DNA of 64,000 nucleotides from Patescibacteria group bacterium (GTDB lineage Bacteria; Patescibacteriota; Minisyncoccia; Phycocordibacterales; JBBTRF01), in NCBI GenBank assembly GCA_038065315.1, contig JBBTRF010000001.1, positions 161,642-225,641 on the forward strand. Direction: 5' to 3'. Positions 1 through 64,000 of the stretch are shown piece after piece. The notes beneath the pieces are model-generated. The model searched no databases. It had not been told where the DNA came from and was given only the letters and a program-made list of their open reading frames with translations. Positions within the stretch are counted from its first letter, which is position 1. Every line of letters begins with the position of its first letter. The position numbers and the translations under genes were made by a program.

Positions 1-483
1 GTGAGCTCCTCTAATGCCTATTGGCACTACGGGAACGTGACCACGAACAGCATAGCGTGCGACGCCAGTGAAGGCAGGGAGCATGTTTTCCTTGTCCGGT
101 GACCGGGTACCTTCTGGGAAAATACCAATCATTTTTGCCTCACGAAGATGCTCAAATATGCGATTATGCAGGACTCTCTTATCGTGCACTTTTCTGTCCA
201 CTCGAATCTGGCGAGTAATCTTCATGATTGGCGACCAGAATAAATGATCGAAAAACTTTTCAGCCGAAAGAAAGTGTACGTTTCTATTTGAAACGCTCAC
301 GAAACAAAGGAAGTCGAAATAACTCTGGTGATTAAAAGCAACAATCACTGGGCCAGCTTTCGGTATATTATCAATTCCGACCACCTTTTTTATCCATATA
401 GCTTTGACAACGAATCCGACAGACTTTCGAATGCACCAATATAGGAAGTCGTGAATTTTATCGGAAACAGATCTAGAGCCCAT
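1..483 (-). CDS. 1-acyl-sn-glycerol-3-phosphate acyltransferase family protein (PlsC-like); N-terminal part only, gene runs off window start
   Basis: Hand translation of the minus strand from ATG at 483 gives MGSRSVSDKIHDFLYW...KAGPVIVAFNHQSYFDFLCF... and ...GIFPEGTRSPDK, i.e. the HX4D (NHQSYFD) and FPEGTR motifs of lysophospholipid acyltransferases. No stop codon before position 1, so it is absent from the ORF track. Confidence 0.6.
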   Translation of the reverse strand, partial: MGSRSVSDKIHDFLYWCIRKSVGFVVKAIWIKKVVGIDNIPKAGPVIVAFNHQSYFDFLCFVSVSNRNVHFLSAEKFFDHLFWSPIMKITRQIRVDRKVHDKRVLHNRIFEHLREAKMIGIFPEGTRSPDKENMLPAFTGVARYAVRGHVPVVPIGIRGAH

Positions 484-638
484 TGCGAGTATAAGTATAC
501 GCCCTGGGGCGTGAGATTCCAATTATCCGCAAGGTTACCGTCGGATTGCTTCTTGGCTGAGCATGACAGTTAGGGGTGCCTGTATTTTAGCACAAACTGT
601 CTTCTAGGGTTTTCTTACGAAACCCGACAGGGGGCAAG

Positions 639-667
639 TTGACAGAAGTCGCACAGTCTTGTATATT
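639..667 (+). promoter_or_regulatory. sigma70-like promoter TTGACA-N17-TATATT upstream of the 736..3553 operon
   Basis: TTGACA at 639-644, 17-nt spacer, TATATT at 662-667, about 70 nt upstream of the ATG at 736 in a divergent intergenic region. Confidence 0.45.
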
Positions 668-735
668 TTGTCGGTCGTTTGCTGTATCTGTTGATATGCA
701 ACAGCGACTAAAAGGTTTTTAAACGTCAAAAAACA

Positions 736-2001
736 ATGTCCGACACCTCTCAGGATTCAGTTACTAGCGCGAAAAAGTACTTTAATCAGTTCTTCAAAAA
801 AGAACTTTACGGCACATTCAAGAGTGAAGTCAATTTAATTCTCAGTCGTGGTTCTTGGAATGAAAATTCCATACGATTTCCGAAGTTCTTTAAAACATGC
901 ATCGACATATCGCTAGAAAAACACTGGACGGGCTATTCTGACTCGCTTGGACATCGCTATGCAGTATCTGCCCTACGAAAGCTCCTGTCCTCGCATTGTA
1001 ATTACTCGGAAGATCAGATCGCTCTGACTCTTGGCAACAGCGTCACGATCGGAATCGTCTTTCAACAACTGTCTAGACAATTAGTTGGAGCAAAAGTACT
1101 CACACTAACTCCATACTACCCACCGATCCTGAGGTCAATTCACAATCATTTCCCGGACACTGTTTTCATTTCCTCATTAGGAGAGGAGAATGACATAATT
1201 GCGGAAATAAGAAAATCTGTTCTGGACAATCGAGTAAAGATTCTATTTCTCACGAATTTCATTGGTGTGGAAGGTAGAATCTTTTCAGAAAGATACTGGA
1301 AAGAAATTTTGCAGATTTCCAAGGAGTTCAATCTATTTTTGATCATTGACGAAGGCCTTGCTTTTACAGAAACAAATTATCCGAGGGAAATTAACCAGGA
1401 AAATGTAGTAAGAATCGTGAGTGTTTCAAAGAAATACGGGGTTCCTGGAATGAAATTCGGCTTCATCCTAGCCGATAAAGTTTTCATGGAAAATTTCTAT
1501 GAATCCGCGTCGACGAACTATGGTGGACCATCTAGTTTATTATTCCTTCTAAGTGAGTTTCTGTATCTTTTTGAATACATACTTAAATCGGGGGGCGATG
1601 CAGAAAATGAATTTAGGGAGCTTTCGAGAAAGTACTCTCTTTCTGAGGATGAGATTGCGGCATTGTTTAGTGATTATAAATCGGTGGTCGAATTGAACGA
1701 AAGACACTTTTCCGAAAACCTGCAGGCCGTTCGTGACTGGTACAGAAAAAATTCGAATTTATTCGAGCAAATTTTTGACTTTGGGGGTATCAATATACTA
1801 TTTAAACCCGATATTTCCTGCTCGTGTCACGAGCTTTTCTTGAGGGCAATTCGAGGGTACAATGTATCCGTACTTCCAGGCAAGTGCCTCGGTGATACGT
1901 CTGATACCTTATTCAGAGTCACCCTTCTAGAGCAGAAGGGTGACCAAGAAGAAGCTCTCGAGCGTTTATCAAAAATTATTAGAGAGAATACTAAAGAATG
2001 A
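736..2001 (+). CDS. PLP-dependent aminotransferase class I/II family protein
   Basis: SVSKKYGVPGMKFGF matches the S-x-S-K-x-x-G-x-x-G-x-R-x-G PLP-lysine motif; IIDEGLAF matches the D-E-x-Y/F region; NFIGVEG resembles the NPTG region. Stop overlaps the next start (ATGA at 1998). Confidence 0.6.
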   Translation: MSDTSQDSVTSAKKYFNQFFKKELYGTFKSEVNLILSRGSWNENSIRFPKFFKTCIDISLEKHWTGYSDSLGHRYAVSALRKLLSSHCNYSEDQIALTLGNSVTIGIVFQQLSRQLVGAKVLTLTPYYPPILRSIHNHFPDTVFISSLGEENDIIAEIRKSVLDNRVKILFLTNFIGVEGRIFSERYWKEILQISKEFNLFLIIDEGLAFTETNYPREINQENVVRIVSVSKKYGVPGMKFGFILADKVFMENFYESASTNYGGPSSLLFLLSEFLYLFEYILKSGGDAENEFRELSRKYSLSEDEIAALFSDYKSVVELNERHFSENLQAVRDWYRKNSNLFEQIFDFGGINILFKPDISCSCHELFLRAIRGYNVSVLPGKCLGDTSDTLFRVTLLEQKGDQEEALERLSKIIRENTKE

Positions 2002-2780
2002 AAAGGGACATCAAGGTTGTGTTCATAGATTTTGACGGAACACTTACAAACCAGGCAACAAACGAATTGACTGAAAAGCCTGACGAGCTTATTGATTCAC
2101 TGAAAAAGGCGGGTGCCGTGCCAGTTATTTCAACAGGAAAAGGGCTATATTTTATATATGACCTATTGGCCAATAAGCCCCGTTTGCTCGATGGTTATTT
2201 CATTCTTCACGACGGAGCCTTAGTATTGAATCCTTTCACTGGAGATATACTGCACTCTAATATTATGAGTGCGGAGATTGTTGGTGGTCTACTCGAAAAA
2301 CTGACAGCTATCACTCAAAATACATACCTGAATAAAGCAACCGGACTTTTCTCTGAACACAATTTACTTTCGAAAGACTCATCACTCTTTAAGTTTTGGA
2401 ATAAAACTCTGGATCATGAGGGAGTGTACCAGGTGTATGTTCGAGATATCCAGGAGTCACTGGTGACCACCATCAAGGACCTTGCAGATCACTTCGACCT
2501 AGAAATGTACTCATTCGCTAGTCGTCGTAATAGTAGAAGTTTAATGATTCACAACCGAACGAGTAATAAGGCTTGCGCGATAAAAAAAGTACTAGACAGA
2601 GGCGGATGGACCGAAAAAGAAGCGGCTGTGATTGGTGACGGAGTTAATGATCTACCTGCCTTTATGCTAGATGTATTTAAAATTGCCGCTAGTGATGCAA
2701 TTCCTGAGCTTAAGAACAAAGCGGATTTGGTGTTAGAAGTTGGTGAAAGAATTGATTCAACGATACTGAAACTCATATGA
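1998..2780 (+). CDS. HAD-superfamily hydrolase, subfamily IIB (Cof-like phosphatase)
   Basis: N-terminal FIDFDGTL (DxDGT motif I) and C-terminal GDGVNDLPAF (motif IV); length typical of the Cof family; ATGA overlap couples it to genes on both sides. Confidence 0.7.
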   Translation: MKRDIKVVFIDFDGTLTNQATNELTEKPDELIDSLKKAGAVPVISTGKGLYFIYDLLANKPRLLDGYFILHDGALVLNPFTGDILHSNIMSAEIVGGLLEKLTAITQNTYLNKATGLFSEHNLLSKDSSLFKFWNKTLDHEGVYQVYVRDIQESLVTTIKDLADHFDLEMYSFASRRNSRSLMIHNRTSNKACAIKKVLDRGGWTEKEAAVIGDGVNDLPAFMLDVFKIAASDAIPELKNKADLVLEVGERIDSTILKLI

Positions 2781-3553
2781 GATACAACCATGTTTTTCCA
2801 TCTCTAAAAATGCTACCCCTAGAACCAAAAGACGACCTTGTCTCGGTCTTGGAAAGGGACGGGGTTGTCCTGCTGAATGTCGGTGAAAGCTTTTCCAATA
2901 AAAGTTTTCTGGAACTAATGTGCAAAATCGGCACACCACTCAAAGAGTCGAACGTGGACGCTGCATATGTTGAAGACCTCTTTATTTTAAATGTCAGAAC
3001 CGACATTGATTCGAATATCTCGATGGAAAACGAGCCCTTCTCCATCGACGGGCTAAGAATGCATGTTGAAAGAGCCTTTGCTAATCAGACTGTACAACCA
3101 AACTTTATTGCCCTGCTGTGCAAGGTTTGTCCAGTGGATGAAAATGGAGGGCAGACGCTTATTTATAGAATGAGTGACTTCGTCAAGTGCTTTAGTGCGA
3201 ATGAATTGATGTTGATGAGAAAGATGTATCCAGTCTCAATGGACAGAAAAATTATTTCTGTGAATCCAATCTTGAGTTATGACCGAAGAAGAGGGTTTGA
3301 ATTTTTCTCGTACAGAGATTTAGGACAATATGGTAAGGATTGGCACGTTAAGGATGATCCCACCTTGAATGCACTGGATGTTTCCCTAGTCGCTAATAAA
3401 ATCGGTGAAGTTCTTGGAAGGCATGCCAACATCCGTGCCCTAGTATGGCGTCCTGGGTACCTATATATCTTCGATAATAAAAAAAGTTTTCATGGTAGGA
3501 CCGAACAAAAGCAGTCCCAGAAAAGACACCTCAAGAGAATTCGTGTTATTTAA
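2777..3553 (+). CDS. TauD/TfdA-like Fe(II)/2-oxoglutarate dioxygenase family protein (putative)
   Basis: MHVERAF (H-x-E/D metal dyad) followed by ALLCKVCPVDENGGQTLIY, which resembles the TauD PPxGGDTLFA segment; C-terminal FHGRTE resembles the distal His/Arg 2OG-binding motif. Start overlaps the upstream stop (ATGA). Confidence 0.45.
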   Translation: MRYNHVFPSLKMLPLEPKDDLVSVLERDGVVLLNVGESFSNKSFLELMCKIGTPLKESNVDAAYVEDLFILNVRTDIDSNISMENEPFSIDGLRMHVERAFANQTVQPNFIALLCKVCPVDENGGQTLIYRMSDFVKCFSANELMLMRKMYPVSMDRKIISVNPILSYDRRRGFEFFSYRDLGQYGKDWHVKDDPTLNALDVSLVANKIGEVLGRHANIRALVWRPGYLYIFDNKKSFHGRTEQKQSQKRHLKRIRVI

Positions 3554-3597
3554 AATACGCGCCCAAACTACTAGGGCGCGTATGGTTGGACGATAGA

Positions 3598-4671
3598 TTA
3601 AAATCGATTCGCTAATGAGGAAGCGAGTTGGGAAACAGTCAACGCCCTACCCTCTCTTAAGATGCGATGAGAGATTTGCTGTATGATGTTTTTCTGACGG
3701 TAGAGCATTGGCATCTCGGGGCCGAGTATTTCAATGTTTGCTCTCGGTGGCCCCGACAGTAGATGCTCAAGCTCGATGAGTCCTAGAGCCACCGAAGTTT
3801 TTTGAAGCTCTACTGATCTTAAACCCACTATTTGCGAATACTGATCAGCAAATGCGACAAGACCCTCTGTCAGCTTTTGTAGCCCGTTCCGATTAGCTGA
3901 CAGGAGTAGCCTCAACATGAACTTACCTAAGTCTACATGTGGAATACCTACGCACAGCTTCGGATCAAGAAGACAAACCGACTGGCCGTCGCGGATAATG
4001 TTACCGTCCTTACAGTCACCGTGCAGGAGATTCCTCATAGTCAAATGTGCTGAGACAAGCTCGACTATATTCGAATGAAGCCCTCTCGCAATCATTGGTT
4101 GCTGGAAATTCAAGTCCTCAATAATGAGTGAGTCTGAGGTCGCGCTTATCTGTCTAGGCTTGAGATTGTCCGGTGCCTCAGTTTGATGGAGGCGAGCAAT
4201 ACATTTTGCCAATCCTTCAGCGAACGACTTGTCAAAAGCACCTGGATCAATGCACTTCCCCGGGATTTTTTCGAGTATGACAACATTTGGTCCAACAAAC
4301 TCTAGAATTCTTGGGACCCGAAACGCTCTATCCCAAAGAAATCTGAGCGACCGAACCTCTATGACGATGTCGTTGCTGCATGGCATGTTGCCACCGTCAA
4401 GTGTCTTAGAAAAAACGCTCGGTCCAGCTGCTAAAAACTTTTCGTAGGCGAATAGCATGCTTCTTCCAAAAAGCCCTGCCTTCAAAATTGCCTCTCTGCC
4501 ATTAAAAGAGCATGTGAAGACGTAATTTACGTGACTAGAATCCACCATTCGCAGGTTGCGGACAAAAACCCCGTTCCTTTTGAGCAAGCCGACGAAGTAT
4601 TTGCTCACAATTGAGACAAACTGTCGTTGTGTTTTATTCACGGTTAGTCCTTTCGTAGGTTGTATTTTCAA
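3598..4671 (-). CDS. Phosphotransferase (APH/choline-kinase-like kinase fold) family protein
   Basis: LLHGDCKDGNIIRDGQSVCLLDPK fits the Brenner HGDxxxxN catalytic motif plus a downstream Asp; the size (357 aa) fits the family. Convergent with the 736..3553 operon. Confidence 0.5.
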   Translation of the reverse strand: MKIQPTKGLTVNKTQRQFVSIVSKYFVGLLKRNGVFVRNLRMVDSSHVNYVFTCSFNGREAILKAGLFGRSMLFAYEKFLAAGPSVFSKTLDGGNMPCSNDIVIEVRSLRFLWDRAFRVPRILEFVGPNVVILEKIPGKCIDPGAFDKSFAEGLAKCIARLHQTEAPDNLKPRQISATSDSLIIEDLNFQQPMIARGLHSNIVELVSAHLTMRNLLHGDCKDGNIIRDGQSVCLLDPKLCVGIPHVDLGKFMLRLLLSANRNGLQKLTEGLVAFADQYSQIVGLRSVELQKTSVALGLIELEHLLSGPPRANIEILGPEMPMLYRQKNIIQQISHRILREGRALTVSQLASSLANRF

Positions 4672-4800
4672 AACTGAGAAAATAATACATACCTATAATA
4701 AAAATGTCAAGGGCCCATGATGGTTGAATAGCTTGTATCTACTCAAGGGTATTGACCAGATTGTGCAGCTCGGTCTTGTCGGCCTAGGTAATAGTGCAAA

Positions 4801-5544
4801 TTACAGCATCTCCCCCACCCTCCCCATCACCTTGTTCGCTCCTGCGTGGAAGTCGTCGACAGTGGGACCAACGGAGCCTTTGCCGAGCTGTGGTGCCTGA
4901 GTCGGGCTGACGGGGCTTACGACTTCCTTTGGGAGCATTGGCGTGCCGTAGCGGATCACGACAGTGCGACGACGTAGAAAAAAGTCAGCGGCAGTGAGAT
5001 TGACCAAGCCTTTCATCGCCACTGGTACGACTGGCGCTTGAGCGGCGTGGGACAAGAAGGCGACGCCACCGCGTGCTGGGCCAATCTTGCCATTGGCAGT
5101 GCGGATGCCCTCAGGGAAAATACAGACGCAACGGCCACGCTGGGCCAGTGCGATGAAGTTTTGTAGCGAATACGCGTAATCGTGATGACCTGAATACACT
5201 GGATACGCTCCTGCAAGGTTGAACAAAATGCCGCCGTACAAATACCGCCGCCAGCCGGAGGCATCATAGAAATCCTTCTTTTGTGACACGTAGTACATCG
5301 GTGAGAACCGCCAAAAGAATGGCAGACCGACGCGTACCAGGGGCCCATCCCACTCGCTAGAATGGTTGGGTGCGAAGATCAATGCGACCGTCTTGCCTGC
5401 CGCCTTTTGGGCCTTCTGGAAGGCCAGGAGCTGCTCGACGCCTTCGTATCGAATGCGGCAAAACAACTTGAATACGACAAGGGCGAATACGTAGATGATG
5501 GCCTGCAAAAGGACAGGGATGACGGAAAAGAAGCGTTTTCTCAT
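4801..5544 (-). CDS. PlsC-family lysophospholipid acyltransferase (second paralog)
   Basis: N-terminal TM segment, NHSSEWD (HX4D motif) and FPEGIRT (block III motif). Confidence 0.65.
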   Translation of the reverse strand: MRKRFFSVIPVLLQAIIYVFALVVFKLFCRIRYEGVEQLLAFQKAQKAAGKTVALIFAPNHSSEWDGPLVRVGLPFFWRFSPMYYVSQKKDFYDASGWRRYLYGGILFNLAGAYPVYSGHHDYAYSLQNFIALAQRGRCVCIFPEGIRTANGKIGPARGGVAFLSHAAQAPVVPVAMKGLVNLTAADFFLRRRTVVIRYGTPMLPKEVVSPVSPTQAPQLGKGSVGPTVDDFHAGANKVMGRVGEML

Positions 5545-5603
5545 ACAGCACTGAATATTATATCATGTCTCAATCGAGCGCCGGCACTCGAGTAATAGCT
5601 TTT

Positions 5604-8600
5604 CTAGAACTCGTTGAGGTCCGGATTGGTACGAACGGTCACGGTGATTTCAGATACCGATTTTGGAGAACCTGTGAGTACGTTGACTCCCTTGGTGAAG
5701 ATCTTGAGGGTGTACTTGTAGACGCCCTCGGTGTTGAGCGGACCGCGGATCAAAATAGTCGGTGGAACAATAGAGCTGTAGGTCTGCTGTGAGAGTGCGT
5801 TTCCGGAAACACCAGAGCCTGCTGGACCGCTCTGAGTGATGAAGTAGACATCGTCTGTGTTGCCACCGGAGATACCGTAACGCATCGCCACCGCTCGGCC
5901 TTTCTGTGTTGTGACGGAAGATTTATAGGCACTCGCATCCGAAGGCGCGGCCGAATTATTTGTCGCGATTGGTGCCGCGCCGAAATTCACATTTGAATCG
6001 GTGTTTTCCTGAGGCACGGCTGGACAGCTGATGAGTTGCGAGCTGTTCACTGCCAACGAAGCATCGGAAACTGAGACAGTGACGAACTGGCCAGGCTGTG
6101 CTGCTTGTGTCGGAGGGGTACCTGTCCAGGTATATGAATTGGTCGTCTGGGAGATAGGAGAATGGAGCTCGGAGTCGGTACCTGTAGATCGAATCCAATT
6201 AAACTTGTATGGTTGGTTGCCCTTAAACGTACCATCCAGAGTCGCTGTCCATGTCCAGTCGCTACCGGCACGTGTCGGTGCCGCGCAAGTCAGACCAAGA
6301 ATACTCGAGGTTTCGCAGACGCCAATACACGAGGCGCCACCGCCGATGACTATATTATTGGCACCACCGCTGCCGCCGATTGGCAAAATCGTGACCGTAG
6401 CACTTGCCGATGCGGTGCGCGATCCCGAAGTGACGGTGAGTGTGCCGGTCTTTGTTCCTGCCGTAGGATAACTAGTGCTGGTGTTGGTATCGGAGCCCGA
6501 GATACTGCCATCACCAGACCACGCATAGGTACATGGGGTGTATCTCGCATCGCTACAACCATCCACGACAGATGCCCATGAGATTGCTTCGTTAACATAT
6601 GCAGTTGCCGGGCTAGCTGTGACTGCAACAGCTAGGTCAGGTGGCAGTGGATCAGGTTCTGGAGCAACACTGATCTCTGGACAGATAACAACAAGTGTTC
6701 GGCCGCCGGAAGAAACCGACACGTCTCCGTATTTAATACCGGGAGTCGTATACTTGTTCGATGCTGTGGAAGCATTCCCCTTCGGACCTTCAACATCAGA
6801 ACCAGACCATGTGTAGGTATATGCTCCGTTACCTCCGGCGACATTGGTTGTACGCCAAGTAGCGATTGCGCCAACCATCGGCGAGGTCGGCGCGACGCAG
6901 GTCGCTACGATATTTGGCTGCGGTGTCGGATCTGAAGGAACGAGAATACCGAAGTGGATCCAGCCGAGTACTGTGGAACCCCAAGCGTAGCCAGTATAAT
7001 GACGACTACCGTCGAGCTCTGTAATGATCTGCGCTCCATATGGACCAGCCGCCGTAATGCCGCCCAGACTGATCCAGCCGCTAAAACCACCCTTTGGATC
7101 CGGGTTCGATGCAGTATAGGTCGCTCCGCCGGTGTCGGAGCAGGTACTTGGATTCTGTGCGCCAGAACAGACACGCGCCCAACCGGTCATGCGGCCACTG
7201 AGAGGGTCCACTTTCGCATTGGTCTGTGTGGTACCTGGCGCGACAGTCGAATTCGGCATTGACGCTGTGTTCAGCCCACCAAATTTGATCCAACCAACAT
7301 TCGATGCCCAGACATAGCCGGTGAGGTTCCCATAAATGTCGCGATTCACTCCGTAATCACCACTTGGTGCGGCTTCATTAGTGCTACTGAAGCTCAACCA
7401 GCCGATCGTCGAAGACCACGCCCAGCCAGAGAGTGAAGTCGGGTTAGCGAAGGTCGGAGTATTGGCATCAACGTTCGGATTTGGTGGTGTATTTGGGTTT
7501 GGGGTAGGATTTGGCGGCGGAATAACTGGGGCTGGCGGATTGACCGTGAGCAACACCTGGATCGCACCAAGTGCTCTGCCGTTGTCATACAGAGCAAAGG
7601 CGAGCGGTGTTCCAACACCGGTCACGGTCGGTGCTGAGGGTGTAGCGGTAATGACAAGAGAAACATTGCAGGTCGGATTCGGAGTACAGGATGTTGGAGA
7701 GAATGAGTAACTAATGCCAACCGGTAGCTGCATCCCGGGCGCAGCGGTGAAGGTCACCGGCACGCTCGGCGCACCCGAGTTGTTGGTGATAAAGATCTGA
7801 GTATTGACACTCTCCCCCTTCACCACGGAGACATTATAGGAGTCGGTTTTGGAGACATTGAATGTCGACGGCATCGAAACGGTAAACGTAACCGTTAGAT
7901 CGGAGAGATTGACGTTTCCGTTCGTGTCGCGACAGCGAATTGAGTACGAACGACTCGTGCCATCGACAAGGCCCGTGATGGTAGCAGAATGGGTCATTCC
8001 TGTGTCCCACGCTGTGAAGTTATTGTTCATCGCCGAATAAGTAGTGTCGACTCCTGCGGCATATCTACAAGTCGCCACATCATTGGTTGTAATGGAAAGA
8101 TTCGCATTGATGGTACCCGCAGGGAGCAATACAGGGGTCACGTTCGGAGTGACTAGGGTGCGAATTGGGGCACCGGAACATTTGTTTTGATGAGTAGTGG
8201 TTGCTGATAAAAATACATCCGCTGTATTCAAAAGGCAATCTACACTTTTCCCCAAAGTATCCATGTTTCCAGTGACAGATACCCCGGAATTTTTATATTC
8301 AGCACCAGAAGTCAAAATCACCTTTCGCATAGAAAAATAACGATAACTTTCTTGTAGTAGATTTGTTGATTGATTGAAACGACTATCAAAAATATTGTCA
8401 GAAATTTCTAGCCCCTCAACCTCTGTAATCAATAGTGCAGAATTTTGAAATTCCCCTATCGGACTTGAGATAAACCTAATATCATTATTGGCGACACGAA
8501 AATTCTTCAATTCTCGTGCATACGTACTTGGCGGGTAATACAAAGAATCGCTCGGATTAAACAGGTTACGGATAATTCGAATACCTGCTCGTGCACCTTC

Positions 8601-9923
8601 ATTCACAGGAACGAGAGTTATCTCATTATTGTGAATGTTATAGCCAATCTTTTTGAAATTTGGCAATCGATCTACAAAAATATCTATACCACGAGACACA
8701 CCTAAAAAGTGATTATTGTATATTTCGAGATTATAATCCTGCCACCAGTCAGAGTAATATCCCGCAGCAATATTTTCGCCAATATTATTAAACACTTTTC
8801 CACCATATGTGTGGTGTACCGAATATCCTTGGAAAGCGCTATCTTCGCCATTTACGCCAGTAAAGCGAATAGTGTTGTTCGCAATAACCGAGCGATTCAT
8901 AAAGACGTCCTTGCGCGACGTGTGCGCAGGATCATCGTTCGTACCATTAGAATTCCAAGAGCCGGTAATGTTAAAAACAGTTGACAGACCTTGCCTATTC
9001 CTCAATGAGGAATGTAGGTTGCTCTCCTCATAAACAGAGTTGACAATTCGAGAACAGTGAACGTCGGTCGTATCTCCAGTACAGGAGGCATTGTATCTCA
9101 CATTTGGATCAGCGACGCCATGTTCAGAAAGGAGCAGCAAGATTCCAAAAGATTCTGTCCCGCCGGTTCCATAATAATTGCCAATATTTTTTAATCTAAT
9201 ACCATCTGCAAAATTTCCTTCTCCGAACAACTGAACACCGTGTATCCTCGTCCTGTTTTCAGGCACAGCTTTATTGAACGGAGCCGAGTTAAACTTCTCA
9301 ACCAGAGTCGAGTAATTGGCATCGATGGTCAGATTCTTGATACCCTCCGCACTTGGAACCGCCCTCACGCCACCAACCCATTTGTATCCATCACCCACAA
9401 TCACCGAAATATCTGCCAATCTCATTTTGCTGCTTGCAGTAAATCTCGCGTCATCGAGCTTGATAATCGTCCCGTCCCGAGATTCTCCCACGATAGATGC
9501 GTTGCTTGGCAAAGTCCACTGAGGGAGGCAGCCGTTCGAAGTGCCACAGGTGTTGTTGGTAGAAAAACCAGCCGTAAGGTACGTGCCATTTTTCAAATGT
9601 ATTACCAATTTTGTATCTGACGGCTTGTCCTTAAGGGCATAATTTGCACTATTCACGCCCAATATGTTGGACATGACATAATCAATGCTTCCCATCGGCG
9701 CGCCGTATGGATTACCAACACTACCATCTCCACCAAAGACGGAAGGATCGGTAAAGGCGGCGCCCGCTACTTTTACATACACATCAACAAGAGTAGTGTT
9801 TGCAGGCGTTGGACTTTGCGCAAATAGAGACGACCCGAAAAAAATTACGCCAATAAAAAGAAAAATCCCACCAACGCCACAGAGTTTCCATAGTCGCATA
9901 CAGTGAATTATACAGCACAGCAA
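5604..9923 (-). CDS. Giant secreted/cell-surface protein (1439 aa): signal/TM anchor, right-handed parallel beta-helix region, Pro-rich linker, GW-type tandem repeats, Ig/PKD-like Ser/Thr-rich C-terminal region
   Basis: N-terminal hydrophobic segment LFIGVIFFGSSLFAQSP; many N-x-[ST]/NN..I repeats typical of pectate-lyase-like beta-helices (NNTIRF, NNDIRF, SDNIFD); PPAPVIPPPNPTPNPNTPPNPN linker encoded near 7470-7545; four GWI/LxF repeats; long T/S/G-rich C-terminus. Confidence 0.7.
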   Translation of the reverse strand: MLCCIIHCMRLWKLCGVGGIFLFIGVIFFGSSLFAQSPTPANTTLVDVYVKVAGAAFTDPSVFGGDGSVGNPYGAPMGSIDYVMSNILGVNSANYALKDKPSDTKLVIHLKNGTYLTAGFSTNNTCGTSNGCLPQWTLPSNASIVGESRDGTIIKLDDARFTASSKMRLADISVIVGDGYKWVGGVRAVPSAEGIKNLTIDANYSTLVEKFNSAPFNKAVPENRTRIHGVQLFGEGNFADGIRLKNIGNYYGTGGTESFGILLLLSEHGVADPNVRYNASCTGDTTDVHCSRIVNSVYEESNLHSSLRNRQGLSTVFNITGSWNSNGTNDDPAHTSRKDVFMNRSVIANNTIRFTGVNGEDSAFQGYSVHHTYGGKVFNNIGENIAAGYYSDWWQDYNLEIYNNHFLGVSRGIDIFVDRLPNFKKIGYNIHNNEITLVPVNEGARAGIRIIRNLFNPSDSLYYPPSTYARELKNFRVANNDIRFISSPIGEFQNSALLITEVEGLEISDNIFDSRFNQSTNLLQESYRYFSMRKVILTSGAEYKNSGVSVTGNMDTLGKSVDCLLNTADVFLSATTTHQNKCSGAPIRTLVTPNVTPVLLPAGTINANLSITTNDVATCRYAAGVDTTYSAMNNNFTAWDTGMTHSATITGLVDGTSRSYSIRCRDTNGNVNLSDLTVTFTVSMPSTFNVSKTDSYNVSVVKGESVNTQIFITNNSGAPSVPVTFTAAPGMQLPVGISYSFSPTSCTPNPTCNVSLVITATPSAPTVTGVGTPLAFALYDNGRALGAIQVLLTVNPPAPVIPPPNPTPNPNTPPNPNVDANTPTFANPTSLSGWAWSSTIGWLSFSSTNEAAPSGDYGVNRDIYGNLTGYVWASNVGWIKFGGLNTASMPNSTVAPGTTQTNAKVDPLSGRMTGWARVCSGAQNPSTCSDTGGATYTASNPDPKGGFSGWISLGGITAAGPYGAQIITELDGSRHYTGYAWGSTVLGWIHFGILVPSDPTPQPNIVATCVAPTSPMVGAIATWRTTNVAGGNGAYTYTWSGSDVEGPKGNASTASNKYTTPGIKYGDVSVSSGGRTLVVICPEISVAPEPDPLPPDLAVAVTASPATAYVNEAISWASVVDGCSDARYTPCTYAWSGDGSISGSDTNTSTSYPTAGTKTGTLTVTSGSRTASASATVTILPIGGSGGANNIVIGGGASCIGVCETSSILGLTCAAPTRAGSDWTWTATLDGTFKGNQPYKFNWIRSTGTDSELHSPISQTTNSYTWTGTPPTQAAQPGQFVTVSVSDASLAVNSSQLISCPAVPQENTDSNVNFGAAPIATNNSAAPSDASAYKSSVTTQKGRAVAMRYGISGGNTDDVYFITQSGPAGSGVSGNALSQQTYSSIVPPTILIRGPLNTEGVYKYTLKIFTKGVNVLTGSPKSVSEITVTVRTNPDLNEF

Positions 9924-9948
9924 CGGCCGAGACTGTGGATAGTGTGCT

Positions 9949-11106
9949 CTACATCCCCTCTTTTTTCAATTCTTCGATCGCTTTCTTGGCCGCCTTCGAG
10001 AGGTGTTTCGGCATTTCGATGGAGATCTTCACAAAAAGATCACCGCGGCGGTTTTTGCTCCCGCCGATCGGCACGCCGCGCCCCTTTACACGAAGTTGTT
10101 CGCTGTGAGTGATACCGGCCGGGATGCTGAGTTGGATATCGCCATCGAGCGTGGTAAATGTTTTCACTGCACCGAGAAGTGCTTCGGAAAGCTTAATACC
10201 GAGCGAGGCATGTAAGTCGGCGCCATCGCGCTCAAAAAGCGGGTGCGGCACGACGTGGATCTTCACGTAGAGATCGCCAGAAGAGCCGGTGCCGCCGCCA
10301 GCCAGTGTTTCGCCCTTGCCGGCCATGCGGAGCATCTCGCCGTCGTTGATGCCAGCCGGAATGACTACCTCGAGATTCTCCTGCCTGTCGTACACGCCTG
10401 CACCGCGGCAGATCTTGCATTTTTCCTTTGGTATCGTACCTTTCCCAGCACAGGTTGGGCAAGTGGCTGTGGTACTCACATTGCCGAGGAAGGTGCGGCG
10501 CACCTCTTGTACCTTGCCGCGTCCTTTGCAGGTGTCACAGGTCTCGATTTTTGTTCCCGGCTCGCCCCCTGTGCCATTGCAATGGTCGCATGCCGCAGTG
10601 CGACTAAAACGTAGCTCACGAATAGAGCCGAAGACAGCATCCTTGAACGGAATTTCGATATCGATCGACATATCGCGGCCCTTCTGACTGCGACCGCGGC
10701 CACCTCGTGCGCCTCCTGCCCCGCGCCCGCTTGAACCGCCAGTGCCGAAAATATCGCCAAAGATATCGCCAATGTCGAATTCGATGTTCTGCGAGCCACC
10801 GAAGCCTTGGGTGAATTGCGAAAAATCAAAGCCATCGAAACCACCGGCTTGGCCACTGAAGGGATTACCTCCTCCGCCGGAGCCTCCACCAAAACCTGGG
10901 CCCGACGAACCAAATCGGTCGTATTGTGCACGCTTCGCATCGTCCGACAAGGTCGAATACGCCTCATTTGCTTCTTTGAAGCGCGCCTCGTTGCCACCCT
11001 TCTTGTCTGGGTGATGTTCATGCGCGAGCTTACGGAACGCCTGCTTGATCTCGTCTTTCGAGGCACTCTTTTCGACTCCGAGTGTTTTGTAATAGTCTTT
11101 TGACAT
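9949..11106 (-). CDS. dnaJ: Chaperone DnaJ (J domain, G/F-rich region, 4x CxxCxGxG zinc finger, C-terminal domains)
   Basis: MSKDYYKTLGV...HHPDK J-domain; Gly/Phe-rich segment; CDHCNGTG, CDTCKGRG, CPTCAGKG, CKICRGAG repeats. Start chosen at the internal Met with a DnaJ-typical N-terminus (ATG at 11106); the ORF track starts 8 codons earlier. Confidence 0.9.
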   Translation of the reverse strand: MSKDYYKTLGVEKSASKDEIKQAFRKLAHEHHPDKKGGNEARFKEANEAYSTLSDDAKRAQYDRFGSSGPGFGGGSGGGGNPFSGQAGGFDGFDFSQFTQGFGGSQNIEFDIGDIFGDIFGTGGSSGRGAGGARGGRGRSQKGRDMSIDIEIPFKDAVFGSIRELRFSRTAACDHCNGTGGEPGTKIETCDTCKGRGKVQEVRRTFLGNVSTTATCPTCAGKGTIPKEKCKICRGAGVYDRQENLEVVIPAGINDGEMLRMAGKGETLAGGGTGSSGDLYVKIHVVPHPLFERDGADLHASLGIKLSEALLGAVKTFTTLDGDIQLSIPAGITHSEQLRVKGRGVPIGGSKNRRGDLFVKISIEMPKHLSKAAKKAIEELKKEGM

Positions 11107-11199
11107 TTTAGATTTTTTGAACCTTGACACTATACCATACGGTGTGTAACTATTCTATTCAGTCAGTTGTTTTAGAGGGTTGGCTTCAGAAAGGAAGCC

Positions 11200-11529
11200 G
11201 TGGTGTCCCGAACAATACACCTAGCATCGTTAATCATGATCGTCATCTTGAAAGACCGGAGACTTTTCGCCATCCAGTGCCTCGTCTCAATTGCAATCAT
11301 GCTGAGCGCATATCTCGAGCCGAGGTATTTTGCGATAACCTTTGGCGCTTGGTTCCTGTTCTGCCTGCTGATTCTGCTCGTTTACACAATCAGCACGCCT
11401 GCCGAAGACCTGTTGGGGCTCAAGCATGAGATGCAATTCATCGTGCTGTTTGGCACCCCGATAATCATCCTCGGAATCACGAAGGCTCTTTTTACCATAA
11501 GGCGAACGGACGCCGCACCTAAGACCTGA
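11200..11529 (+). CDS. Small multi-pass membrane protein, hypothetical
   Basis: 109-aa ORF with three hydrophobic helices, in the divergent gap between dnaJ and dnaK, followed by a hairpin plus T-run. Confidence 0.35.
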   Translation: MVSRTIHLASLIMIVILKDRRLFAIQCLVSIAIMLSAYLEPRYFAITFGAWFLFCLLILLVYTISTPAEDLLGLKHEMQFIVLFGTPIIILGITKALFTIRRTDAAPKT

Positions 11530-11544
11530 TCGCGTTATCTACCT

Positions 11545-11625
11545 CACTCCCCTCCTCCATTATCTCCACGACTCAGTCTTTGTACTAGGTCATGGAGAGT
11601 AGGAAGAGGGGGGTTTTTTTATTTT
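11545..11625 (+). terminator. Putative rho-independent terminator (G/C-rich imperfect hairpin followed by GGGGGGTTTTTTTATTTT)
   Basis: CTCCCCTCCTCC...GGAGAGTAGGAAGAGGGGGG followed by a T7 run, immediately downstream of the 11200..11529 ORF. Confidence 0.35.
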
Positions 11626-11669
11626 CTGATTTTCAGGAGCCTAGTGGAGAGGTGTCTGCGGCCATTTTT

Positions 11670-11730
11670 GAGTAGGTGCGGATTTATCATACTTTTCTCA
11701 TACTTTCGTATGAAAAATCCGATACTACTC
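11670..11730. repeat. Palindromic intergenic element, copy 1 (GAGTAGGTGCGGATTTATCATAC...GTATGAAAAATCCG...TACTC), just downstream of dnaK
   Basis: Shares inverted arms CGGATTT(T/A)TCATAC / GTATGAAAAATCCG and internal TTTTCTCATAC units with the copies at 14191-14249 and 62817-62887. Confidence 0.6.
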
Positions 11731-11760
11731 TTTTTCGCTGCGCCACCCCGGCTGCTTCAG

Positions 11761-13698
11761 CTATTTCTTCTCCCCATCTTTACCGCCTTCCTTGAACTCC
11801 GCATCGCGGACTGGGCCGTCAGCATCTTTCTTGTCGCCCTGCGCAGTGTCGGCCCTTGAGGCCTCGCCGTTTGCTCCGGCGCCTGCCGCGCCCGCACCAG
11901 CCTTGCTCATCGCCTCGCCAACTTTGGAGAGCTCGGTCGAGAGAGCTTCGGTTGCGCTCCTGATCTTCGCAAGATCAGCACCATCTTTCACCTGCTTGAG
12001 GTCAGCGGTCTTGTCCTCGACACCCTTGCGGACATCAGCAGGCACTTTATCGCCCGCATCCTTGAGCGCCTTCTCGCTGGTGTAGATCATCTGCTCGGCG
12101 ACATTTTTTGCCTCGACTGCCTCACGCTTCTTCTGGTCGTCAGCACTGTGCATTTCCGCATCCTTCTGCATCTTCGCGACCTCTTCCTTGCTCAGGCCGG
12201 AGCTTGCGGTAATCTTGATCGAGTTCGACTTGCCGGTGGTCTTGTCCTTGGCAGTCACATTCAAGATACCATTGGCATCGATGTCAAAAGACACCTCCAC
12301 CTGCGGCATACCGCGAGGAGCCGGTGGAATACCGTCGAGAGTGAACTTGCCGAGCGACTTGTTGTCCGCCGCCATAGCACGCTCGCCCTGAGTGATGTGG
12401 ATTTCCACAGAGGTTTGATTGTCCGCCGCGGTCGAGAACACCTGAGACTTCTGTGTCGGGATAGTAGTGTTCTTCTCGATGAGCTTCGTCGCGACGCCAC
12501 CCATAGTTTCAATGCCGAATGAAAGTGGGATCACGTCGAGCAAGAGCACGTCCTTCACGTCGCCGGCGAGAATACCGCCCTGAATAGCGGCACCGATCGC
12601 CACGACTTCGTCTGGGTTCACTCCCATGTGGAGCTCCTTTCCGAAGAAGGCCTTCACCGCTGCGAGCATGGCTGGCATACGAGTCTGCCCACCCACCATC
12701 ACCACTTCGTTGATATCGGCCACCTTGAACGGCGATGCTTCCATCGCACGCTTGGTGATCATCATTGCTCGATCGATGAATTCTCGAGTGAGAACCTCGA
12801 GCGTTGATCGGGTCATAGTCTTCACGAGGTGCTTCGGGCCGTCACTGCCAGATGAGATGAACGGAATGTTGATCTCGGTCTGCACCGCGGTGGAGAGCTC
12901 GATCTTGGCCTTTTCTGCGGCCTCGTCGAGTCGCTGCACTGCCAAGGGATCCCTCATGAGGTCGATACCGTTTTCCTTCTTGAAATCATCCGCGAGCCAT
13001 TTGATGATCTTCTGGTCGATGTCTTTTCCGCCCAAGTGCGCGTCACCGTCGGTGGACTTCACCTCCACGAGGTCGGCGCCCACTTCGAGCACGGAGATGT
13101 CGAAGGTACCGCCTCCGAAGTCGAAGACGACGATCTTTTCATCCTTCTTTTTGTTGAAGCCGTATGCGAGGGCGGCTGCGGTCGGCTCGTTGATGATACG
13201 CATCACTTCGAGGCCGGCGATCTTGCCTGCGTCCTTGGTGGCCTGTCGCTGTGCGTCGTTGAAGTATGCCGGGACGGTGATGACGGCCTGAGTCACCTTC
13301 TCGCCGAGTCGCGCTTCCGCGTCGGTCTTGAGTTTGGTGAGGATCATGGCCGAGATCTCCTCCGGTCGGAGCCATTTGTCGGCCATTTTCACTTCCACAC
13401 CACCGTTCGCAGACTTCTGCACTTCAAAAGGCACCGATGCCTTGTCTTTTTGCACCGCGTCTTCGTCAAATGTGTGTCCGATGAAGCGCTTGATCTGGAA
13501 GACGGTGTTCTTTGGGTTGGTGACAGCTTGTCGCCGCGCAAGGAGGCCGACGAGTCGGTCGCCGGTCTTTGATTGAGCGACAATAGATGGAGTGGTGCGC
13601 GCACCCTCGGCATTTTCGAGGATCTTCGGGCTGCCCGCTTCCATCACCGCGACTGCTGAGTTGGTGGTACCGAGGTCGATACCGATGATTTTTGACAT
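11761..13698 (-). CDS. dnaK: Chaperone DnaK (Hsp70)
   Basis: [30 protein letters not shown] and the EEVD-less C-terminus; 645 aa, full-length Hsp70. Confidence 0.95.
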
Positions 13699-13772
13699 GG
13701 GTTAATTTGCGTTAAAAACGTGATAAAGGATTTCTAAAATCCGAATGAACGGGGTGTGAAATCGAATTCAGC

Positions 13773-14153
13773 TTAAAACGCAAAGGACGGCGCGCGGGTC
13801 GGTTGGCTTTTGAGGATCGCCTTGATGGCGAGATGTGGATAGACGACAGACTCGAGCTGGAGAGATTTTACAAATTCAAAGACAGCAAGCTCGACAGGTG
13901 CTGGGAGTGCTTGGACAGCAGCTGTATTTGACGCACCGGAAACAACATCACCAAAGGCAAAGGCTTCAGCTGCCTCGATCGGGGTGGCAGAAAGGAGTTT
14001 TACGCGTACCTGACCCTGATACTCCACCACCAAAAATCGGGCACGAACAAAGCCGCCAGCCCGTGTTTTCAGGACTTTTTCGATGATATTTTGCTGTGGA
14101 GCGAGGGTCAACATCGGACTGCTATTATACCAGAAATATGGAGGAGTCAACAT
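13773..14153 (-). CDS. Hypothetical protein between grpE and dnaK
   Basis: 126-aa ORF in the operon position where some bacteria carry a small regulator; no recognisable motif; the true start may be the internal Met at about 14114. Confidence 0.35.
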   Translation of the reverse strand: MLTPPYFWYNSSPMLTLAPQQNIIEKVLKTRAGGFVRARFLVVEYQGQVRVKLLSATPIEAAEAFAFGDVVSGASNTAAVQALPAPVELAVFEFVKSLQLESVVYPHLAIKAILKSQPTRAPSFAF

Positions 14154-14190
14154 ATTCGACTGAACAGAAGGTTGGTGGTGCAGCGGAAAA

Positions 14191-14249
14191 GAGTACCTTC
14201 GGATTTTTCATACAAAGTATGAGAAAGTATGAAAAATCCGCACCTACTC
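14191..14249. repeat. Palindromic intergenic element, copy 2 (GAGTACCTTCGGATTTTTCATACAAAGTATGAGAAAGTATGAAAAATCCGCACCTACTC), downstream of grpE
   Basis: Near-perfect inverted repeat; its right arm is the exact reverse complement of copy 1's left arm. Confidence 0.6.
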
Positions 14250-14308
14250 AAAAACACTGACGGACACCCCACCCCTCGCACTACGAACTACACCTTTGTG
14301 ACAAGAGA

Positions 14309-14932
14309 TTACTTCTTCACCTCCCCCACCTTCACCTTCGGCGGACGGACCACGCGGTCGCCGAGCTTGTATCCTTTGTTGATGACAGCGACAACTTTGC
14401 CATCCTGTGATTTTTCGTCTACCTCCACCATCTCTATCGCCTCCTGCTCGAGCGGGCTGTAGTCGGCGCCGAGGGGGTTGAGTTCGGAGAGGCCGTTTTT
14501 CTGCAAGATACCTAGGATCTGCGCCTGAATATGCTCGACGCCCATGCGCCAATTCTTGTCCACCTTTTCCCAAGCCTCTTTGTTGGCACGAGCCATGTCG
14601 AAGCTGTCGAGCACTGGCAAGATGTCGAGGATGAGCTCCTCGTTCGCGTACTTCACGAGCTCCTTCTGGCGCTCCTCGTCGCGCTTGCGCGCATTTACCA
14701 TGTCGGCCTTGGTGCGCTGCCAGCCAGTGAGATAGTCGAGCTTCTCGGCTTCACACTTCTTGAGCTTGTCGCGCAAGTCTTTCAGCTTGGCCTGGGAGCC
14801 CTTCTCGATGCCTTCTTCGTTGGTGTCCACTACATCATCTGTATCGCCAGAATTTGCGTCTGCCTTGCCAGCAGCCGTCGGCTCAAAAGTTACATCATCC
14901 TGATCGTTTTTCATATTTTTAGTGTCGTCCAT
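14309..14932 (-). CDS. grpE: Nucleotide exchange factor GrpE
   Basis: Acidic N-terminus, long coiled-coil region, and C-terminal ...MVEVDEKSQDGKVVAVINKGYKLGDRVVRPPKVKV typical of the GrpE beta-domain. Confidence 0.85.
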   Translation of the reverse strand: MDDTKNMKNDQDDVTFEPTAAGKADANSGDTDDVVDTNEEGIEKGSQAKLKDLRDKLKKCEAEKLDYLTGWQRTKADMVNARKRDEERQKELVKYANEELILDILPVLDSFDMARANKEAWEKVDKNWRMGVEHIQAQILGILQKNGLSELNPLGADYSPLEQEAIEMVEVDEKSQDGKVVAVINKGYKLGDRVVRPPKVKVGEVKK

Positions 14933-15176
14933 AGGGCTGTATTATCGCCAATTTCTGTACGCGGGTCAATCCCTTGATCTCCCACTCCCTTTTCAGTGCA
15001 CGACTTTTCGTCCGGCACTTCTCCGCATACGCCAACACCACCGGCCGCCGCGACTTCGTGTACTTCGCGCCCGTCTTCGACTCATTGTGCGCCACCACTC
15101 GCCTCTCCACATCATTCGTCGAACCCGTATACAACGTTCCATCCGCGCATTTCAAGATGTATATGTAGTAAGCCAC
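14919..15176 (-). CDS. GIY-YIG nuclease superfamily small protein (UPF0213-like)
   Basis: MAYYIYILKCADGTLYTGSTNDVERRVVAHN is a canonical GIY-YIG motif; 85 aa. Confidence 0.75.
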   Translation of the reverse strand: MAYYIYILKCADGTLYTGSTNDVERRVVAHNESKTGAKYTKSRRPVVLAYAEKCRTKSRALKREWEIKGLTRVQKLAIIQPYGRH

Positions 15177-15381
15177 GGCAGGTACAGTATAGCAATTGAT
15201 AAGACAGACTCATACATATATACTTATACAAATGGACAAGAAACTTCGTCGGCGTTGGGACAATCAGGTGAAGCAAGCCCTAAAAAGGGTCGGCTATTCG
15301 AGCGGTAAATTAGCCCTGAAGGATCTCTAGAAAACACCGCAAGGAAGTCTTTCGGCGTGGAGGAATCGAACGAAATATGTA

Positions 15382-15491
15382 GGCAAAACAAAACAGCATT
15401 CTGAGGGAACTGCGGAGGCCGTCGGGCCGAGCCGGAGCGAAAAGCTAGCGAGCTTTTATGCGTATCCCTCAGAATGCGTTTTTGTTTTGCC
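15382..15491. repeat. Long inverted repeat (about 27-bp arms, 56-nt spacer) downstream of rpsI; candidate terminator or MITE-like palindrome
   Basis: GGCAAAACAAAACAGCATTCTGAGGGA ... TCCCTCAGAATGCGTTTTTGTTTTGCC; arms complementary with 1-2 mismatches. Confidence 0.5.
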
Positions 15492-15500
15492 TGCTTATAA

Positions 15501-15923
15501 CTATCGCTTGCTCCAAGCCGGAGACTTTCGTGCCTTCTTCAAACCGAACTTTCGTCGCTCCTTCGCTCGAGGATCTCGCTTCAAAAAGCCTTCCTTCTTG
15601 AGAGAACCACGGAGTGCGATATCGTGCTGAATCAACGCTCGTGCAATGCCGTGTCGGAGTGCCTCGGCCTGAGAGTGGATACCGCCGCCGCTCAACATCG
15701 CAGTGACCTTGAACTTCTCGGCTGACTTTGCCAAAGCGTCCATGGCGATCTGCTGGAGCTCAGCGGTCGGGAAATACGTATTCAAATCCTTCTCGTTCAA
15801 AGTGAAAGAGGTCTTCGCTGAAGGAGTGATGCGGACGCTCGCAATAGAGGTCTTGCGTCGGCCGATGCCCTGGGTGTACTTTTTGTCTGAAGTTGAAGTG
15901 TTGGATGTCATGGAGATATACAA
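15501..15923 (-). CDS. rpsI: 30S ribosomal protein S9
   Basis: C-terminal GGGIHSQAEALRHGIARALIQ...RDPRAKERRKFGLKKARKSPAWSKR is the S9 signature. Confidence 0.9.
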   Translation of the reverse strand: MYISMTSNTSTSDKKYTQGIGRRKTSIASVRITPSAKTSFTLNEKDLNTYFPTAELQQIAMDALAKSAEKFKVTAMLSGGGIHSQAEALRHGIARALIQHDIALRGSLKKEGFLKRDPRAKERRKFGLKKARKSPAWSKR

Positions 15924-15930
15924 TAGCCGA

Positions 15931-16278
15931 TTACTCGCTGATGGTCAAACGCTTCATCATGCCTGGGCGGAGGCGGTTGTTTGGGATCATGCCCTGGATC
16001 GCGAGGCGGAAAAGCTCGCTGTAGCCCTTCTTCGCCACGATGTCCACCATGTTTGGAGTCTTCAAACCGCCTGGGAACCCGCTGTATCGAGCATAGGTGG
16101 TCTGCTTCATCTTGTTGGTAGCGATCGATGCCTTTGAAGCGTTGATGATCTCAACAGTAACATCGGTCGGAGCCGCATTGCGGACAAACGAAGTCAAATT
16201 CTTGCCCATGAGGAGAGAGGCCGCCTTGGTAGCGAGTCGTCCGAGCTTCTGGTCTTTTGCGTCAAGAGTGTGTTTCAT
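15931..16278 (-). CDS. rplM: 50S ribosomal protein L13
   Basis: KLGRLATKAASLLMGK N-terminus and GMIPNNRL...MKRL C-terminus typical of L13; immediately upstream of rpsI (conserved rplM-rpsI pair). Confidence 0.85.
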   Translation of the reverse strand: MKHTLDAKDQKLGRLATKAASLLMGKNLTSFVRNAAPTDVTVEIINASKASIATNKMKQTTYARYSGFPGGLKTPNMVDIVAKKGYSELFRLAIQGMIPNNRLRPGMMKRLTISE

Positions 16279-16299
16279 GGAAGTGTGTTGGGTGCTTGA

Positions 16300-16653
16300 T
16301 TATTTTACAAACTGGATGACGGCCATGCGAGCAGAGTCGCTCTTTCGTGCTGGGAGCTTGATCACTCGGGTGTAGCCACCGTTTCGGGTCTTAAACGATG
16401 GGCCGATTTCGGTGAAAAGCTTCTTCACCGCTGAAGCGGAACCGATGCGCGCCATCACCAATCGTCGGTTGAAGACGGTGTCGGTCTTCGCTCGAGTCAC
16501 CATCGGTTCGATGAAGGGTCGGATCTCCTTGGCCTTAGCCTCGGTAGTCATGATCTGGCCATGGTTCACCAATGCGAGTGCGAGCGACTTGAGCAAGGCG
16601 CTTCGCTGTCCTGTTTCTCGTCCGAATACTCGATTTTTATTATGGTGTCTCAT
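16300..16653 (-). CDS. rplQ: 50S ribosomal protein L17
   Basis: MRHHNKNRVFGRETGQRSALLKSLALAL... classic L17 N-terminus; sits after rpoA as in the alpha operon. Confidence 0.9.
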   Translation of the reverse strand: MRHHNKNRVFGRETGQRSALLKSLALALVNHGQIMTTEAKAKEIRPFIEPMVTRAKTDTVFNRRLVMARIGSASAVKKLFTEIGPSFKTRNGGYTRVIKLPARKSDSARMAVIQFVK

Positions 16654-16704
16654 GGTGTTTGATTAATGACGCTCGTGTCTGTTTGGGTCTTTTCGGCGTT
16701 CAGA

Positions 16705-17682
16705 TTATTTTAATGAAATGCCGTACTTGTTCAAGAACTTCTTGATCTCCTGTACGCCCTTGCTGCCAAGGCCGTCGATATCGAGAATGTCCTCCTCCTT
16801 CTTGCGAACCAAGCCGCCGAGGGTTCGAACATTTGCACTGGTGAGCGCATTGAGGGTTCGAGGTGAAAGGTCGAGAGTCTCGATGCGGGTCTTCAAAAGC
16901 TCTGGATCAATCTCCTTCTTTGAAGACTTCTCTGAGGCCTCCTCAGCGTCAGCCTTCGCTGCTCGCTCCTCTGCTGGTGCAATCTCCTCTTCCTTGAATC
17001 CGACAATCGCCTTGAGCTGCTCGATCATGGTCACAATAGACTGTTCAAGCGCCTCGTGAGGGGTGACGGTACCATCGGTCTCAATAAAGAGCTTGATTCG
17101 GTTGAAATCAGTACGGTTGCCGACTCGCATGTTCTCCACTTCGTAGTTCGCACGCTTGATTGGGGTGAAAATGGCATCCAGAGCGATAGCACCTATGTCT
17201 ACGCGCTCCTTCTGGATAACTTCCTTTGGGACGTAACCAAGACCCTTCTGGGCAGTGATCTCAATTTCCAAAGTGGTGTTCTTGTCGGTGACAGATGCAA
17301 TGTGCTGATCTTTGTTCACGATGACCACCTGGCCCGGAGCCTCGATGTCGGCGCCCGTCGCATTCTTCACACCCTTCACGCGGAGGGTCATGGTCTGAGG
17401 CTCATCGCTCAAAAGCTGGATGCGAATCTTCTTGAGGTTCAAGAGAATAGTGATGACGTCCTCTTTCACTCCTTCGATAGTTGAAAACTCGTGAGAAACG
17501 CCAGTGATCTTCACTGAAGTGATCGCTGCACCTGGAAGAGACGACAAGATGATGCGTCGAAGTGAGTTGCCGAGAGTATGTCCGTATCCTGGGTACAATC
17601 CATCAATTTCGTAGATGCCAACAGAACCATCTTCTTTGATGATTCGAGGCTTTGATGGAAGTACGATAGTCTGATCAGTCAT
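16705..17682 (-). CDS. rpoA: DNA-directed RNA polymerase subunit alpha
   Basis: [24 protein letters not shown] N-terminal domain motif; C-terminal domain with [22 protein letters not shown] HhH. Confidence 0.95.
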   Translation of the reverse strand: [325 protein letters not shown]

Positions 17683-17712
17683 GTGATTGTTGTTATATAA
17701 AATGATTGATAA

Positions 17713-18330
17713 TTATCGCTTGTAGAATTCCAGGATGGCTCCGATATCGAACTGTGTCTCGCCAACTGCAAACTTCGGCATTCCAACGATCTCGGCTCGT
17801 TTCTTCTCCGACTCGCTCTTGATCCAATTGACCGCCGGCGCATTCTTCATCTTCTCCGCTGCCTGCTCGAACAGCTTCTTCTTTTGGCTACCATCACGGA
17901 TGGTGATCGCATCCTTCTCAGAGATGGTGTACGAAGGGATGGTGACCCGGGTGCCGTTCACCAAAATGTGGCCGTGAGAAACCATCTGTCGCGCGAGGAG
18001 TCGAGAGTTGGCCAAGCCAAGGCGGTACACGACATTGTCGAGACGAGTTTCGAGCGCCCGGAAGAGTGCTTCGTCTGGGTGGAGCTTGGTCTGTGCAATC
18101 GCCTTTCGGACGTAGTTGCGGAACTGCTTCTCCATCACGCCGTAGGTAAATCGGGCCTTCTGCTTCTCGATGAGCTGGGTACCGAACTCGCTCTTTGGGC
18201 GAGGCTTCTTTTTGCCGTCCTTGCCACCACTTCGTCGGGCGACAGATGCAGCAAATTTAGCCGTCTGTGTTTTGTCGAACACTGCGGCTCCCAGTCGTCG
18301 TGCAATCTTGTACTTTGGACCAATTTTCAT
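17713..18330 (-). CDS. rpsD: 30S ribosomal protein S4
   Basis: RLDNVVYRLGLANSRLLARQMVSHGHILVNG S4 domain; 205 aa. Confidence 0.9.
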   Translation of the reverse strand: MKIGPKYKIARRLGAAVFDKTQTAKFAASVARRSGGKDGKKKPRPKSEFGTQLIEKQKARFTYGVMEKQFRNYVRKAIAQTKLHPDEALFRALETRLDNVVYRLGLANSRLLARQMVSHGHILVNGTRVTIPSYTISEKDAITIRDGSQKKKLFEQAAEKMKNAPAVNWIKSESEKKRAEIVGMPKFAVGETQFDIGAILEFYKR

Positions 18331-18351
18331 GTGAGTACGTGATGATTAATA

Positions 18352-18798
18352 TTAAACGCGTCGTGGTTTCTTTGGCTTCGGACCGTTGTGAGGCACCGGA
18401 GTCACGTCTTTAATAGAGGTGATGGTGAAACCCTTTGATACAAATCCTCGAACGGCTGATTCTCGGCCAGAACCAACGCCCTTCACGATGACTGCCACTT
18501 CCTTGAGACCAAGGAGAGCTGCCTTTGCAGCCAAGGTCTCGCCCACTTTTGCTGCAGCAAAAGGAGTGCCCTTCTTTGCACCCTTGAAACCGAGAGATCC
18601 CGCTGATGACCAAAATACGGCGTTACCCTTTGGATCAGCAAACACCACTTTGGTGTTGTTGTAGGTAGACTGCACGTACAAAATGCCGCTGTCGAGCTTG
18701 AGCTTCGAGGCCTTTGAAGGTGCCGCCGCGACTACCTTCTCCGCTGGAGCGGCGGCCTTGTCGGTCTTCTTTACTTCTGTGTTCTTTGGGGTTGCCAT
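18352..18798 (-). CDS. rpsK: 30S ribosomal protein S11
   Basis: YVQSTYNNTKVVFADPKGNAVFWSSAG...PHNGPKPKKPRRV S11 signature. Confidence 0.9.
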   Translation of the reverse strand: MATPKNTEVKKTDKAAAPAEKVVAAAPSKASKLKLDSGILYVQSTYNNTKVVFADPKGNAVFWSSAGSLGFKGAKKGTPFAAAKVGETLAAKAALLGLKEVAVIVKGVGSGRESAVRGFVSKGFTITSIKDVTPVPHNGPKPKKPRRV

Positions 18799-18827
18799 AT
18801 AAATGTATGTCGGTTATTTCTTTAGGA

Positions 18828-19208
18828 TTACTTCTTCTCAACGGCCTTTCGTCCGGAACCCATGGTCTTGCGAACGTTGCCTCGAACAGTTCGAGAGTTG
18901 GTCTTGGTGCGCTGGCCGTGCACTGGGAGTCGGCGGAGGTGTCGGATGCCTCGGTACGCCTTGATGTCCTTCAAGCGCTTTACGTTGCCCGCGACCTCTC
19001 GCTTGAGGTCTCCTTCGATCTTGTAATCCTCGATCATCTTGCGGATCTCATTCTCTTCGTCTACAGTAAGGTCTTTCGCCTTCTTGGCAAAATCAACATT
19101 CGCTCGGGTCAAAATAGTGTGAGCGAGTGGACGGCCAATGCCGAAGACTGCCGTGAGAGCAATCTCGATTCGCTTGTCGTCTGGAATGGTGATACCTGAG
19201 ATACGCAT
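18828..19208 (-). CDS. rpsM: 30S ribosomal protein S13
   Basis: MRISGITIPDDKRIEIALTAVFGIGRPLAHTIL; C-terminal RTNSRTVRG...RK. Confidence 0.9.
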   Translation of the reverse strand: MRISGITIPDDKRIEIALTAVFGIGRPLAHTILTRANVDFAKKAKDLTVDEENEIRKMIEDYKIEGDLKREVAGNVKRLKDIKAYRGIRHLRRLPVHGQRTKTNSRTVRGNVRKTMGSGRKAVEKK

Positions 19209-19235
19209 TGGATATACAGTAAGGATGATGAATAA

Positions 19236-19352
19236 TTAACCTTGGCGCTGCTTGTGACGAGGGTTAGACGAGCACACCACGTACACATAGCCCTTTCGTC
19301 GGACGGTCTTGCATTGAGCACACACTTTTTTTACTGAAGCTTTTACTCTCAT
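19236..19352 (-). CDS. rpmJ: 50S ribosomal protein L36 (38 aa; not in ORF track because it is under 60 aa)
   Basis: Hand translation of the minus strand gives [38 protein letters not shown], a near-consensus L36 with the C-x2-C...C-x4-H zinc ribbon, between infA and rpsM as in the conserved operon. Confidence 0.85.
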
Positions 19353-19358
19353 TGGTGT

Positions 19359-19574
19359 TTACAATCGTTTAGTAATTCGTCCTTTGCCGCCGTACGGATC
19401 AACCTCCACTTTCACCTTGTCTCCGATCAGGACTCGAATGTGATTCATTCTCATCTTGCCCGCGAGATAGGCCATCATTTCCGTCTCTTGGCCATCGAGT
19501 CTCACCTTAAACAAGGTATTCGGAAGCGCCTCGGTGACGACTCCTAAAACGCCTGTATCTGGTTTTTTCTCCAT
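19359..19574 (-). CDS. infA: Translation initiation factor IF-1
   Basis: 71 aa, [63 protein letters not shown]; an S1-like OB fold typical of IF-1. Confidence 0.9.
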
Positions 19575-19654
19575 ATATAAATCCTGTAAAAACAGTGAAT
19601 AGCATCATAACAAAAATAGGCCACAAAAGTCAAGTGTCTGGCTGTGGATTGGCG

Positions 19655-20911
19655 CTACAGCTCTGGTTCTACGACGGTAATACGGGCGACGTCATCTGGG
19701 AACGTGCTCCGCCAGAATGGTCGAACTACCGCCTTCATCGGGGTGACTTCGCTGAAATTCGCCATGATTTCCTTGAACTGAGCCGTTTTCTGAGATACCA
19801 GAGCGGCTGAGATGTTAGCAGCATTATAGAGCCACACGAAGCTCGCCGTGCCAGAAACCGCCAATTTCACCGGGTCACGATCGAAGACCCCTATCGACAT
19901 GTTCTGCGGGACGATTTCAAGACCTTCAAGCGTCGATAGGTCAATTGGTTTTTCATCGTAGCCATTCAATTGCTTCGTCGCGACAGCCATGGCGAGCGCC
20001 TTTCGTTCCATCACCAGTCCAGTAAGCACTACCTTCTGCGTCAAAATAACAGTATCGGTATCTTTGTTCTGATTCGGCAGCTGCTCGACATTAAACAGTG
20101 TCGCTCGATCGAAGAAAGCATAGCCAGCGGGAGTCTGCGCTGCAGCAGATGTTAGGAGACGAGCCTTGAGGTCAGCAATCATCGAATCACGAGCCGCCTT
20201 TTCATCGGCAGGCTTCACCACCCGAACTACCCCCTTGCTACCTCCGGTCATAGCTGTTTTTGAACGCGCGTAGATATTTTTATACTTGGTCGGACTGGTT
20301 TTAAATCCTGGAATAGTAAAGTCTGTGAGGCCGATGTTGTAATCGGAACCTGCAGTGTCGGCATAGACCGTGACCTCAATACTTCCGGGCACTGTTCCCT
20401 TCTTTCCTGGAACAGTGACCGGCTCAGAGATTCGGTAGATCAATCCTTCTGGTGTTTGGAAACGGGTATTACGAATGAGGCGCTGGGTGGATGCACTGTC
20501 ATTATTGTAGATCACTATCTGACCCGATGCTTTTTTCTCCTCCATGCGCGTACCCTGTGCAAGCACTTCTTTTTGGAGTTGATCTGAGAGTGTGACAAGC
20601 TGATATTGCAGATCGGAACCCTTCACTGAAGCAGTCTTGCTGGCCAACAGCGTGGTATTTACCGCCACTTTCTGACTAAGTGGAAGGACGGTGATAGTGG
20701 CACCAATAAAAAACGTGGAGACAACATAGAAAAGCACGCCGATACAGACGACGACCAGTGCCCAAAGAATACTGCGACGGATTTTTGCATGCGAATCATG
20801 GCCAGTATCGTTTCCACCTCCGCGCGCAGACGGTGAGCGGAGTGAAGCAGGGATAATCCGAATACTTCGTCGTTCTGAAGGTCGCACATCATTGATAATA
20901 GGCCTCGACAT
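19655..20911 (-). CDS. Membrane-anchored hypothetical protein (Arg-rich cytoplasmic N-terminus, one TM, about 340-aa extracytoplasmic domain)
   Basis: ILWALVVVCIGVLFYVVSTFFIGA TM helix; no recognisable catalytic motif; start placed at the ATG at 20911 (MSRPIINDVRP). Confidence 0.45.
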   Translation of the reverse strand: MSRPIINDVRPSERRSIRIIPASLRSPSARGGGNDTGHDSHAKIRRSILWALVVVCIGVLFYVVSTFFIGATITVLPLSQKVAVNTTLLASKTASVKGSDLQYQLVTLSDQLQKEVLAQGTRMEEKKASGQIVIYNNDSASTQRLIRNTRFQTPEGLIYRISEPVTVPGKKGTVPGSIEVTVYADTAGSDYNIGLTDFTIPGFKTSPTKYKNIYARSKTAMTGGSKGVVRVVKPADEKAARDSMIADLKARLLTSAAAQTPAGYAFFDRATLFNVEQLPNQNKDTDTVILTQKVVLTGLVMERKALAMAVATKQLNGYDEKPIDLSTLEGLEIVPQNMSIGVFDRDPVKLAVSGTASFVWLYNAANISAALVSQKTAQFKEIMANFSEVTPMKAVVRPFWRSTFPDDVARITVVEPEL

Positions 20912-20987
20912 ATCGGTAGTATAGCAAATTTTCACGCGTTGTACCCGTGAAAAACTGTTGATAAAGGGTATTAAACCTCAGGTCACC

Positions 20988-22235
20988 TTATCCGATCTTT
21001 GAAATAAATAGTGCGCTAATGAGCAAGTTCACCGCGTGTACTTCTGGCGCATCCACTTCGTAGTGTTTCTTGAGAAAAGCCCGATCAAGAGAGATCACCG
21101 AGAATGGCGTACCGTCTGAGGCACCGTGACCGAGCGAATGATCAGAGACGAGTTCCGCAAAAAAGGATTGTAGTCGGTCTTCAGCGACAACAATCATCGT
21201 GCCTGGCACAAAACACTCTTCAGACAACAGGCCGATAGACTCCGAGACCGAGCTTTGCCACTCGCTCGAAGCTTTTTTAAGAAGCGGAGCGACTTTCGCC
21301 TTTGTTTCATCCGACAAAGCATCAAGGCCGTGTAGAGAAAGAACCGAAAGGGCCGTCTCTGGAGAAATACCCGCGCCTTTTTTCAGAGCACGGAGAAAAT
21401 GCTCCGCTCCCATCGGCACGGTGATCGTCTGCATCGCCACACCCTTCTTCACAATAGTAAAATCCGACACCTCACCATCAACATCCACCAACAAAAAATG
21501 CTGCGGGATGGATGGCACATTGCGCACCACTGAAACAGTGACGAGCGGAAACGTATGGAAATCAATCACTGCTCGGCGAAATACCCCCTGCACCTGTGCT
21601 CGCACTTGTTTCAATAGCTCACTACCAACAATACTGAAATACAGAGCAACGTCCATTTCTTTGTACTTCTTCCCTTTTGGCTGAGCGGTCTCGTAGCCGT
21701 TTAAGGAAATTCCGACAATATGCTTCTCGACAAGCTCAAGCTCCTCATGAAAGCGTTCACCGAATTCGCTCGTCGCAAAGGCGTCGCAGAACGTATGTGC
21801 TTCACGCAGCACCAATTCATCGAGCGACTTCTCCGAAAAAGGCTCCGGGGTATCTTTCACTTCACGGATGATCTTTGTCTGCGACAGAAACCATGGCGAG
21901 GCGAAGGTGCAGTGGACCGAGAGCACGGCATCTGCTCTCAATGAGCCTATCTTTGTAAAAGTGAGGTGAGGGAGGCCTTCTTTTTCGATCCGCTCTATCA
22001 CCTTTTTCAACACCAGTACGATTGCCTCATTCATATCCTCATTCGGACGATGTAAGGGAAAAGTCTCGTCGCAAGAAAAGAGGATCTTTGGAGCATGACA
22101 CAGACCCGACGGTGAATGCATGTCGCCGCAATCTCGCAGTGCCAATGCACCGGAGACTCTCTCGCCCTCGATATGGATCAGGACGACCGGTTCTTTTTCC
22201 TTCCTCGAATGCGTACCAAAAGACAGCAGACTCAT
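20988..22235 (-). CDS. Hypothetical protein, 415 aa (possible actin-like ATPase fold such as PilM/FtsA-like; weak)
   Basis: Protein-like composition; N-terminal VVLIHIEGERVSGALA loosely resembles the phosphate-1 loop of actin-like ATPases. No firm motif. Confidence 0.4.
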   Translation of the reverse strand: MSLLSFGTHSRKEKEPVVLIHIEGERVSGALALRDCGDMHSPSGLCHAPKILFSCDETFPLHRPNEDMNEAIVLVLKKVIERIEKEGLPHLTFTKIGSLRADAVLSVHCTFASPWFLSQTKIIREVKDTPEPFSEKSLDELVLREAHTFCDAFATSEFGERFHEELELVEKHIVGISLNGYETAQPKGKKYKEMDVALYFSIVGSELLKQVRAQVQGVFRRAVIDFHTFPLVTVSVVRNVPSIPQHFLLVDVDGEVSDFTIVKKGVAMQTITVPMGAEHFLRALKKGAGISPETALSVLSLHGLDALSDETKAKVAPLLKKASSEWQSSVSESIGLLSEECFVPGTMIVVAEDRLQSFFAELVSDHSLGHGASDGTPFSVISLDRAFLKKHYEVDAPEVHAVNLLISALFISKIG

Positions 22236-22273
22236 GCCAATATTGTATCACGAATCAAATCGTCCAGTTGTCA

Positions 22274-24244
22274 CTAAGCCAACACGGCCTTGATCCGTCG
22301 CACGCCGGCAGACACGGCTTCTTCTTTGGCGATCTTAAACCTCCACGCGCCTGCCGGCCCGGCGAGCTCCTTGGTATTTTTCACGTGAGGGCCACCGCAG
22401 AATTCTTTTGAGTAGGCGGTCTGCACAGCATCAATACCGGAGCCCTGCCCGCCGATAAAGTAGACGGTCACCTTGTCACCATATTTGTCACCAAAGAAAT
22501 GCAGGGCGCCCAACTTCTCAGCTTCAGCTTTCGGAAGCTCGATCACTTGCATCGGGAGTGCTGCTGAGATCTTCTCATTGATAATCGCCTCGACACGCTT
22601 CTTTTCGTCGTCGGTCATCTTGGTGCCATGAGCAAAATCGAAACGCAGTCGCTCTGCAGTGATGTTGCTACCCTTCTGCTGTACATGCGTACCAAGCACG
22701 TCGCGCAGTGCCTGATGAAGCAAGTGCGTCGCAGTGTGATACTTCACCGACATCTCATCGGCATCAGCAAGACCGCTTTTGAACTTTTGTGCAGCGCCTG
22801 CACGGGAAAGTGCTCTGTGTGCTTCGAGTAGACCATCTACTTCATCCCAACTATCGACTGTGATTTTTCTTAAACTCACTTCTTCCTTAATTAACTCCTT
22901 AGGGAAACCGTAAGTAGTAATTAATTTAAACACTTGTTCCGAAGTCAGAACATTATTATACGGCTGCTTGAAAAATTCATTCTTTTGTTCTTGCGTACTG
23001 ACGATCCCAGACTTTATTCTTATAAACTCGTCAAATACTTTCAGACCGTCTTTAAGAGTCTTTCTAAAGCGTTCTTCCTCAGCTTCGATTTCTTTCCTGA
23101 CGGACTCAGTCTTCGCCACAAGTTCTGGATACGCCTCCTGATACATTGAAACAACCACTTCGACGAGGCCGGAGAGAACACTTTTCGTGACACCGAGTGA
23201 ATCACTGAACCGCACCGCTCGTCGCAACAGGCGACGCACGTAGTATCCCTGATCGGTATTCGAGGGAAGCACGCCATCCGCGATCAAAAAGACCGATGCC
23301 TTCATGTGGTCGGCGATGATTCGGAAAGCTTTTGTCTGAGCCGCATCAACACCATACTTCTTCCCGGAGACGCTTTCGATATAGTCGAGGATCGGACGGT
23401 GATTCACTTCGATGATATCGGCACAATCGGCAGTCGCCATCGCGAGCCGCTCCAAGCCGCCACCGAAGTCGACATTGCTTTTTGGAAGTTTTGAAAATGT
23501 GCCGTCGACATTCTTCTTGTACTCCATGAACACGTTGTTGCCAATCTCAAGGAAGCGGCCGCAGTCGCAGTTTGGGTGACAGTGCGGACCAAACTTTGTG
23601 TCGTGAGCGACGTCGGAAAATTCAAAAAACATTTCGGAGTCAGCACCACCTGGCTCGCCTGCCGGCATCTTCTCTGGCACGCCAGCGCGGCTCCACCAAT
23701 TCTTCTTGGCGTCATAGTAAAAGATGCGACCGCCCTGCATGCCTACTTGGTAGCCATTTTCTTCGCTGCCGATCTCGACTTCTTTTGTCTCAATCCCTTT
23801 TTGCGCAAAGAGTTTTTTCCACAGAGCCGCGGCTTCGGTGTCTTTCGGGATGTGGTTTTTCTCGTCGCCGATGAAAGCGGTCACATAGAGCTTGTTCGGA
23901 TCGATGCCGATCTCTTCTGTGAGGAATTGAAACATCCATTCGATCTGATCTTTCTTGAAATAATCGCCGAGCGACCAATTGCCGAGCATCTCAAAAAAAG
24001 TGGTGTGGCGATTGTCGCCGACTTCATCAATATCAACGGTGCGGAAAGACTTCTGCGAATCCGCAATACGTGTACCGAGCGGATGCGCTTCGCCGAGCAG
24101 GTACGGCACCATTGGCTGCATGCCGGAACCGGTGAAGAGAGTTGTTGGGTCGTTCTCAGGCACGAGCGGCGCCGACGGAACAATGGCATGGCCCCGCTTC
24201 TCAAAGAATTTCAGATACCGGCTGCGGATGTCGTGGGATTTCAT
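22274..24244 (-). CDS. alaS: Alanine--tRNA ligase, short form lacking the C-terminal oligomerisation/DHHA1 domain
   Basis: RYLKFFEKRGHAIVPSAPLVP...FTGSGMQPM class II motif; HxxxH...CGGxH editing-domain zinc motif (HTATHLLHQAL...CGGPHV); only about 656 aa versus about 870 in full-length AlaRS. Start set at the Met preceding the conserved N-terminus (ATG at 24244). Confidence 0.9.
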   Translation of the reverse strand: MKSHDIRSRYLKFFEKRGHAIVPSAPLVPENDPTTLFTGSGMQPMVPYLLGEAHPLGTRIADSQKSFRTVDIDEVGDNRHTTFFEMLGNWSLGDYFKKDQIEWMFQFLTEEIGIDPNKLYVTAFIGDEKNHIPKDTEAAALWKKLFAQKGIETKEVEIGSEENGYQVGMQGGRIFYYDAKKNWWSRAGVPEKMPAGEPGGADSEMFFEFSDVAHDTKFGPHCHPNCDCGRFLEIGNNVFMEYKKNVDGTFSKLPKSNVDFGGGLERLAMATADCADIIEVNHRPILDYIESVSGKKYGVDAAQTKAFRIIADHMKASVFLIADGVLPSNTDQGYYVRRLLRRAVRFSDSLGVTKSVLSGLVEVVVSMYQEAYPELVAKTESVRKEIEAEEERFRKTLKDGLKVFDEFIRIKSGIVSTQEQKNEFFKQPYNNVLTSEQVFKLITTYGFPKELIKEEVSLRKITVDSWDEVDGLLEAHRALSRAGAAQKFKSGLADADEMSVKYHTATHLLHQALRDVLGTHVQQKGSNITAERLRFDFAHGTKMTDDEKKRVEAIINEKISAALPMQVIELPKAEAEKLGALHFFGDKYGDKVTVYFIGGQGSGIDAVQTAYSKEFCGGPHVKNTKELAGPAGAWRFKIAKEEAVSAGVRRIKAVLA

Positions 24245-24530
24245 TGAAAACAATACTCGGTTTAATTGGTAGCTTTCTTTAATGTATTCAACGTTCTTCG
24301 CATCCACTCCGGGTCTTGTGCGGCGCAGTGGTCAAAAATGAGATCAAAGCCGCCTTCTTCCTTGAGAAGCAGTTCCTTGAGTTCACGTCGCTCCACTTCA
24401 GTAAAAGACTGACTGCCCTCTGGGTTTGGTTGCGATGAAGTTTCCATGTGTATTCGAGGTATTTAGCGTGGTCGAATCTGTAGAAAACAGTATAGCAAAA
24501 AGGCCGAAAATCGGCCATTTTCGAGGGGTA

Positions 24531-24560
24531 TTGACTTTTTACTACTTATTGTGCTATAAT
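24531..24560 (+). promoter_or_regulatory. sigma70-like promoter TTGACT-N18-TATAAT upstream of the 24612 ORF
   Basis: TTGACT 24531-24536, TATAAT 24555-24560. Confidence 0.4.
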
Positions 24561-24611
24561 ACATTTCAGGAAAGGACGGGCTGAGTAAACCAACAGCTCA
24601 AGCAGAAAAAC

Positions 24612-25055
24612 ATGAAAAAGTTCCTCGAAAAATGGCGCGCAGCTCTTTGTGCGATCGCCGTAATGGCAGTAATCCCCGTTGGCATCATTGCATATCCAAT
24701 GCTCAAGCTCTCTGGCGAGAACAAGATCGTGGTGGAAACCCTCTACAGCGACGGCATCATGCCAGCCATGAACTCAGATGACGGCTTCACCGGTGAGATT
24801 ATCAAGGTGGTAACGCCGACGAAAAGCAAGGTCGTGATGCTCGGCATACGGCAGTCGTCCGTGCGACCCGGCAGCGAGGTCATCAACAACGTCGCAAACG
24901 CAATCTTCTTTGCCATCGGCGACGAGACGATGCGGGTGGGCGAGAAAGTCCATGTCAGGAAGTATTGGCACGCGCCGCACAACCAACTCAGCCAAAACTA
25001 CACCGTCTGGCTCGCTGCCAAGCTCGACACCAACCAGGTCGCCGAGAAGAAGTAG
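24612..25055 (+). CDS. Signal-anchored/secreted hypothetical protein
   Basis: N-terminal hydrophobic segment ALCAIAVMAVIPVGIIAYP; 147 aa; one of the few plus-strand genes. Confidence 0.45.
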   Translation: MKKFLEKWRAALCAIAVMAVIPVGIIAYPMLKLSGENKIVVETLYSDGIMPAMNSDDGFTGEIIKVVTPTKSKVVMLGIRQSSVRPGSEVINNVANAIFFAIGDETMRVGEKVHVRKYWHAPHNQLSQNYTVWLAAKLDTNQVAEKK

Positions 25056-25141
25056 CCAACGAAAACCAAAGGTACGCCGACTACCTCTCGCAAGAGAAAT
25101 TGTCGGAACAACTGCAACACTTGTTGCGGTTTTTTGTTTCC

Positions 25142-26953
25142 CTACTTAATCATCCCCGCCCCTTTGGCCAGCTTCTCGAGACGTGCGATGTCGTCCTCAA
25201 TAGCGCGAATGCCGTCGGCGAAGAATTCGGGTTTGGTGACGTCGATACCGATGTCCTTGAAAATATCCTCTGGCGACTTGCTGCTGCCGGCGCTCAAAAA
25301 CTGCTCGATCTTTTTCAGATAGCTCTTGTCCTGCTTGTATCGCTGATACAGCGCGCGCGAGATCAAAAAGCCGTACGCATAAGTGTATGTATAGAAGAAA
25401 TAGCGAATATGCACCCACCAGACAAAGCGGTAGCCGTCGTCCGGATGCAGCTTCACATTTGGCCCGAGGTAGGCGGCCATTTCTTTGTTCAAGAGCGCAG
25501 CGATCTCAACACCCGACAATGCACCCTTCTCGCGAATCGCACGATGCAACGCCAGCTCAAAGTTGAAGCAAGCTACTTGGGTAAACACGGTCATGATGGC
25601 GTCGTTGATACGGTCATGGAGCGCAATGATCTTTTCTTTTTCAGTCAATGTCGCAAACACCTCTTCGAAAGCAAAGTTTTCAAACAAGGTGCTCGCCGTC
25701 TCGGCTACCGAGGTCGAGAAACCGCGCGACAGTATAGGCTGGCGTGCATTGCTGAGCTCGCTATGAATTGCATGCCCCATCTCATGCGCCAAAGTCATCA
25801 CGCCATCCATAGTGCCCGAATGATTGAGCAAAATGAATGATGGCAACACGGTACCGCACGTGCAGAAACCGCCGCCTCGCTTCCCTTTGCGAGGAAACAC
25901 ATCGATCTGTCCATTCTTCAAAAATCGCTCGAAGATTTCGACATACTGTGGACCAACCTTTTCGAAGGCTCGCGTCGTGATCTGCACCGCCTCATCAAAA
26001 TTCACCTTTCGCGACACCTTCCCGACATCCGCACCACGATCGGCAAATTCGAGCTTCGGCACCTTGAGCAATTTCGCCTTCAGCTTGTGGAAACGGTGCG
26101 CCACCGGAAAGGCCCTGGTCGTCGTGTTCACGAGATTCAAGACAGTCGCCTCGTCGTTTTGGTACCCGAGCAAGGTCGCGGTGTACGGCTCCTTCAAGCC
26201 GCGAAGTTCATCATTAATTTTCTTGTCGGTGCAGATCGCATTCATCTCCGCCTCAGCAAAAGCGCCGATATCCTTCAGCTTCGTTCGTACATCCGCCCAA
26301 AGTTTCCGTCGGGTCTTCAGTGGCAAGCTTGGAATCTTGTTGATCGCCTCTGCAATTGGAATAGTCTTCCCTGCGAGCTTCACCGTCTGCGCCGCAAGCA
26401 GTTTGGCATGACCATCTACCCAGAGCGAATAGGACGGGAGCGACTTCAGATTGAGAATTTTCTCCTCAGCCTCGGAAAGATCGTACTTACTCGTGTCAAA
26501 AATATGCTTCAAGTAGTATCGAAATTGTTCGAGCTTTTTGCTCTTGAGGAAACGCGCCTGTGCCTCAGGAGCAATCTTGCCGAGCATCAACGGGAAGAAG
26601 ACAATTTTGTTGCCTGTCTTTGCCAACCGTGCCGAGAGCGCTGTGCTTTTCGCTTCGGCCACCGTATCGGCTGAATTGATCTCGCGCACCATGCCGAGAT
26701 AAAAAGCTGGCTTGAAACCCGCACCGATCTCGCAGAGTTTCTGCCAATCGGTGAGCGCCACAAGTAACGCATCTTCGTCCGTCATGTATGCCGGAGTAGC
26801 TACCCCCTGAGGCTTGTACTTTTTTTCAAAAGAGTCATTCGCCGCCTCGAGCTTCTTCACATCCGCCTCGATACGCGGATCCTCGTGGGAAGAGTAGAAC
26901 ATACCCAGATTCCACTCAGTACAATATGCCGGCTTTTTTGCAGTCTTTTTCAT
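25142..26953 (-). CDS. pepF: Oligoendopeptidase F (M3B family metallopeptidase)
   Basis: HEMGHAIHSE zinc-binding HExxH motif in the M3 context; 603 aa. Confidence 0.85.
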   Translation of the reverse strand: MKKTAKKPAYCTEWNLGMFYSSHEDPRIEADVKKLEAANDSFEKKYKPQGVATPAYMTDEDALLVALTDWQKLCEIGAGFKPAFYLGMVREINSADTVAEAKSTALSARLAKTGNKIVFFPLMLGKIAPEAQARFLKSKKLEQFRYYLKHIFDTSKYDLSEAEEKILNLKSLPSYSLWVDGHAKLLAAQTVKLAGKTIPIAEAINKIPSLPLKTRRKLWADVRTKLKDIGAFAEAEMNAICTDKKINDELRGLKEPYTATLLGYQNDEATVLNLVNTTTRAFPVAHRFHKLKAKLLKVPKLEFADRGADVGKVSRKVNFDEAVQITTRAFEKVGPQYVEIFERFLKNGQIDVFPRKGKRGGGFCTCGTVLPSFILLNHSGTMDGVMTLAHEMGHAIHSELSNARQPILSRGFSTSVAETASTLFENFAFEEVFATLTEKEKIIALHDRINDAIMTVFTQVACFNFELALHRAIREKGALSGVEIAALLNKEMAAYLGPNVKLHPDDGYRFVWWVHIRYFFYTYTYAYGFLISRALYQRYKQDKSYLKKIEQFLSAGSSKSPEDIFKDIGIDVTKPEFFADGIRAIEDDIARLEKLAKGAGMIK

Positions 26954-26994
26954 GCCCTACACTATACGTCAAAAAGGCGGCGGCGCAAAACGGG

Positions 26995-27858
26995 CTAGCA
27001 CACGCTCGCCAACTCCTCTTTCACTTCGGCGATTTTGCTGGACGAGAGGCCTATCGAGGTCAGTACAGACGGATCGGCATTGAGTGCCTTGCACAGTACG
27101 ATGCCTCGACGAAAGAGTTCCTGTCGGTGACTGTCGCTGAGCGTGCTGATGCAGGTGAGCGGATGCAGGCCAGACTCCTCGATCCACTGTTCGAGGTTTT
27201 CTTTTTCTGGATAGTTCCAGCCGATCATTTTTAGGCCGGCACATTTGCCATAATCGATAGCGGTCTGAGTAAATTTTGTATTCGTCACCAGCCAGCCCTC
27301 GCCAAATGGACGCTTCTTGCCGCCGTAATCAAAACTCTGCGAGCGTAGGTCATCAAATCGTGCCTTCACATAAAGGGCAACCTTCAGGTCGGTCTTAAAT
27401 CCGAGCTCGTTGTGGAATTTCAATTCGCACATGATGAGGTCTGGGCCAGCGAGGACAGCCGTCTCGGTCGCGCCGTCTTTGTACGCCACCACGTCCACTT
27501 CATGCGGTACACAGGCACCCCGCACTGTCTGGTCGGTGAGGGCAGTGTAGCCTTTTGCACGGAATACTTCGGCGATAAATTTCTCGAAGGGAAAGCCGGT
27601 GGGGCCGAGGCCGGCGAGGGCGCGGCGAAGAGAATACTTCGCCGCTACCGGCTTCTGGTGCTGCCGCAACAGATTGAATGCGTGATGATAGATATCGTTC
27701 GTCGTCACTCCTTCCACCAATTCACCTTGAATGTGCGCAACAATCTTCTCGATGACGGCATCGTCTGCTCCAACACGCTTCAACGAATAAACAAGCTTCT
27801 CCGGACGGAAAGCTTGTTTACTACCATCAGCCTTTAAAATATGTACTGAGGAATTCAT
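26995..27858 (-). CDS. ATP-cone domain fused to a PD-(D/E)xK (Mrr/restriction-endonuclease-like) nuclease domain
   Basis: N-terminal VHILKADGSKQAFRPEKLVYSL (ATP-cone, as in NrdR/RNR); C-terminal HEVDVVAY ... IMCELKFH gives a D...E-x-K nuclease signature as in Mrr_cat. Confidence 0.55.
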   Translation of the reverse strand: MNSSVHILKADGSKQAFRPEKLVYSLKRVGADDAVIEKIVAHIQGELVEGVTTNDIYHHAFNLLRQHQKPVAAKYSLRRALAGLGPTGFPFEKFIAEVFRAKGYTALTDQTVRGACVPHEVDVVAYKDGATETAVLAGPDLIMCELKFHNELGFKTDLKVALYVKARFDDLRSQSFDYGGKKRPFGEGWLVTNTKFTQTAIDYGKCAGLKMIGWNYPEKENLEQWIEESGLHPLTCISTLSDSHRQELFRRGIVLCKALNADPSVLTSIGLSSSKIAEVKEELASVC

Positions 27859-27870
27859 TCCTGCTCCCTA

Positions 27871-28344
27871 CTAGCCCTTGATATTGACGTTAAAACTGTC
27901 GAGATCTTGATTGTCTGGCACTTCAAACAAATTCAAACGGAGCTTCTTGCCATTGAGAGTCGCTGAGAGGAGAATATCCTTCACTGCCTCGAAAGATAGC
28001 TTGAAGGGCTTTGAGGTGATGACCTGGGCACACATCTCAGAGGTTGAAGTCGAGGTAAACACGAGAGTGTATCCAGTGGTGTTGTTGGCGTCTTTGTTGT
28101 ATGCACTTGCGAGAGAGTGACATGGGGTCGGTAGGTCGATCTCACCTACATAGATGTGTCGGCCATCCTTGTACTGATGCTTCACATTCACCATCTGAAC
28201 ATATTCATCCTGAGCAACCGGTGTCTGTGTGGTATCACCCACATCAGGAGTACTTGGCGTCGAGAGCCAATAGATGCCGAGTGCCAACAAAACAATGACG
28301 ACTACGCCGATAACCCAGCTCTTCATGTTGCTATTTGATTCCAT
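27871..28344 (-). CDS. Secreted/signal-anchored hypothetical protein
   Basis: N-terminal TM/signal WVIGVVVIVLLALGIYWL; 157 aa. Confidence 0.45.
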   Translation of the reverse strand: MESNSNMKSWVIGVVVIVLLALGIYWLSTPSTPDVGDTTQTPVAQDEYVQMVNVKHQYKDGRHIYVGEIDLPTPCHSLASAYNKDANNTTGYTLVFTSTSTSEMCAQVITSKPFKLSFEAVKDILLSATLNGKKLRLNLFEVPDNQDLDSFNVNIKG

Positions 28345-28386
28345 GTGAATGTGATGGTGAATATGCCCGAGTGAATAATACCTGTA

Positions 28387-29517
28387 TTATACTCCCTTCT
28401 CGATGATCCCGCCACCGACACAGACGCCGTTTTGATACAAAACCACCGACTGTCCAGCGGCCGCAGCAAATTGTGGTGCGGCAAAATGAAGCTGATATTG
28501 GGCACTTTTACCGGATATGGCCGTGATCGTGCATCGCTCGAGTGGCTGTCGATAGCGAATCCGCGCAGCACATTCAGCACCGTTTTTCACCGCTTGTCCA
28601 GTCCAACTGATGCTCCCGATGATGACAGTCGAGGTCGTGAGTGGGGACGCTTCAACATCACGTTGCGATACTGTAATGATATTTGCCTCAACATCCTTCG
28701 CGAAAACATACAATGGCTTGTCCGCAATCGTCTTTTCGGTGACCATGAAGCCGTGACGCTGTCCGAGTGTGAAGAATGTCGCGCCATCATGTGAGCCGAT
28801 CGTCTTCCCTGCCTCATCCAACACCTTGCCCGCATTTTTTGGAATATAGTGTGCGAGAAAATCCTTCATATCCACCTTGCCGATAAAACAGAGACCTTGG
28901 CTATCTTTCTTCTCGGCGGTCGGCAGCCCAAATTTCTGAGCGAGCTTCCGCACTTCAGGCTTCGTGAGATGGCCTATCGGAAATAGTATTTTCGAAAGTC
29001 GCTCCTGCGTGAGCGTCCACAAGAAGTATGTCTGGTCTTTGTCCGTGTCGGCAGATTCGCGCATTTCCCACAAGCCGACAGTGCCCGCTGCGGGATTGAA
29101 CATATTTTGTGCGTAATGCCCTGTCGCCACAGCGTCTGCACCCATCGCCAGCGCCTTTTTCAAAAAAGCACCGAATTTAATCTCCTTGTTGCACATCACG
29201 TCTGGATTCGGCGTGCGGCCGCGGCGATATTCTGCGATCATATAGTCCACCACCTCTTCTTTGTACTCTTTTTCGAGGTCAATGGTCACAAACGGAATAT
29301 CCAGCACGGCTGCCACTCGCATCGCATCGAGCCGCTCCTCTTTCCAATTGCACGGCAAAAAATCCGGTTGCCACACCTTCAAAAATACCCCTGTCACGTG
29401 GTACCCGGCCTCTTTGAGCAAAGCCGCTGACACGGAGCTGTCCACTCCACCAGACATGCCGACGAAGAGCTTCTTGCCTAAGGGTTTCTGCCCCTCTTTT
29501 TGTCGATCCTGAATCAT
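28387..29517 (-). CDS. mnmA: tRNA-specific 2-thiouridylase MnmA
   Basis: LFVGMSGGVDSSVSAALL PP-loop (SGGxDS) and conserved catalytic Cys context; 376 aa. Confidence 0.9.
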   Translation of the reverse strand: MIQDRQKEGQKPLGKKLFVGMSGGVDSSVSAALLKEAGYHVTGVFLKVWQPDFLPCNWKEERLDAMRVAAVLDIPFVTIDLEKEYKEEVVDYMIAEYRRGRTPNPDVMCNKEIKFGAFLKKALAMGADAVATGHYAQNMFNPAAGTVGLWEMRESADTDKDQTYFLWTLTQERLSKILFPIGHLTKPEVRKLAQKFGLPTAEKKDSQGLCFIGKVDMKDFLAHYIPKNAGKVLDEAGKTIGSHDGATFFTLGQRHGFMVTEKTIADKPLYVFAKDVEANIITVSQRDVEASPLTTSTVIIGSISWTGQAVKNGAECAARIRYRQPLERCTITAISGKSAQYQLHFAAPQFAAAAGQSVVLYQNGVCVGGGIIEKGV

Positions 29518-30524
29518 TTCAGGAATTGTGCCTTGTTTGCTAGGTGTTCGTCAAATGTCCGGCCGTAGTGCATGACACCTTTTTTGTCTGTGAGGAAATA
29601 TAAATATGGTGTGGAAATCGGCGAGATGGTAGCGGAAATAGAGTCAAGACCAGGGTTGGTGATCGGGGTCGGCGGCAAGCCTTTGTGCAGATAGCTATTG
29701 TATGGCGACTCGATGGCAAGGTCGGCGGTGGTAAGCGTGTAGGTATTTTTGCCATTGATATACAAGAATGATGCATCCACTTGCAACGGCATGCCGAGTG
29801 AAAGACGTTTCCACAAAATGCCCGCAATCGTGCGTCGAGTGATCGTCGTACGACCCTCTTCCTCGACGATCGAAGCCATCTTCACCACATCCGAAAGTGG
29901 TTTGCCAAATTTGGTGATTTCTGACTGCAGAGTGGAAAGCTTCTGGTCGAATGTCTGCTGCATCAATTGCATCACCTGTTCGGGAGTGGTGCGTGCCACA
30001 AAGCGGTATGTATCCGGGAACAAGTACCCCTCAAATGGTGCGGCGATTGTCACGAAATGCTTGGCATCGAAATCGGGAAAGGTTTTCTTCATGATCTCAC
30101 CAATTTGCTTGACGCTTGAACCCTCCGGAAAAGTCACCTCCTTGTATTCAACTCCGAATTCACCTTTCGCGATGCGCTTCAAGAGCTCAATAGAAGAGAT
30201 GGGGGTTTTCACAAAATATTCTCCCGACAAGATTTGTCCCTGATTGCCCGAGATATACGCCGAGAAGGTAAAAAATGATGCAGAGCGAACCAACCCAGCC
30301 GCCTCGAGCTGCGAGGAAAGCGCGCTGAGTGACGTTCCCTTCTCCACGCTAAAAAACGACTTCACAGGAAATTCCGCCGGCGGCCGAACAAATGCCAACC
30401 ACACGACAAGCCACACAAAAAGACAGGCAACCACAGTGGCGCAGCAGGCCAGAATCAGCGCCCTAAATGGCGGCCGCGAGATCTCCAATCCTGATTCCGG
30501 TGCCATATCCGTGTAGGTATCCAT
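29514..30524 (-). CDS. mltG: Endolytic murein transglycosylase MltG (YceG-like)
   Basis: N-terminal TM, then YceG-domain residues (...EGRTTITRRTIAGILWKRL...GMPLQVDASFLY...); the ORF extends to 30623 but the likely start is the internal Met (about 30524), which avoids overlapping the upstream gene. Confidence 0.75.
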   Translation of the reverse strand: MDTYTDMAPESGLEISRPPFRALILACCATVVACLFVWLVVWLAFVRPPAEFPVKSFFSVEKGTSLSALSSQLEAAGLVRSASFFTFSAYISGNQGQILSGEYFVKTPISSIELLKRIAKGEFGVEYKEVTFPEGSSVKQIGEIMKKTFPDFDAKHFVTIAAPFEGYLFPDTYRFVARTTPEQVMQLMQQTFDQKLSTLQSEITKFGKPLSDVVKMASIVEEEGRTTITRRTIAGILWKRLSLGMPLQVDASFLYINGKNTYTLTTADLAIESPYNSYLHKGLPPTPITNPGLDSISATISPISTPYLYFLTDKKGVMHYGRTFDEHLANKAQFLK

Positions 30525-30546
30525 TATCGCTTTGATTAGATCGGGA

Positions 30547-31842
30547 TTAGATCGGCAAATTGCTTGGGGCCTCTGATCGGCGTGACTCGATACGATCCAG
30601 AGAAGGCGTAGTCGCAGTCGCACCAGGAAGATGGAAAATGGTCGCCAAAGATTCGGTGGTCATGACAAACGACTTAGACTTCCAATGCTTGTAGGGATAG
30701 GTAAAGAACGAGCGGTGTTTGAAAGCATCCAAAAATGCCTTTTCATAATACGTACGGCGCATACGCCCAAAATCTTGCCACGGATAGTCGAAATCGGTAA
30801 AGAAGCCGAGCCCGAGATTGTTCAAATAGTTGTAATTGCCACCATACTGTCGGAAGGCGCCGATCAAGCCAGGCACGCGCACCGGCAGTTTGTTGGCTGC
30901 CTTTGTTGCAATATACATACCGCGAATAGCGGTATCGAACGGAAGCTTGTGCGCATTACGCTCAATGGCGGCGATCGCTTCAGCCTGACCCTTGGTAAGA
31001 TTTGGGAAACCGGGATATTCAGAGTCAGTCTCCGGCGTGGCTGCCTTTTTGATATTTGCAATCTCCGTCTCACACGACTTGAGCCAATCGTCCACCTTCT
31101 TCAAATGTCCTTCTTGCAATCCAAGCTTTTTGTGCGCCTGGATGAGGATCTGGAACCAGGCCTGCTCTCCAGTTTGCAACGAACCCATCCATTCGAGCAT
31201 CGAGTTTATTGGATCGATCTTGAATTCTTCCTTTTCCGAAGCCTTGTCCAAGCCAAAATCCACATAACTCTTGATCTGATACATATCCTGCGAACCGGGA
31301 GTCTTGCCCTTCTTCGAATGTTTAAAATACGTGCCCCACATCGGCATTTCTTCCGGATGAGTGAAGACCTGGTCGGTGTAGTCCGGTACCTCTTCAATCA
31401 CGATGCCGGGATAATACGCATAGAGCTGTGCCTCAATGAGATCCTTGTATTTAGTATGCGTCCAAATATAGAAATGTACCTTGCCACCGATCGAGGCGAT
31501 CTCCAGAGAGAACCAGTTGCGGATCTTGCCATTGATGTACGTATCGATCCAGCTCGCCGAACCTTTCTGCCAGATAGAAGCGAGAAAAATTTCCATTGCC
31601 AATGGCGACTTGGTAACCTCCTTCGGCAGTCGTATCTCGAGGAGCGTGCCACCCTGTTTCTCCACAAACTCACTGCGCACATAATGAAACCAGGTATAAA
31701 AGAAAATGTATCCGCAGAAAAAGGGTAGCCAGATCGGATACATCGACAAGAACGTCGAGATGCTTTGGTATAACAAACCACTAAAATCAGCGCCGAGAGC
31801 TGGGTCCATGAAGGTAATAATAACAAAAAAGTGCTGTCCCAC
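30547..31842 (-). CDS. Hypothetical membrane protein (two N-terminal TM helices plus about 350-aa soluble domain)
   Basis: 431-aa ORF with protein-like composition. The 365-aa plus-strand ORF 30631..31728 opposite it is R/L-rich and is taken as its antisense shadow. Confidence 0.5.
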   Translation of the reverse strand: MGQHFFVIITFMDPALGADFSGLLYQSISTFLSMYPIWLPFFCGYIFFYTWFHYVRSEFVEKQGGTLLEIRLPKEVTKSPLAMEIFLASIWQKGSASWIDTYINGKIRNWFSLEIASIGGKVHFYIWTHTKYKDLIEAQLYAYYPGIVIEEVPDYTDQVFTHPEEMPMWGTYFKHSKKGKTPGSQDMYQIKSYVDFGLDKASEKEEFKIDPINSMLEWMGSLQTGEQAWFQILIQAHKKLGLQEGHLKKVDDWLKSCETEIANIKKAATPETDSEYPGFPNLTKGQAEAIAAIERNAHKLPFDTAIRGMYIATKAANKLPVRVPGLIGAFRQYGGNYNYLNNLGLGFFTDFDYPWQDFGRMRRTYYEKAFLDAFKHRSFFTYPYKHWKSKSFVMTTESLATIFHLPGATATTPSLDRIESRRSEAPSNLPI

Positions 31843-31890
31843 TCAAGGGACAGCACTTTTTTGTTTGTGCGGCCCGTGCCGCTCCGTCTC

Positions 31891-32946
31891 TTAAGCCTTC
31901 GCTGTTGGCACCAAGCTGATGACTACCGAATACTTTCCTTCTTTGTCTTTCTTGAAATGCTTCGGGTTCTGGAGGTTCACCATGATGGTGTTTTCTTTCA
32001 CATATCGCTCTTTGAGCACCTTCTCGATAATCTCGCTCTTGCTGAGTGGACCGCTCCTCTCGATGATCTTCTTGATCACATCCTTCACGACACCACTCAT
32101 ATAACCCCATTCTGCGAGCGCGTAGAGACCGCGACCGACAAGGACGAAACGAGGATCTTTGATCAATTCATTATGGCAGGTCGCAACATGCGCCTTGATA
32201 TTGAAGATCTTCTCGATATTCTTTGCCACCTGTGTGAAGTGAATCGGCGAACCATGCTTGCGGATGACAAGGAAAGCGTAGTCACGCATGCCCTTGGTCT
32301 TGATATTTGGAGAATCAGCGAGGCCCCATTCACCGAGTGGGTTCTTAGCAACTTTCTTTGAGAGCTTGAGCCATCGTCGAACCACCTCTTCATTCTTGTG
32401 CTTTTCAGATACGTCCTTGAGGTGCTCGAGAAACTTGTTCACCATCTCTGATTCAGAAAGGAGATCGTCGTTTGAGATGCTCTTGTACAGCTTCTGGAGA
32501 GATGCTTCCACCTGCCTTGCAAGCTCTTCATTTACATGCCATCGATGATTGAAATGTTCGTCTTCTTTCTGTCGCTCAAATGTATCACCGAGCACCAACA
32601 GAAAATTGAGGTGATTCTGGAGAGAGACATCCTTTGAAATATGTGCGAGAAGATCGTCTTCCACTACAACTCCGCCGAGAGAGTGAAGTACCTGCTCAAG
32701 ATCGGCAAAAATCGCCTTCTCCTTGCCGTATGCATCAGACTTGCGAATGTTTGCGATCGCGTAGTTTTCGATCTGTCGTACACGCTCTCGAGTGATGCCG
32801 TACTTCTTGCCAATCGCTTCGAGCGTGAGACGCTTCGCTTCTTTTCCAAGACCGTATCGAGCGGTGATCACTTCCTGAGCACGGTCAGGCAAAACGGCGA
32901 TCAGCCGCTTGGTTACTTGTTTTGGTTTGAAGCTAATAGTGCTCAT
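31891..32946 (-). CDS. Sigma-70 region-4-like HTH domain plus C-terminal HARE-HTH domain protein
   Basis: N-terminal LPDRAQEVITARYGLG...LEAIGKKYGITRERVRQIENYAIANIRK (sigma70_r4 pattern); C-terminal ...CHNELIKDPRFVLVGRGLYALAEWGY matches the HARE-HTH ...RFvrvgRGlYaLreW motif. Confidence 0.5.
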   Translation of the reverse strand: MSTISFKPKQVTKRLIAVLPDRAQEVITARYGLGKEAKRLTLEAIGKKYGITRERVRQIENYAIANIRKSDAYGKEKAIFADLEQVLHSLGGVVVEDDLLAHISKDVSLQNHLNFLLVLGDTFERQKEDEHFNHRWHVNEELARQVEASLQKLYKSISNDDLLSESEMVNKFLEHLKDVSEKHKNEEVVRRWLKLSKKVAKNPLGEWGLADSPNIKTKGMRDYAFLVIRKHGSPIHFTQVAKNIEKIFNIKAHVATCHNELIKDPRFVLVGRGLYALAEWGYMSGVVKDVIKKIIERSGPLSKSEIIEKVLKERYVKENTIMVNLQNPKHFKKDKEGKYSVVISLVPTAKA

Positions 32947-33090
32947 GTGTCGTAATATTGATTAACCTAAATTATCATTGATAGTCATAATAGTCAAGCT
33001 TTGTCAAAAAGTCAAGTGTGGAGCGGATTTTCACCCATTTTGCCCTTCCTCATGGGTATTATTACACCACACCACCACTCTTCTCCTACG

Positions 33091-36000
33091 CTACTCTTCC
33101 GCGACTACGACATTCACCAACTTCCCTTTCACCACGATCACCTTCACAATCTTTTTGCCCTCAATCCACCTCTTCACTTCCGGCAAGGCGAGTGCGGTCT
33201 TCTCGAGATCTGCATCAGAAGCCCCTGCCGGTGCGGCAAATTCTGCGCGAATCTTGCCGTTCACCTGCACGCCAATCTTGCGGCCAGCCTCTTGGATTTT
33301 TGCCTCATCACAGACCGGCCACGACGCGAGATGGATGCTGGTCTTATTGCCGAGCTTCGTCCACAGCTCTTCGGTCATGTGCGGTGCAAATGGCGCGAGC
33401 AGTTTTAGCAATGTCTCGTATTGCTCACGAGAAACACTCGCCTGCTCATCCATCGCGTTGAGCAACACCATCAAGGTACTCACCGCGGTGTTGAATTTCA
33501 TCTCCGAAATATCGGAAGTCACCTTTTTCACGCTTTTATGCATCAAAGATTCGATCTCGACTGACACATTCGCATCGCCACCAATAGCCGGCGCATTTTG
33601 TACCTTCCCTGCGAGCTTCCAGATGCGTTCCAGGAAGCGACGCGAGCCGATCATGCTGTTGGTATTCCAAGCGATCTGCTGGTCGAATGGTCCCATGAAC
33701 ATTTCGTACACACGCAGAGTGTCCGCGCCATAGGTAGCGATAATCTCATCAGGGTTCACGACATTACCCCAGCGCTTCGACATCTTGCGTCCATCTTCGG
33801 CCATGATGAGGCCGACGTGCTGCAGCTTTTTGAACGGCTCGGTGGTCGAGACCACCCCAATGTCATACAGAAACTTGTGCCAGAAGCGCGCGTAGATAAG
33901 GTGGCGCGTTGCATGCTCGGCCCCGCCGACATACAGGTCTACAGGCGCCCAATATTGCTCCTTGCGCGGATCCACGAGCGCTTTTTTGTTCTGCGCATCC
34001 ATGTATCGCAAGTAATACCAACTCGAACCTGCCCATTGAGGCATGGTGTTGGTTTCGCGCTTGGCCTTACCACGACACTTCGGACACTTCGTGTTTACCC
34101 ACTTCTCAATCGCCGCCAAAGGCGACTCACCAGTGCCAGTCGGCTCGTATGACTTCACTTTTGGAAGCTTCACAGGCAGTTCCTTTTCAGGTACAGGCAC
34201 GACTCCACACTTCTCACAATGCACCACAGGGATCGGCTCTCCCCAATATCGCTGACGTGAGAACACCCAGTCGCGGAGACGGAAGGTCGTCTTCTTCTTG
34301 GCGAGATTTTTTGACTCAAGATGAGCAATGATTTCCTTTCGGACACTTCGCGCATTCTCGTCGGCGAATTCCTTTGGCTCAGTCAACACACCAGCCTGAG
34401 CATCAGCAAAGCACACCTCCTGCGCTCGCACTTTCTCAGCCAGAGCAGCATCTTTTGGATACAAAACGGTCTTCAGTTTGATGCCGTACTTTTTTGCAAA
34501 AACAAAGTCGCGGTCGTCATGAGCCGAACACTTCACGATACCAGTTCCGTAGTCGGCCAAAGCAAAGCTCGCCACCCAGATAGGTAGGTCACCGTTGCCG
34601 AGTGGGTCGACAATATATCGGCCCGTGAAAATTCCCTCGGATTCCTTCTCTTCAGCAAATCCCTGCTGAGCACGTTTTGCGACGAGTGCTGCGCAAAAAT
34701 CCAAAACTTTCTGCTTGTCTTTTGTTCCTTCAAGCAACGTCTGCAAGAATGGATGATCTGGCGCAATAACAACAAATGTATCGGCGTAGCAGGCTTCAAA
34801 GTGAGCTGAGAAGGTCTGGATAGTGAGATTCGTATCTTTGACCGGTGCAGTGAAAATCATGCCGTCGCTCTTTCCAATCCAATTTCGTTGGAGCTCTTTG
34901 ATAGAAGTCGGCCAATCGAGTGCGGGCTTTGCGATATTTTTTTCTTTGCCAGTGAATACATCCCACAAATAATTCATGTCTGGACGATTCAAAAAGCCGG
35001 CGACTTCCGCGCACGACAACCACACCACTTCATGCAAAGCTTTTTCTTGCTCGTCGATTTCTTTCCAGGCATCATCGGTGAGCTCGAGGTATACGCCGGT
35101 GAAATGCGCGAAGCGATTCACCTTTTTGATCGCTTGATAAAACTGCGAGTCGAGCTTGGCGAATTCGCGAACAAAGCGAACATTCTGATATCCGGTCTCT
35201 TCTTGTACTTCGCGCACCGCTGCTTCGGCGAGCTGTTCGTTCTTCTCGACACCACCCACCACGAGGCCGTGCCAGTCATTGCTCTTCCAACGGAGACAGA
35301 GAAACTTATCTTCGGACCAATGCTTCACCACACAAACTACAGCATCGCGCTCTTCGAGTGGCATATCCGCACGCACCGCATCGGGACCCGTATCGCGGAT
35401 CATGAGCGGCACCGCGCGCTCTGTCGCATCCAAATCCGCGAGCAATCGCTCCGCGTAATCCGTGATCTTCAACACCCACTGACGAATCGGCTTTTTCTCG
35501 ACGACACTGCCGCAGCGCTCGCACTTGCCGTCCTCGAGATCTTCGTTGGCCAAGCCGGTCTTGCAGGATGGACACCAGTTGATCGGCTCATGCGACTGAT
35601 ACGCGAGACCCTTCTCAAGTAATTTCAAAAAGATCCACTGTGTCCATTTGTAGTAGGCAGGGTCGGTGGTGTTGATCTCGCGGGACCAATCGTAGTCGAA
35701 GCCAAACATCTCGAGCTGCTCTTTGTAGCGCTGCACATTTTTCTCCACGGCGATAGCCGGGTTCGTCTTCATTTTGATCGCGTAGTTCTCCGCGGGCAAT
35801 CCAAAAGCATCGAAACCCATCGGATGCAACACCGAATGACCTTGCATACGCTTCATACGCGACACGACGTCGGTAGCGATGTAGCCCTTTGGATGACCCA
35901 CATGGAGACCTTCGCCCGACGGATACGGGAACATATCGAGGGCGTAGAATTTCTTCGCAGCGGCGGTACCGTTCGCAACCACGCCTTTCTTGGCTTGCGA

Positions 36001-36099
36001 CTCCTTGGTCGCGTAGATTTTTTTCTTCGCCCACTGCTTCTGCCACTTCGGCTCGATGGCGAGATGGTCGTACGGCGGCAGCAATTTCTGCGGTTTCAT
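33091..36099 (-). CDS. leuS: Leucine--tRNA ligase with an inserted NUDIX-hydrolase domain (residues about 225-394)
   Basis: HVGHP HIGH motif, KMSKRWGN KMSKS motif, and an editing domain present. A segment with a textbook Nudix box (GGVEKNEQLAEAAVREVQEETG) is inserted between ITDYAERLLADLD and WPTSIKELQRNWIG; total 1002 aa versus about 830-860 for typical bacterial LeuRS. Confidence 0.9.
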   Translation of the reverse strand: MKPQKLLPPYDHLAIEPKWQKQWAKKKIYATKESQAKKGVVANGTAAAKKFYALDMFPYPSGEGLHVGHPKGYIATDVVSRMKRMQGHSVLHPMGFDAFGLPAENYAIKMKTNPAIAVEKNVQRYKEQLEMFGFDYDWSREINTTDPAYYKWTQWIFLKLLEKGLAYQSHEPINWCPSCKTGLANEDLEDGKCERCGSVVEKKPIRQWVLKITDYAERLLADLDATERAVPLMIRDTGPDAVRADMPLEERDAVVCVVKHWSEDKFLCLRWKSNDWHGLVVGGVEKNEQLAEAAVREVQEETGYQNVRFVREFAKLDSQFYQAIKKVNRFAHFTGVYLELTDDAWKEIDEQEKALHEVVWLSCAEVAGFLNRPDMNYLWDVFTGKEKNIAKPALDWPTSIKELQRNWIGKSDGMIFTAPVKDTNLTIQTFSAHFEACYADTFVVIAPDHPFLQTLLEGTKDKQKVLDFCAALVAKRAQQGFAEEKESEGIFTGRYIVDPLGNGDLPIWVASFALADYGTGIVKCSAHDDRDFVFAKKYGIKLKTVLYPKDAALAEKVRAQEVCFADAQAGVLTEPKEFADENARSVRKEIIAHLESKNLAKKKTTFRLRDWVFSRQRYWGEPIPVVHCEKCGVVPVPEKELPVKLPKVKSYEPTGTGESPLAAIEKWVNTKCPKCRGKAKRETNTMPQWAGSSWYYLRYMDAQNKKALVDPRKEQYWAPVDLYVGGAEHATRHLIYARFWHKFLYDIGVVSTTEPFKKLQHVGLIMAEDGRKMSKRWGNVVNPDEIIATYGADTLRVYEMFMGPFDQQIAWNTNSMIGSRRFLERIWKLAGKVQNAPAIGGDANVSVEIESLMHKSVKKVTSDISEMKFNTAVSTLMVLLNAMDEQASVSREQYETLLKLLAPFAPHMTEELWTKLGNKTSIHLASWPVCDEAKIQEAGRKIGVQVNGKIRAEFAAPAGASDADLEKTALALPEVKRWIEGKKIVKVIVVKGKLVNVVVAEE
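34920..35427 (-). other. NUDIX domain insertion within leuS (approximate coding coordinates)
   Basis: Nudix box G-x5-E-x7-REVQEETG, plus flanking beta-strand-like segments; flanked on both sides by conserved LeuRS sequence. Confidence 0.6.
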
Positions 36100-36117
36100 A
36101 GGAGTAAACTATACAAC

Positions 36118-36147
36118 AAAAGACGAAAATGAAAAAGCCGACAACGT
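36118..36147 (-). terminator. Rho-independent terminator (GCCGACACACGTTGTCGGC followed by a T-run, read on the minus strand)
   Basis: Perfect 7-bp stem, 5-nt loop, and TTTTTCATTTTCGTCTTTT downstream on the minus strand; sits between the small membrane ORF and the leuS start. Confidence 0.6.
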
Positions 36148-36190
36148 GTGTCGGCTCGGGAAGAGTGGCAAAGAGAAGGCGGTGCAGGAA

Positions 36191-36466
36191 CTATTCTACC
36201 TGAGTCTGGTCCTGGACGCGGCGCAGAGTGTCTTTGAGACGACGTTCGTCTTCCTCTTTAGCTTTAAGCACCGGGCTGCCGTAGCAGCGCCACCAAGGGA
36301 TACCGATGGCGAGGAAGCTCGAAGCGCAGATCGCAATATGTCTGACCGCCGTATGGTCGCCGACACTGAAGCAGGCGGCGCCAAGGGCCAAGAGACCGAA
36401 CAGGAGGCCCAAGATGATGGTAACAAGCATCTGACAGAGCGAGCGGAACGAGGAGTTGGTTTTCAT
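36191..36466 (-). CDS. Small membrane protein, hypothetical
   Basis: TIILGLLFGLLALGAACFSV and FLAIGIPWW TM helices; followed by a strong terminator; start taken at the internal Met (MKTNSSF). Confidence 0.4.
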   Translation of the reverse strand: MKTNSSFRSLCQMLVTIILGLLFGLLALGAACFSVGDHTAVRHIAICASSFLAIGIPWWRCYGSPVLKAKEEDERRLKDTLRRVQDQTQVE

Positions 36467-36589
36467 GCAGGAATCAAGGGGTTGAAGAGCAGGTTGACCG
36501 ACCAAGACCGACTAAGTTGTGCAAAAACGGACCGACGAGGAGTATACCTCAAAAGCAGCCTTAGGTCAAAGTATTCGCGGAACCGAACA

Positions 36590-36618
36590 TTGACTTTTGA
36601 TAGTAAAAATGTTATAAA
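36590..36618 (+). promoter_or_regulatory. sigma70-like promoter TTGACT-N17-TATAAA
   Basis: TTGACT 36590-36595, TATAAA 36613-36618, about 30 nt upstream of the ATG at 36650. Confidence 0.4.
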
Positions 36619-36649
36619 TATGTTCGAACTTAGAGCTGTTTAACAACCT

Positions 36650-37558
36650 ATGAAGAAGCAACGTTTCCGTAGTGTAGCGCCGCGCCTGGTGACAGCCGCG
36701 AAGGCAGCCCGTCGTCCCAACATCTTGTGGACGACCTTGATCATCGTGTTGTTGGCCATTATTGGCTTCTTAGCATTCAACACTCATCGCAAATCGCAAC
36801 GAGGGGCGATCCACAAAAAGGCGCTCGCCCTCGGACTCTTCGGAGCCCCGCAGGAAGTAGAGGAGCGCCACGTATGGGTCAGTGAACACCCTCAGATCCC
36901 TGGAAGAAACGGGGAGATACCTGTGCACATCATGTTCCGCAAAGATAATCATGATTCATGGGAACTCACCGGCACCGGCGCAAGACTCGGCGGGAAATAC
37001 ACCAACTGGGTGCTCACCGCCTACCACGTCTTCGAGGGTCGTTCTGGTCAATACGGTTGTCGGAAAATCGGAACAAACGAGTTTACGGGCAAAGAACCCA
37101 TCTTCCCCATTCTCTCGCTCCCGCCAACACTACAGGTGGACGACTCAATCATCTGCACGATCAACCCGGATGGACTGGTCTTCCCCCACCTCACTGCAAC
37201 ACTATCAACAAACGTGTTCGGCTACGATTCCGAGGACGCGAAACGCCAATACTCCGGCGAGACATGGCCAGCGAAGATTCATTTTGGCACCTACCCGGAA
37301 AAAACTATTGAGGGCCTATTCTCAGTGAAAGTTCGTGGCAACACGCACCATGTCACAATGGACTGGGCTCCAGTCCCCGGCGAGAGCGGGACCGTAGCTA
37401 GTGTCGAACATGAAGACCACAACGCCTATCTTGTGATCATTCGTGGAGCTCCAGTGGCCGAAAGACTGCTCGAGCAGCTGAATCCGGAAAATCGGAAGCG
37501 TTTCAAATGGTCGAAGGACAAGATCTACGGAATTGGGAACTTGGTCAAGATCGAGTAG
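36650..37558 (+). CDS. Membrane-anchored trypsin-like (S1 family-like) serine peptidase, putative
   Basis: N-terminal TM (ILWTTLIIVLLAIIGFLAF); TAYHV (His, like TAAHC) and PGESGT (Ser, like GDSGGP) motifs in the correct order. Confidence 0.45.
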   Translation: MKKQRFRSVAPRLVTAAKAARRPNILWTTLIIVLLAIIGFLAFNTHRKSQRGAIHKKALALGLFGAPQEVEERHVWVSEHPQIPGRNGEIPVHIMFRKDNHDSWELTGTGARLGGKYTNWVLTAYHVFEGRSGQYGCRKIGTNEFTGKEPIFPILSLPPTLQVDDSIICTINPDGLVFPHLTATLSTNVFGYDSEDAKRQYSGETWPAKIHFGTYPEKTIEGLFSVKVRGNTHHVTMDWAPVPGESGTVASVEHEDHNAYLVIIRGAPVAERLLEQLNPENRKRFKWSKDKIYGIGNLVKIE

Positions 37559-37649
37559 CCCGGACAAGCGTGTCATCTCTTAAGCAAGCCACAGGCAACC
37601 CCTGTGGTCTTTTTTTATTCACAAAAATGGGCTACGCGACCTGCAAGAT

Positions 37650-38762
37650 CTACGCCCCCACCTTGAATTCCAAAACATCCCCATCCACCACGACATATTC
37701 CTTCCCTTCTGTGCGGAGCAGTCCCTTCTCGCGCGCAACGGCGAAAGAACCAGCCTCAAGCAGCGTGTCCCAATGGATCACTTCGGCCTTTACAAATCGG
37801 TCCTTAAAGTCGTTGTGAATGGCGGTGCCAGCGATCGGCGCAGTTGAGCCTTTGCGAATAGTCCAAGCGCGCGTCTCTATTTCGCCCGTCGTGAAATACG
37901 TCATCAAGCCAAGGAGGTCGTAGCTAGCGCGGATAAGATTGTCGATGCCGTCATCGTTGCCGCCGAGCTCCTTGCGAAACATTTCCTTCTCCTCGCCTTT
38001 CATTTCTTTGAGCTCGTGCTCCACACCGGCGTCCACCACGACATACTGAGCTTTCTGCTCCGCGAGATGCGCGAGCAGCGACGCGAAGCGCGCATCCTTG
38101 CCGCCTTCGAGCTCGTCGAGATTCTTCCCGCCCGCCTTCTTATTCAAACAATAGAGAATCGGCTTCATTGTGAGCAGGTGCATACCCTTCGCAAAAGGCA
38201 TTTCGTCGTCTCTGAACTGCAGCGAATTGGCAAGCTTGCTCTGGTCAAGTGCCGCTTTGATCCGCTCGAGCACGGCCGCTTCAGCCACCGCCGCTTTGTC
38301 ACCACGCTTCACGTCGCGCACGAGGTTCACGAGGCGTTTCTTCACTGTCTCCTGGTCGGCCATGATGAGCTCGAGATTGATCGTCTCAATATCGCCCTTT
38401 GGATCCACCTTGCCGTGCACATGGATGATCTTGTCGTCCTCAAAAATACGGACCACTTCTAGGATGGCGTCGGTTTCCCGGATGTTGGTGAGAAATTTAT
38501 TGCCGAGACCTTCGCCTTCAGACGCACCCTTCACAAGCCCCGCAATGTCCACGAATTCCACGATGGCCGGGACGGTTTTTTGTGTCTTGGAAAAATCCGA
38601 CAGCTTCCACAGCCGTTCGTCAGGCACGGCAACCACGCCCACTGAAGGATCGATGGTGCAGAATGGATAGTTTTCCGCTGGCACGGACTTCAGCGTGAGC
38701 GCATTAAACAGCGTCGATTTGCCGACGTTTGGGAGACCGACAATTCCTATGGATAGCGACAT
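37650..38762 (-). CDS. ychF: Ribosome-binding ATPase YchF (Obg-family GTPase)
   Basis: [20 protein letters not shown]1 motif; TGS domain at the C-terminus; 370 aa. Confidence 0.9.
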
Positions 38763-38916
38763 GGAGTAAAATATAGCTTATTTATTGGTTTTTTGAAAGG
38801 TAATTGTCATTTTGGCAACAAAATCATGGTCAGTGTACACTTCGACATGACCTAACTCAGCCCCCTCAGAATCCTTGCTATTCCACAGGGTTTGTGTATA
38901 CTAACACTGTATCAAT

Positions 38917-38950
38917 ACGAAAAAGGACCCGAACGGTGTCAGTGCCTAAG
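38917..38950 (-). terminator. Putative bidirectional rho-independent terminator between the NYN gene and ychF
   Basis: AGGACCC...19 nt...GGGGCCT imperfect stem flanked by an A-run upstream and a T-run (TTTTTTATTT) downstream. Confidence 0.3.
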
Positions 38951-39524
38951 GGGCCTTTTTTATTTCTCCTTCTCCGCCTTTCTCTAACTTCTGTTTTTGG
39001 TCGTAAGCGATCTTTGCCCTCACATCTGGCTCTTCCAAGTAGTCGAAAAACTCGCCGCCAAATTTCTTGTAAAGCGACGAAGCAAACTTCCTGTTTGGAA
39101 ACAACATCTTTCCGAATCGCTTTTTGCCGATAAGGTAATCGACAAGCTTGATGTAGTCGCCGTCTCCAGACACAATGAATATCTGCTTGACCGGTTCATT
39201 CTCAACCAATTGCTTCATGACGCTAAAAACAATGTCCGTGTCGACGTTGCCTTTTTTACTCCCCTTCAAAGCGGCCGAGTGCTCTCTGAACGATAAAATA
39301 AACCCGGCTTTCTGCAAGCTGTCATACAAATCTCCGACATTATCCGAAATAAATCCAAGGAAATAGTAGGCCTCGGTAATGTGATATTTTTCGAGTAAGT
39401 ATGTTCGAAAACGCTTGTGGTCTATCGACCAGCCAGTTTCTTTGGTTCCAAAGTGAAGATTCTGCCCGTCAATGAAGGCAATGTTGTGTGTATCATTTTC
39501 TGCATCCTCGATGGAATTCGGCAT
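38946..39524 (-). CDS. NYN/LabA-like (DUF88) domain protein
   Basis: IAFIDGQNLHF ... DTDIV...VSGDGDYIKLVDYL acidic-residue pattern of NYN/PIN-like nucleases. Confidence 0.7.
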   Translation of the reverse strand: MPNSIEDAENDTHNIAFIDGQNLHFGTKETGWSIDHKRFRTYLLEKYHITEAYYFLGFISDNVGDLYDSLQKAGFILSFREHSAALKGSKKGNVDTDIVFSVMKQLVENEPVKQIFIVSGDGDYIKLVDYLIGKKRFGKMLFPNRKFASSLYKKFGGEFFDYLEEPDVRAKIAYDQKQKLEKGGEGEIKKAP

Positions 39525-39601
39525 TGTTCTAGAATTATATCATGAGCATCTACCCCTCCGCCTCTCAACTTCCTGAAAAAGAATTTTGGGAGTGTGGCAG
39601 A

Positions 39602-39832
39602 CTACCCCTGCATCATCAACTTCTGGAGCTCCGACTGATGTACACGCATCACCTCCATCGAAGCGAGGTTCTTGTCTTTGCCCGCCTTGACCTTCGCATC
39701 CACCTCCTTTGCGATTTTTTCGAAAAAAGCAGGGTGCTTGGTGACTACGGCAATAATCTGCTCGCGCTGCGCCGCTGGCAATGCTTTGAGCTGCTTCTCC
39801 AGCATCTTCTTCATGAAAAATTCTTTGATCAT
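39602..39832 (-). CDS. Small helical hypothetical protein (76 aa)
   Basis: Charged alpha-helical composition; preferred over the overlapping 145-aa alternate-frame ORF 39540..39977. Confidence 0.3.
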   Translation of the reverse strand: MIKEFFMKKMLEKQLKALPAAQREQIIAVVTKHPAFFEKIAKEVDAKVKAGKDKNLASMEVMRVHQSELQKLMMQG

Positions 39833-39874
39833 ATGTGTTGTGGCGTTTGGCGCCGTTTGTTTCGTCGCCCCATT

Positions 39875-41257
39875 CTACTTCATCTTTTCGCCAAAGTGAA
39901 GCGGCTTCGAGCCTTTCGGATAGTGCACGAGCGGCAGTGCTGTCCACAATTTTCGCAAGGCATCCACGCACTTCCAACTCGCCTCAATCTCGCCCTTTGA
40001 CACAAAGCCTGTCTGTTCGTCGTGGAGAGCGTCGTGGTAGACCTTTTCATATCCGTCCGGCGCATTGTGCGTGTGACCCAAATGATCTTGAATCACCCGC
40101 CACGACATCATATCCTCTCGTCCACCAATATGGAAGGTGACCTGCGGATCTGGCTGAATGCGAAATTCAATACGGTCGCCATTTTTGAAATACACCACCA
40201 CTTCGGTCACCGAGGCATCGAGACCTTTGCCTGCAGACAGAATAAAACTCACCCCTTTCCAGCGCGGCATGTCAATAGAGGTCTCGCAAGAGAAAAAAGT
40301 TTCCGTCTGCGATCCAGCCTCCACACCCTCTTCGTGTTCATACCCCTCATATTGTCCACGGATGAGGCGCGGCAGCTTTCGATTTAACTTTGGTAACGAA
40401 AGTTTCGAGATCACCTTCCGACGCTCTTCACGGAAGGCTTCACTGTCATCGGTCTTCGGCTTCTCCATTGCAACGAGGGCGAGCATTTGGAGCAAATGAT
40501 TTTGTCCGACATCGCGAAGTGCACCGACATGATCATATAAAGAACCGCGACCTTGAATATCGATCTTCTCAAACAAATGGAATTCAATGTGGTCAATAAA
40601 CTCATGATTCCAAACATCTTTCAAACTCGGCTCGGTGAAATGCATGGTGAGCAAGTCCCAAAGCGGCATCTTCATGAGATAGTGGTCGATGCGGAAGATT
40701 TGCTCTTCAGAAAAAATGCGAGCGAGGAGTGCATTGATCTTTTTTGCACTCTTGGCGTCGATACCAATTGGCTTCTCGAGTAATACTCGTGTTTTCCCTG
40801 GTCCATCAGCGCAAGAAAGGTGTAGACCAGCCTTGTGCATATTCTCGAGGACGGGCTCGTAGAAAAAGGGTGAGAGTGCGAGGTGAAAAAGCTTGTGGCT
40901 GCATTCGCCGAGGCGCTCATCGATCTCCGCGAGTATTGGCATGAGGCGCTCGTAGGCATCGAGCTGATCAAAATATCCTTGATGGTATCGAACATGCGAA
41001 ATAAACTGCGACAACTTTGACTTCACTTCTTCGAAATCATGCTGGCCATCTGCACCGACTGACGAACACCACTCTTCCACCATCGCACCGAAAGCTTCGT
41101 CACTAAAAGGGCGTCGAGCGAAACCGACAATACAAAAACGATCTTCGTGGAGATAGCCGTTGAGGAACATGCGGAATAGCGACGGGAAGAGTTTCTTCTC
41201 CGCCAAATCGCCAGTGGCGCCGAAAATGACAATAGTGACAGGGGTATTGTGTTCCAT
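39875..41257 (-). CDS. zwf: Glucose-6-phosphate 1-dehydrogenase
   Basis: IFGATGDLAEKKLFPSLF (NADP-binding GxxGDLA) and RIDHYLMK (G6PD signature RIDHYLGKE-like). Confidence 0.85.
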   Translation of the reverse strand: MEHNTPVTIVIFGATGDLAEKKLFPSLFRMFLNGYLHEDRFCIVGFARRPFSDEAFGAMVEEWCSSVGADGQHDFEEVKSKLSQFISHVRYHQGYFDQLDAYERLMPILAEIDERLGECSHKLFHLALSPFFYEPVLENMHKAGLHLSCADGPGKTRVLLEKPIGIDAKSAKKINALLARIFSEEQIFRIDHYLMKMPLWDLLTMHFTEPSLKDVWNHEFIDHIEFHLFEKIDIQGRGSLYDHVGALRDVGQNHLLQMLALVAMEKPKTDDSEAFREERRKVISKLSLPKLNRKLPRLIRGQYEGYEHEEGVEAGSQTETFFSCETSIDMPRWKGVSFILSAGKGLDASVTEVVVYFKNGDRIEFRIQPDPQVTFHIGGREDMMSWRVIQDHLGHTHNAPDGYEKVYHDALHDEQTGFVSKGEIEASWKCVDALRKLWTALPLVHYPKGSKPLHFGEKMK

Positions 41258-41265
41258 TGATGATA

Positions 41266-41748
41266 TTATCGAGACGAAACGAGAAGAACGAGGACAACCA
41301 ACGCAAGCTGGCTAGCGATGCCGAGGAGTGTTTTACCTTCAAGACGATGCGAGGTGTGAATCCACCGATGAAACGCCTGAAGCTGCGCTATCGGCCCTTT
41401 TGGGTACTTACTATACACGAATTGGAGGAAATCGGGAAGGATTGCTGCAAGCGCTCCGATGAGCCAGAAGTAGTTTCCTATAGGGTGCCAAAAAAATACT
41501 CCAGCGACCACCAGACCAAGCAGCGCATCGCCGCCGATACGGACGAGATCAAGCATAAAAAGACGGTCGAACGTTAACTTCGTTGGCACATCAGGGTTTG
41601 CCGAAGCGGAAAGAATTTTGTAATCCCAATGAGGTAGCGCATCGAGCAAAAAGTGGCTGCCGAAGGCGAAAAGACCACCCAGGATCGGGTGGTTCGGAAG
41701 CGCGGCCGCGACGGCCGCGCCAACAACAGCGTGAGTCGATAAGGTCAT
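41266..41748 (-). CDS. Membrane protein, possible metal-dependent membrane hydrolase (YdjM/DUF457-like); hypothetical
   Basis: Multiple TM helices with conserved His/Asp positions (HFLLDALPH). Confidence 0.4.
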   Translation of the reverse strand: MTLSTHAVVGAAVAAALPNHPILGGLFAFGSHFLLDALPHWDYKILSASANPDVPTKLTFDRLFMLDLVRIGGDALLGLVVAGVFFWHPIGNYFWLIGALAAILPDFLQFVYSKYPKGPIAQLQAFHRWIHTSHRLEGKTLLGIASQLALVVLVLLVSSR

Positions 41749-42248
41749 TATGGCTTGGTAGGAGTCTGTGGGTCTTTTGGCGGGTCTTCATCGACAGACT
41801 CGTCCGGGCTCTCGATCAATCGCTCAGCGAAACCACGCAGTGACTTCACACTAAAATAAAAGGCGGCGAGAAAAGACAGTGCGAGCACTTGGTTGGTATA
41901 AAACAACACCTCGCGCACACCTTGCATACCGTACGTAGAGTAACCGGCAATCGAATGAAAGCCGAACACCAGCAAACCAAAGCCTGCCACAAGGACGTCG
42001 AAAATGAGAATCCACCGCGAATGCGGATTGGTGTAGCCAGCCGCAAATGTCACCGCAATAATCGCAAAAACAGAAAACGTCACAGGGATGGCGAGCTCAT
42101 TCTTGAAAAACGGCAATGTCGCCAGCATCACAAAAGCCACAAAGAAGAAGAAGCGGCGGATCGTGTGGCCGAAGTAATGCGGAATCTCATCTCGGTGTCT
42201 CGAGCCCAGTGTCCACTTATTCTCGTCGTATGTTTCGTATTCAACCAT
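41748..42248 (-). CDS. Multi-pass membrane protein, hypothetical
   Basis: Four predicted TM helices; Pro/Asp-rich C-terminal tail. Confidence 0.4.
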   Translation of the reverse strand: MVEYETYDENKWTLGSRHRDEIPHYFGHTIRRFFFFVAFVMLATLPFFKNELAIPVTFSVFAIIAVTFAAGYTNPHSRWILIFDVLVAGFGLLVFGFHSIAGYSTYGMQGVREVLFYTNQVLALSFLAAFYFSVKSLRGFAERLIESPDESVDEDPPKDPQTPTKP

Positions 42249-42257
42249 ATTGTTTGC

Positions 42258-42650
42258 CTATAGCACCCCGAGCACCTTCCCTACTTCCTCCAAAATATCA
42301 TCCGGGGTGAGGAGAGCCTTCACCAAAAACTTCTTCGCGCCAAGCTCCGCACCTTTCTCAATATCACTCTTCTGATTCAAATTGGAAAGAAGCACGACAG
42401 GAATCGCCTTTGTCGCGGCGTCGGATTTTACCTTCTTCAAAATCTCGAATCCGTTGAGCCCGGGCAACAGTACATCGAGCACAATGAGATCTGGCTTCTC
42501 TTTCTCCAACACGGAAAACACCTCGTCACCATTCTTCGCATGGAACAGCGTTGGCGCATACTTCGCAAGCTTCTTCGTCATCAAATCGCTCAAAAACATA
42601 TCGTCCTCCACCCACAAAATCTTCTTGCCAGCGAGTGCCTTTTCTTTCAT
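42258..42650 (-). CDS. Response regulator, receiver domain only (CheY-like)
   Basis: ILWVEDD ... DLIVLDVLLPGLNGFE ... K; conserved phospho-acceptor Asp context. Confidence 0.8.
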   Translation of the reverse strand: MKEKALAGKKILWVEDDMFLSDLMTKKLAKYAPTLFHAKNGDEVFSVLEKEKPDLIVLDVLLPGLNGFEILKKVKSDAATKAIPVVLLSNLNQKSDIEKGAELGAKKFLVKALLTPDDILEEVGKVLGVL

Positions 42651-42662
42651 CAGCCTATTGTA

Positions 42663-43916
42663 TTACTTTTTCAACGGTAATTCAACTGTAAACGTACTCC
42701 CGGCGTTTTCTCGCGTGACAAATCGAATCGTACCACCGTGGTCCTCGATGATTTTTTTCACAATAAACAAACCGAGGCCGGTACCGCCATTTTCTGCCTT
42801 GATCGCGTTGCGTGCTCTGAAGAAACGCTCAAAAACATGAGCTTTTTGCTCCTCGGGAATGCCGATGCCTTGATCAGCAACATTCACACGCAGCATCTGT
42901 CCGGCAATCTCAGCCGTCACGGCAATGGCGCCGCCGGCACGACTGTATTTGATCGCGTTGTCGATGAGATTTTGCAATGCCGAATGCAGCCGTTCCGCAT
43001 CGGCCCTTACGGTCGGTAGCGGCTGCTTCGTATACGCCAGAGACACCTCCCTCTTTTTGGCAAAAGCGGCAAGCTCTTCGATCGCATCTTCAATCACTTC
43101 TTCCACCTGCACCGGACCAAAAGAATAGCTGAGTTGGCCCACCTCCACACTGTTGGCATCCAAAAGATCGTTTACGAGCTTGATCATGTGATCATTCGTT
43201 TCACCCATCTTCTTCATGTACTGCTTCTGCTCGTCGGAAAGCTCGCCGACATCACCGGAATTAAAAAGGCTCAACGTCCACTTCAAAGCCGAAAGTGGTG
43301 TACGGAGCTGATGCGCAACGACAGAAATAAAGTCGGACTTTGCCTGGTCGAGGCCACGGAGTTCCGTGTTTGCTTTCTGCAACTCCTCGCTCTGCGCCTT
43401 GAGCACTTTCTCGGTCTTTACTTTTTCGTCGAGCAGCTTCTGCAGACTCTCGGTACGTTGAGCGACGCGGAATTCAAGCTCGTCGTTCATCTTTTCGAGC
43501 TCCCAAGTCTGATCTTTCACGCGTCGAGCGAGGTCAACCCTCGAAAGCAGCCTCAGGCGCTCTTCTTCGAGATAGCCATTCGGCAGAAGTGTCACCACGC
43601 TGGACATTCCCTGTCCGTCCGGATGCAGTTTCTCAAGGTCGGTAAAAATTCGTAGGAGATGTTGCGTCACTTTCTTGCGACCAATACTGTCTTCCAACTG
43701 TCCGACAAGCGCGCGAACAAAAATACCGACATGCTGATCGTGCGGGGCGGGCAGGTTGCAAGTGAGCCGCCCTTTTCGGTCGACAGAAAGATCATCTTCA
43801 GTATAGAAACGAGAGAGCACTTCAGACACTCGGCGGGCGCCGATCTGATTCGCCGCGAGAGCGACCACCGCATCGCCAAACTCATGGGCGAGGCGCGGAG
43901 GAATATCTGAATTCAT
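42663..43916 (-). CDS. Sensor histidine kinase (cytoplasmic; coiled-coil plus HisKA plus HATPase_c)
   Basis: H-box VAHQLRTPLSAL, N-box, and G-boxes GGTGLGLFIVKKIIEDHGGTI; no TM segment. Start set at the internal Met to limit overlap with trhO. Confidence 0.75.
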   Translation of the reverse strand: MNSDIPPRLAHEFGDAVVALAANQIGARRVSEVLSRFYTEDDLSVDRKGRLTCNLPAPHDQHVGIFVRALVGQLEDSIGRKKVTQHLLRIFTDLEKLHPDGQGMSSVVTLLPNGYLEEERLRLLSRVDLARRVKDQTWELEKMNDELEFRVAQRTESLQKLLDEKVKTEKVLKAQSEELQKANTELRGLDQAKSDFISVVAHQLRTPLSALKWTLSLFNSGDVGELSDEQKQYMKKMGETNDHMIKLVNDLLDANSVEVGQLSYSFGPVQVEEVIEDAIEELAAFAKKREVSLAYTKQPLPTVRADAERLHSALQNLIDNAIKYSRAGGAIAVTAEIAGQMLRVNVADQGIGIPEEQKAHVFERFFRARNAIKAENGGTGLGLFIVKKIIEDHGGTIRFVTRENAGSTFTVELPLKK

Positions 43917-43924
43917 GAAGCAAA

Positions 43925-44818
43925 TTATACCACAGCCGTTTTCGCGCACGCTAGGCAAAACGCCGCGCCATCCGCCTCGGAACAGCCTTCGCAAATGATG
44001 AGGTGGTCGTGGCAGGCGAGATTCTTGCAGTTGACATACCGTTCCGATGGCGTCTCGCAGCGTCCGCAGCGGCCGACCACCTTGTGGGTCTTCGGATCAT
44101 TAAAATTCATCGTGACGCGGCCATCGAAGACATACAAGCTACCCTCAAAATCTTTTCCTGGAAACTTTTCCATATACGTGACAATACCACCATCGAGCTG
44201 GTACACGTCCTTGAACCCTTTTTTGAGCAAATACCCCGAAGCCTTTTCGCAACGTACGCCGGCAGTGCAGACAGTGAGGATTGGTTTTTCTTTCAAATCA
44301 GCAATCTCTTCTGCTACTTTCGGCAAGTCTCGAAAATTACTCATCTTTGGAATATGCGCGCCTTTAAACTGACCGACAGAGTGCTCGTAGTTGTTGCGCA
44401 TGTCGACGATAGAAAATTGTTTTCCCTGCTCAAACCATTCACGCAAGGTTTCCGGCTTCAGGTGAGTTGCAGTGAGTTCCGTCGGATTTACATCGCCTGT
44501 CTGAGGGTCGAGGTCATCGAGGTGAGCACTCACGATCTCCTTGCGAGCTTTTACGGAGAGACGCGGGAAAGCTGTACCGTCGGCAGTACCGGCGCTGCGC
44601 TTCCAGTGAATATCAGCAAAGCGCGGGTCCTGCTTCATTTCCATGACATAGGCCTCGACATTCTCGCTGAGACCCTCGAAAGTACCGTTGATTCCTTCTT
44701 CGGCAACGATGATGCGACCTTTCAAGCCCAGCTTCTCGCAAAGGGCTTTTTGGGCCAACATGAGGGCCCTTGGATCAGCAACATGGACGTATTTGTAATA
44801 AATGAGGATGGTGTACAT
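43925..44818 (-). CDS. trhO: Rhodanese-domain protein TrhO/YceA (tRNA uridine-34 hydroxylase family, UPF0176)
   Basis: MYTILIYYKYVHVADP N-terminus characteristic of UPF0176; rhodanese Cys loop (CTAGVRCEKA); C-terminal CxxC cluster. Confidence 0.7.
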   Translation of the reverse strand: MYTILIYYKYVHVADPRALMLAQKALCEKLGLKGRIIVAEEGINGTFEGLSENVEAYVMEMKQDPRFADIHWKRSAGTADGTAFPRLSVKARKEIVSAHLDDLDPQTGDVNPTELTATHLKPETLREWFEQGKQFSIVDMRNNYEHSVGQFKGAHIPKMSNFRDLPKVAEEIADLKEKPILTVCTAGVRCEKASGYLLKKGFKDVYQLDGGIVTYMEKFPGKDFEGSLYVFDGRVTMNFNDPKTHKVVGRCGRCETPSERYVNCKNLACHDHLIICEGCSEADGAAFCLACAKTAVV

Positions 44819-44931
44819 GAATGATTTTTGTGCCTCTATTGTATATCACGATGCCGACAAAAAGAAAACGCCCGCCGCGACACAAGGTGCGCGACGGGCG
44901 GACAAAAACCCGAATAGTTGGAAAGCGGACA

Positions 44932-45636
44932 TCATGCCGCAGCGGCAGATCGAGGAACCCACGGATGCTGGTGCCATGGCCGCAACTGGCTCTTAGCACT
45001 CGCCAAACGACCACGCAGATCAATCGCGCGACGCAGTGCCGAAAAAGCGGCGGCGATGTGTTCCGGCCCATCGAGATCATTGACGACGGTAGCCTGACAT
45101 TCTGAAACGCACCCCAGCTCCTTTTTAGCTGATGCGAGACGTGCAGCAACCTCCTCTTCGGAGATGGGCTTTCCTTGCGCCAATGCACGAACCCGCAAGT
45201 GCCGTTCCACGGTTGCCATTGAAGCGTAGATGAAGATCGCCAACAGGCCGTGACGGATCAACTCATCATCATGCGCCTTGATCTGCCGCAAGCCTTGAAT
45301 ATCAATCGCGCAGACCACATCCTCACCGGCAGCGAGACTTTCCAGGATCGGCGCTTTGGGTGTGCCATAGAGATTACCGTGCACCTCAGCATATTCGAGG
45401 AATAGTCCCTCCTGCTGACGTTTCATGAACACTTCACGAGTAAAGAAGTAGTAATCCTTCCCATCTTCTTCATCGGGACGTGGAGCGCGTGTCGTGCAGG
45501 TGATCTGCCGACGACCATACCCTCCCTTCACCAACATGTCCACAAAGGTCGTTTTCCCGACTGCTGTCGGACCAACAAGGCAGGTGAACCTACCGTTTTG
45601 TGGGCTGTGTTTTTGACCAGGACTGGAACTTGCCAT
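44932..45636 (-). CDS. gmk: Guanylate kinase
   Basis: LVGPTAVGKTT P-loop; TTRAPRPDEEDGKDYYF; EYAEVHGNLYGT. Confidence 0.8.
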   Translation of the reverse strand: MASSSPGQKHSPQNGRFTCLVGPTAVGKTTFVDMLVKGGYGRRQITCTTRAPRPDEEDGKDYYFFTREVFMKRQQEGLFLEYAEVHGNLYGTPKAPILESLAAGEDVVCAIDIQGLRQIKAHDDELIRHGLLAIFIYASMATVERHLRVRALAQGKPISEEEVAARLASAKKELGCVSECQATVVNDLDGPEHIAAAFSALRRAIDLRGRLASAKSQLRPWHQHPWVPRSAAAA

Positions 45637-45747
45637 AGGCTTAGCTAATTTTCCAAAATTTGGGTATCAAAGATCCCACCCCCGACATCCGGAGGTGATA
45701 GAGTTATACCCTAAATATCATAAAGTGGCAATAGACATTTCGCCTGT

Positions 45748-46452
45748 CTACTTCTTCCAATCCCCACTATTGAAACGGTTGCCGCTCGCGTTCATGTGCC
45801 AGCTGTGCGGATGGGTACCGTGGATCTTGTGCCAAAATTGCCGCGCGCTTTCAGTGAACAGCTTGTTGTAGACGACGACCTTGCGAGACTCGAGCAGTTT
45901 GCCACCTAATTCATTGCCGCGCGAGTGTTCTTCCATCAGCTCTAATTCCACGTCTAGAGTGTCGGCATCTTTCACGATCTTCGCCTCTAGCGATTGACGC
46001 TTTTCGTATTCGGCAAGTAGTGGCAAGACCTCGGCAGCAAAAACAGTCCCGTTAAACATATCGTGTGCACCCTTTTCCTCATCGCGCTGAGTGTATTGGC
46101 GAGAAATATAGTCAACATCACCCGTGCGGCTCTCAGCGAGGTCGTGTGCCATGGCGATCTTCAGGATCTTTTCTTCGCTCATTTTCTTGGTCGCGCCACC
46201 CATCTCCCTTTCATGCTTCGCGAGCATCAAGGCCGTCCACATCACACGAAACGTGTGCTCCGAAGCATTTGCCACGTCAGGATTGTGAAATCGCTTCCAT
46301 GTGCGCTGGACGTGCCGAAAACAGCCAATCTCGTAGAGAAGTTCGGTATCGCGGGTGAGGTCTCGCTGAATCGGCACCTTTTCTGCAGTAGCAACTTTCT
46401 TGTTCGATCTAGCTTTCATGAGGACAGTATATAAAAATGACAGGAAAGCCAC
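45748..46452 (-). CDS. HD-domain phosphohydrolase (YfbR-like 5'-deoxynucleotidase family)
   Basis: SEHTFRV...H...AMAHDLAESRTGD, the HD motif. Confidence 0.7.
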   Translation of the reverse strand: MAFLSFLYTVLMKARSNKKVATAEKVPIQRDLTRDTELLYEIGCFRHVQRTWKRFHNPDVANASEHTFRVMWTALMLAKHEREMGGATKKMSEEKILKIAMAHDLAESRTGDVDYISRQYTQRDEEKGAHDMFNGTVFAAEVLPLLAEYEKRQSLEAKIVKDADTLDVELELMEEHSRGNELGGKLLESRKVVVYNKLFTESARQFWHKIHGTHPHSWHMNASGNRFNSGDWKK

Positions 46453-46931
46453 AACGTTGACACCTCCCGCAACTCCTGCGACAAAATCTTTGCCGAATAA
46501 TTGGCCGTGGAAGGCTGGTCAAAATGGAATTTGCCGTGGAAGGTCTTGCCCGCAAGCAGCAACGGCAGCCAGTGAATATCGTCGGACCACATCTGCTCGT
46601 AGGGGATCTTCGCAAGGTCGAACCAACACGGTGTCATCTCCTCGGTCTCCGCGGGTGTGCCGCTGAATTTCGTAGCCTCAAACACATGCACCTCGAGTAT
46701 TTTCGGATTGTTTTCGAAACTGAATTCGAGGATACCTTTCTGCCGAATATCCAAAGTCTCGATACATACCTCTTCCCGAAGCTCACGGACCGCTGCAACA
46801 TCAATCGCCTCGCCAGGTTCAACTTTCCCGCCAAACCCATTCCAGCGGCCAGCACCGAGGCCAACCTTTTTCATGCCGAGAAGGATCTTCGGACCTTGAT
46901 GGACGACACAAGGGGTGAATAGCTTTCTCAT
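46416..46931 (-). CDS. NUDIX hydrolase (MutT-like)
   Basis: Nudix box GGKVEPGEAIDVAAVRELREEVCIE; start set at the internal Met (ATG at 46931), giving a 172-aa typical MutT size; the ORF track extends to 47048. Confidence 0.7.
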   Translation of the reverse strand: MRKLFTPCVVHQGPKILLGMKKVGLGAGRWNGFGGKVEPGEAIDVAAVRELREEVCIETLDIRQKGILEFSFENNPKILEVHVFEATKFSGTPAETEEMTPCWFDLAKIPYEQMWSDDIHWLPLLLAGKTFHGKFHFDQPSTANYSAKILSQELREVSTLWLSCHFYILSS

Positions 46932-47013
46932 GAAGATAATAGTAGCAAACAATGCACCGAAAATCCCCGTCGCCGGGGATTTTCGGTGTTCAATTACATT
47001 CAGCCTCTTACAC

Positions 47014-47490
47014 CTAGAACCCAAATCGACCGAAACCACCCATGCCACGCTCGCCCTTCATGCCGTGGCCCTTGCCTTTGGCTTTTCCGGCATTCGTAGC
47101 GGCCTGAGTAGTAACAAAGCTGAGACGCTGATCAGCCTGGGCCTGCGTGATCACACCCTGTGACACGAGTGCCTGAAGTTGGCTGGTGAGCTGAGCCTTG
47201 CGCTGAGCTTCCATCTTGGTCTTCAAGACTTCTTTCGTGACGCCTTTCTCAGCGGCCAACTGCTCAAGAGACTTACCTTGAGCCCACGCCGCCTTCACTT
47301 CGGCCACTGTGGCACCAATGAGTGTCGCCTGAGCTTCGAACATGGTCGATTGCTTGGTCGCAATCTCCTGCGGAGTGAGATTCGCCATCGGAAAGCCATG
47401 AGCCGAAGCGGTGGTCGTTCCCGCCAGCAAGCCGAGTCCGAGGACCGGCAAAATTGCGTATAATGCGAGTTTCGTTTTGGTTTGTTTCAT
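47014..47490 (-). CDS. Secreted hypothetical protein (signal peptide, helical, Gly-rich basic tail)
   Basis: MKQTKTKLALYAILPVLGLGLLAGTTTASA signal peptide; downstream of the anti-sigma-like gene. Confidence 0.5.
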   Translation of the reverse strand: MKQTKTKLALYAILPVLGLGLLAGTTTASAHGFPMANLTPQEIATKQSTMFEAQATLIGATVAEVKAAWAQGKSLEQLAAEKGVTKEVLKTKMEAQRKAQLTSQLQALVSQGVITQAQADQRLSFVTTQAATNAGKAKGKGHGMKGERGMGGFGRFGF

Positions 47491-47584
47491 ATGTTTTCTT
47501 TGTTGTATATTATCGAATAATCCGCGCGCACCGGCGAACCTCTGCCGGCACCTATTAATACAATTTCGGATACAACATATTTCA

Positions 47585-48355
47585 CTATTTCGCCTCCTGC
47601 CCGCGTCGACCCCACATCATGCCGTGAGGTACTGGCGGACGCACACGATCATCGATACGTCGAATGCCAACTGCTTCGATAGTGCTACTTGCCCGCTCGC
47701 CCAACACCACGATCTCATCGCCAAGCTGAAGATCGAGACCGAATGGAAATTCCGTCTCAGAAGCAATGTTCACTTCGAATACGTCACCGCGCCGCGTGGT
47801 GAGCATCAGACCTCCCTCAGTAAAGGCTGAAATACTGCCGCGATGCACACCGTCGCCGCGCGGCAACACGTAGCCGCGGTAAAATGGATCCATCACCGGC
47901 ATCCCCTGCCGTTCGACAAATTTGAATACCTGTCCATGGAAGTCGATACGGAAGAGTAGCGCGCTGCCCAGCACTACCAATCCCAATACACCGAATAATG
48001 AATACAAGAGCGGCTTGCGATACCCGAAAGCGTAGCGCTTCACGAGCAATTCAAGGAGAAAGATAAATATCAGCGACACGAGAATCAGTATCCAAGGCAA
48101 TGAAAAAAGAAACACGCCGACACCATGAAAACCGAAGCCGGGGATAAAGAGCAGACCCGCCTCGCGCAAAGCGAACAAAATGAAGCTGATCAGATACAGC
48201 GCCGCCATGGCCAAAATAATCATGCCCAGAATACCTAAAACAGCCTTCAATACGAAATGCCAACGCGGACGCATCACCATCTGCCCCTCCTTGATCTTGG
48301 CGAGCAATGTCTCTTGTAGTGTGTTGTTATGATTGTGTTCCATAGGTGTGTTCAT
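47585..48355 (-). CDS. Membrane protein, putative anti-sigma factor partner of the upstream ECF sigma
   Basis: Overlaps the ECF sigma gene's 3' end; cytoplasmic N-terminal segment then four TM helices, then a soluble C-terminal domain. Role is inferred from position only. Confidence 0.45.
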   Translation of the reverse strand: MNTPMEHNHNNTLQETLLAKIKEGQMVMRPRWHFVLKAVLGILGMIILAMAALYLISFILFALREAGLLFIPGFGFHGVGVFLFSLPWILILVSLIFIFLLELLVKRYAFGYRKPLLYSLFGVLGLVVLGSALLFRIDFHGQVFKFVERQGMPVMDPFYRGYVLPRGDGVHRGSISAFTEGGLMLTTRRGDVFEVNIASETEFPFGLDLQLGDEIVVLGERASSTIEAVGIRRIDDRVRPPVPHGMMWGRRGQEAK

Positions 48356-48893
48356 AGATCTTTTTTAACTGCGCTTTCGCCCGCCGGAGTCTCACGCCGA
48401 CCGTCGACATTGGGATCTGGAGCACTTCGGCGATCTCCTGATACCCCAACTCTTCATAATACGAGAGGATGAGCACCTCCTGGTATTTCGCATCAAGCTC
48501 GTGAAGGCATTTGTCGAGCAATTCTTTGTTGATCCTCCCTTCCGCTTCCGTATCTGCCGTCTCTTCGGCGATGGGATGCGGGAACAATATATCTTTATCA
48601 AAATCGAAGAATGGAAAGAACTTGAAACGATTTTTCTTCAGTGCGTTCACAAACTCATTGTGCGCGATGCGATAGATCCACGGCGAGAAACGTTTACTCG
48701 TGTCAAAGCTGCGAATATTCATGTACGTTTTCACAAACACTTCCTGCACAAGGTCTTTGATATCTTCCGTATCCTGCAGAAATTTTCGGCCGTAGCGCAA
48801 AATTTTCTTTTCATAACGCGACATCAGCACGCCAAAAGCCTCAGCGTCGCCGGCTTGAACCTTCCCTACAATTTGTTCATCGGTAGGTTCCAT
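48327..48893 (-). CDS. ECF-type RNA polymerase sigma-70 factor
   Basis: Region 2 (DLVQEVFVKTY...PWIYRIAHNEFVN) and region 4 (YQEIAEVLQIPMSTVGVRLRRAKAQLKK). Confidence 0.8.
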   Translation of the reverse strand: MEPTDEQIVGKVQAGDAEAFGVLMSRYEKKILRYGRKFLQDTEDIKDLVQEVFVKTYMNIRSFDTSKRFSPWIYRIAHNEFVNALKKNRFKFFPFFDFDKDILFPHPIAEETADTEAEGRINKELLDKCLHELDAKYQEVLILSYYEELGYQEIAEVLQIPMSTVGVRLRRAKAQLKKIYEHTYGTQS

Positions 48894-48949
48894 ACAGCAA
48901 AAGTAGTCGGCTGAACCGATACATTATGTAATACAAATGTCAGTCGATT

Positions 48950-49606
48950 TTATTTCCCAGGAAACAGCCCGCAAACACTGCGCACAACCACCACCAACAC
49001 CGCCCCAGATACATCCATCAGCATATCTTTCTGCGCATCCCAAATATCTCCCTGCGAGCCGAGAAAGGCGGCACCGGCCTCACCACCATAAATCGCCGCA
49101 TAGCCCCACTCGATCCATTCATAGAAGACGGCGACAAAAGCGATGGCGAATACGGCGTAGGTGTTGGCGAGCCACTGTTTTGCCACCAAGCCACGCATCA
49201 CGAGATATTCAATGATCGGTAGCGCGTAGAAGCCCACAACAAAGTGGCCGATCCGATCGAACATATTGCGCTCGTAGCCAAAAAAATCGTTGAACCAGTC
49301 GAACGGCACGAGTTCAAAGGTGTAGTGCCCACCGATCGTGTGCCAGAACGGCAGGATGAACATCAGGACGTAGGCGGTGCTGGAGAAGCGGATGTTTCTG
49401 ATATAGAGAACCGTGATGAAGATGACGAGTGCGAGGATCGGCCCGTTTTCAACATACCAGACGGCACGGGAGTATGGGTGGATACCAGCGACGATGAATT
49501 CGATGGTGTAGGCGGCGAGGAGAGTATGTGGGAGGTATTTTTTGAGCATAGATACATTATACAACAAAAAAAATCTGCTTTCGCGGATTTCTTTTTTGGA
49601 CATCAC
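48950..49606 (-). CDS. Multi-pass membrane protein, hypothetical (YjdF/DUF2238-like composition)
   Basis: About six TM helices rich in Trp/Tyr/Phe; no catalytic motif. Confidence 0.5.
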   Translation of the reverse strand: MMSKKEIRESRFFLLYNVSMLKKYLPHTLLAAYTIEFIVAGIHPYSRAVWYVENGPILALVIFITVLYIRNIRFSSTAYVLMFILPFWHTIGGHYTFELVPFDWFNDFFGYERNMFDRIGHFVVGFYALPIIEYLVMRGLVAKQWLANTYAVFAIAFVAVFYEWIEWGYAAIYGGEAGAAFLGSQGDIWDAQKDMLMDVSGAVLVVVVRSVCGLFPGK

Positions 49607-49622
49607 GATATTTGATTTTATA

Positions 49623-49865
49623 CTAGTTTATATAACCCGCGTCTTTCATTTTGCCAAAAAATGTAAGTAGGAAGAAAATCAGAAATATGACTAGAGCAGC
49701 AAATTCTGGACTATGATCCAACCGAAATCCCAACCATATTAATACCCAACCCAACAGATAGGTCAATATTGGCGAAATAACTGTAAGAGAATACATCACC
49801 GCATAATTACAGCACGGGGTCTTTGAGTTTTTCATTTTATTATTTCTAATTTTCTTTCTACACAA
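49623..49865 (-). CDS. Small two-TM membrane protein, hypothetical (island)
   Basis: 80-aa ORF; hydrophobic helices VISPILTYLLGWVLIWLGF and AALVIFLIFFLLTFF; followed on the minus strand by a hairpin plus T-run (49568-49600). Confidence 0.4.
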   Translation of the reverse strand: MCRKKIRNNKMKNSKTPCCNYAVMYSLTVISPILTYLLGWVLIWLGFRLDHSPEFAALVIFLIFFLLTFFGKMKDAGYIN

Positions 49866-50167
49866 TCCCTAATCCATATATCATCATTAATGAAATTACC
49901 ACTATCATCCACATAGCCTTTATTCTTAAGACCGATCATAATTAATTCTGGTGATAAAGTAGACTTATCGAAAAATTTGATATCCTCCTCCTTTTCCTCT
50001 CTGCATTCTTTCTGAAGAGTAAGTTTTAAATTCACTAGATTTTCACCATCTTGCTTTTCAATCATATATTTTTGTTTACTAACTTCTGTAGAATAATAGA
50101 AACCACCCAATATACATGCTGCAATTATAATTCTCCAAGATACTGGTAGTTTATTTAATTTATTCAT
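49832..50167 (-). CDS. Small secreted/lipoprotein-like hypothetical (island)
   Basis: Signal segment with a lipobox-like IAAC; Glu/Lys-rich mature region. Confidence 0.4.
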   Translation of the reverse strand: MNKLNKLPVSWRIIIAACILGGFYYSTEVSKQKYMIEKQDGENLVNLKLTLQKECREEKEEDIKFFDKSTLSPELIMIGLKNKGYVDDSGNFINDDIWIRDCVERKLEIIK

Positions 50168-50295
50168 AGGAATTTTAGTTATTTAATACATGCCCTCTTA
50201 AACATTTTTCATAACTAGACTTATCTAACGTTGTTAGCCTATCAGTATCAGATCCTCTGAGAGTATTCGGGGGTAATTTTATACATTTAGTTTAA

Positions 50296-50796
50296 TTATA
50301 CGGCAGTTTGTTGTTTATGGTCCTGTTCTTCTTCATCTTTATTAACAAAATACTGTCCAAGTATTCTACTTCCGTACGTTGTTATCATTCCTACACATAA
50401 CCAGAAGAGGACGGTCCAAGATCCGTCAAATGCTGTGGCCAGTAATGACAAAGGTAGTATTCCTATTCCTGCAAACAATAAACCTACTACAACCCAAAAA
50501 CCTCCCCAAATGATGTATGTAAACAACAGTGCCCTTAACCAGAGTTCCAAACCAAAAATATAAGAAGATATATACATTCCTAGTCCTGAATATCCACGAG
50601 TTTTTCTAACAAAACAAAGGGGCAGAAGAACGAGTAAGTTTACGAAGAAAAGAAAGCCAGAGATTATTTGTACTATGGGTAAGACTGTTGCGGTAAACCA
50701 AATTGCCCCCTTGAAAACTAGACCGATAATGAGACCGAATGCAACAATTATAACTACTCCCAACAAACCCGAAGACCATTCTTTTATTTTACTCAT
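50296..50796 (-). CDS. Multi-pass membrane protein, hypothetical (island)
   Basis: Five hydrophobic helices; start taken at MSKIKEWSSG. Confidence 0.45.
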   Translation of the reverse strand: MSKIKEWSSGLLGVVIIVAFGLIIGLVFKGAIWFTATVLPIVQIISGFLFFVNLLVLLPLCFVRKTRGYSGLGMYISSYIFGLELWLRALLFTYIIWGGFWVVVGLLFAGIGILPLSLLATAFDGSWTVLFWLCVGMITTYGSRILGQYFVNKDEEEQDHKQQTAV

Positions 50797-50797
50797 A

Positions 50798-51106
50798 TTA
50801 TTTTTTATTAGTTTTAATAAATAAGGACACAAAGAACAAAACCGCCCCGGTTACATCGAAAATCTGCCACATATCTTTTGAGAAATAAAATGGGAATATG
50901 GGGTTAAATAGTATCGCTAGAGCAATAAACAGCCACATAAAAACGGTCTTATGATTTTCAAAGTAACTAAAAGCAAGATAGGCACTGCAGATTGTTGTTA
51001 ACCAACGAGTTAGCTGATAGTAGGAGTATGGGTGGTCTCCTAATGCCCCAAGCAATGTCCCAAATGCGATTATCTTAAACCAATTTCCTTTGAGAGAGTT
51101 CTTCAT
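50798..51106 (-). CDS. Small three-TM membrane protein, hypothetical (island)
   Basis: 102 aa; tightly abuts the downstream membrane gene (stop/start 50796/50798). Confidence 0.45.
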   Translation of the reverse strand: MKNSLKGNWFKIIAFGTLLGALGDHPYSYYQLTRWLTTICSAYLAFSYFENHKTVFMWLFIALAILFNPIFPFYFSKDMWQIFDVTGAVLFFVSLFIKTNKK

Positions 51107-51288
51107 ATAAAAGTTATATTTATGCTAATTTTACTCCACAAACCATAACCATACAATCAAGATTAAATTATGCAACAAAAAATCTGCTTACGAAGCTACG
51201 TTCTGCAATAAATCCCGCAACTTTTGAAAGTTTGAATCGCTCAAATCCTTCCTTAATTTTTTCTTTTGTCCATACATCATTCATATAT

Positions 51289-51807
51289 TTAAAAATTGCC
51301 TTCCATTATCTTTATTATTCTTTTTAGTATTGGCATGTTTGGAATGACAGCATCAAGAACACTCCTTGAAAAAAGTCTCTTACAGTCCCCATCAGTTAGA
51401 CTCCTTCTTCCGTTCAGGTGGTTACTCTGAAAGGACCGTTTACAGTCTGATGAAGATCGGTTTGCGTGATTTGTGGCTGGTTCGAGAACGGTCAAAAGCA
51501 GTCCTTCAATACAAGGACTGCTTCCAACCAATTCAAAACCCTTAACTTTTGCTTTATTTTTTACAGGACTTGTCCATTCACGATCTGTATCTAGCAATAT
51601 GAAAGAGTGGTTATATTTCAGATTACCTTTTACACGTAGCGCTTTTTCCAGAATGTATGACACATCTTTTCCTCCAGCATAATCTACTCTTACGCTGGTT
51701 TTGTTTACCGCATACAGCGATCGAATGTGCTTTAGGAAGATTCTTTCAGCTTCTCCCTCTCCAAAAGCAAACACTGTGGTTTTCTGTGCCCTAAGAGTTC
51801 TTGCCAT
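51289..51807 (-). CDS. DUF4276/RloB-like (TOPRIM-like) small protein; putative nuclease partner of the upstream ATPase
   Basis: TVFAFGEGEAERIFLKHIRSLY matches the family's h-h-h-EG-x-x-E-x-x-F N-terminal motif; ILLDTD matches the TOPRIM DxD. Start set at MARTLRAQK (51807), 4 nt after the ATPase stop; the ORF track's longer start would overlap by 70 nt. Confidence 0.5.
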   Translation of the reverse strand: MARTLRAQKTTVFAFGEGEAERIFLKHIRSLYAVNKTSVRVDYAGGKDVSYILEKALRVKGNLKYNHSFILLDTDREWTSPVKNKAKVKGFELVGSSPCIEGLLLTVLEPATNHANRSSSDCKRSFQSNHLNGRRSLTDGDCKRLFSRSVLDAVIPNMPILKRIIKIMEGNF

Positions 51808-51811
51808 AATT

Positions 51812-53002
51812 TTAAACCTTAGGAATAGCCCCGTAAGCCCCAGCCATATACTTAGCGTAGAAGTTGTCGTCTGCTCTGACACCTTTTACATCAGCCAAGT
51901 TCCAAGCCTCACTGATACCCTTATCATTCTTTTCGACCAAAATGATCTGCTGTTTATCTAATTTGTTTAGTATCTGCACACTGTGAGTGCTGAACAAAAG
52001 CTGTGCTTTATTTGGATTGTAGGTCTCTGAAGAGAACAAATTGATGATTTCTGGAATCATTAGTGGGTGAAGATCATTATCCATTTCATCTAGGACGGCA
52101 ACTCCACCACTTTGCAATACAACCAAGATGGTTCTAAGCAAGAAGAGAAGGTTCTGAGTTCCCCTAGATTCATACTGGAAAGAGAGAGAGTACTCCTTAC
52201 TTCCATCGATGTACTTGTGAGATCCTGTTGGAACATAGATAACCCTTTTGTCTGATGTCTCGACCTTCTGAATATTTATTTTTGCTAAACCTAGATCAAA
52301 CTTGCTTAGTATTTCTTCTGCTTTTGCTTTAATTTCGGGATTTTCCTGATAGTATTTTATTGCATCGGCGAGGCGTTCCATTGGGACTTTACCGCCCTCA
52401 AAAATGTTTGTCTGTATAGCACTGAGGTAGTTGGTAATTTCAATACTGTGCTTATGATTTATCTGGCGTGCTGTAGAAATAATTGAAGCGTTACTACGAG
52501 TAATTTGGGCAAAGTTTGCTGGAACATCAAACCTTTTAAAGTTGAAGTCGTATTCATTCTTTTCCTTATTCCATGACCTATCGAAGAGAATCTTGAACCT
52601 CTTTTCCTCTTTGATACTTAACTTCTCATTGATAATTTTCTTGGTGTTTAATTCAAGTTCGTATTTATATATCTTTTTGTTTGTTTCAAACTCAATATCA
52701 AAGAAGCTTGATCTTTTATCTGAGTCAGCACAGAACAAGAAGGGTTTGAATGCGATGTCTTTATCGGGGGTAAGAGCAGAGAATGAATCTACCACAAACC
52801 ACTTCATAAAAGCCAAACTTTTTAGAAGATTAGTTTTACCCGAAGCATTTGGTCCAACAAATGCCATAAATTTAGTGAGCTTATTCCCAAACTCATCAGT
52901 AAAATATGCATCCGTGTCAGGTGCATTTTTGTTGACCACCAGATCAATCTCGGCACCCTCCATAAAGGAGTAGAAGTTTTTGAATGATAGTTTGTGGATC
53001 AT
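51812..53002 (-). CDS. AAA/ABC-type ATPase of the AAA_15/AAA_21 (OLD/AbiLi/AriA-like) family
   Basis: Walker A GPNASGKTN near the N-terminus; split Walker B VAVLDEMD plus downstream LFSTHS (D-loop/H-loop) near the C-terminus; ABC-signature-like ESRGTQNLL; about 250-aa insertion between the Walker motifs. Confidence 0.65.
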   Translation of the reverse strand: MIHKLSFKNFYSFMEGAEIDLVVNKNAPDTDAYFTDEFGNKLTKFMAFVGPNASGKTNLLKSLAFMKWFVVDSFSALTPDKDIAFKPFLFCADSDKRSSFFDIEFETNKKIYKYELELNTKKIINEKLSIKEEKRFKILFDRSWNKEKNEYDFNFKRFDVPANFAQITRSNASIISTARQINHKHSIEITNYLSAIQTNIFEGGKVPMERLADAIKYYQENPEIKAKAEEILSKFDLGLAKINIQKVETSDKRVIYVPTGSHKYIDGSKEYSLSFQYESRGTQNLLFLLRTILVVLQSGGVAVLDEMDNDLHPLMIPEIINLFSSETYNPNKAQLLFSTHSVQILNKLDKQQIILVEKNDKGISEAWNLADVKGVRADDNFYAKYMAGAYGAIPKV

Positions 53003-53175
53003 GTGTTTGTTAGTACATTAATTACATTGTTATCCTAGCAGATTTAAGCACACTTTGCAAGCTTTTATACAAAATATTGTTTAAAATAGTTTAAAACATC
53101 CTATTTTAAGGCATTTTTGGCTAGATAAGATCTTTGTTCGGGAGCGATAAGGTGGATGTGCTGAGGCACATCCAC

Positions 53176-53532
53176 CTAGTTTCTGATTCGAGCATCAACA
53201 GTCTCGTAGATCTGCATATTACGTTTGCAGTTTTCGTCAAAATTACGCTGAATTTCTGCTGGTCCGATTTCTTCTCTCAGTGCCTCAAATTGCATGTACG
53301 CACTTAAGGTATAGATAGCAAGTTGCCAATCAATACCATTTGTCTGCGGACATTGATTGGCATATAATCCGTTTTTATCTTCGTACGCTGAGGAGTAAAA
53401 ATATAGAGGATTAATCTTGTCGGAAGACACTGATTTTTCTGCCGGTTTGAGTTTTAAAAAAAATACTGCTCCAAGGCAGACTAGTAAGACTATCGCTAAC
53501 ATTATATATTTGTATTGCTTAGTATTTTTCAC
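53176..53532 (-). CDS. Signal-anchored secreted hypothetical (island)
   Basis: IMLAIVLLVCLGAVFFL TM; Cys pair in the mature region; a 10-bp perfect hairpin GGTGGATGTGctgaggCACATCCACC overlaps its stop. Confidence 0.4.
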   Translation of the reverse strand: MKNTKQYKYIMLAIVLLVCLGAVFFLKLKPAEKSVSSDKINPLYFYSSAYEDKNGLYANQCPQTNGIDWQLAIYTLSAYMQFEALREEIGPAEIQRNFDENCKRNMQIYETVDARIRN

Positions 53533-53579
53533 AAATTGTGATTATTTAATATCATCTAAAAAATCTTTGATTTTATCAT

Positions 53580-54173
53580 TTACCTAATTTCAAAAGAATC
53601 AACGAATTTATCATAATTTGCTGGAGTAGCATTTTCACTTTCAACACTTAGCAAATATATCGTTTGGCCATTTAAAATTATTTTTCCTTTTATAAATGTT
53701 CCGAAGCTTTTTGTCTCCATTGAAAAATCAAGGGAATGATTACCTTTGAAATTTCCAGAGTCAGAAGAAATCAGACTATTTCCGCTATCCGTCTTCAGCA
53801 TATTACTTAGTGATCCTTTTAGAAGATTATCCGGGTTAGATACATCAATGGGAGAGGAATAAATAATTTTAGAAATCAGGAAAGCATACCCCGAAATTTT
53901 GGAGGTGTACATATCTTGGGTGTAACTCATGTTACTATCAGGAACTGGAAAATTGTAATTCTTGTGTTCAGGCTCGGAAGGAAGCGACACGTTAAAATCT
54001 GCACTCGGTGAACTATATGCAATCCAATAGTTATTTATATTTTGTTGAGTACTAGTACTATTTAAATGTCCAAATACAAAATATAGTAAGCCGACAACTA
54101 GAATTGCCCCGAAAATGGGAGAAAGATTAAAATCTTCTTTTTTCTCAATATTATTAATGTTTTCTTTTTCCAT
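53580..54173 (-). CDS. Signal-anchored secreted hypothetical (island)
   Basis: SPIFGAILVVGLLYFVFG TM; Ser/Asn-rich ectodomain. Confidence 0.4.
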   Translation of the reverse strand: MEKENINNIEKKEDFNLSPIFGAILVVGLLYFVFGHLNSTSTQQNINNYWIAYSSPSADFNVSLPSEPEHKNYNFPVPDSNMSYTQDMYTSKISGYAFLISKIIYSSPIDVSNPDNLLKGSLSNMLKTDSGNSLISSDSGNFKGNHSLDFSMETKSFGTFIKGKIILNGQTIYLLSVESENATPANYDKFVDSFEIR

Positions 54174-54174
54174 A

Positions 54175-54387
54175 TTATTTCTTCCTAAAATACTTTATTA
54201 AATCTGCAGTTCCCGTAATTAGGCCAATAATAATCAAGAGATTAAATATACCGACAGCGGCGCCTATCGTAGTTGAAGCCCCTCCCAGTAGGTTAGATAT
54301 GACATAGGCTACAATTCCTAGAGGAATTGCGTAATTCCACTTCCATATTTTTTTATCAAGGTCTTTTATGAATTTTTTATATTCCAT
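54175..54387 (-). CDS. Small two-TM membrane protein (island, adjacent to the tRNA 3' end)
   Basis: 70 aa; Gly-zipper-like GGASTTIGAAVG. Confidence 0.4.
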   Translation of the reverse strand: MEYKKFIKDLDKKIWKWNYAIPLGIVAYVISNLLGGASTTIGAAVGIFNLLIIIGLITGTADLIKYFRKK

Positions 54388-54400
54388 GCCGATGTTTCTT

Positions 54401-54476
54401 TGGTGGACCCTACAGGACTCGAACCTGCCACCCCCTCATTGCAAATGAGGTGCTCTACCAGATGAGCTAAGGGCCC
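54401..54476 (-). tRNA. tRNA-Ala (anticodon UGC), CCA encoded
   Basis: The minus-strand sequence GGGCCCTTAGCTCATCTGGTAGAGCACCTCATTTGCAATGAGGGGGTGGCAGGTTCGAGTCCTGTAGGGTCCACCA folds as a cloverleaf. It has a 7-bp acceptor stem with a G3:U70 alanine identity pair, D-loop AGCTCATCTGGTAGAGC, anticodon loop TTTGCAA and T-arm GGTTCGAGTCC. Confidence 0.9.
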
Positions 54477-54594
54477 GTCTTTCCAACCGTCGCATCATAC
54501 CAAAAAGAACCTAAAAAAACAACCAGTGGAATTAAAATATTTCCTAGGGGGACACTATACAAACATTTCAAAAAGTTGTATGGTTGATATATAA

Positions 54595-55554
54595 ATGAAA
54601 AAATTACTATTTGTATTCGTCGGTTTGTCAACTTTATTATTTTTATTTTCCGTAGTAAATCCTCTGTATGCCTATGTTTCTGTTAAAGGCTACTACAAAA
54701 GTAACGGCACTTATGTTGCACCCCACGTACGCAGTAGTCCAAATGGCTTGAAATCTGACAACTACAGTTATACTCCGAGCCAGGGTGCGTATAATAAAAC
54801 GTACGGCACGAGAGGTGCGGAATGGGACACCCCAACCTACATAACGGATCCTAGCTACTATCAAGGAAAGTCGTTGTATGAATCTGGGAATAATAATTAC
54901 GGAAGCTATTATCAATACCCGACCACACCCACCTGTCCGACGAATTCATATTACGACGGAGTATCTTCCTGTAAGTGCAATTATGGCTATATTGTGAACG
55001 GAGGAAGTTGTGTTAATGCTAATAATTATTGCTCAGGTCAGCTTGGGATAATGTCTCAGTATAATAGCTTGTTAAGTAGATGTGAGTGTATGAGCGGCTA
55101 TGAATACAATGGGTCGAGCTGTGCTTATAAAAGTACAAGCTATTCGAGTTCCTCTGGATATTCCGGAGCATCATCTTACGCTTGTCCAGCAAATTCACAC
55201 ACATCACTAACTGAACCGACAAAATGTGACTGTAATTCCGGATATCAAGTCAATTCAACAAGGACAGCCTGCGTTCTGCCAAATAATGCTTTGAATAACC
55301 AAACCTGTATAAATTCATACGGCGCATACAGTAATTGGGACGGTACAAAGACAGCCACAGGACTAATAAATTGCGCTTGTCAGGGTGGATATGATTGGAA
55401 TAATTCAAAGAGTACCTGCGTAGCAATCGTAGCCAAACCACAATATCAAAATGATGAGCTTATTGGAAAAAATTATTATTTAACCAATCGTACATGCGTC
55501 GGTCTTTCTGATAATCAATATTCCTATTGCATTGGCTACGCATACAACCACTAG
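54595..55554 (+). CDS. Secreted cysteine-rich repeat protein (C-x-C-x2-GY-x3-5-C modules, Tyr/Ser/Asn-rich)
   Basis: Signal peptide MKKLLFVFVGLSTLLFLFSVVNPLYA; at least four repeats (CKCNYGYIVNGGSC, CECMSGYEYNGSSC, CDCNSGYQVNSTRTAC, CACQGGYDWNNSKSTC); AT-rich codon usage like the island. Confidence 0.6.
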   Translation: MKKLLFVFVGLSTLLFLFSVVNPLYAYVSVKGYYKSNGTYVAPHVRSSPNGLKSDNYSYTPSQGAYNKTYGTRGAEWDTPTYITDPSYYQGKSLYESGNNNYGSYYQYPTTPTCPTNSYYDGVSSCKCNYGYIVNGGSCVNANNYCSGQLGIMSQYNSLLSRCECMSGYEYNGSSCAYKSTSYSSSSGYSGASSYACPANSHTSLTEPTKCDCNSGYQVNSTRTACVLPNNALNNQTCINSYGAYSNWDGTKTATGLINCACQGGYDWNNSKSTCVAIVAKPQYQNDELIGKNYYLTNRTCVGLSDNQYSYCIGYAYNH

Positions 55555-55555
55555 T

Positions 55556-56578
55556 TCAATACTTCCCCCTCGCCAACCCCACCAAATGCTCGACGAGCTC
55601 AGTCAGCCCAGAGCCCACCGCCTGCATCGCCCTGGGAAACAGCGAATGTTCGGTGAGGCCGGGAAGCGTATTCACTTCCAAAAAATACACGCCGCGGCGC
55701 GGGTGCACAATGAAATCCGAGCGGGAATAATGCTTCAGGCCGAGCGAACGATGTACTTCACGAGCCATGCGCTGAATCTCGGCACTCTCGGCCGCAGTGA
55801 AATTACCGGGACAGATCTCCTCGGACGCACCGCCGTATTTGGCTTCGTAGTCGAAGAAAGCGGACGCGCCGCCTTTCCGAATCTCCACCGGCGGCAAGAC
55901 ATAATGCTTCTCGCCACGGAAATGGTCGATCACCCCGCAAGTCGCCTCTTTGCCAGCGATGTATTCTTCGATTAACACCGTATCACCGTGCTCAAATGCC
56001 GAATGAATCGCCTTCTCCAACTGCTTGAGCGTTGAGACGATCGACACACCAATCGATGAACCCGCACTGGCCGGCTTTACCACAGCAGGATGAGGAAACG
56101 TTTTGAAAATCTCGGCTGCTCTTTTTGAAATATTTTGTATTTCTTCTTTTCGCAACACCAGATGCACCGCGGTTTTGATCTTCGAACCAGCGTGTTGGGT
56201 CGCATGATGCGCCAGATGCTTCTTCGTGAGCACTTTGTTCATCGCCATCGCGGAAGCCAGCGCTCCCGAGCCGGTGTAAGCGGCCTTGTATGTATCGAGC
56301 AATGTCTGAATCTTGCCGTCCTCACCGAACTCGCCGTGTAGCGCGTTGAAAATCACATCAACATGCTTCAGGATCTGCTCCGGCTTTTTTTCGACGCCGT
56401 CAAAATGCCATTTGCCGTCGCGAGTGATGAGAATATCGTGCACGCGATATTTCGAGGCTGGCAGATGCTTGATCACCGAACCGCCCGTCTTGAGCGACAC
56501 CGGATACTCAGAAGAGGTGCCGCCGCGAACAACGCCGACACGAATCTTTGAAGCTTGTGCATGCGAGCCTGCTGACAT
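55556..56578 (-). CDS. ddl: D-alanine--D-alanine ligase
   Basis: KIRVGVVRGGTSSEYPVSLKTG N-terminus; ATP-grasp motifs; 340 aa. Confidence 0.85.
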   Translation of the reverse strand: MSAGSHAQASKIRVGVVRGGTSSEYPVSLKTGGSVIKHLPASKYRVHDILITRDGKWHFDGVEKKPEQILKHVDVIFNALHGEFGEDGKIQTLLDTYKAAYTGSGALASAMAMNKVLTKKHLAHHATQHAGSKIKTAVHLVLRKEEIQNISKRAAEIFKTFPHPAVVKPASAGSSIGVSIVSTLKQLEKAIHSAFEHGDTVLIEEYIAGKEATCGVIDHFRGEKHYVLPPVEIRKGGASAFFDYEAKYGGASEEICPGNFTAAESAEIQRMAREVHRSLGLKHYSRSDFIVHPRRGVYFLEVNTLPGLTEHSLFPRAMQAVGSGLTELVEHLVGLARGKY

Positions 56579-56593
56579 GCAAATAGTATATCA

Positions 56594-57976
56594 CTATCGC
56601 AAGCGCCCGCGTACCTTTCGGTGGTATTTAATCGCAAAACGATGCGCCTCGCTGTTGAGCAGCAAAATCTCCTTTGAGAACTTCTTTATCAAAAATTGAT
56701 GTCGTGGCGCGGCCAGGATCCGCTCTGGCTTGTGCTTGTCGTTCTTCACCACCGCCACCACCGCGATATCAAAGCCGGCTTCACGCAGCACTTTTTCTGC
56801 GGCACGCTTTTGTGCAGTTGAACCATCCACCACAATGAGATTTGGAAACGTCCATTCCGCATGCGTGAGGCGGCGCGACAAGATCTCCCGCAGCGAGGCG
56901 ATGTCGTCATTGCCACCCGGCACCTTCACTGCGCCTGCCGCTGTATGCGCCGGCGCCGCCTGCTTGATCTTGAACATTCGATAATCACTACGCTTCAGCT
57001 CCCGATCCTCCAGCACGGTCATCACGCCAACCGTATTTTTGCCAGACATGTGAGCAACATCATATGCCTCGATCCGAAACAAAGCCTCTTGTGCTTTCGG
57101 ACCACCGTGTGCGGTGACGGCCAAAGGTTCATCCTGGACGACTGGCGTATCCTGTTCCTTCACAAGCGCGATATCCTGAATATGATTCAACGCAAACAGT
57201 GTCCGCTTGATGCCGCCCGCCTCTTCAAACCGCCGCTCTTTCGCCAAGGCAAGCATTTCTCTTTCGAGTCGGCCAACGAGCAGCCCTTTCTTGCCTTCCA
57301 AAAACAATTTCAATCGAGCAATCGTCTTTTTGTATTCGATAGAAGAGATCTCGCCGGTACAGACGCCGGGGCAAAGACCAAGCTGTCGGTTGAAGCAGGG
57401 TCGACACGGAGTATTGTTGGTTACATTTGCGCACGGAAGGCATCGGTCACGAAATGGGAAAATTTTGCGAATGATTTTCAATCCCTCTCGGAGCACTGCA
57501 CCATTCGCATACGGACCGAAGACGGCTTCAAGCCCGATGCTCTTTTTTCCCGCGTTTTTTTCCACATCCTTGCTGCGCATAATGAGCACACGCGGAAACG
57601 CCTCGCGAGTGACGACAATGCAGTTGAAACTTTTATCCGACTTCTCCTTTGTGTTGTATCGCGGCTGATGCTGCTTGATGAGATTGGCTTCGAGCAGGAT
57701 GGCTTCAAGCACTGAATCGGTTTGCACAAAATCCACCTTGTCTGCATGAAAGACCATGTCCACGACGAGTGGGCCTCGGGTGTGGATAACGTCATCGTTA
57801 AAATAGCTGCGCACGCGGTCGCGAAGCGAGGTGGCACGGCCGATATAGAGGATTTCCGTCTCTTTTCCGGACTCATTTTGGCCATTTTTCAGGGTTTTGA
57901 CGGATTTTGGACCAACAAAAAAATAGACGCCCGGAGCATCTGGCAAGGCCTTCCACAGCTCTCCTTGACTGGTCAT
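56594..57976 (-). CDS. uvrC: Excinuclease ABC subunit C, short form
   Basis: GIY-YIG N-terminal domain (GVYFFVG...ILYIGRATSLRDRVRSYF); UvrBC-interaction region; 460 aa versus about 600, so probably lacks the C-terminal (HhH)2. Confidence 0.8.
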   Translation of the reverse strand: MTSQGELWKALPDAPGVYFFVGPKSVKTLKNGQNESGKETEILYIGRATSLRDRVRSYFNDDVIHTRGPLVVDMVFHADKVDFVQTDSVLEAILLEANLIKQHQPRYNTKEKSDKSFNCIVVTREAFPRVLIMRSKDVEKNAGKKSIGLEAVFGPYANGAVLREGLKIIRKIFPFRDRCLPCANVTNNTPCRPCFNRQLGLCPGVCTGEISSIEYKKTIARLKLFLEGKKGLLVGRLEREMLALAKERRFEEAGGIKRTLFALNHIQDIALVKEQDTPVVQDEPLAVTAHGGPKAQEALFRIEAYDVAHMSGKNTVGVMTVLEDRELKRSDYRMFKIKQAAPAHTAAGAVKVPGGNDDIASLREILSRRLTHAEWTFPNLIVVDGSTAQKRAAEKVLREAGFDIAVVAVVKNDKHKPERILAAPRHQFLIKKFSKEILLLNSEAHRFAIKYHRKVRGRLR

Positions 57977-58040
57977 GGCTTGTATAGTACTATATTAGGT
58001 AGCAAAAACAACCGCAACGTCTGTTTCCTCACCCGCACCC

Positions 58041-58271
58041 ATGAAAAACCTGCTCTTCGCCACATTGTGGCTCACCGTCGCCGTGGTCAGCTACGTGCTC
58101 GGCCAACCCATGATCACCCTCGCGATCGCCATCCTGGCCGCCACGGAAATCTGGGCCCAGTTCCGCACTCGTCGTGGCACTTCCTCGGCGCCCCGCCAGA
58201 GCACGATCTCCCAGGCTTTGGCTACCGGCACAACCGGCAGCCACCGGCACGACTGGTTTGCACTGCGCTGA
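58041..58271 (+). CDS. Small two-TM membrane protein, hypothetical
   Basis: 76-aa ORF followed by a strong terminator; in a 430-bp gap between uvrC and the desaturase. Confidence 0.3.
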   Translation: MKNLLFATLWLTVAVVSYVLGQPMITLAIAILAATEIWAQFRTRRGTSSAPRQSTISQALATGTTGSHRHDWFALR

Positions 58272-58295
58272 GCACTGCAACCCCCGCGCTCCGGC

Positions 58296-58337
58296 GCTTC
58301 CCTTCACCCCCGCACTCACACTGCGGGGCTTATTTTT
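58296..58337 (+). terminator. Rho-independent terminator (CCCCGCACTCACACTGCGGGG plus TTATTTTTT)
   Basis: 7-bp G/C stem plus T-run on the plus strand; the complementary strand also has a T-rich run after a GC hairpin, so it may be bidirectional with the desaturase gene. Confidence 0.5.
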
Positions 58338-58410
58338 TGCATAAAAAAGAAAACGCCACCGACCGGAGCCGGAGACGTCTTGAGTAATGCGGATAGGACA
58401 ATGTCGTCGA

Positions 58411-59424
58411 TCACAGCGACCGCTGCAACTTTCGATCGGCACTCGGAATTCCTTTTTTGCTGTCCCAAGCGAGTCCAGAGAGCTCCATCAGCCTGATGAA
58501 GACGTAGCTCGCGTCGAGCCAAGGATAGTCCATGCCATGCAGCGACGAGTTCGGGAAGCCGTGGTGGTAGTTGTGCCAACCCTCGCCAAGAGCGAGGAAA
58601 CCGATCAGCCAGCTATTCTGGGACCGATCGCTGGTATTCACCGCGCGACTACCCCATAAATGGCAGTAGCTATTCACCATCGAGGTGACATGCTGATGAA
58701 TGAACAATCGGATCGCACCACCCCACAAAAAGCCGAGCAGCGCCCCTTTCCACGTGCCCTCGTGCCAAAAGCCGAGGCCGGCGGGAATGAGGAGACCGAG
58801 CAGAATCCACAGGGCGATGTGTCGATCCACGAAGGACACGACCGGATCAGCCGTGAGGCGCTTGAAGGCAGCGTTCTGCGGGATCGGAAGCCCTTTCAAC
58901 ATCCAGCCGAATTGTGCGTGCCAAAAGCCCTTCCACAGATTGACGAAGGAGATCTTGGTCAGCTTCCCTTCTGGATCGAGGCAATATTTCCATGGGGAAT
59001 GCGGATCGCCATCTTCGTCGCTGTGCGCGTGATGATGTTGGTGTATCGAACACCAGGTGACAATCTGCCCTTGAGCAGCCATCGCACCGGTGATACCGCC
59101 AAAGTATTTCATAAAGCGCTGCACTTCAAACGAAGCGTGCGTGAAATAGCGGTGATACCAGACAGTGGTGCCGAGACCGGTCACCACGTAACAGCCGAGA
59201 AAGAGCCAAGCGTAGAACCAGTCGAAGCTGCCTTGCCAGACCTGAAAGGCGATAGCGCCGAGTAGACCGATGAATGGCGCCAACCAAAAGACGATAATCG
59301 TGGCTTTGTCGGCGCTTTTGTAGACGGGCGGAGTGGTCGAGATTTCAGTGTTCATAGGTGGAAAAGGGCAAAACCGGTGTCGATTATAGCACGCAGTTGA
59401 CGAAAATCCCGAAAGTTGTAGCAT
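58411..59424 (-). CDS. Membrane fatty-acid desaturase (delta-9 acyl-CoA/acyl-lipid desaturase family)
   Basis: Three His boxes: HRYFTH, HQHHHAHSD, HNYHHGF; TM helices. Confidence 0.85.
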   Translation of the reverse strand: MLQLSGFSSTACYNRHRFCPFPPMNTEISTTPPVYKSADKATIIVFWLAPFIGLLGAIAFQVWQGSFDWFYAWLFLGCYVVTGLGTTVWYHRYFTHASFEVQRFMKYFGGITGAMAAQGQIVTWCSIHQHHHAHSDEDGDPHSPWKYCLDPEGKLTKISFVNLWKGFWHAQFGWMLKGLPIPQNAAFKRLTADPVVSFVDRHIALWILLGLLIPAGLGFWHEGTWKGALLGFLWGGAIRLFIHQHVTSMVNSYCHLWGSRAVNTSDRSQNSWLIGFLALGEGWHNYHHGFPNSSLHGMDYPWLDASYVFIRLMELSGLAWDSKKGIPSADRKLQRSL

Positions 59425-59462
59425 TATCAGCAGTCGGTCAACCCTTAACCTTGGAGGTTCAA

Positions 59463-59774
59463 ATGAAGTTCATTAAATCGGCCAGTGCGCCCCTTCGTCA
59501 CCTGTGGAATGGAGTCGAGGTCTTCGGTGGCCTCGTAATCTGGTTGGTAATCGTGGCCGTGGTGAGCGCAATTTTCTCCTGCGTCATCGGCGGCCTTACC
59601 GCCATCGCAATGCTCTTCCTGCCCCACCTCTTGTCGGGCACGACCGTGCTGATCGTCGCCAAGTGGACATTCGGCATCGTCGCGGTCGTCTGCGCAATCG
59701 TCACCGCATACCTCGATTGGATCAGTGAGGACATGGAGAGACCAGAAGAACGCTTGGAGGGTGGCTTTCTGTGA
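59463..59774 (+). CDS. Small membrane protein, hypothetical
   Basis: GGAGG Shine-Dalgarno 8 nt upstream of the ATG at 59463; three TM helices; convergent with uvrA, with a hairpin plus T-run at about 59800-59840. Confidence 0.45.
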   Translation: MKFIKSASAPLRHLWNGVEVFGGLVIWLVIVAVVSAIFSCVIGGLTAIAMLFLPHLLSGTTVLIVAKWTFGIVAVVCAIVTAYLDWISEDMERPEERLEGGFL

Positions 59775-59879
59775 CGCATCGGATCAACTCTAGTTCTGGA
59801 ACACCCAGTCGGCACTCGTCCTCGACGACTGCCGTTTTTTATTTTCTCCGCGTCGCGTATTCGCGCCGTTCGCGCACTC

Positions 59880-62657
59880 TTACTTATTCAACATCTTCTT
59901 CAAATACTTGCCTGTGTACGACTTCGCGTTATTCGCCACTTCTTCGGGAGTACCTTTGGCGACAAGCTTGCCGCCGCCAGAGCCGCCTTCAGGGCCGATG
60001 TCGATGACGTAGTCGGAAGATTTAATAATATCGAGATTGTGTTCGATGACCATGACGGTGTTCCCTTTCACGACGAGCTTCTGAAGAATCTCGATGAGCT
60101 TCTTCACATCTTCGTAGTGCAGACCGATGGACGGTTCGTCGAGCAAGTAAATAGTCTTCTGCATGTGCGGACGATAGAGCTCGGAAGAAATCTTCACGCG
60201 CTGCGCTTCACCGCCGGAAAGAGTGGTGGCCGATTGACCGAGCTGGAGATATCCGAGCCCCACTTCTTGCAACGTTTCGAGACGATCCGCGATCGAAGGG
60301 ATGTCGTGAAAAAACTCTAGAGCCTCGTCGATAGTCATAGTGAGCACGTCGTAGATCGACTTCTTTTTGTATTTGACCTCGAGGGTTTCTTTCATGAAAC
60401 GCTTGCCGTTGCAGACATCGCAGGGGACGTAGACGGTCGGGAGGAAGTGCATTTCCACGGCGATTTCGCCGTTGCCCTGACAGACTTCGCAGCGACCGCC
60501 CTTCACGTTGAAAGAAAAACGGTTGGCTTTCCAGCCGCGAGCACGGGCTTCCGTGCTCGCGGCGAAAAGGTCGCGGATGAAAGTGAAGGCGCCGGTGTAC
60601 GTCGCAGGATTCGAACGCGGGGTGCGACCGATTGGCGATTGGTCGATGAGAATGGTGCGGCCGATATATTCAGTGCCGGTGAAGGACGAGCAATTGTATG
60701 TTTCGTTGCTGCGGTACTTTCGCTCAAAACGCGCCTGGAGATTTTTGTGGATGACCTCATACATGAGTGACGACTTTCCGGAACCCGACACGCCAGTCAC
60801 CGTCACCAATCGGCTGAGTGGCACATCCACGTCCATACCTTTGATATTGAAAATGTTCGCATTGCGGATCTTCAGCATGCCCTTGTCCTGGGTACGCCGT
60901 TCTTCAGGAATCTCAATCGCCACGTCGCCACGGAGATAATCGAGGGTCACCGAGCCGCTCGTATTTTTCTTCGCAGTGAGAAGCTCGTCGAGATATCCCG
61001 ACACCACGACTTCGCCGCCATGCACGCCAGCCTTTGGCCCGATGTCCACAATGTAATCGGAGGAATAAATCGTGTCTTCGTCATGCTCCACCACGATGAT
61101 AGTGTTGCCGATATCGCGCAGATGGAGCAGGGTTTTGATGAGGCGATCGTTGTCACGTGAATGCAAACCAATGGTCGGCTCGTCGAGCACGTACATAGCG
61201 CCGACCAGACCGGAACCCAGCTGCGACGCGAGACGAATACGCTGCGCCTCACCACCAGACAGCGTATGGGCGCGTCGGTCGAGCGAAAGATATTCGATAC
61301 CCACGTTGATCATAAATTGCAGACGCGCGTCGATCTCCTTCACGATCACTTTGCAAATGCTTTTTTCATTTGCCGTGAGAGTCTTGGTGAATCGTCTGAA
61401 AAAGAGGTCGCAATCGGTGATCGACATTGCGACGATATCGACGATGTTTTTGCCACCGTGTCGCACGCCATTTTTGTCGAGTTCCCCGCCGAGCAAAATA
61501 TGCAAAGCCTCTTCGCGCAGACGCGCGCCGTTGCACTTGGTACAGGTCTCTTCACCGAAAAATTCCTTGGTGCCGAGGCCGTTACATTCCGGACACGCGC
61601 CATATGGCGAGTTGAAAGAAAACATGCGTGGCTCGATCTCGGGATATGAGAAGCCGTCGTATGGACAGAGGAATTTCGCCGAGATGAGGCGCTCTTCGAT
61701 ACCGTCCTGGAGGATAACAGTGCCCGATGGTCCACGCTCACCTGCCTTCGCCTCAGGGTTTGGCAGCTCGATTTTAAGCAGGCCATTGGCTTCTGCAAGT
61801 GCACGCTCAACAGACTCTGAAAGGCGCTCGTGCCAGATCTCTTTCACCTCCCCCTTTTCAGTTTTGCCTGTTGATTTCCCAAATTCGCTCACGAAAAATT
61901 CGTCGACAAGGACGTCGATATCGTGCTTCTTGTTTTTATCGAGGACGATCTGCTCGCGGAGTTTTTTGACGACACCGTCGATCTTCACCTCGCTGTACCC
62001 TTTGCCGAGGAGATCGTAGAGCATCTGATAATATTCGCCCTTGCGACCGACGACGACGGGCGCGTAGATTTTCACTTTCAGATTATTCACGGCCACGCCC
62101 ATCACTTTTTTGGTCGCCTTGGAGAGGTCGACAGTCTCGACATGTTCGACGATGGTCTTCACGATCTCTTCATGCGATAGCTTTTTGATCTCACGGCTGC
62201 ATTCCGGGCAGTGCGGCTTGCCGATACGTGCGTACAAGATACGGAGATAGTCGTAGATTTCGGTGATAGTGGCCACGGTCGAGCGCGGATTGTTCGAGCG
62301 TGACTTTTGGTCAATAGAAATGGCTGGCGAAAGACCAACGATCTCGTCGACATCGGGCTTCTGCATGGTGTGGAGAAATTGACGGGCGTATGCGGAGAGC
62401 GACTCAACATAGCGGCGCTGTCCTTCGGCGAAAATAGTATCGAATGCGAGCGATGATTTTCCCGAGCCAGAGAGACCGGTAAAAACAACCATTTTGTTGC
62501 GTGGCATCTCTACCGTGATATTTTTCAGATTGTGAGTACGCGCGCCCTTCACGATGATCGCGAGATCACCGCGGGAAGTGGTTGGAGATGCCGGAAGCGG
62601 CACGTGAGTGAGGCCCTTGGCGCCTTTCCCTGCCTCAATTTTTTCGTCTTTTTTCAT
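59880..62657 (-). CDS. uvrA: Excinuclease ABC subunit A
   Basis: Two ABC modules ([27 protein letters not shown]), zinc fingers (CPECSRE...CxxC) and LSGGEAQR signatures. Start at the internal Met MKKDEKIE (ATG at 62657); the ORF track's extra 63 N-terminal residues look non-coding. Confidence 0.95.
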
Positions 62658-62816
62658 ATAAACGTATGCGCCAATTGCCCCGTGGTCTGGCCATGGGGGT
62701 TGGTACGACCGCCACACTATATCACGCAGGCAGGCGCGGTGGCAAGAAATGTGAGAATAGGTGCGCAAAGAGAGCCCCAAAGAAGCGACGGCGAGGGTGG
62801 GTGGCGAAGCAAAAAA

Positions 62817-62887
62817 GAGTAGGGCGGATTTTTCATACTTTTTCATACATCTTCATACAAAGTATGAAAAATCCGCAGGTACTCGAA
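62817..62887. repeat. Palindromic intergenic element, copy 3 (GAGTAGGGCGGATTTTTCATACTTTTTCATACATCTTCATACAAAGTATGAAAAATCCGCAGGTACTC), upstream of uvrA
   Basis: Same arms as copies 1 and 2, with three TTCATAC units in the centre. Confidence 0.6.
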
Positions 62888-62945
62888 ATTGGCGGCGGAC
62901 ACCTCCCCTCAGCCTGCCTTCGGTCAATTCGGACACTGCCGACCC

Positions 62946-63266
62946 CTACTTGATCGCCCCTTCGGCGATGAGCAGCGCCACTTTCCTTTCGTGGCCGCGG
63001 TTGTAGTGGCCGAGCTTGCGGGCGATCACTTTCGAATCAGCGGAAACGAGTTTGTTGGTGCCCAGCACAAATGCCGAGCTCGGCACGACACGATGACACG
63101 GAATTGCCGGATCATAATTGCGCTTCATGATGCTGCCGACAGCGCGAGCGGCATTCGGCTTCCCCGCCTTGCGCGCGACCATTTGATACGAGAGGATCCG
63201 ACCCTTTGGGATGGCTCGAACGACTTTTAAAACTTTTTTGCTAAAACTAGAGACCATTTGCACCAC
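62946..63266 (-). CDS. Methylated-DNA-protein-cysteine methyltransferase-like (MGMT/Ogt DNA-binding domain) protein
   Basis: IPCHRVV matches the PCHRV active-site motif; 106 aa matches the standalone MGMT C-terminal domain. Confidence 0.7.
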   Translation of the reverse strand: MVQMVSSFSKKVLKVVRAIPKGRILSYQMVARKAGKPNAARAVGSIMKRNYDPAIPCHRVVPSSAFVLGTNKLVSADSKVIARKLGHYNRGHERKVALLIAEGAIK

Positions 63267-63987
63267 GAGTACTGATACCGAGAATCGAAGTCTTCACCAC
63301 ATTGGCAATTTTTCGAGCGTCCTCGATCGAAAGACCTTGGATAGTGATCCCCATCGGTGCAGTTTCTTGGCCTTTGGAATTCGCGATCACGACTTGAGTC
63401 GCATCGAGGATCGTCACGTTGGCAAGACCGAATATACGATTGATGATGCCCTGACTCACGCTCACATCCTGCACCGACGTATACGGCATGTGTCGTTCAT
63501 TCAGACTAAAGACGCCGTCCTTGTAGTAAATATAGTCTTCCAAAAAATCAAACCGATAATTGCCTTTCCAAATAGCCAACGTGATGAGACGCCAGATAGT
63601 GAGGACAACAAAAATGCCGATGCCGAGATACAGGTTCACCACGGTCAATTCCGTGTTCTTTCCGCCCCACCACAATCCGAAAATCACCGACATGAAGATG
63701 TTGCTGAGCACGATGCCGAGCATCGATACCCAATACCACTTGGTCGTGAGAGGATACTGCTCATTCGAGATCTTTTCCGAGAGAGTTAGTTTTTTCGTAG
63801 CCGGCTGAGCCGCTGCTGCCATAGTGCCGGTCTGCGCCGTAGCTGAAGATGTGCTGCCGACAGCACCGCCACGAATAGAATTGAGTAAGAATGTTTTTAG
63901 ACCTTCTGCTGCTGCTTTTTCTACACCATCAATATGTGCCTCAATACCAGAAGAGACAGTCGCACTTGCAATATGCACATCATACAA
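63247..63987 (-). CDS. Membrane protein with bacterial PH (bPH_2/YdbS-YdbT-like) domain
   Basis: Two TM helices, then FDFLEDYIYYKDGVFSLNERHMPYTSVQDVSVSQGIINRIFGLANVTI, characteristic of bPH_2. Confidence 0.55.
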   Translation of the reverse strand: MYDVHIASATVSSGIEAHIDGVEKAAAEGLKTFLLNSIRGGAVGSTSSATAQTGTMAAAAQPATKKLTLSEKISNEQYPLTTKWYWVSMLGIVLSNIFMSVIFGLWWGGKNTELTVVNLYLGIGIFVVLTIWRLITLAIWKGNYRFDFLEDYIYYKDGVFSLNERHMPYTSVQDVSVSQGIINRIFGLANVTILDATQVVIANSKGQETAPMGITIQGLSIEDARKIANVVKTSILGISTRGANGL

Positions 63988-64000
63988 ACCAATGAAACGA

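Follow-up and report, generated by a model that had tools for sequence, protein, structure and literature searches.

A four-gene cassette of an ultra-small groundwater bacterium (Patescibacteria) with a probable minimal pathway to an NAD-derived small molecule

Described SbzP- and SbzQ-type systems and layout of the cassette

In the altemicidin/SB-203208 (sbz) cluster, SbzP is the PLP-dependent enzyme that catalyses a [3+2] annulation. From SAM and NAD it builds an azaindane dinucleotide, which SbzQ hydroxylates at C2 (PMC13518217, PMC13351049, PMC9516700, PMC11685415). A Pseudomonas homologue of SbzP is the PseP domain of PsePQ, an SbzP-SbzQ fusion (PDB 8k3h/8k3i). Biosynthetic clusters containing SbzP homologues (NAD-BGCs) have been described from Actinobacteria, Chloroflexi, Proteobacteria and Cyanobacteria (PMC9516700).

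The window analysed here is a stretch of 64,000 nucleotides of a Patescibacteria genome, and the cassette of interest lies within its first 5 kb (Table 1). As in the published NAD-BGCs, an SbzP-type gatekeeper gene is accompanied by variable tailoring genes, and aaRS paralogues adjoin some of the related CPR-type loci (L014). In contrast to those clusters, the cassette consists of four genes only, with no counterpart of SbzN/O/H (ADP-ribose removal), GNAT or acyltransferase, carrier proteins, methyltransferase, transporter or dedicated resistance gene; its tailoring set is a kinase and a HAD phosphatase, and its host belongs to a group unnamed in the NAD-BGC literature surveyed. If read right, it is a compact NAD-BGC variant in Patescibacteria.

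All six ORFs, comprising four core genes and two PlsC genes, were found where an earlier note on this DNA had placed them. The four-base ATGA overlaps at 1998-2001 and 2777-2780, which translationally couple the HAD phosphatase gene to the PLP-enzyme gene and join the dioxygenase gene to the HAD gene, could both be read in the sequence. The operon structure and the four core domain-family calls of that note are borne out as well, since Pfam returned exactly the families expected: Aminotran_1_2 (3e-13), Hydrolase_3 (2.4e-25), TauD (4.5e-7, confined to the C-terminal 48 residues) and APH (PF01636, 1.4e-8). Active-site motifs are intact in all four proteins.

Table 1. Positions of the cassette genes, flanking genes and candidate signals in the window
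Feature	Position	Strand	Basis
Left PlsC, cut ORF	1-483	-	ORF list; exits window
Sigma-70-like promoter candidate TTGACA-N17-TATATT	639-667	+	11/12 consensus match only
SbzP-like PLP-dependent enzyme, short CPR-type form, 421 aa	736-2001	+	ORF list and homology
Cof-type HAD-IIB phosphatase, 260 aa	1998-2780	+	ORF list, Pfam, TIGR00099
SbzQ-like Fe(II)/2-oxoglutarate dioxygenase, 258 aa	2777-3553	+	ORF list, profile vs PDB
Perfect 9-bp GC-rich inverted repeat TACGCGCCC-N9-GGGCGCGTA	3556-3582	.	Read from sequence
APH/choline-kinase-fold kinase, 347 aa	3598-4641	-	GTG start at 4641
Sigma-70-like kinase promoter candidate TTGACA-N17-TATTAT	4682-4710	-	11/12 consensus match only
Right PlsC, 247 aa	4801-5544	-	ORF list, Pfam

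The PLP-dependent enzyme

The sole strong solved-structure match of the PLP enzyme, a fold-type I protein like SbzP and PseP, is PsePQ (8k3h, residues 401-809), to which it aligns over its full length with an E-value of 2.6e-39 and 28.7% identity over 415 aa, the runner-up in the same phmmer search of the PDB being at 4e-8. PseP residues F413, Y418, F457, D462, R466, K629 and Y699 correspond to F20, Y25, W64, D69, H73, K232 and Y300. Among the six published contacts of PseP with beta-NAD and SAM, three are identical and D462 is kept as D69, while F457 is conservatively changed to Trp and R466 to His73. The PLP lysine (K629 of PseP) is retained, and so are the N-terminal helix, whose Phe and Tyr make the contacts with nicotinamide riboside, the GYSDSLG loop, the Tyr699 equivalent and a PGxKxG motif in which Lys takes the place of the phosphate-binding Arg of ordinary class I enzymes. 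Across 40 CPR-type sequences the window residues at all seven of these positions are conserved, with only the D69 position varying (D in most, H, N or S in the others).

An exhaustive HMM search with the PLP-enzyme family against 1.84 billion representatives returned only 68 proteins at E <= 1e-30. Scores fall into tiers of CPR-type proteins (>500 bits), SbzP-type proteins of 470-900 aa, SbzQ-SbzP-type fusions among them (120-263 bits), and generic aminotransferases (106 bits or less). The motifs F[ND]xxFxxD[LV][YH]G, GYS[DH]S[LR]G[RH] and SxSK...PGxKxG are common to the first two tiers and missing from the third. In a neighbour-joining tree the PLP enzyme groups with the SbzP clades. Taken at the level of sequence, the PLP enzyme is a relative of SbzP rather than a generic aminotransferase. 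The earlier note had suggested an aminotransferase/decarboxylase role in making or tailoring a small phosphorylated amine; we rejected this assignment, as matches to CobD, HisC and GntC/VioD-type enzymes (PDB E-values of 2e-5 to 3e-3; 30-67 bits against NCBIfam cut-offs of 276-415) are weak beside the full-length PsePQ alignment.

The enzyme also departs from the characterized proteins. Its N-terminus is about 100 residues shorter than that of SbzP (523 aa), and the 60-125 residues found before the NAD-binding helix in SbzP-type proteins are missing. CPR-type proteins form a clade of their own, scoring far higher among themselves than against the SbzP type, and are sometimes fused to a HAD phosphatase rather than, as in PsePQ, to a dioxygenase. 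The position of R466, a residue of PseP that contacts both the adenine and the diphosphate of NAD and matters for the binding of SAM, is occupied by His in 40 of 40 CPR-type sequences, so that the acceptor or the donor could differ; since one clade of long SbzP-type proteins also has His here, the change is not unique to the CPR-type clade.

The dioxygenase

The assignment of the dioxygenase, regarded in the earlier note as its weakest link, is now firm. The HxE...H...R site is intact, with H96, E98, H239 and R250, together with T127, invariant in 8 homologues, and the AF2 model (pLDDT 74) adopts a TauD/AtsK fold (TM about 0.6) resembling AtsK, TauD and PvcB. A profile of the family, which is tiny (8 clusters in a word-indexed search), matched the N-terminal SbzQ-like domain of PsePQ in the PDB at 1.8e-21 (26% identity over 237 aa), followed by IsnB (4.6e-13) and PvcB (2.2e-8). 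The same profile matched the N-terminal domains of three more SbzQ-SbzP-type fusions (1e-22 to 1e-29) and the TauD gene of a classical SbzP-type cluster, L019 (E 4e-15). The protein shares with SbzQ and PseQ the TauD-family fold, the HxE...H triad and the distal Arg, and its gene likewise stands beside, or is fused to, an SbzP-type gene. Unlike SbzQ, it is only 258 aa long (304 aa in SbzQ), and it always has an APH-fold kinase partner, a gene that the sbz cluster lacks. These profile matches identify the dioxygenase as an SbzQ relative, and it is predicted to hydroxylate the product of the PLP enzyme. For the hydroxylation step, the published PsePQ work relied on PseQ supplied as a separate protein, and likeness to the fused Q domain is therefore no proof of hydroxylase activity.

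The kinase and the HAD phosphatase

The open frame of the kinase reaches back as far as a TTG at 4671 (3598-4671, 357 aa), and the gene is probably the shorter form listed in Table 1, because gene callers and homologues prefer the GTG start and an AAAGGA motif lies a few bases upstream of it. K54, H207-G-D209-x-K-x-x-N214 and D226 are invariant across 4 distinct sequences. The best Foldseek matches of the AF2 model (pLDDT 84) are a fructosamine-3-kinase-like protein, MTR kinase, choline kinase, AmiN, PsiK and homoserine kinase II, at TM about 0.5. Some small-molecule kinases of the APH/choline-kinase fold modify natural products or sugars, AmiN being the amicoumacin kinase. The cassette kinase has the fold and the Lys / HGDxKxxN / Asp catalytic set of AmiN, fructosamine-3-kinase, the MTR kinase MtnK and PsiK, but no specific sequence relationship to them; its best PDB profile match (E 3e-3) gives no close characterised relative. 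The family comprises 3 clusters in the word-indexed search plus members recovered from the loci and appears to be confined to the SbzP/SbzQ-like cassette. Its predicted role is phosphorylation of a hydroxyl group on the product of the pathway.

The HAD phosphatase falls in the Cof subfamily (TIGR00099, 8.6e-25) and contains the DxDGT (D11, D13) and GDGxND motifs. Its closest solved structures are generic sugar-phosphate phosphatases. In at least five proteins (P0010, P0011, P0013, P0015 and the L037 protein) such a phosphatase follows the PLP enzyme as a C-terminal fusion.

Recurrence of the cassette

The PLP enzyme, dioxygenase and kinase occur together at all six distinct loci, the dioxygenase adjoining the kinase every time, and the HAD phosphatase is present at five of the six, often fused to the PLP enzyme. 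This joint recurrence in unrelated contigs, with PLP-HAD fusions in several, upholds the earlier view that the four genes are one functional unit. At L009, the genes for the PLP enzyme and the HAD phosphatase are broken by frameshifts, and those for the dioxygenase and kinase are intact; either this locus is decaying or the latter two are able to work without the PLP enzyme. Where a CPR-type PLP locus has no dioxygenase, the kinase and the HAD phosphatase are missing too, and the absence of the kinase there argues against its supplying the donor of the PLP enzyme. Among the neighbours at other CPR-type loci are a NUDIX enzyme, a P-loop kinase and aaRS genes in duplicate, which fit nucleotide tailoring and the aaRS-resistance theme of published NAD-BGCs.

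With a GC content of 0.40-0.47, the cassette is a low-GC island as compared to 0.50 in the remaining window. The L009 cassette is likewise low in GC. The cassette was probably acquired horizontally.

Proposed pathway and alternative explanations

Since the PLP enzyme and the dioxygenase are related to SbzP and SbzQ, the cassette looks like an NAD-derived pathway and not a lipid head-group pathway. We give a probability of roughly 0.55 to its being a minimal NAD-BGC around SbzP and SbzQ homologues. The toolkit proposed in the earlier note is better read as a pathway of the SbzP/SbzQ type, starting from NAD and SAM and supplemented by a kinase and a phosphatase. The PLP enzyme would form a 6-azatetrahydroindane-type amino-acid dinucleotide, and the dioxygenase would hydroxylate this scaffold, as SbzQ does at C2. 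The kinase would then add a phosphate to one of the hydroxyls of the product, the most economical choice being the one installed by the dioxygenase. The phosphate that the HAD phosphatase would remove may be that of a precursor, a nucleotide intermediate or, in an activation or recycling step, the phosphorylated product. We infer these substrates, the product and the order of the kinase and phosphatase steps; the end product would be an NAD/SAM-derived nucleotide that is first hydroxylated and then phosphorylated, with a possible role as antimetabolite, signal or modified cofactor. Against this reading stand the generic nature of the HAD phosphatase, the kinase's want of a close characterised relative, the identity of only about 29% to PseP, the His at R466, the shortened N-terminus, the missing SbzN/O/H, acyltransferase, transporter and resistance genes, and the state of the L009 locus.

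It is possible, at distinctly lower odds, that the same enzyme families perform other chemistry, in which a vinylglycine-type or related quinonoid arises from another donor (e.g. O-phosphohomoserine made by the APH-fold kinase) and/or meets another acceptor (NMN, NaAD, NADP or a different electrophile), giving a product that differs from the SbzP azaindane dinucleotide. The systematic His at R466 and the missing N-terminal extension would agree with this, as would a kinase fold family that takes in type II homoserine kinase and MTR kinase, the several quite different neighbourhoods of CPR-type PLP genes, and the PLP-fused phosphatase, which suggests a phosphorylated substrate or product at that step. 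However, the aromatics that stack on nicotinamide and adenine are kept together with Y699, the D462 position is D here (D/H/N/S elsewhere), His at R466 recurs in the long SbzP-type clade, and the kinase goes with the dioxygenase rather than with the PLP enzyme. A quite improbable scheme is the alcohol-to-amine logic of LipL/LipO in nucleoside antibiotics, likened here as a pathway and not by sequence, where a kinase makes a phosphate ester, a TauD-family enzyme hydroxylates its ester carbon so that phosphate leaves and an aldehyde results, and a PLP enzyme transaminates the aldehyde. The strict co-occurrence of dioxygenase and kinase speaks for it, and the ester-cleaving AtsK and Rv3406 are the top Foldseek matches of the dioxygenase model; yet these fold matches are family-generic (13-16% identity), the sequence profile favours the SbzQ-like domain by eight orders of magnitude, and the PLP enzyme bears the SbzP signature, not a transaminase signature.

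The earlier note had envisaged a phosphorylated amine or amino-alcohol destined for an unusual lipid head group via PlsC, by CobD/PduX-, HisC/HisB- or LicA-like logic, and we consider this very improbable. The Pfam families agree with it, weak NCBIfam matches to CobD and HisC exist, and the left PlsC lies within the low-GC stretch of the cassette. Those matches nevertheless reach 31-35 bits against cut-offs of 276-290, and CobD in the PDB 2.3e-5, far from the PsePQ value. Both flanking genes are indeed acyltransferases (PF01553; the left one is 226 aa in the source contig, beyond the window edge), but they are only 24% identical to each other, the right one has a host-like GC of 0.56, and no PlsC counterpart is present in any other cassette locus. 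Synteny, a check proposed in the earlier note, holds for the four core genes and fails for the two PlsC genes, and the lipid head-group idea that rested on them is largely refuted. Least probable of all is that the cassette makes a cyclic amino acid from arginine, along VioC/VioD or GntC/GntD lines, and that the kinase confers resistance. GntC is the best NCBIfam match of the PLP enzyme, with VioD lower, and the dioxygenase faintly matches GntD; the scores, however, stay at 66.6 bits where the cut-off is 415 and at 13 bits where it is 345, the class I/II-fold entry 8fft gives an E-value of 0.003 where PsePQ is at 2.6e-39, and no NRPS or other amino-acid consumer is found among the nearby genes. 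The sequence comparisons thus speak strongly against it.

Candidate promoters and terminator

The promoter-like site noted earlier upstream of the operon could be read directly with 11 of 12 consensus positions. The PLP-enzyme start codon follows 69 bases downstream, and the site falls between the left PlsC and the operon, which are transcribed divergently. Promoter-like sites in the scan are not above the number in shuffles (9 vs 7.6) and are thus suggestive by placement only. A further such site upstream of the kinase gene (4710-4682) was absent from the list of the earlier note. The inverted repeat, which the terminator scan missed because its plus-strand side has no T-run, occupies the 44-base gap of the convergent dioxygenase and kinase genes and is a candidate bidirectional terminator.

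Organization of the cassette

The three plus-strand genes of the cassette, which encode a PLP enzyme, a HAD phosphatase and a dioxygenase, were present both in the ORF list and in the sequence, and the two ATGA overlaps described in the earlier note were likewise found in the sequence. The convergent gene for an APH-fold kinase is also present; its probable start is a GTG codon, the one used by the database entries, which gives 347 aa. Coordinates of these and of the neighbouring features are collected in the table below. The promoter that had been proposed upstream of the plus-strand genes and a second site of the same kind each match the consensus at 11 of 12 positions; since the total number of promoter-like sites is not above that in shuffled sequences, only their placement is suggestive.

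Features of the window around the cassette, with GC content where available
Feature	Position	Strand	GC	Remark
Left PlsC acyltransferase gene	1-483		0.44	cut by window edge; PF01553
Promoter-like site TTGACA-N17-TATATT	639-667
PLP enzyme gene	736-2001	plus	0.40
ATGA overlap	1998
HAD phosphatase gene	1998-2780	plus	0.41
ATGA overlap	2777
Dioxygenase gene	2777-3553	plus	0.42
Perfect 9-bp GC-rich inverted repeat	3556-3582			between convergent genes; read from sequence
Kinase gene	3598-4641	minus	0.47	probable GTG start at 4641
Promoter-like site TTGACA-N17-TATTAT	4710-4682	minus		precedes kinase gene
Right PlsC acyltransferase gene	4801-5544		0.56	PF01553
Giant ORF (1439 aa)	5604-9923	minus
DnaJ, DnaK, GrpE cluster	9949-14932
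RpoA	16705-17682
Second low-GC island	50000-54500		0.36	surroundings about 0.51
RloB-like protein	51289-51882			overlaps ATPase gene
AAA_21/AAA_15 ATPase	51812-53002
tRNA gene	54404-54476	minus		only tRNA gene of the window
Rest of window			0.50

A Pfam search returned the families that had been predicted for the four proteins, namely Aminotran_1_2 (3e-13), Hydrolase_3 (2.4e-25), TauD (4.5e-7) and APH (1.4e-8). The family assignments of the earlier note therefore hold, while its reading of the pathway gives way to a relationship with SbzP and SbzQ, two enzymes of the altemicidin pathway. Judged from its sequence, the cassette is best described as a putative new minimal SbzP/SbzQ-type NAD-BGC (the name used here for a cluster built around an SbzP homologue) in Patescibacteria, with a kinase and a HAD phosphatase as tailoring pair.

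PLP enzyme as a short member of the SbzP family

According to reviews and later open papers (PMC13518217, PMC13351049, PMC9516700, PMC11685415), SbzP and PseP carry out the gamma-elimination of MTA from SAM, SbzQ catalyses the C2 hydroxylation of the azaindane dinucleotide, and PsePQ, from Pseudomonas, joins an SbzQ-like Fe/2OG oxygenase domain to an SbzP-like PLP domain (PseP) in one protein. Compared with all PDB sequences, residues 8-412 of the window PLP enzyme match residues 401-809 of PsePQ (PDB 8k3h) with an E-value of 2.6e-39, the runner-up being at 4e-8. When 1.84 billion representatives were searched exhaustively with an HMM, only 68 proteins reached E <= 1e-30. The HMM scores fall into three tiers: the CPR-type proteins, a short clade which includes the window protein (>500 bits), the SbzP-type proteins of 470-900 aa, fusions of the PsePQ kind included (120-263 bits), and generic aminotransferases (<=106 bits). 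Three motifs (F[ND]xxFxxD[LV][YH]G, GYS[DH]S[LR]G[RH] and SxSK...PGxKxG) occur in the CPR-type and SbzP-type tiers and in none of the generic aminotransferase tier, and a neighbour-joining tree sets the former two apart from the latter. On the basis of the PDB match, the HMM tiers, the motifs and the tree, the window protein is filed within the SbzP family, as a putative new clade of short proteins, and not as an aminotransferase.

For the mapping of individual residues, the PseP segment was rebuilt from the printed alignment and compared with 40 CPR-type sequences and two classical SbzP-type proteins (P0048 and P0049). F413 and Y418 of PseP, the N-terminal helix residues which position the nicotinamide riboside (PMC13351049), correspond to F20 and Y25 of the window protein, and the PLP lysine K629 corresponds to K232, which is kept in 43 of the 43 aligned sequences. 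Within the set that binds adenine/diphosphate and SAM, D462 and Y699 are kept as D69 and Y300, F457 is replaced by W64 (a Trp in P0048 and P0049 too) and R466 by H73. The last is the one change, common to the whole CPR-type clade, and His is seen at this position in 40/43 aligned sequences, the window protein included. The mapped positions are invariant across the CPR-type family except that of D69, which is Asp in most members and His, Asn or Ser in the rest. Identity to characterised enzymes is less than 30%. The change from Arg to His at the R466 position together with the missing N-terminal extension could mean that a different acceptor or donor is used.

A histidine at the R466 position is also found beyond the CPR clade, in a long (520-746 aa) SbzP-type clade (proteins P0063, P0088, P0092, P0095, P0096, P0101 and P0106-P0112; loci L027, L029 and L035) from Cytophagales, Alphaproteobacteria and Rhodospirillaceae MAGs. 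Its members carry the motif FDxFFRxD[VL][HY]G and C-terminal extensions without a Pfam match.

Alternative readings of the cassette

A strict class I/II aminotransferase of the AspAT, HisC or CobD kind, as had been considered for the PLP enzyme, would agree with the broad Pfam superfamily model, which is the only curated aminotransferase model that the protein passes. Its NCBIfam matches all lie far under their cut-offs, the best being GntC with 66.6 bits against 415, while the CobD and HisC models reach a sub-threshold ~32-35 bits. In addition, all family members have Lys240 where SxSKxxxxxGxRxG has the PLP-phosphate Arg, and the strict aminotransferase reading was dropped. The pathway logics of CobD/PduX, HisC/HisB, VioC/VioD, GntC/GntD and LipL/LipO are given low weight for the cassette. 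The suggestion of a lipid head-group pathway had been drawn from the PlsC genes on either side, which are indeed acyltransferase genes; a tblastn search with both PlsC proteins against loci L009-L038 found no PlsC beside the cassette outside the window's own genome, which speaks against it. Membership of the SbzP family is the reading that we follow below. The labels 'pyridoxal phosphate-dependent aminotransferase' and 'phosphotransferase' which these MAG proteins carry are misleading for annotation.

Dioxygenase

The dioxygenase family comprises eight clusters of 43-56% identity, all about 256-265 aa in length (word-indexed search). H96, E98, T127, H239 and R250 are invariant among the homologues and include the 2-His-1-carboxylate triad and the 2OG-binding Arg. 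The Pfam TauD match is just above the gathering score (30.5 against a cut-off of 27 bits) and covers the last 48 residues only. A profile of the family searched against the PDB places the SbzQ-like N-terminal domain of PsePQ first (E 1.8e-21), ahead of IsnB (4.6e-13) and PvcB (2.2e-8), and it also matches the N-terminal domains of three further fusion proteins (1e-22 to 1e-29) and, in a classical cluster of the SbzP type (L019), the TauD gene. The AF2 model (pLDDT 74) has a TauD/AtsK fold, with Foldseek matches to TauD, AtsK and PvcB. The gene adjoins the PLP gene in all eight family members whose context was seen. In the published PsePQ preparation, a separate PseQ was supplied for the hydroxylation, which is a caveat to a hydroxylase role drawn from the likeness to PsePQ. 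In other CPR loci the PLP gene is followed by a gene for a 256-aa protein, which was tried as a divergent dioxygenase and rejected (hhalign probability 0.5%).

Kinase and HAD phosphatase

The kinase matches PF01636 with 35.2 bits (cut-off 23.2), and its invariant residues K54, H207, D209, N214 and D226 represent the ATP-binding Lys, the HGDxxxxN loop and the metal-binding Asp of the APH/choline-kinase fold. The kinase model (pLDDT 84) gives Foldseek matches to the bilobal kinase fold at a probability of 1.00. The closest structures, at a TM of about 0.5 and 11-17% identity, are fructosamine-3-kinase-like protein, MTR kinase, choline kinase, AmiN, PsiK and homoserine kinase II, which are small-molecule hydroxyl kinases. 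MTR kinase is also the best sequence match; a role in salvage of the MTA by-product was nevertheless rejected, since the E-value of this match (3e-3) is marginal and the presence of the kinase goes with that of the dioxygenase, not with that of the PLP enzyme.

The HAD phosphatase is of Cof-type IIB, with the DxDxT and GDGxND motifs intact in the translation and with Hydrolase_3 covering 244 of its 255 profile positions. Since TIGR00099 scores 87.8 bits, less than its cut-off of 137, the assignment to the Cof subfamily is loose. The HAD relatives found were generic sugar-phosphatases only.

Gene order and distribution

Synteny of the core genes across genomes is borne out: the dioxygenase and the kinase occur together in 6/6 distinct loci and the HAD phosphatase in five of the six. 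PLP enzyme, HAD phosphatase and dioxygenase are all present in the window and in L038, and in L010 and L037 the PLP enzyme is fused to the HAD phosphatase (691 and 682 aa, respectively) beside a dioxygenase. The kinase is convergent in the window, L010 and L037 and lies on the same strand in L038 and in L011-13, where PLP enzyme and dioxygenase are present and the HAD phosphatase is absent. The PLP-HAD fusion, which is also seen in P0011, P0013 and P0015, is a Rosetta-stone link between the two predicted activities. On the 474-kb contig L009, the intact dioxygenase and kinase lie next to frameshifted PLP and HAD genes, which is a caveat to the pathway reading. Each of these two genes is split by a frame change (L009 7969-9977; also L024 and L032) in several assemblies of the same organism.

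CPR-type PLP loci without the dioxygenase (L014, L016/L020, L021, L023 and L026) contain neither the kinase nor this HAD phosphatase. Their other partners are GlutR_N-like, nucleotidyltransferase-like and NUDIX proteins, a Zeta-toxin/AAA_33 kinase and two adjacent GluRS/GlnRS-type paralogues. The commonest CPR-type arrangement (L014/L015 8001-16068; L021, L026, L030) consists of the PLP enzyme, a 256-aa protein without Pfam match, a GlutR_N-like and a nucleotidyltransferase-like protein. In L014 it stands beside the two GluRS/GlnRS-type paralogues, recalling the aaRS paralogues of published NAD-BGCs, which are presumed resistance genes. In L016/L020 (8001-12905), the PLP enzyme is accompanied by proteins resembling GlutR_N/Shikimate_DH and glyoxalase, by a NUDIX hydrolase and by the Zeta-toxin/AAA_33 P-loop kinase; such a set of enzymes would suit the cutting and re-phosphorylation of a dinucleotide.

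Ten loci were found in 185,579 species genomes and seven in a metagenome scan, and co-occurrence statistics therefore rest on small numbers. Seven of the 10 genome loci have a CPR-type gene in CPR lineages or unclassified MAGs, and the other three have distant SbzP-type genes. Hosts of the CPR-type gene are Paceibacterota, Shapirobacteria, Saccharibacteria, Peribacteria, a Patescibacteria group bacterium and two unclassified MAGs. The contigs Hain_H52 and Hain_H41, which are identical, encode the dioxygenase protein, as does a contig of 256 kb from MAG GCA_964355935.1; NCBI labels these proteins 'Patescibacteria group bacterium'. A 2026 review speaks of '>200 genomes and metagenomes', and Patescibacteria are not among the phyla named for SbzP-homologue clusters in the open literature.

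Proposed pathway

From the observed homology of the core enzymes, together with residue conservation, linkage and fusion, we infer an annulation step, in which the PLP enzyme would link the nicotinamide of NAD with a C4 derived from SAM, and a hydroxylation step, in which the dioxygenase would hydroxylate the new ring. Because the kinase occurs in dependence on the dioxygenase rather than the PLP enzyme, it would most economically phosphorylate the new hydroxyl, or it may protect the cell from the hydroxylated product as AmiN-type kinases do. The HAD phosphatase may act on a phosphate at or beside the PLP step. As no cassette gene removes ADP-ribose, the product may stay a (di)nucleotide. The cassette would add tailoring by a kinase and a phosphatase, a logic that the sbz cluster does not show.

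It is possible, at a probability which we put at roughly 0.3, that this is a horizontally mobile four-gene Patescibacteria cassette which makes from NAD and SAM an azaindane-type nucleotide that is both hydroxylated and phosphorylated, a new class of NAD-derived metabolite. Within this joint reading, the metabolite would possibly be an antimetabolite or a signal against or with hosts, and phosphorylation and dephosphorylation would provide built-in self-protection and an activation switch. If it is true, the CPR-type clade with His in place of Arg would be a distinct minimal SbzP branch with the HAD fusion as its hallmark. To our knowledge, no PLP enzymes other than those of the SbzP type have been reported to take NAD as a building block for carbon, and the four-gene Patescibacteria version would be the simplest known setting for studying this chemistry. 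Patescibacteria are ultra-small, largely symbiotic and credited with almost no secondary metabolism; the cassette would offer a concrete, testable case of specialised metabolism in a group whose host interactions are poorly understood. The 2026 review counts a single known family of NAD-derived natural products, made up of altemicidin, SB-203207 and SB-203208.

Base composition and surroundings

On the source contig of the window (L001), a low-GC stretch at about 5.4-12.0 kb spans an upstream HAD-IB gene, the left PlsC gene and the cassette, and the homologous cassette of L009 has a GC content of 0.37 as compared to 0.43-0.46 in its flanks. The low GC at both places suggests horizontal acquisition. 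Att-like or flanking direct repeats were sought at the low-GC island and none was convincing, the sole repeat shared by the flanks being that which encodes the conserved FPEG motif of both PlsC genes. The alignments of the PLP enzyme and the dioxygenase were run against viral contigs, where neither picked up a relative, and no PADLOC model of anti-phage defence matches any of the four cassette proteins.

At L001 6363-7707, just left of the window start, the left PlsC gene (226 aa) overlaps the HAD-IB (PF12710) gene. Beyond it lies a histidine kinase gene that is likewise inside the low-GC stretch; no other genome was found to have the PlsC/HAD-IB pair next to the cassette. A link through the histidine kinase genes upstream of the cassette in the window genome and in L011 was rejected, as they have only generic catalytic-domain similarity (38%).

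The giant ORF to the right of the cassette has only a faint PKD-domain match, and its GC content falls to 0.37-0.42 at about 8000-9000 while the remainder is at 0.54; a 1039-aa PKD-like protein is found near the cassette of L009 as well. The chaperone cluster directly right of the giant ORF and RpoA are a housekeeping context, which confirms the chromosomal setting. The second and stronger low-GC island, beside the tRNA gene, encodes the ATPase, the RloB-like protein and ORFs without Pfam match, and looks like an integrated defence-type island.

Follow-up and report, generated by a model that had tools for sequence, protein, structure and literature searches.

A dispersed, hairpin-forming intergenic repeat, probably of the REP/REPIN/MITE-like kind, in a clade of groundwater Patescibacteria

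The palindromes that adjoin chaperone and excision repair genes in a 64,000-nucleotide stretch of a Patescibacteria genome (assembly GCA_038065315.1, contig JBBTRF010000001.1; hereinafter, the window) probably represent a family of non-coding, dispersed, hairpin-forming repeats of the REP/REPIN/MITE-like kind, a reading that follows from the match between these elements and the published properties of REP/REPIN repeats, as well as the general features of MITE-like ones. A profile search with nhmmer, run against the window and the loci fetched from its relatives (denoted below by L numbers), detected 17 copies, which occupy 9 different intergenic sites and come from at least five related genomes. 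The family is restricted to a single narrow clade of groundwater Patescibacteria that are ultra-small and Paceibacteria-like. Genomes of the candidate phyla radiation (CPR) are small, about 1 Mb, dense and usually called repeat-poor; against this background, a conserved repeat that keeps its base pairing and sits 6-36 nt past stop codons is notable. The kind itself, a REP/MITE-like hairpin repeat, is known, and the interest lies chiefly in the minimal, CPR-type host genome and in the unusually strong conservation. These findings indicate that minimal genomes, too, retain elements of the REP/REPIN type, probably together with partners of the RAYT type, and suggest that repeats may supply transcript-end structures in CPR-type genomes. 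The element is also a lineage marker for this groundwater clade.

Anatomy of the element and its copies in the window

Direct reading of the sequence confirmed all three copies at the starting positions given in the preliminary description (Table 1), and the 60-70 bp size reported there holds for the palindromic core. The element as a whole is larger: each of the three copies is an oriented unit of ~105-115 nt, in which the interrupted palindrome of 60-70 bp lies between two unlike conserved flanks. Two finer claims did not survive realignment of the letters, namely, that the right arm of copy 2 is the exact reverse complement of the left arm of copy 1 (the match is 22 of 23, with TTTAT versus TTTTT) and that copy 3 extends to position 62887 (the core ends three nucleotides earlier).

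The core follows the pattern GAGTA-N4-CGGATTTTTCATAC-(units)-GTATGAAAAATCCG-N4-TACTC, where N4 usually amounts to a GG/GG mismatch (CC/CC on the other strand) and the center holds one or two extra inner copies of the 10-mer in either orientation, for a total of 3-4 units and never 2. These units recur every 10-11 bp, with the hexamers GTATGA/TCATAC in phase. Outside GAGTA...TACTC, an alignment of the three copies, a repeat finder and flank searches delineate conserved sequences that are not symmetric and that read, on the T-rich strand, GGGG(A/T)GGTGTCCGCC..TGTTTTT (flank a) and TTTTTCGCTGCGCCACCCC (flank b). The 14-nt arm CGGATTTTTCATAC has six matches with at most two mismatches in the window, all of which are paired arms of the three elements, compared to 0.55 expected, and none of 100 shuffles reached six; TTTTCATAC likewise occurs six times in the window, exclusively within the elements. 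The possibility that we are dealing with a DNA-uptake sequence was dropped because the 9-mer is confined to the elements, and that of a TIGR array was rejected because the elements are single and dispersed, each with 3-4 ten-nucleotide units.

Each strand folds as a single extended hairpin (-36 to -48 kcal/mol; z between -4.0 and -6.5) with conserved interior loops, U5xU5 or A5xA5. In terms of architecture, the element consists of two inverted 23-nt arms separated by a spacer of 13-33 nt; the arms are not self-palindromic, and the whole can also be read as a single long REP singlet. Terminal inverted repeats, small size and lack of coding capacity, all features of MITEs, are present. A candidate small peptide in the alpha flank of copy 1 (GTG...TAG) was rejected given that its frame is not kept in copy 3.

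Table 1. Positions, in the window, of the repeat copies, their parts and the adjacent features
Feature	Position	Strand	Details
Copy 1, whole element	11643..11749	T-rich strand +	orthologues in L037, L036, L047, L048/L010
Copy 1, alpha flank	11643-11669		AGTGGAGAGGTGTCTGCGGCCATTTTT
Copy 1, core palindrome	11670-11730		
Copy 1, beta' flank	11731-11749		TTTTTCGCTGCGCCACCCC
Copy 2, whole element	14174..14276	T-rich strand -	
Copy 2, core	14191-14249		
Copy 3, whole element	62795..62909	T-rich strand -	orthologues in L043, L044, L045, L046
Copy 3, core	62817-62884		four 10-nt units
Mini-palindrome GGATTT-CTA-AAATCC	13728..13742		orf113-dnaK spacer; nested in larger inverted repeat TTTGCGTTTTAA / TTAACGCAAA
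Second conserved hairpin, dnaK-dnaJ spacer	11548..11615	-	CCUCC.ACUCUCC.UGAC ... GUCG.GGAGA.AAUGGAGG
dnaJ	9949-11106	-	Pfam
dnaK	11761-13698	-	Pfam
orf113-dnaK promoter	14124..14150	-	TTGACT, 15-nt spacer, TGGTATAAT; ATG 9 nt after the -10 box
grpE	14309-14932	-	Pfam
uvrA promoter-like site	62716..62745	-	TTGCCA-18-TATAGT with TG extension; downstream of copy 3
MGMT-type DNA_binding_1 protein (ogt), 103-106 aa	62946-63266	-	Pfam; uvrA next

The assignment of the copies to dnaK, grpE and, for the third, an MGMT-like gene and uvrA was borne out by Pfam matches. Copy 1 lies 11 nt past the dnaK stop codon, with its A-rich strand on the dnaK mRNA. Copy 2 begins 32 nt past the grpE stop, such that UUUU follows the hairpin on the grpE transcript, and is located immediately upstream of the orf113-dnaK promoter, ~20-25 nt from the -35 box. 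Copy 3 begins ~36 nt past the stop of the MGMT-like gene, with the hairpin followed by U6, and leaves ~50 nt between its end and the downstream -35 box of uvrA. The preliminary description placed this copy between the MGMT-like gene and the start of uvrA; the gene actually begins at the ATG near 62656, with the N-terminal sequence MKKDEKN that relatives share. Copy 3 therefore precedes the uvrA promoter and does not lie at the start codon, and the 988-aa gene call that runs into it is an artefact. The element thus misleads gene callers: the two calls that overlap copies are both spurious, one being an ORF of 71 aa and the other an extension of uvrA by 32 residues at the N-terminus. In the middle of the window, the genes are of the ordinary housekeeping type, none of them has an adjoining copy, and neither a transposase nor HrcA or LexA was found among them.

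Distribution, conservation and turnover of the family

The loci searched comprised the dnaK and uvrA neighborhoods of graded relatives along with loci recovered by pattern scans. Copies are carried by the source metagenome-assembled genome (MAG) and also by GCA_974945995.1, GCA_964602975.1, ERZ4222710, Ga0172367/76, and the Hainich H41 and Ga0007787 contigs; an identical DnaK is encoded on Hainich groundwater contigs (0.1 um fraction) and in MAG GCA_964355935.1, and the homologues of DnaK and UvrA assign the organism to Patescibacteria, near Paceibacteria/Taylorbacteria-type genomes. The occupied sites are dnaK|dnaJ (window, L037, L036, L047, L048/L010), grpE|orf113-dnaK (window only), ogt|uvrA (window/L043, L044, L045, L046), the 3' end of uvrA (L044), the uvrA|desaturase spacer upstream of the desaturase gene (L045), secY|adk (L020, L034), pyrG|sigma factor (L002), the regions upstream of rpsL (L017) and uvrB (L030), and one unannotated site (L014). 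All 17 copies are strictly intergenic, with none inside a real gene. The source genome contains three copies in ~82 kb, that is, the window and the 18 kb beyond its ends, where no copy was found; nor was any found in 42 kb of L039 and L041, the DnaK proteins of which are 93% and 87% identical, respectively. Around known copies, the sampled DNA holds ~1 copy per 20-27 kb. Scans with a one-arm 19-mer across GTDB species representatives and metagenome contigs yielded mostly chance single arms plus eight true full elements. Five of the six single matches in the GTDB scan lack a partner arm and were dismissed as chance (L001, L004, L006, L003, L005), the sixth (L002) being a true copy; in the metagenome scan, a partner arm is present at 8 of 26 loci, and the rest were put down to chance, including L025, where two same-strand matches come from a coding repeat. 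A degenerate two-arm pattern had no match in viral contigs.

The inner 15-bp helix is 95.7% paired across the 17-copy alignment, a value that no shuffle or slid register approaches, and five of its pairs are altered on both sides, e.g. TTTTGCATAC/GTATGCAAAA, TTTGTCATAC/GTATGACAAA and GCATCC/GGATGC; the first two N4 positions are mostly unpaired. Conservation goes beyond pairing alone and extends to the primary sequence of the internal loops and the flanks. When the window is compared to its clade relatives, the identity between the orthologous dnaK|dnaJ copies amounts to 72-84%, whereas four-fold sites of dnaK reach only 52-63%. Constraint on the stem only would not explain this difference, which implies a sequence-specific partner.

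The dnaK|dnaJ and ogt|uvrA sites are stably occupied clade-wide; along with the strong conservation of the sequence, this occupancy also fits a host cis-regulatory function. Presence/absence differences are seen at three or more sites. The grpE copy is missing in L037, despite 97% identity of the DnaK proteins, and there the conserved promoter TTGACT..TGGTATAAT comes no more than 8 nt after the grpE stop; L046 lacks the uvrB copy seen in L030 and retains the conserved uvrB promoter; and the copy at the uvrA 3' end is present in L044 only, being absent in the window, L045 and L046. The spacers are too diverged for the comparison of filled and empty sites to yield an exact insertion boundary or a clean target-site duplication. 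In most copies, T5 lies directly beside the core on both sides, within the conserved flanks, and four copies have a T-run and an A-run instead. The center is inverted between the orthologous secY|adk copies of L020 and L034, and four copies (L002, L044a, L045b, L046) are symmetric a-palindrome-a^c forms, with flank a on both sides. Arm variants tend toward genome specificity, with TTTTG common to all three copies sampled from GCA_974945995.1 and GACAAA found in three of the four from GCA_964602975.1.

The position of the element with respect to genes is regular. Among the 14 copies with an identifiable upstream gene, 12 start 6-36 nt past its stop codon, and both orientations occur. The T-oriented copies, with U4-U6 after the stem, close the grpE, ogt and uvrA units, and a promoter follows each of copies 2 and 3 of the window; the A-oriented copies, with an A-run after the stem, are found inside dnaK>dnaJ and secY>adk and upstream of uvrB and rpsL; and the a-palindrome-a^c forms carry a U-tract on neither strand. 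The elements were not called by a simple consensus terminator scan. In a transcript, the interrupted stem of ~50 bp would make a 3'-end hairpin. The orientation that places U4-6 after the stem would be expected to terminate or attenuate transcription at the 3' ends of grpE, ogt and uvrA, and the opposite orientation, inside the dnaK>dnaJ and secY>adk operons, would be read through, with the hairpin possibly stabilizing the message or being processed.

Known repeat families and the question of a mobilizing enzyme

How close is this family to the known ones? REP and REPIN elements of Pseudomonas and Enterobacteria are mobilized by RAYT (Y1, IS200-like) transposases (PMC3337134, PMC3116915), and the REPINs have been described as a-palindrome-b units with variable spacers that give rise to symmetric a-palindrome-a^c excision products (PMC3337134). 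The A/T-run flanks of REPs suggest co-option for termination or attenuation, and each repeat family and its RAYT show mutual specificity (PMC3337134). The present element resembles REP/REPIN in being extragenic, multi-copy and lineage-specific, with an imperfect palindrome between distinct a and b flanks, and also has a variable spacer, A/T-run flanks, a-palindrome-a^c derivatives and genome-specific variants in common with these repeats. There are differences as well: the palindrome of 60-70 bp is longer than a REP (~20-40 bp); the 23-nt arms are not themselves palindromes, which makes the element something other than a clear REP doublet, in contrast to REPIN; the center holds extra phased 10-mers that flip orientation; copy number is seemingly modest; and the DNA searched yielded no cognate RAYT.

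Long MITE-like intergenic palindromes are known as well, among them ERIC/IRU (~127 bp) in Enterobacteria, Correia/NEMIS in Neisseria and RUP in Streptococcus. ERIC, Correia and RUP share with the present element a length of ~100-130 nt, an imperfect palindrome that spans the whole unit, a location in transcribed spacers in either orientation, long RNA hairpins able to affect termination or stability, and presence/absence differences between relatives. The element is not known to resemble these families in sequence, and it comes with no defined target-site duplication or parent IS; no IS sharing its termini was found in the window or the loci of relatives examined. It is also far more conserved, relative to the genomic background, than would be expected of a decaying MITE.

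The family has probably spread or become homogenized through its single-stranded hairpin form by the action of a sequence-specific trans-acting protein, for which the likeliest candidate would be a Y1 transposase of the RAYT type, such enzymes being common in this phylum. More than 2000 homologues of RAYT were recorded at E<1e-10, and most of these come from Patescibacteria. One of the sister lineages, L041, possesses a RAYT gene (Y1_Tnp; JGI name 'REP element-mobilizing transposase RayT') that is flanked by its own, different REP hairpin, CTTGGAGG-N5-CCTCCAAG. This REP occurs five times in 20 kb, once ~35 nt past the dnaK stop, and so fills the niche that the present element holds in its own clade. 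Searches of 82 kb from the source genome and ~150 kb from four other element-carrying genomes of the clade detected neither a RAYT/Y1_Tnp nor any other transposase; tblastn with the L041 RAYT gave no match in the window or any of the loci; and the best 120 of the over 2000 homologues include no RAYT from the long contigs of the clade.

Alternative explanations

The preliminary description had offered two readings, an operator for a stress regulator and a REP/MITE-like dispersed element, and the evidence lends better support to the latter, with a terminator character, and weak support to the former. The operator alternative, which we consider unlikely, posits a cis-regulatory DNA site (an operator or activator array) through which an unknown regulator would coordinate grpE, dnaK and dnaJ with uvrA, uvrB and ogt in a lineage that lacks HrcA and CIRCE; in that case, the sequences recognized by the regulator would be the phased hexamers GTATGA/TCATAC together with the half-sites GGATTTTT/AAAAATCC. 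The absence of hrcA and CIRCE from the operon, as originally described, stands: its gene calls include no HrcA domain, and the window contains no CIRCE site at up to three mismatches. The comparison with known heat-shock operators (CIRCE, HAIR, ROSE) that had been called for produced no match beyond chance level. HAIR, the CtsR-box and the Gram-positive LexA-box have chance-level matches only, away from these genes, and in Rfam 15, which includes ROSE and fourU, only a tRNA reached the gathering score, with no family for the element; the Rfam matches at E<=5 within 11000-14400 are far below the gathering cut-offs, with SNORD60 (E=0.72) and the miRNA-like ones attributable to chance. Like heat-shock and SOS operators, the element is palindromic and built of repeats, and several copies adjoin grpE, dnaK, dnaJ, uvrA and uvrB. 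In the source genome, each of the three copies in the 82 kb adjoins chaperone or excision repair genes; a rough count puts ~10 of ~85 spacers in that class, for a nominal probability of ~0.001 with the 'stress' category defined post hoc. L030 has one more copy, located ahead of the uvrB promoter. The absence of the known heat-shock and SOS operators, the conservation of the dnaK|dnaJ and ogt|uvrA orthologues above the synonymous-site rate, the constraint on primary sequence rather than on pairing alone, the 10-11 bp spacing of the units and the related, conserved mini-palindrome upstream of dnaK are all compatible with an operator. Several observations speak against it. The element also occurs at housekeeping loci (secY|adk, pyrG|sigma, upstream of rpsL, uvrA|desaturase), uvrC and the hsp20 gene have no copies, and only one of the five independent pattern-scan sites is stress-related (uvrB). 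The promoter of the dnaK operon is conserved in L037 and L036, and that of uvrB in L046, without an adjoining element. There is no fixed position with respect to promoters or start codons, the distance to the -35 box being ~20-25 nt for copy 2 and ~50 nt for copy 3, with one conserved copy downstream of dnaK. Orientation, unit number and polarity of the center all vary. The size and the extended hairpin are atypical of an operator; the consensus sequences of CIRCE/HrcA, HAIR/HspR, CtsR, LexA, ROSE and fourU are absent, and the element is 5-8 times longer than these. It is similarly improbable that the family is not selfish at all, being instead a clade-specific regulatory or architectural DNA or RNA site through which one sequence-specific protein would tie together the grpE-dnaK-dnaJ and ogt-uvrA and uvrB units in a genome without HrcA/CIRCE or a canonical LexA-box, with the dnaK mini-palindrome as the minimal form. 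Should a regulatory reading turn out to be true, it would reveal an unknown stress regulon in Patescibacteria.

Could the copies simply be ordinary intrinsic terminators or 3'-end hairpins that are alike through common descent and selection for stem stability, with neither mobility nor a dedicated protein involved? The proximity of 12 of 14 copies to stop codons and the stable stems of the T-oriented copies, with U4-U6 right after the stem and promoters beyond, are what such terminators would look like. We nevertheless see little chance for this explanation because convergence does not produce near-identical 100-nt sequences at unrelated loci, and the A-oriented copies inside operons, where an A-run follows the stem, the a-palindrome-a^c forms devoid of a U-tract on either strand, the sequence conservation of internal loops and flanks, and the presence/absence differences between close relatives all argue against it as well. 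An explanation at the RNA level, in which the element would be a cis-acting structured mRNA module (a stability element, an AU-rich stem that responds to temperature, or a site processed by RNase III or in some other way) that is selected as RNA and copied between transcripts, appears quite doubtful too. It draws on the strong folding of both orientations, the paired changes that keep the pairing, the location in transcribed operon spacers (dnaK>dnaJ, secY>adk), the AU-rich 14-bp core stem, and the GGAGGTG on one strand of the alpha flank (CACCTCC on the other), which in the dnaK-dnaJ spacer abuts a second conserved hairpin. Conversely, there is no Rfam match; the element is used in both orientations, so that two RNAs unlike in their loops result (U5xU5 versus A5xA5; GG/GG versus CC/CC); the GGAGG motifs of the alpha flank are too distant from start codons to be ribosome-binding sites; and the pairing data fit the RNA level and the single-stranded DNA level alike. 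Thus, a dispersed repeat of the REP/REPIN/MITE-like kind remains the reading that we favor.

Two smaller structures in the dnaK operon deserve mention. The mini-palindrome noted previously upstream of dnaK is real, and four relatives from the clade (L037, L036, L047 and L048) have kept a version of it ~30-45 nt ahead of dnaK: three of them carry GGATTTTT(T)GAAAAATCC, and L048 carries GGATTTTTTAAAAGTCC, in which the arms have one mismatch. The mini-palindrome could be a remnant of the family left by excision or deletion of the center, or else an independent 5'-UTR hairpin. The second conserved hairpin of the dnaK-dnaJ spacer is outside the repeat family and, in relatives, abuts the alpha' flank of the family; between the window and L010/L037, it shows a compensatory change from A-U to G-C.

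Hairpins, reading frames and promoters around dnaK

The dnaK-dnaJ spacer contains a conserved hairpin (CCUCC.ACUCUCC.UGAC ... GUCG.GGAGA.AAUGGAGG in the window) with a compensatory change from A-U to G-C between the window and L010/L037. Read on the plus strand, the window hairpin is followed by G6-T7, so that it looks as if it doubles as the terminator of the antisense 108-aa ORF. This ORF, for which Pfam returned no match, is inserted in the spacer of the window genome only; the spacer measures ~230 nt or less in the relatives L037 and L048. The window dnaJ possesses a -10-like box of its own, TGGTATAGT, near 11130-11145.

On the other side of dnaK, the small preceding gene, which lacks a Pfam family, is present in all six relatives examined (L036, L037, L039, L041, L047 and L048). 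The spacer between orf113 and dnaK harbors a nested inverted repeat, TTTGCGTTTTAA ... TTAACGCAAA, that encloses the mini-palindrome, ends 8 nt before the dnaK ATG and is conserved in L037 and L036; a role as a translational-control hairpin for dnaK is possible. Furthermore, TGGTATAAT is placed 9 nt upstream of the orf113 ATG in the window, and TATAAT 11 nt upstream of the uvrB ATG in L030 and L046. The location of these conserved promoters very near the start codons suggests that mRNAs in the window lineage are near-leaderless.

Features identified in the window and in loci of related genomes (L-numbers)
Feature	Window	Strand	Relatives
dnaK-dnaJ spacer hairpin	11548-11615	-	L010 2690-2768; L037 12075-12140
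108-aa ORF, within spacer, antisense to dnaK-dnaJ operon	11203-11529	+	
Nested inverted repeat, orf113-dnaK spacer	13700-13772	-	
Conserved gene preceding dnaK (~101-113 aa)	13773-14114	-	
orf113 promoter region	14112-14150	-	
uvrB promoter region			L030 about 1925-1975; L046 about 1290-1325
Second long hairpin, between rpsI and small GIY-YIG ORF upstream of grpE	15353-15520		L037 8560-8713; L047 5789-5917; L020 1242-1312; L034 1477-1515
Variable DNA upstream of ogt/uvrA			L043 1-9600; L044 900-9400; L046 4500-9300
RAYT gene and its own REP hairpin			L041 18281-19000, 11945-11965, 19867-19887

Other repeats and a RAYT gene

The long hairpin downstream of rpsI (56-nt arms, 80% complementarity) is unrelated to the studied element, has no match in Rfam and is kept in relatives. 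In the orthologous loci L020 and L034, its centre recurs at a position flanked by secY on one side and by the studied element on the other; hence, the hairpin may represent a second dispersed intergenic family.

The RAYT of the sister lineage L041 has the HUH motif, and the accompanying REP hairpin has the form CAACTTGGAGG-N5-CCTCCAAGTTG. Given that one REP copy falls within the RAYT ORF region and that the protein, at 178 aa, is shorter than its homologues (215-220 aa), this gene may be disrupted.

Variable regions, base composition and a taxonomic label

The DNA upstream of ogt-uvrA, which differs completely among close relatives, is packed with genes for restriction-modification, MutH, HEPN and Fic proteins and LexA-methylase fusions, and forms a defence/variable island adjoining the conserved studied element. 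Gene insertions are also found in the grpE|orf113 spacer (L036, L047, L048). Within the window, G+C content is low (36-43%) at 50000-54000 and 1-4000 and ~51% elsewhere; the former stretch adjoins a tRNA gene (54404-54476) and so may be acquired DNA.

Finally, assembly GCA_964602975.1 (L002, L045, L047) is titled 'uncultured Candidatus Saccharibacteria bacterium', a label that looks doubtful because its DnaK and UvrA share about 95-97% and 93% identity, respectively, with those of a genome whose other relatives carry Paceibacteria/Taylorbacteria-type labels.

Follow-up and report, generated by a model that had tools for sequence, protein, structure and literature searches.

ATP-cones have been studied almost solely in ribonucleotide reductases (RNRs) and NrdR, which set dNTP supply, and the gene analyzed here belongs to a family that places a sensor of this type on a predicted nuclease. 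What could a nuclease use such a sensor for? The gene lies within a 64,000-nucleotide stretch of DNA from a Patescibacteria bacterium (the window); its ORF starts with ATG on the minus strand and encodes 287 amino acids plus a stop codon. The gene and its parts are as follows:

26995–27858, minus strand: complete gene with an ATP-cone, a PD-(D/E)xK nuclease core and an AF1548-like C-terminal domain (from the ORF, Pfam, the match to 1Y88, the AlphaFold model and full-length relatives)
27859–27873, minus strand: junction with the upstream ORF, comprising its TAG stop codon (27871–27873) and a GGGAG ribosome-binding site (27864–27868), followed by the ATG (read from the sequence)
27607–27858, minus strand: ATP-cone (residues 1–84), a beta-hairpin lid plus four helices (PF03477, Foldseek, residues aligned with NrdR)
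27583–27606, minus strand: near-invariant linker G85-P-x-G-F-P-F-E92 (conservation counts)
27223–27582, minus strand: PD-(D/E)xK core (residues 93–212; Mrr_cat, alignment with 1Y88, conservation, codons checked in the sequence)
27442–27477, minus strand: 12-residue lineage-specific loop insertion (residues 128–139, GATETAVLAGPD) between the D122 strand and the E145 strand (alignment, pLDDT)
26998–27222, minus strand: AF1548-like_C domain (residues 213–287), all-helical (PF22357, profile against 1Y88)

The first-pass annotation took the N-terminus for an ATP-cone on the basis of the peptide HILKADGSKQAFRPEKLVYSLKRVG, which corresponds to residues 6–30 of the ORF. This assignment is borne out by a Pfam match above the cut-off (PF03477 at residues 6–80, 32.7 bits against 25.8), by an NrdR-like fold and by retained nucleotide-contact residues. 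In the AlphaFold model the cone has strands at residues 6–8 and 14–16 followed by four helices; Foldseek matched it to NrdR and RNR cones with a probability of 1.00, and the E. coli NrdR cones superpose on it with an rmsd of 1.8 A over 81 residues. The equivalents of the NrdR inner site, in E. coli numbering and with the contact residues as listed in bioRxiv 10.1101/2025.03.28.645925, are K9 (K53), E15 (E59), F17 (F61), K21 (K65), T53 (S105) and I56 (I108); the alignment further pairs I7 with V51, A/S10 with S54 and L22 with L66. Among 265 family sequences, K9 is kept in 263, E15 in 207, F17 in 255, K21 in 257, T53 in 252 and I56 in 222, and the cone itself was found in essentially all family members. 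Since the nucleotide-contact residues are conserved, allosteric gating is plausible, and we infer from them that the predicted cone binds adenine nucleotides.

The linker joins the last helix of the cone directly to the first helix of the nuclease, which bears the catalytic Glu92, and it has hardly changed in the family (G85 in 264, P86 in 260, G88 in 263, F91 in 265 and E92 in 263 of the 265 sequences). The modeled core follows the order alpha-beta-beta-beta-alpha-beta (helix 91–101, strands 105–113, 118–126 and 141–147, helix 157–171, strand 187–192) and carries the motifs H119-E120-x-D122, E145-x-K147, R167, D170 and T192-N193-T194. Two peptides, HEVDVVAY (residues 119–126) and MCELKFH (residues 143–149), had been quoted as evidence for PD-(D/E)xK catalytic residues. 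They contain D122 (nt 27493–27495), E145 (27424–27426) and K147 (27418–27420), and the D...ExK arrangement holds on proper alignment: all three residues are kept in 265 of 265 sequences, including relatives with identity as low as 35%, and E120 is kept in 264. They align with D38, E51 and K53 of AF1548, the residues predicted for that protein (PMC1821046). The loop insertion is restricted in the alignment to the closest relatives, and pLDDT falls below 50 at residues 131–136 within it.

Mrr_cat (PF04471) matches residues 88–132 with 22.9 bits against a cut-off of 21, so that both profiles proposed for the protein, PF03477 and PF04471, score above their Pfam cut-offs; the Mrr_cat match covers no more than the first 42 of the 115 profile positions. 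The protein shares with Mrr and other type IV enzymes the PD-(D/E)xK core and the motif order FE...D...ExK, with a Pfam score just over the threshold, but it has no Pfam match to the Mrr_N winged-helix domain, its N-terminus being the ATP-cone; there is no sign of modification-dependent restriction, and its genomic context is a housekeeping one. Lacking Mrr_N, the protein is a member of the AF1548 family and not an orthologue of Mrr.

The C-terminal part of the protein (residues of about 213–287) is a third domain, which had been overlooked earlier. PF22357 (AF1548-like_C) matches 21 of 22 family members (best E-value 7.4e-26); the window protein scores about 18–21 bits (18.1 bits at residues 245–286), below the cut-off of 23.9. 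A profile of this domain matched residues 121–196 of 1Y88 with an E-value of 7.6e-22 and showed weak similarity to the N-terminal HhH domain of Rad51 (E = 0.29) and to HHH_5. The domain is probably an HhH-type nucleic-acid-binding module.

The structure 1Y88 is that of Archaeoglobus fulgidus AF1548, described as a 'predicted restriction endonuclease' (PMC1821046). A sequence search of the PDB with phmmer found it at residues 94–283 (E = 8.4e-29), and Foldseek aligned it with the AlphaFold model of the window protein (pLDDT 86.4, pTM 0.80) with an E-value of 8.6e-13 and a TM-score of 0.77 normalized to the target. Both proteins have the same D/E-x-K residues, and the full-length form of the family shares all three domains: the window protein is 36% identical over 283 residues to the 265-residue form P0284 (E = 1e-59), and archaeal relatives have 260–280 residues with PF03477, PF04471 and PF22357. 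AF1548 as annotated and crystallized, in contrast, is N-terminally truncated, beginning past the FE helix, and has no ATP-cone; 1Y88, the sole solved structure, thus lacks the sensor domain and a part of the active site and is not the complete protein. The window protein also differs from AF1548 by Ala at the position of the KRDG-motif Arg and by the loop insertion. Judged by these matches, the window protein is a full-length orthologue of AF1548.

The gene had been described as sitting alone between pepF and mnmA. This is not the case: an ORF of 157 amino acids (27871–28344) intervenes before mnmA, and alaS, pepF, the gene, this ORF, mnmA and mltG form one closely packed run on the same strand. 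The preceding ORF stops 12 nt upstream of the gene and the GGGAG Shine-Dalgarno sequence lies 5 nt 5' of its ATG, a layout consistent with co-transcription and translational coupling of the two predicted genes. Scans for promoters and terminators around the gene returned nothing beyond chance, its GC content shows no anomaly, and PDB searches with two conserved neighbors of unassigned function gave no match.

In 80 species-level Paceibacteria genomes the gene was found in same-strand synteny among housekeeping genes, in the order leuS, HTH, membrane protein, mltG, mnmA, the gene, a varying slot (UDG, pepF and others) and alaS. Upstream, mnmA is constant, with a gap of less than 50 nt to the gene in 40 of 63 loci; the downstream slot is occupied by UDG, pepF, HD, MgtC or PCMT genes. 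Just downstream and on the same strand there is a family-4 uracil-DNA glycosylase (UDG) in 47 of the 80 loci and a Cas4-like PDDEXK_1 nuclease in 16, and a YfbR-like 5'-deoxynucleotidase directly follows the gene in nine (twelve loci overall). The gene co-diverges with mnmA (mirror-tree r = 0.67, 0 of 999 permutations; 63 to 80 genomes), and the two have similar rates (mean divergence 0.47 for the gene and 0.44 for mnmA). In Paceibacteria the gene is inherited vertically and syntenically.

The family as a whole is very large. Thousands of genomes conserve it, distributed over Patescibacteria and CPR bacteria, many Archaea (DPANN included), Dependentiae, Chlamydiota and Bacteroidota, and a relative is present in at least 596 GTDB species genomes. 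Its members bear only the database name 'ATP cone domain-containing protein', no NCBIfam model matches the window protein, and a literature search combining ATP-cone with nuclease, restriction endonuclease, Mrr or CPR found no paper on this architecture and no functional study. The family is a large, uncharacterized one of the housekeeping type.

Gene neighborhoods in other clades point to nucleotide metabolism. Of the 47 Bacteroidota-type loci whose downstream sequence reaches 5 kb or more, a beta-CASP/RMMBL nuclease is encoded in 32, a PRPP synthetase in 18 and a PPK2 in 13; an NMP/thymidine phosphorylase of archaeal type (TIGR02645 at about 600 bits, AMP_phos at about 500 bits) is encoded in 22. 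The gap between the gene and the beta-CASP gene is −19 to +18 nt in 30 of 33 cases. As read from these loci, translation of the gene in Bacteroidota and Chlamydiota is coupled with that of genes for a beta-CASP RNase-like nuclease, an AMP-phosphorylase-like enzyme, PRPP synthetase and PPK2, and the same cassette is found on plasmids of Criblamydia and Pontibacter. In one Bathyarchaeon the gene and the 3' end of a bona fide AMP phosphorylase gene (TIGR03327, 617 bits; cut-off 535) overlap, and a ribose-1,5-bisphosphate isomerase gene comes before the latter. The YfbR-like 5'-deoxynucleotidase of some Paceibacteria loci and the PemK/MazF RNase domain fused to two relatives are further links of this kind. 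In Bradyrhizobium, microoxia induces a trio of MBL, PRPP-synthetase and TP-family genes (PMC6515984). The Burkholderia lxa low-oxygen locus, suspected to carry the trio as well, is not counted here, since the genes go unmentioned in the main text of PMC3721108. None of the cassette genes was found within 6 kb on either side of the 80 Paceibacteria loci, and AMP phosphorylase, e2b2, beta-CASP, PRPP synthetase and PPK2 genes are all absent from the 64-kb window. For the window's own clade, the functional link is therefore transferred from relatives with 39–42% identity.

The observed domain architecture, the conservation of catalytic and nucleotide-contact residues and the gene-neighborhood links are best explained, with a chance that we put somewhat short of even, by an adenine-nucleotide-gated nuclease feeding nucleic-acid and nucleotide recycling, the gating, the substrate and the role being those that we infer. 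The protein would be a cytoplasmic three-domain enzyme, in which the cone binds an adenine nucleotide (ATP or dATP, possibly ADP or AMP), the PD-(D/E)xK core acts as a metal-dependent endonuclease with E92, D122, E145 and K147 in the active site, and the HhH-like domain holds the nucleic acid. Occupancy of the cone would shift the oligomeric state, the active-site geometry or both, as in RNRs and NrdR, so that cleavage would be switched on or off by the adenylate/dATP status of the cell. Like the cones of NrdA, NrdD and NrdB, that of the window protein would be an N-terminal allosteric domain, expected to act by nucleotide-dependent oligomerization, and ATP on/dATP off is the effector logic of RNRs; here the cone is fused to a nuclease rather than to an RNR catalytic subunit. 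The role of the enzyme may be a controlled housekeeping breakdown of RNA and/or DNA that supplies nucleotide salvage or catabolism.

A more specific version, which we consider possible if doubtful, makes the protein the missing, adenylate-gated enzyme at the entry to nucleic-acid catabolism: low energy or low dNTP would cause it to open RNA or DNA for the beta-CASP exonuclease, and the resulting NMPs would pass to AMP-phosphorylase-type enzymes. In Archaea, CPR and DPANN they would enter the pentose-bisphosphate/RuBisCO route, and in Bacteroidota and Chlamydiota the microoxia-type cassette of MBL, TP, PRPP synthetase and PPK2. If true, this would be the first ATP-cone-regulated nuclease, a salvage-side counterpart of RNR feedback control. 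Many of the carrier organisms have no de novo nucleotide synthesis and rely on scavenged nucleic acid (PMC5113843, PMC6389311). Gating of breakdown by the cone could explain how salvage is matched to demand and would bring ATP-cone allostery to a new enzyme class.

The recycling role has to be weighed against other uses of the same domains. A nuclease of DNA repair or recombination, resembling Holliday-junction or flap resolvases or acting after base excision, would cut when licensed by ATP/dATP, which would limit breaks to times when repair synthesis is possible. The PD-(D/E)xK fold with an HhH-like DNA-binding domain suits it, relatives are labeled 'Holliday junction resolvase-like endonuclease' by JGI and COG, some members are also matched by Pfam Hjc, and uvrA and uvrC lie within the window. 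The UDG and Cas4-like genes downstream in Paceibacteria support this role too, but they occupy the variable slot, mnmA upstream being the one constant neighbor; in Geoglobus a distinct Hjc gene lies two genes from it, RecA, Ruv and ligase are not among the recurrent partners, and the coupled partners in the Bacteroidota clade are RNA-type beta-CASP and nucleotide-metabolism enzymes rather than repair genes. We regard a repair role as somewhat unlikely. Against recycling, in turn, it counts that the UDG and Cas4-like PD-(D/E)xK neighbors would suit DNA repair equally, that the archaeal neighborhoods sampled are heterogeneous, and that salvage nucleases do not usually combine a restriction fold with an HhH domain in the cytoplasm. 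The nuclease fold and the HhH domain might also only bind DNA, the protein being an NrdR-like nucleotide-responsive regulator that replaces NrdR in Archaea and CPR. Its cone is structurally closest to those of NrdR, its C-terminal domain is similar to HhH modules that bind DNA, both proteins fuse a nucleotide sensor to a nucleic-acid-binding module, and Archaea are not known to have NrdR. However, the window protein lacks the Zn-ribbon and begins directly with the cone, its output domain is a nuclease fold whose four catalytic residues are 99–100% conserved in 265 sequences, unexpected for a pure binding domain, and no RNR gene recurs among the neighbors at about 260 loci, leaving no genomic link to nrd genes; such a regulator is most improbable. 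That nucleotide sensing has been lost, leaving a constitutive nuclease with the cone as a structural or oligomerization domain, would agree with the KRDG Arg being Ala or Ser in 210 of the 265 sequences and with the replacement of the NrdR outer-site Tyr (Y131, which discriminates ATP from dATP) by Arg or Lys in the family. Yet E. coli NrdR binds ATP with Ser54 at the same position (KSND; bioRxiv 10.1101/2025.03.28.645925), the inner-site residues are conserved at 78–99% and archaeal orthologues retain KRDG, which makes a loss of sensing quite unlikely.

The first-pass annotation had proposed a defense or toxin element that senses the nucleotide pool. On this reading, infection would alter dNTP or ATP levels and thereby set the nuclease free. 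Effectors of the sensor-plus-PD-(D/E)xK type are common in defense systems, and the CARF-nuclease effectors Can2, Card1, Cdn1 and VC1899 have the same design, a small-molecule sensor fused to a PD-(D/E)xK nuclease. Foldseek matches to Cdn1, Can2 and MspJI are weak, those to the CARF effectors having E-values of about 1e-3 and whole-chain TM-scores of only about 0.3, and the sensor is an ATP-cone, with no Pfam match to CARF or SAVED and no CRISPR or CBASS context. A weak PADLOC match (PDC-S02, E = 5.8e-4) is confined to 60 residues of the generic Mrr motif, and membership in this defense family was rejected. Two relatives carry a fused PemK/MazF RNase domain, an R-M pair adjoins the gene at one archaeal locus, and some copies are plasmid-borne, but the plasmid copies lie in metabolic or metal-stress operons rather than in defense islands. 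No viral relatives were found in PHROGs, IMG/VR (pattern scan) or INPHARED (tblastn), a fold search of BFVD matched single domains only, those of viral RNR cones and of generic restriction enzymes, and no methylase, antitoxin or other immunity partner occurs among the recurrent neighbors (mnmA, mltG, UDG, pepF, alaS and others). The Paceibacteria neighborhoods are conserved housekeeping synteny and no defense islands, so that within this clade the homologs, as conserved housekeeping proteins, largely refute the proposal, and the gene evolves at the rate of a tRNA-modification enzyme, co-diverging with mnmA. The synteny in 80 genomes, with neither viral relatives nor an immunity partner, speaks against the proposal, and we consider a defense or toxin role very unlikely.

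The remaining neighborhoods vary. In one Dependentiae genome the gene is flanked by those for a PilB-type ATPase and a secretin, and the sampled archaeal neighborhoods are heterogeneous, with transporters, Usp, CorA, aminoacyl-tRNA synthetases and, in one case, an R-M system. Neighbors that transport Mg2+ or other cations recur: CorA in Ferroglobus, MgtC in six Paceibacteria and, at 22 Bacteroidota loci, a P2-type ATPase whose gene overlaps the one studied here.

The gene encoding the 287-aa protein and its domains are listed below.

26995-27858, minus strand: gene for the 287-aa protein, an ORF starting from ATG
aa 6-80: ATP-cone (Pfam, 32.7 bits, cut-off 25.8)
aa 88-132: Mrr_cat, the first part of the profile only (Pfam, 22.9 bits, cut-off 21)
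aa 245-286: AF1548-like_C (Pfam, 18.1 bits, under the cut-off of 23.9)

The ATG is preceded at 5 nt by a GGGAG ribosome-binding site and at 12 nt by the TAG stop of a 157-aa ORF. This ORF (27871-28344, minus strand), wedged between the gene and mnmA, shows a hydrophobic helix at its N-terminus and matched no Pfam family; it was found in one other locus only (L002) and is thus lineage-specific.

No NCBIfam model matched the window protein. A search of PDB sequences yielded one strong relative, 1Y88 (AF1548 of Archaeoglobus fulgidus, a structural-genomics protein; E=8.4e-29, aa 94-283). The AlphaFold model built from 23 homologues is confident (pLDDT 86.4, pTM 0.80) and consists of a cone of a hairpin and four helices, a nuclease core of alpha/beta type and a C-terminal domain made of helices. 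Its top Foldseek match is also 1Y88 (E=8.6e-13), followed by the ATP-cones of NrdR and RNRs (rmsd 1.8 A over 81 residues) and weak matches to the sensor-nucleases Cdn1, Can2, VC1899 and MspJI. The fusion of an ATP-cone to a PD-(D/E)xK nuclease, proposed in the first-pass annotation, is therefore borne out by the Pfam domains, the 1Y88 match and the structural comparisons, and we regard this architecture as nearly certain; the C-terminal domain is a third one, beyond the two proposed.

Residue conservation was counted in an alignment of 265 full-length relatives (35-92% identity). The nuclease residues D122, E145 and K147 are kept in all 265 sequences, E120 in 264 and E92 in 263; further residues of the core, R167 and D170 (265/265 each) and N193 (264/265), are also kept. 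In the alignment to 1Y88, D122, E145 and K147 correspond to D38, E51 and K53 of AF1548, predicted to be catalytic by Yooseph et al. (PMC1821046). Cys116 (nt 27511-27513), three residues from the H119-E120-x-D122 motif, and Cys206 (nt 27241-27243) are each kept in 259 sequences. Both are lost in six sequences, the same ones for each (Y/G, H/G, S/D twice, N/Y, F/G); this suggests a coupled pair, which may act as a redox switch or disulfide or belong to one metal site.

The cone was mapped by aligning the family profile to E. coli NrdR, whose inner-site contacts are listed in its structure paper (bioRxiv 10.1101/2025.03.28.645925).

Cone residues of the family at inner-site contacts of E. coli NrdR, with conservation
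I7: NrdR V51, no count
K9: NrdR K53, 263/265
A/S10: NrdR S54, the Arg position of KRDG
E15: NrdR E59, 207/265
F17: NrdR F61, 255/265
K21: NrdR K65, 257/265
L22: NrdR L66, 210/265
T53: NrdR S105, 252/265
I56: NrdR I108, 222/265

In 210 of the 265 sequences Ala or Ser takes the place of the canonical Arg of KRDG, while KRDG is retained in archaeal orthologues; Ser also occupies this position in the ATP-binding NrdR of E. coli (bioRxiv 10.1101/2025.03.28.645925). Since the NrdR contact residues are conserved and Ser is tolerated in an ATP-binding NrdR, the cone very likely binds an adenine nucleotide, which may be ATP or dATP or possibly ADP or AMP. The outer-site Tyr131 of NrdR is Arg or Lys in this family. 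A near-invariant linker, G85-P-x-G-F-P-F-E92, joins the last cone helix to the catalytic Glu92 and is a plausible route for allosteric coupling from the cone to the active site.

There are 5663 word-indexed relatives of the window protein, and 421 clusters (50% identity, E<=1e-30), nearly all full length (~280 aa). Relatives are carried by at least 596 GTDB species genomes, all of them MAGs of the Patescibacteria/Paceibacteria type. Full-length members also occur in Dependentiae, in many Bacteroidota (7522 matches) and on plasmids of Criblamydia and Pontibacter. With AF1548 as the query, archaeal relatives of 260-280 aa with an ATP-cone were found in Archaeoglobi, Nano-, Aenigm-, Kor- and Bathyarchaeia and Altiarchaeales. 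One of them, P0284 (265 aa), is 99% identical to the 1Y88 sequence, and its ATP-cone and GFGFE helix precede the point where the 1Y88 match begins; it aligns end to end with the window protein (36% identity, E=1e-59). The deposited AF1548 chain starts directly after the FE helix and is N-terminally truncated, so that both the sensor and one catalytic residue are missing from the sole solved structure. In two Parcubacteria relatives of ~445 aa (P0030 and P0046) a PemK/MazF-type RNase domain (PF02452) lies N-terminal to the ATP-cone nuclease.

Gene neighborhoods were compared in 80 Paceibacteria loci and the window by calling and clustering ORFs and annotating the clusters. The genes lie on the same strand in a conserved order: leuS, Sigma70_r4/HARE-HTH, a membrane protein of 420 aa, mltG, mnmA, the gene, a variable slot, alaS, a pair of unknown proteins and infA.

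Occupants of the variable slot
Family-4 UDG: 47 loci
pepF: 21 loci
PDDEXK_1 Cas4-like: 16 loci
M3/M2-like peptidase: 14 loci
YfbR-like HD 5'-deoxynucleotidase: 12 loci
PCMT: 7 loci
MgtC: 6 loci, directly downstream of the gene in 5

Searches of Pfam and of PDB sequences gave nothing for three proteins of ~415-430 aa encoded at 19655-22235 and 30547-31842 (minus strand), which keep their synteny across Paceibacteria (two, clusters 7 and 8, follow alaS; cluster 2 precedes mltG).

In 40 of 63 loci mnmA and the gene are spaced by less than 50 nt; the two genes show correlated pairwise distances (Pearson 0.67; 0/999 permutations), their mean divergence is similar (0.47 vs 0.44 for mnmA), and the GC content of the gene is unremarkable. 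Such a pattern is that of a core gene inherited vertically, and it argues against the defence or toxin element suggested in the first-pass annotation. The same reading is disfavored by the absence of relatives in IMG/VR, INPHARED and PHROGs, by single-domain matches only in BFVD, by a sole weak and partial PADLOC match, and by the lack of a recurrent methylase, antitoxin or other immunity-type neighbor in the loci compared. A defence or toxin nuclease is thus quite improbable; the window copy is an ordinary, syntenic family member and no defence system.

On the Criblamydia and Pontibacter plasmids the family gene heads a cassette with an MBL-fold hydrolase, a thymidine-phosphorylase-family protein and a ribose-phosphate pyrophosphokinase. 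The family gene was present in 84 of 85 loci analysed (80 from a metagenome scan for the clade with this cassette and five related plasmid or genome loci). Directly downstream, 33 of 79 loci carry a beta-CASP/RMMBL nuclease (gap -19 to +18 nt in 30 of 33) and 22 a P2-type cation ATPase, overlapping in all 22 (by 14 nt in 19).

Cassette genes in the 47 loci whose downstream sequence spans 5 kb or more
Beta-CASP enzyme: 32
Archaeal-type phosphorylase: 22 (TIGR02645 ~600 bits; AMP_phos ~500 bits, slightly under cut-off)
PRPP synthetase: 18
PPK2: 13

The cassettes, none of whose genes were found in the window or near the Paceibacteria loci, are flanked by Usp, AA_permease and heavy-metal efflux modules. 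In Bradyrhizobium, an MBL/PRPP-synthetase/TP-family trio is induced by microoxia at the transcript and protein levels (PMC6515984).

Archaeal contexts are heterogeneous and housekeeping: an AA_permease-Usp gene preceding the family member, with Hjc and TiaS nearby, in Geoglobus; CorA overlapping its start in Ferroglobus; DJ-1, a Glu_synthase-like gene, thioredoxin reductase and alaS in DPANN-type loci; and an R-M pair in one locus. In a Bathyarchaeon it overlaps a genuine AMP phosphorylase gene (TIGR03327, 617 bits, cut-off 535) at the latter's 3' end; the phosphorylase gene is preceded by ribose-1,5-bisphosphate isomerase (TIGR00511, 419 bits vs 314). In one Dependentiae genome (L176, JAFEAY010000021.1) it has a secretin gene on one side and, 18 nt away on the other, the gene for a PilB/T2SSE ATPase, which places it in an operon resembling those for type IV pili or DNA uptake. 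Amino-acid permease and universal stress protein adjoin the gene in both domains of life, fused in Archaeoglobi (L081, L087) and separate in Bacteroidota (L123, L127, L129 and others). Cation-transport genes also recur: the P2-type ATPase over the stop (L094, L096, L111, L116, L119 and others), CorA over the start (L083, Ferroglobus) and MgtC in the six Paceibacteria loci.

The best-supported mechanism is a metal-dependent nuclease gated by an adenine nucleotide, its HhH-like domain binding the substrate; by analogy with RNR and NrdR, the cone would act by changing the oligomer or the active-site geometry. We consider such gating rather probable. The neighborhoods in Bacteroidota, Chlamydiota and the Bathyarchaeon tie the family to the production and metabolism of NMPs, so that nucleic acid would be degraded to NMPs for further metabolism. 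This recycling role, consistent with lineages living on scavenged nucleotides (PMC5113843, PMC6389311), is put forward tentatively, and architecture, gating and recycling taken together come close to an even chance. UDG and Cas4-like neighbors and the HhH domain could instead indicate a repair or recombination nuclease licensed by dNTP/ATP, which we consider unlikely, and a constitutive nuclease with a degenerate cone is improbable. An NrdR-like regulator is very improbable given the perfectly conserved catalytic residues and the lack of nrd linkage.

As an object the gene is not new, since Pfam and NCBI already record its architecture and the nuclease half is solved. Databases label the proteins 'ATP cone domain-containing protein', 'restriction endonuclease', 'ATPase' or 'Holliday junction resolvase-like'. 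We found no paper treating the architecture and no characterised ATP-cone-regulated nuclease; the nucleotide-gated mechanism would therefore be a further form of two themes already known, ATP-cone allostery and sensor-nuclease fusions.

Elsewhere in the window, an AAA_21/AAA_15 ATPase (396 aa; OLD/AbiEii-like ATPase families) and an overlapping 197-aa ORF (51289-53002, minus strand) are possibly a small defence-type pair unrelated to the gene. A 1439-aa protein (5604-9923, minus strand), with a sub-threshold PKD match only, is probably a large surface protein. In the 1002-aa leucyl-tRNA synthetase (33091-36099, minus strand), the editing domain is directly preceded by an inserted NUDIX domain (PF00293, aa 254-366, E=3.6e-12), an insertion that is unusual for LeuRS.
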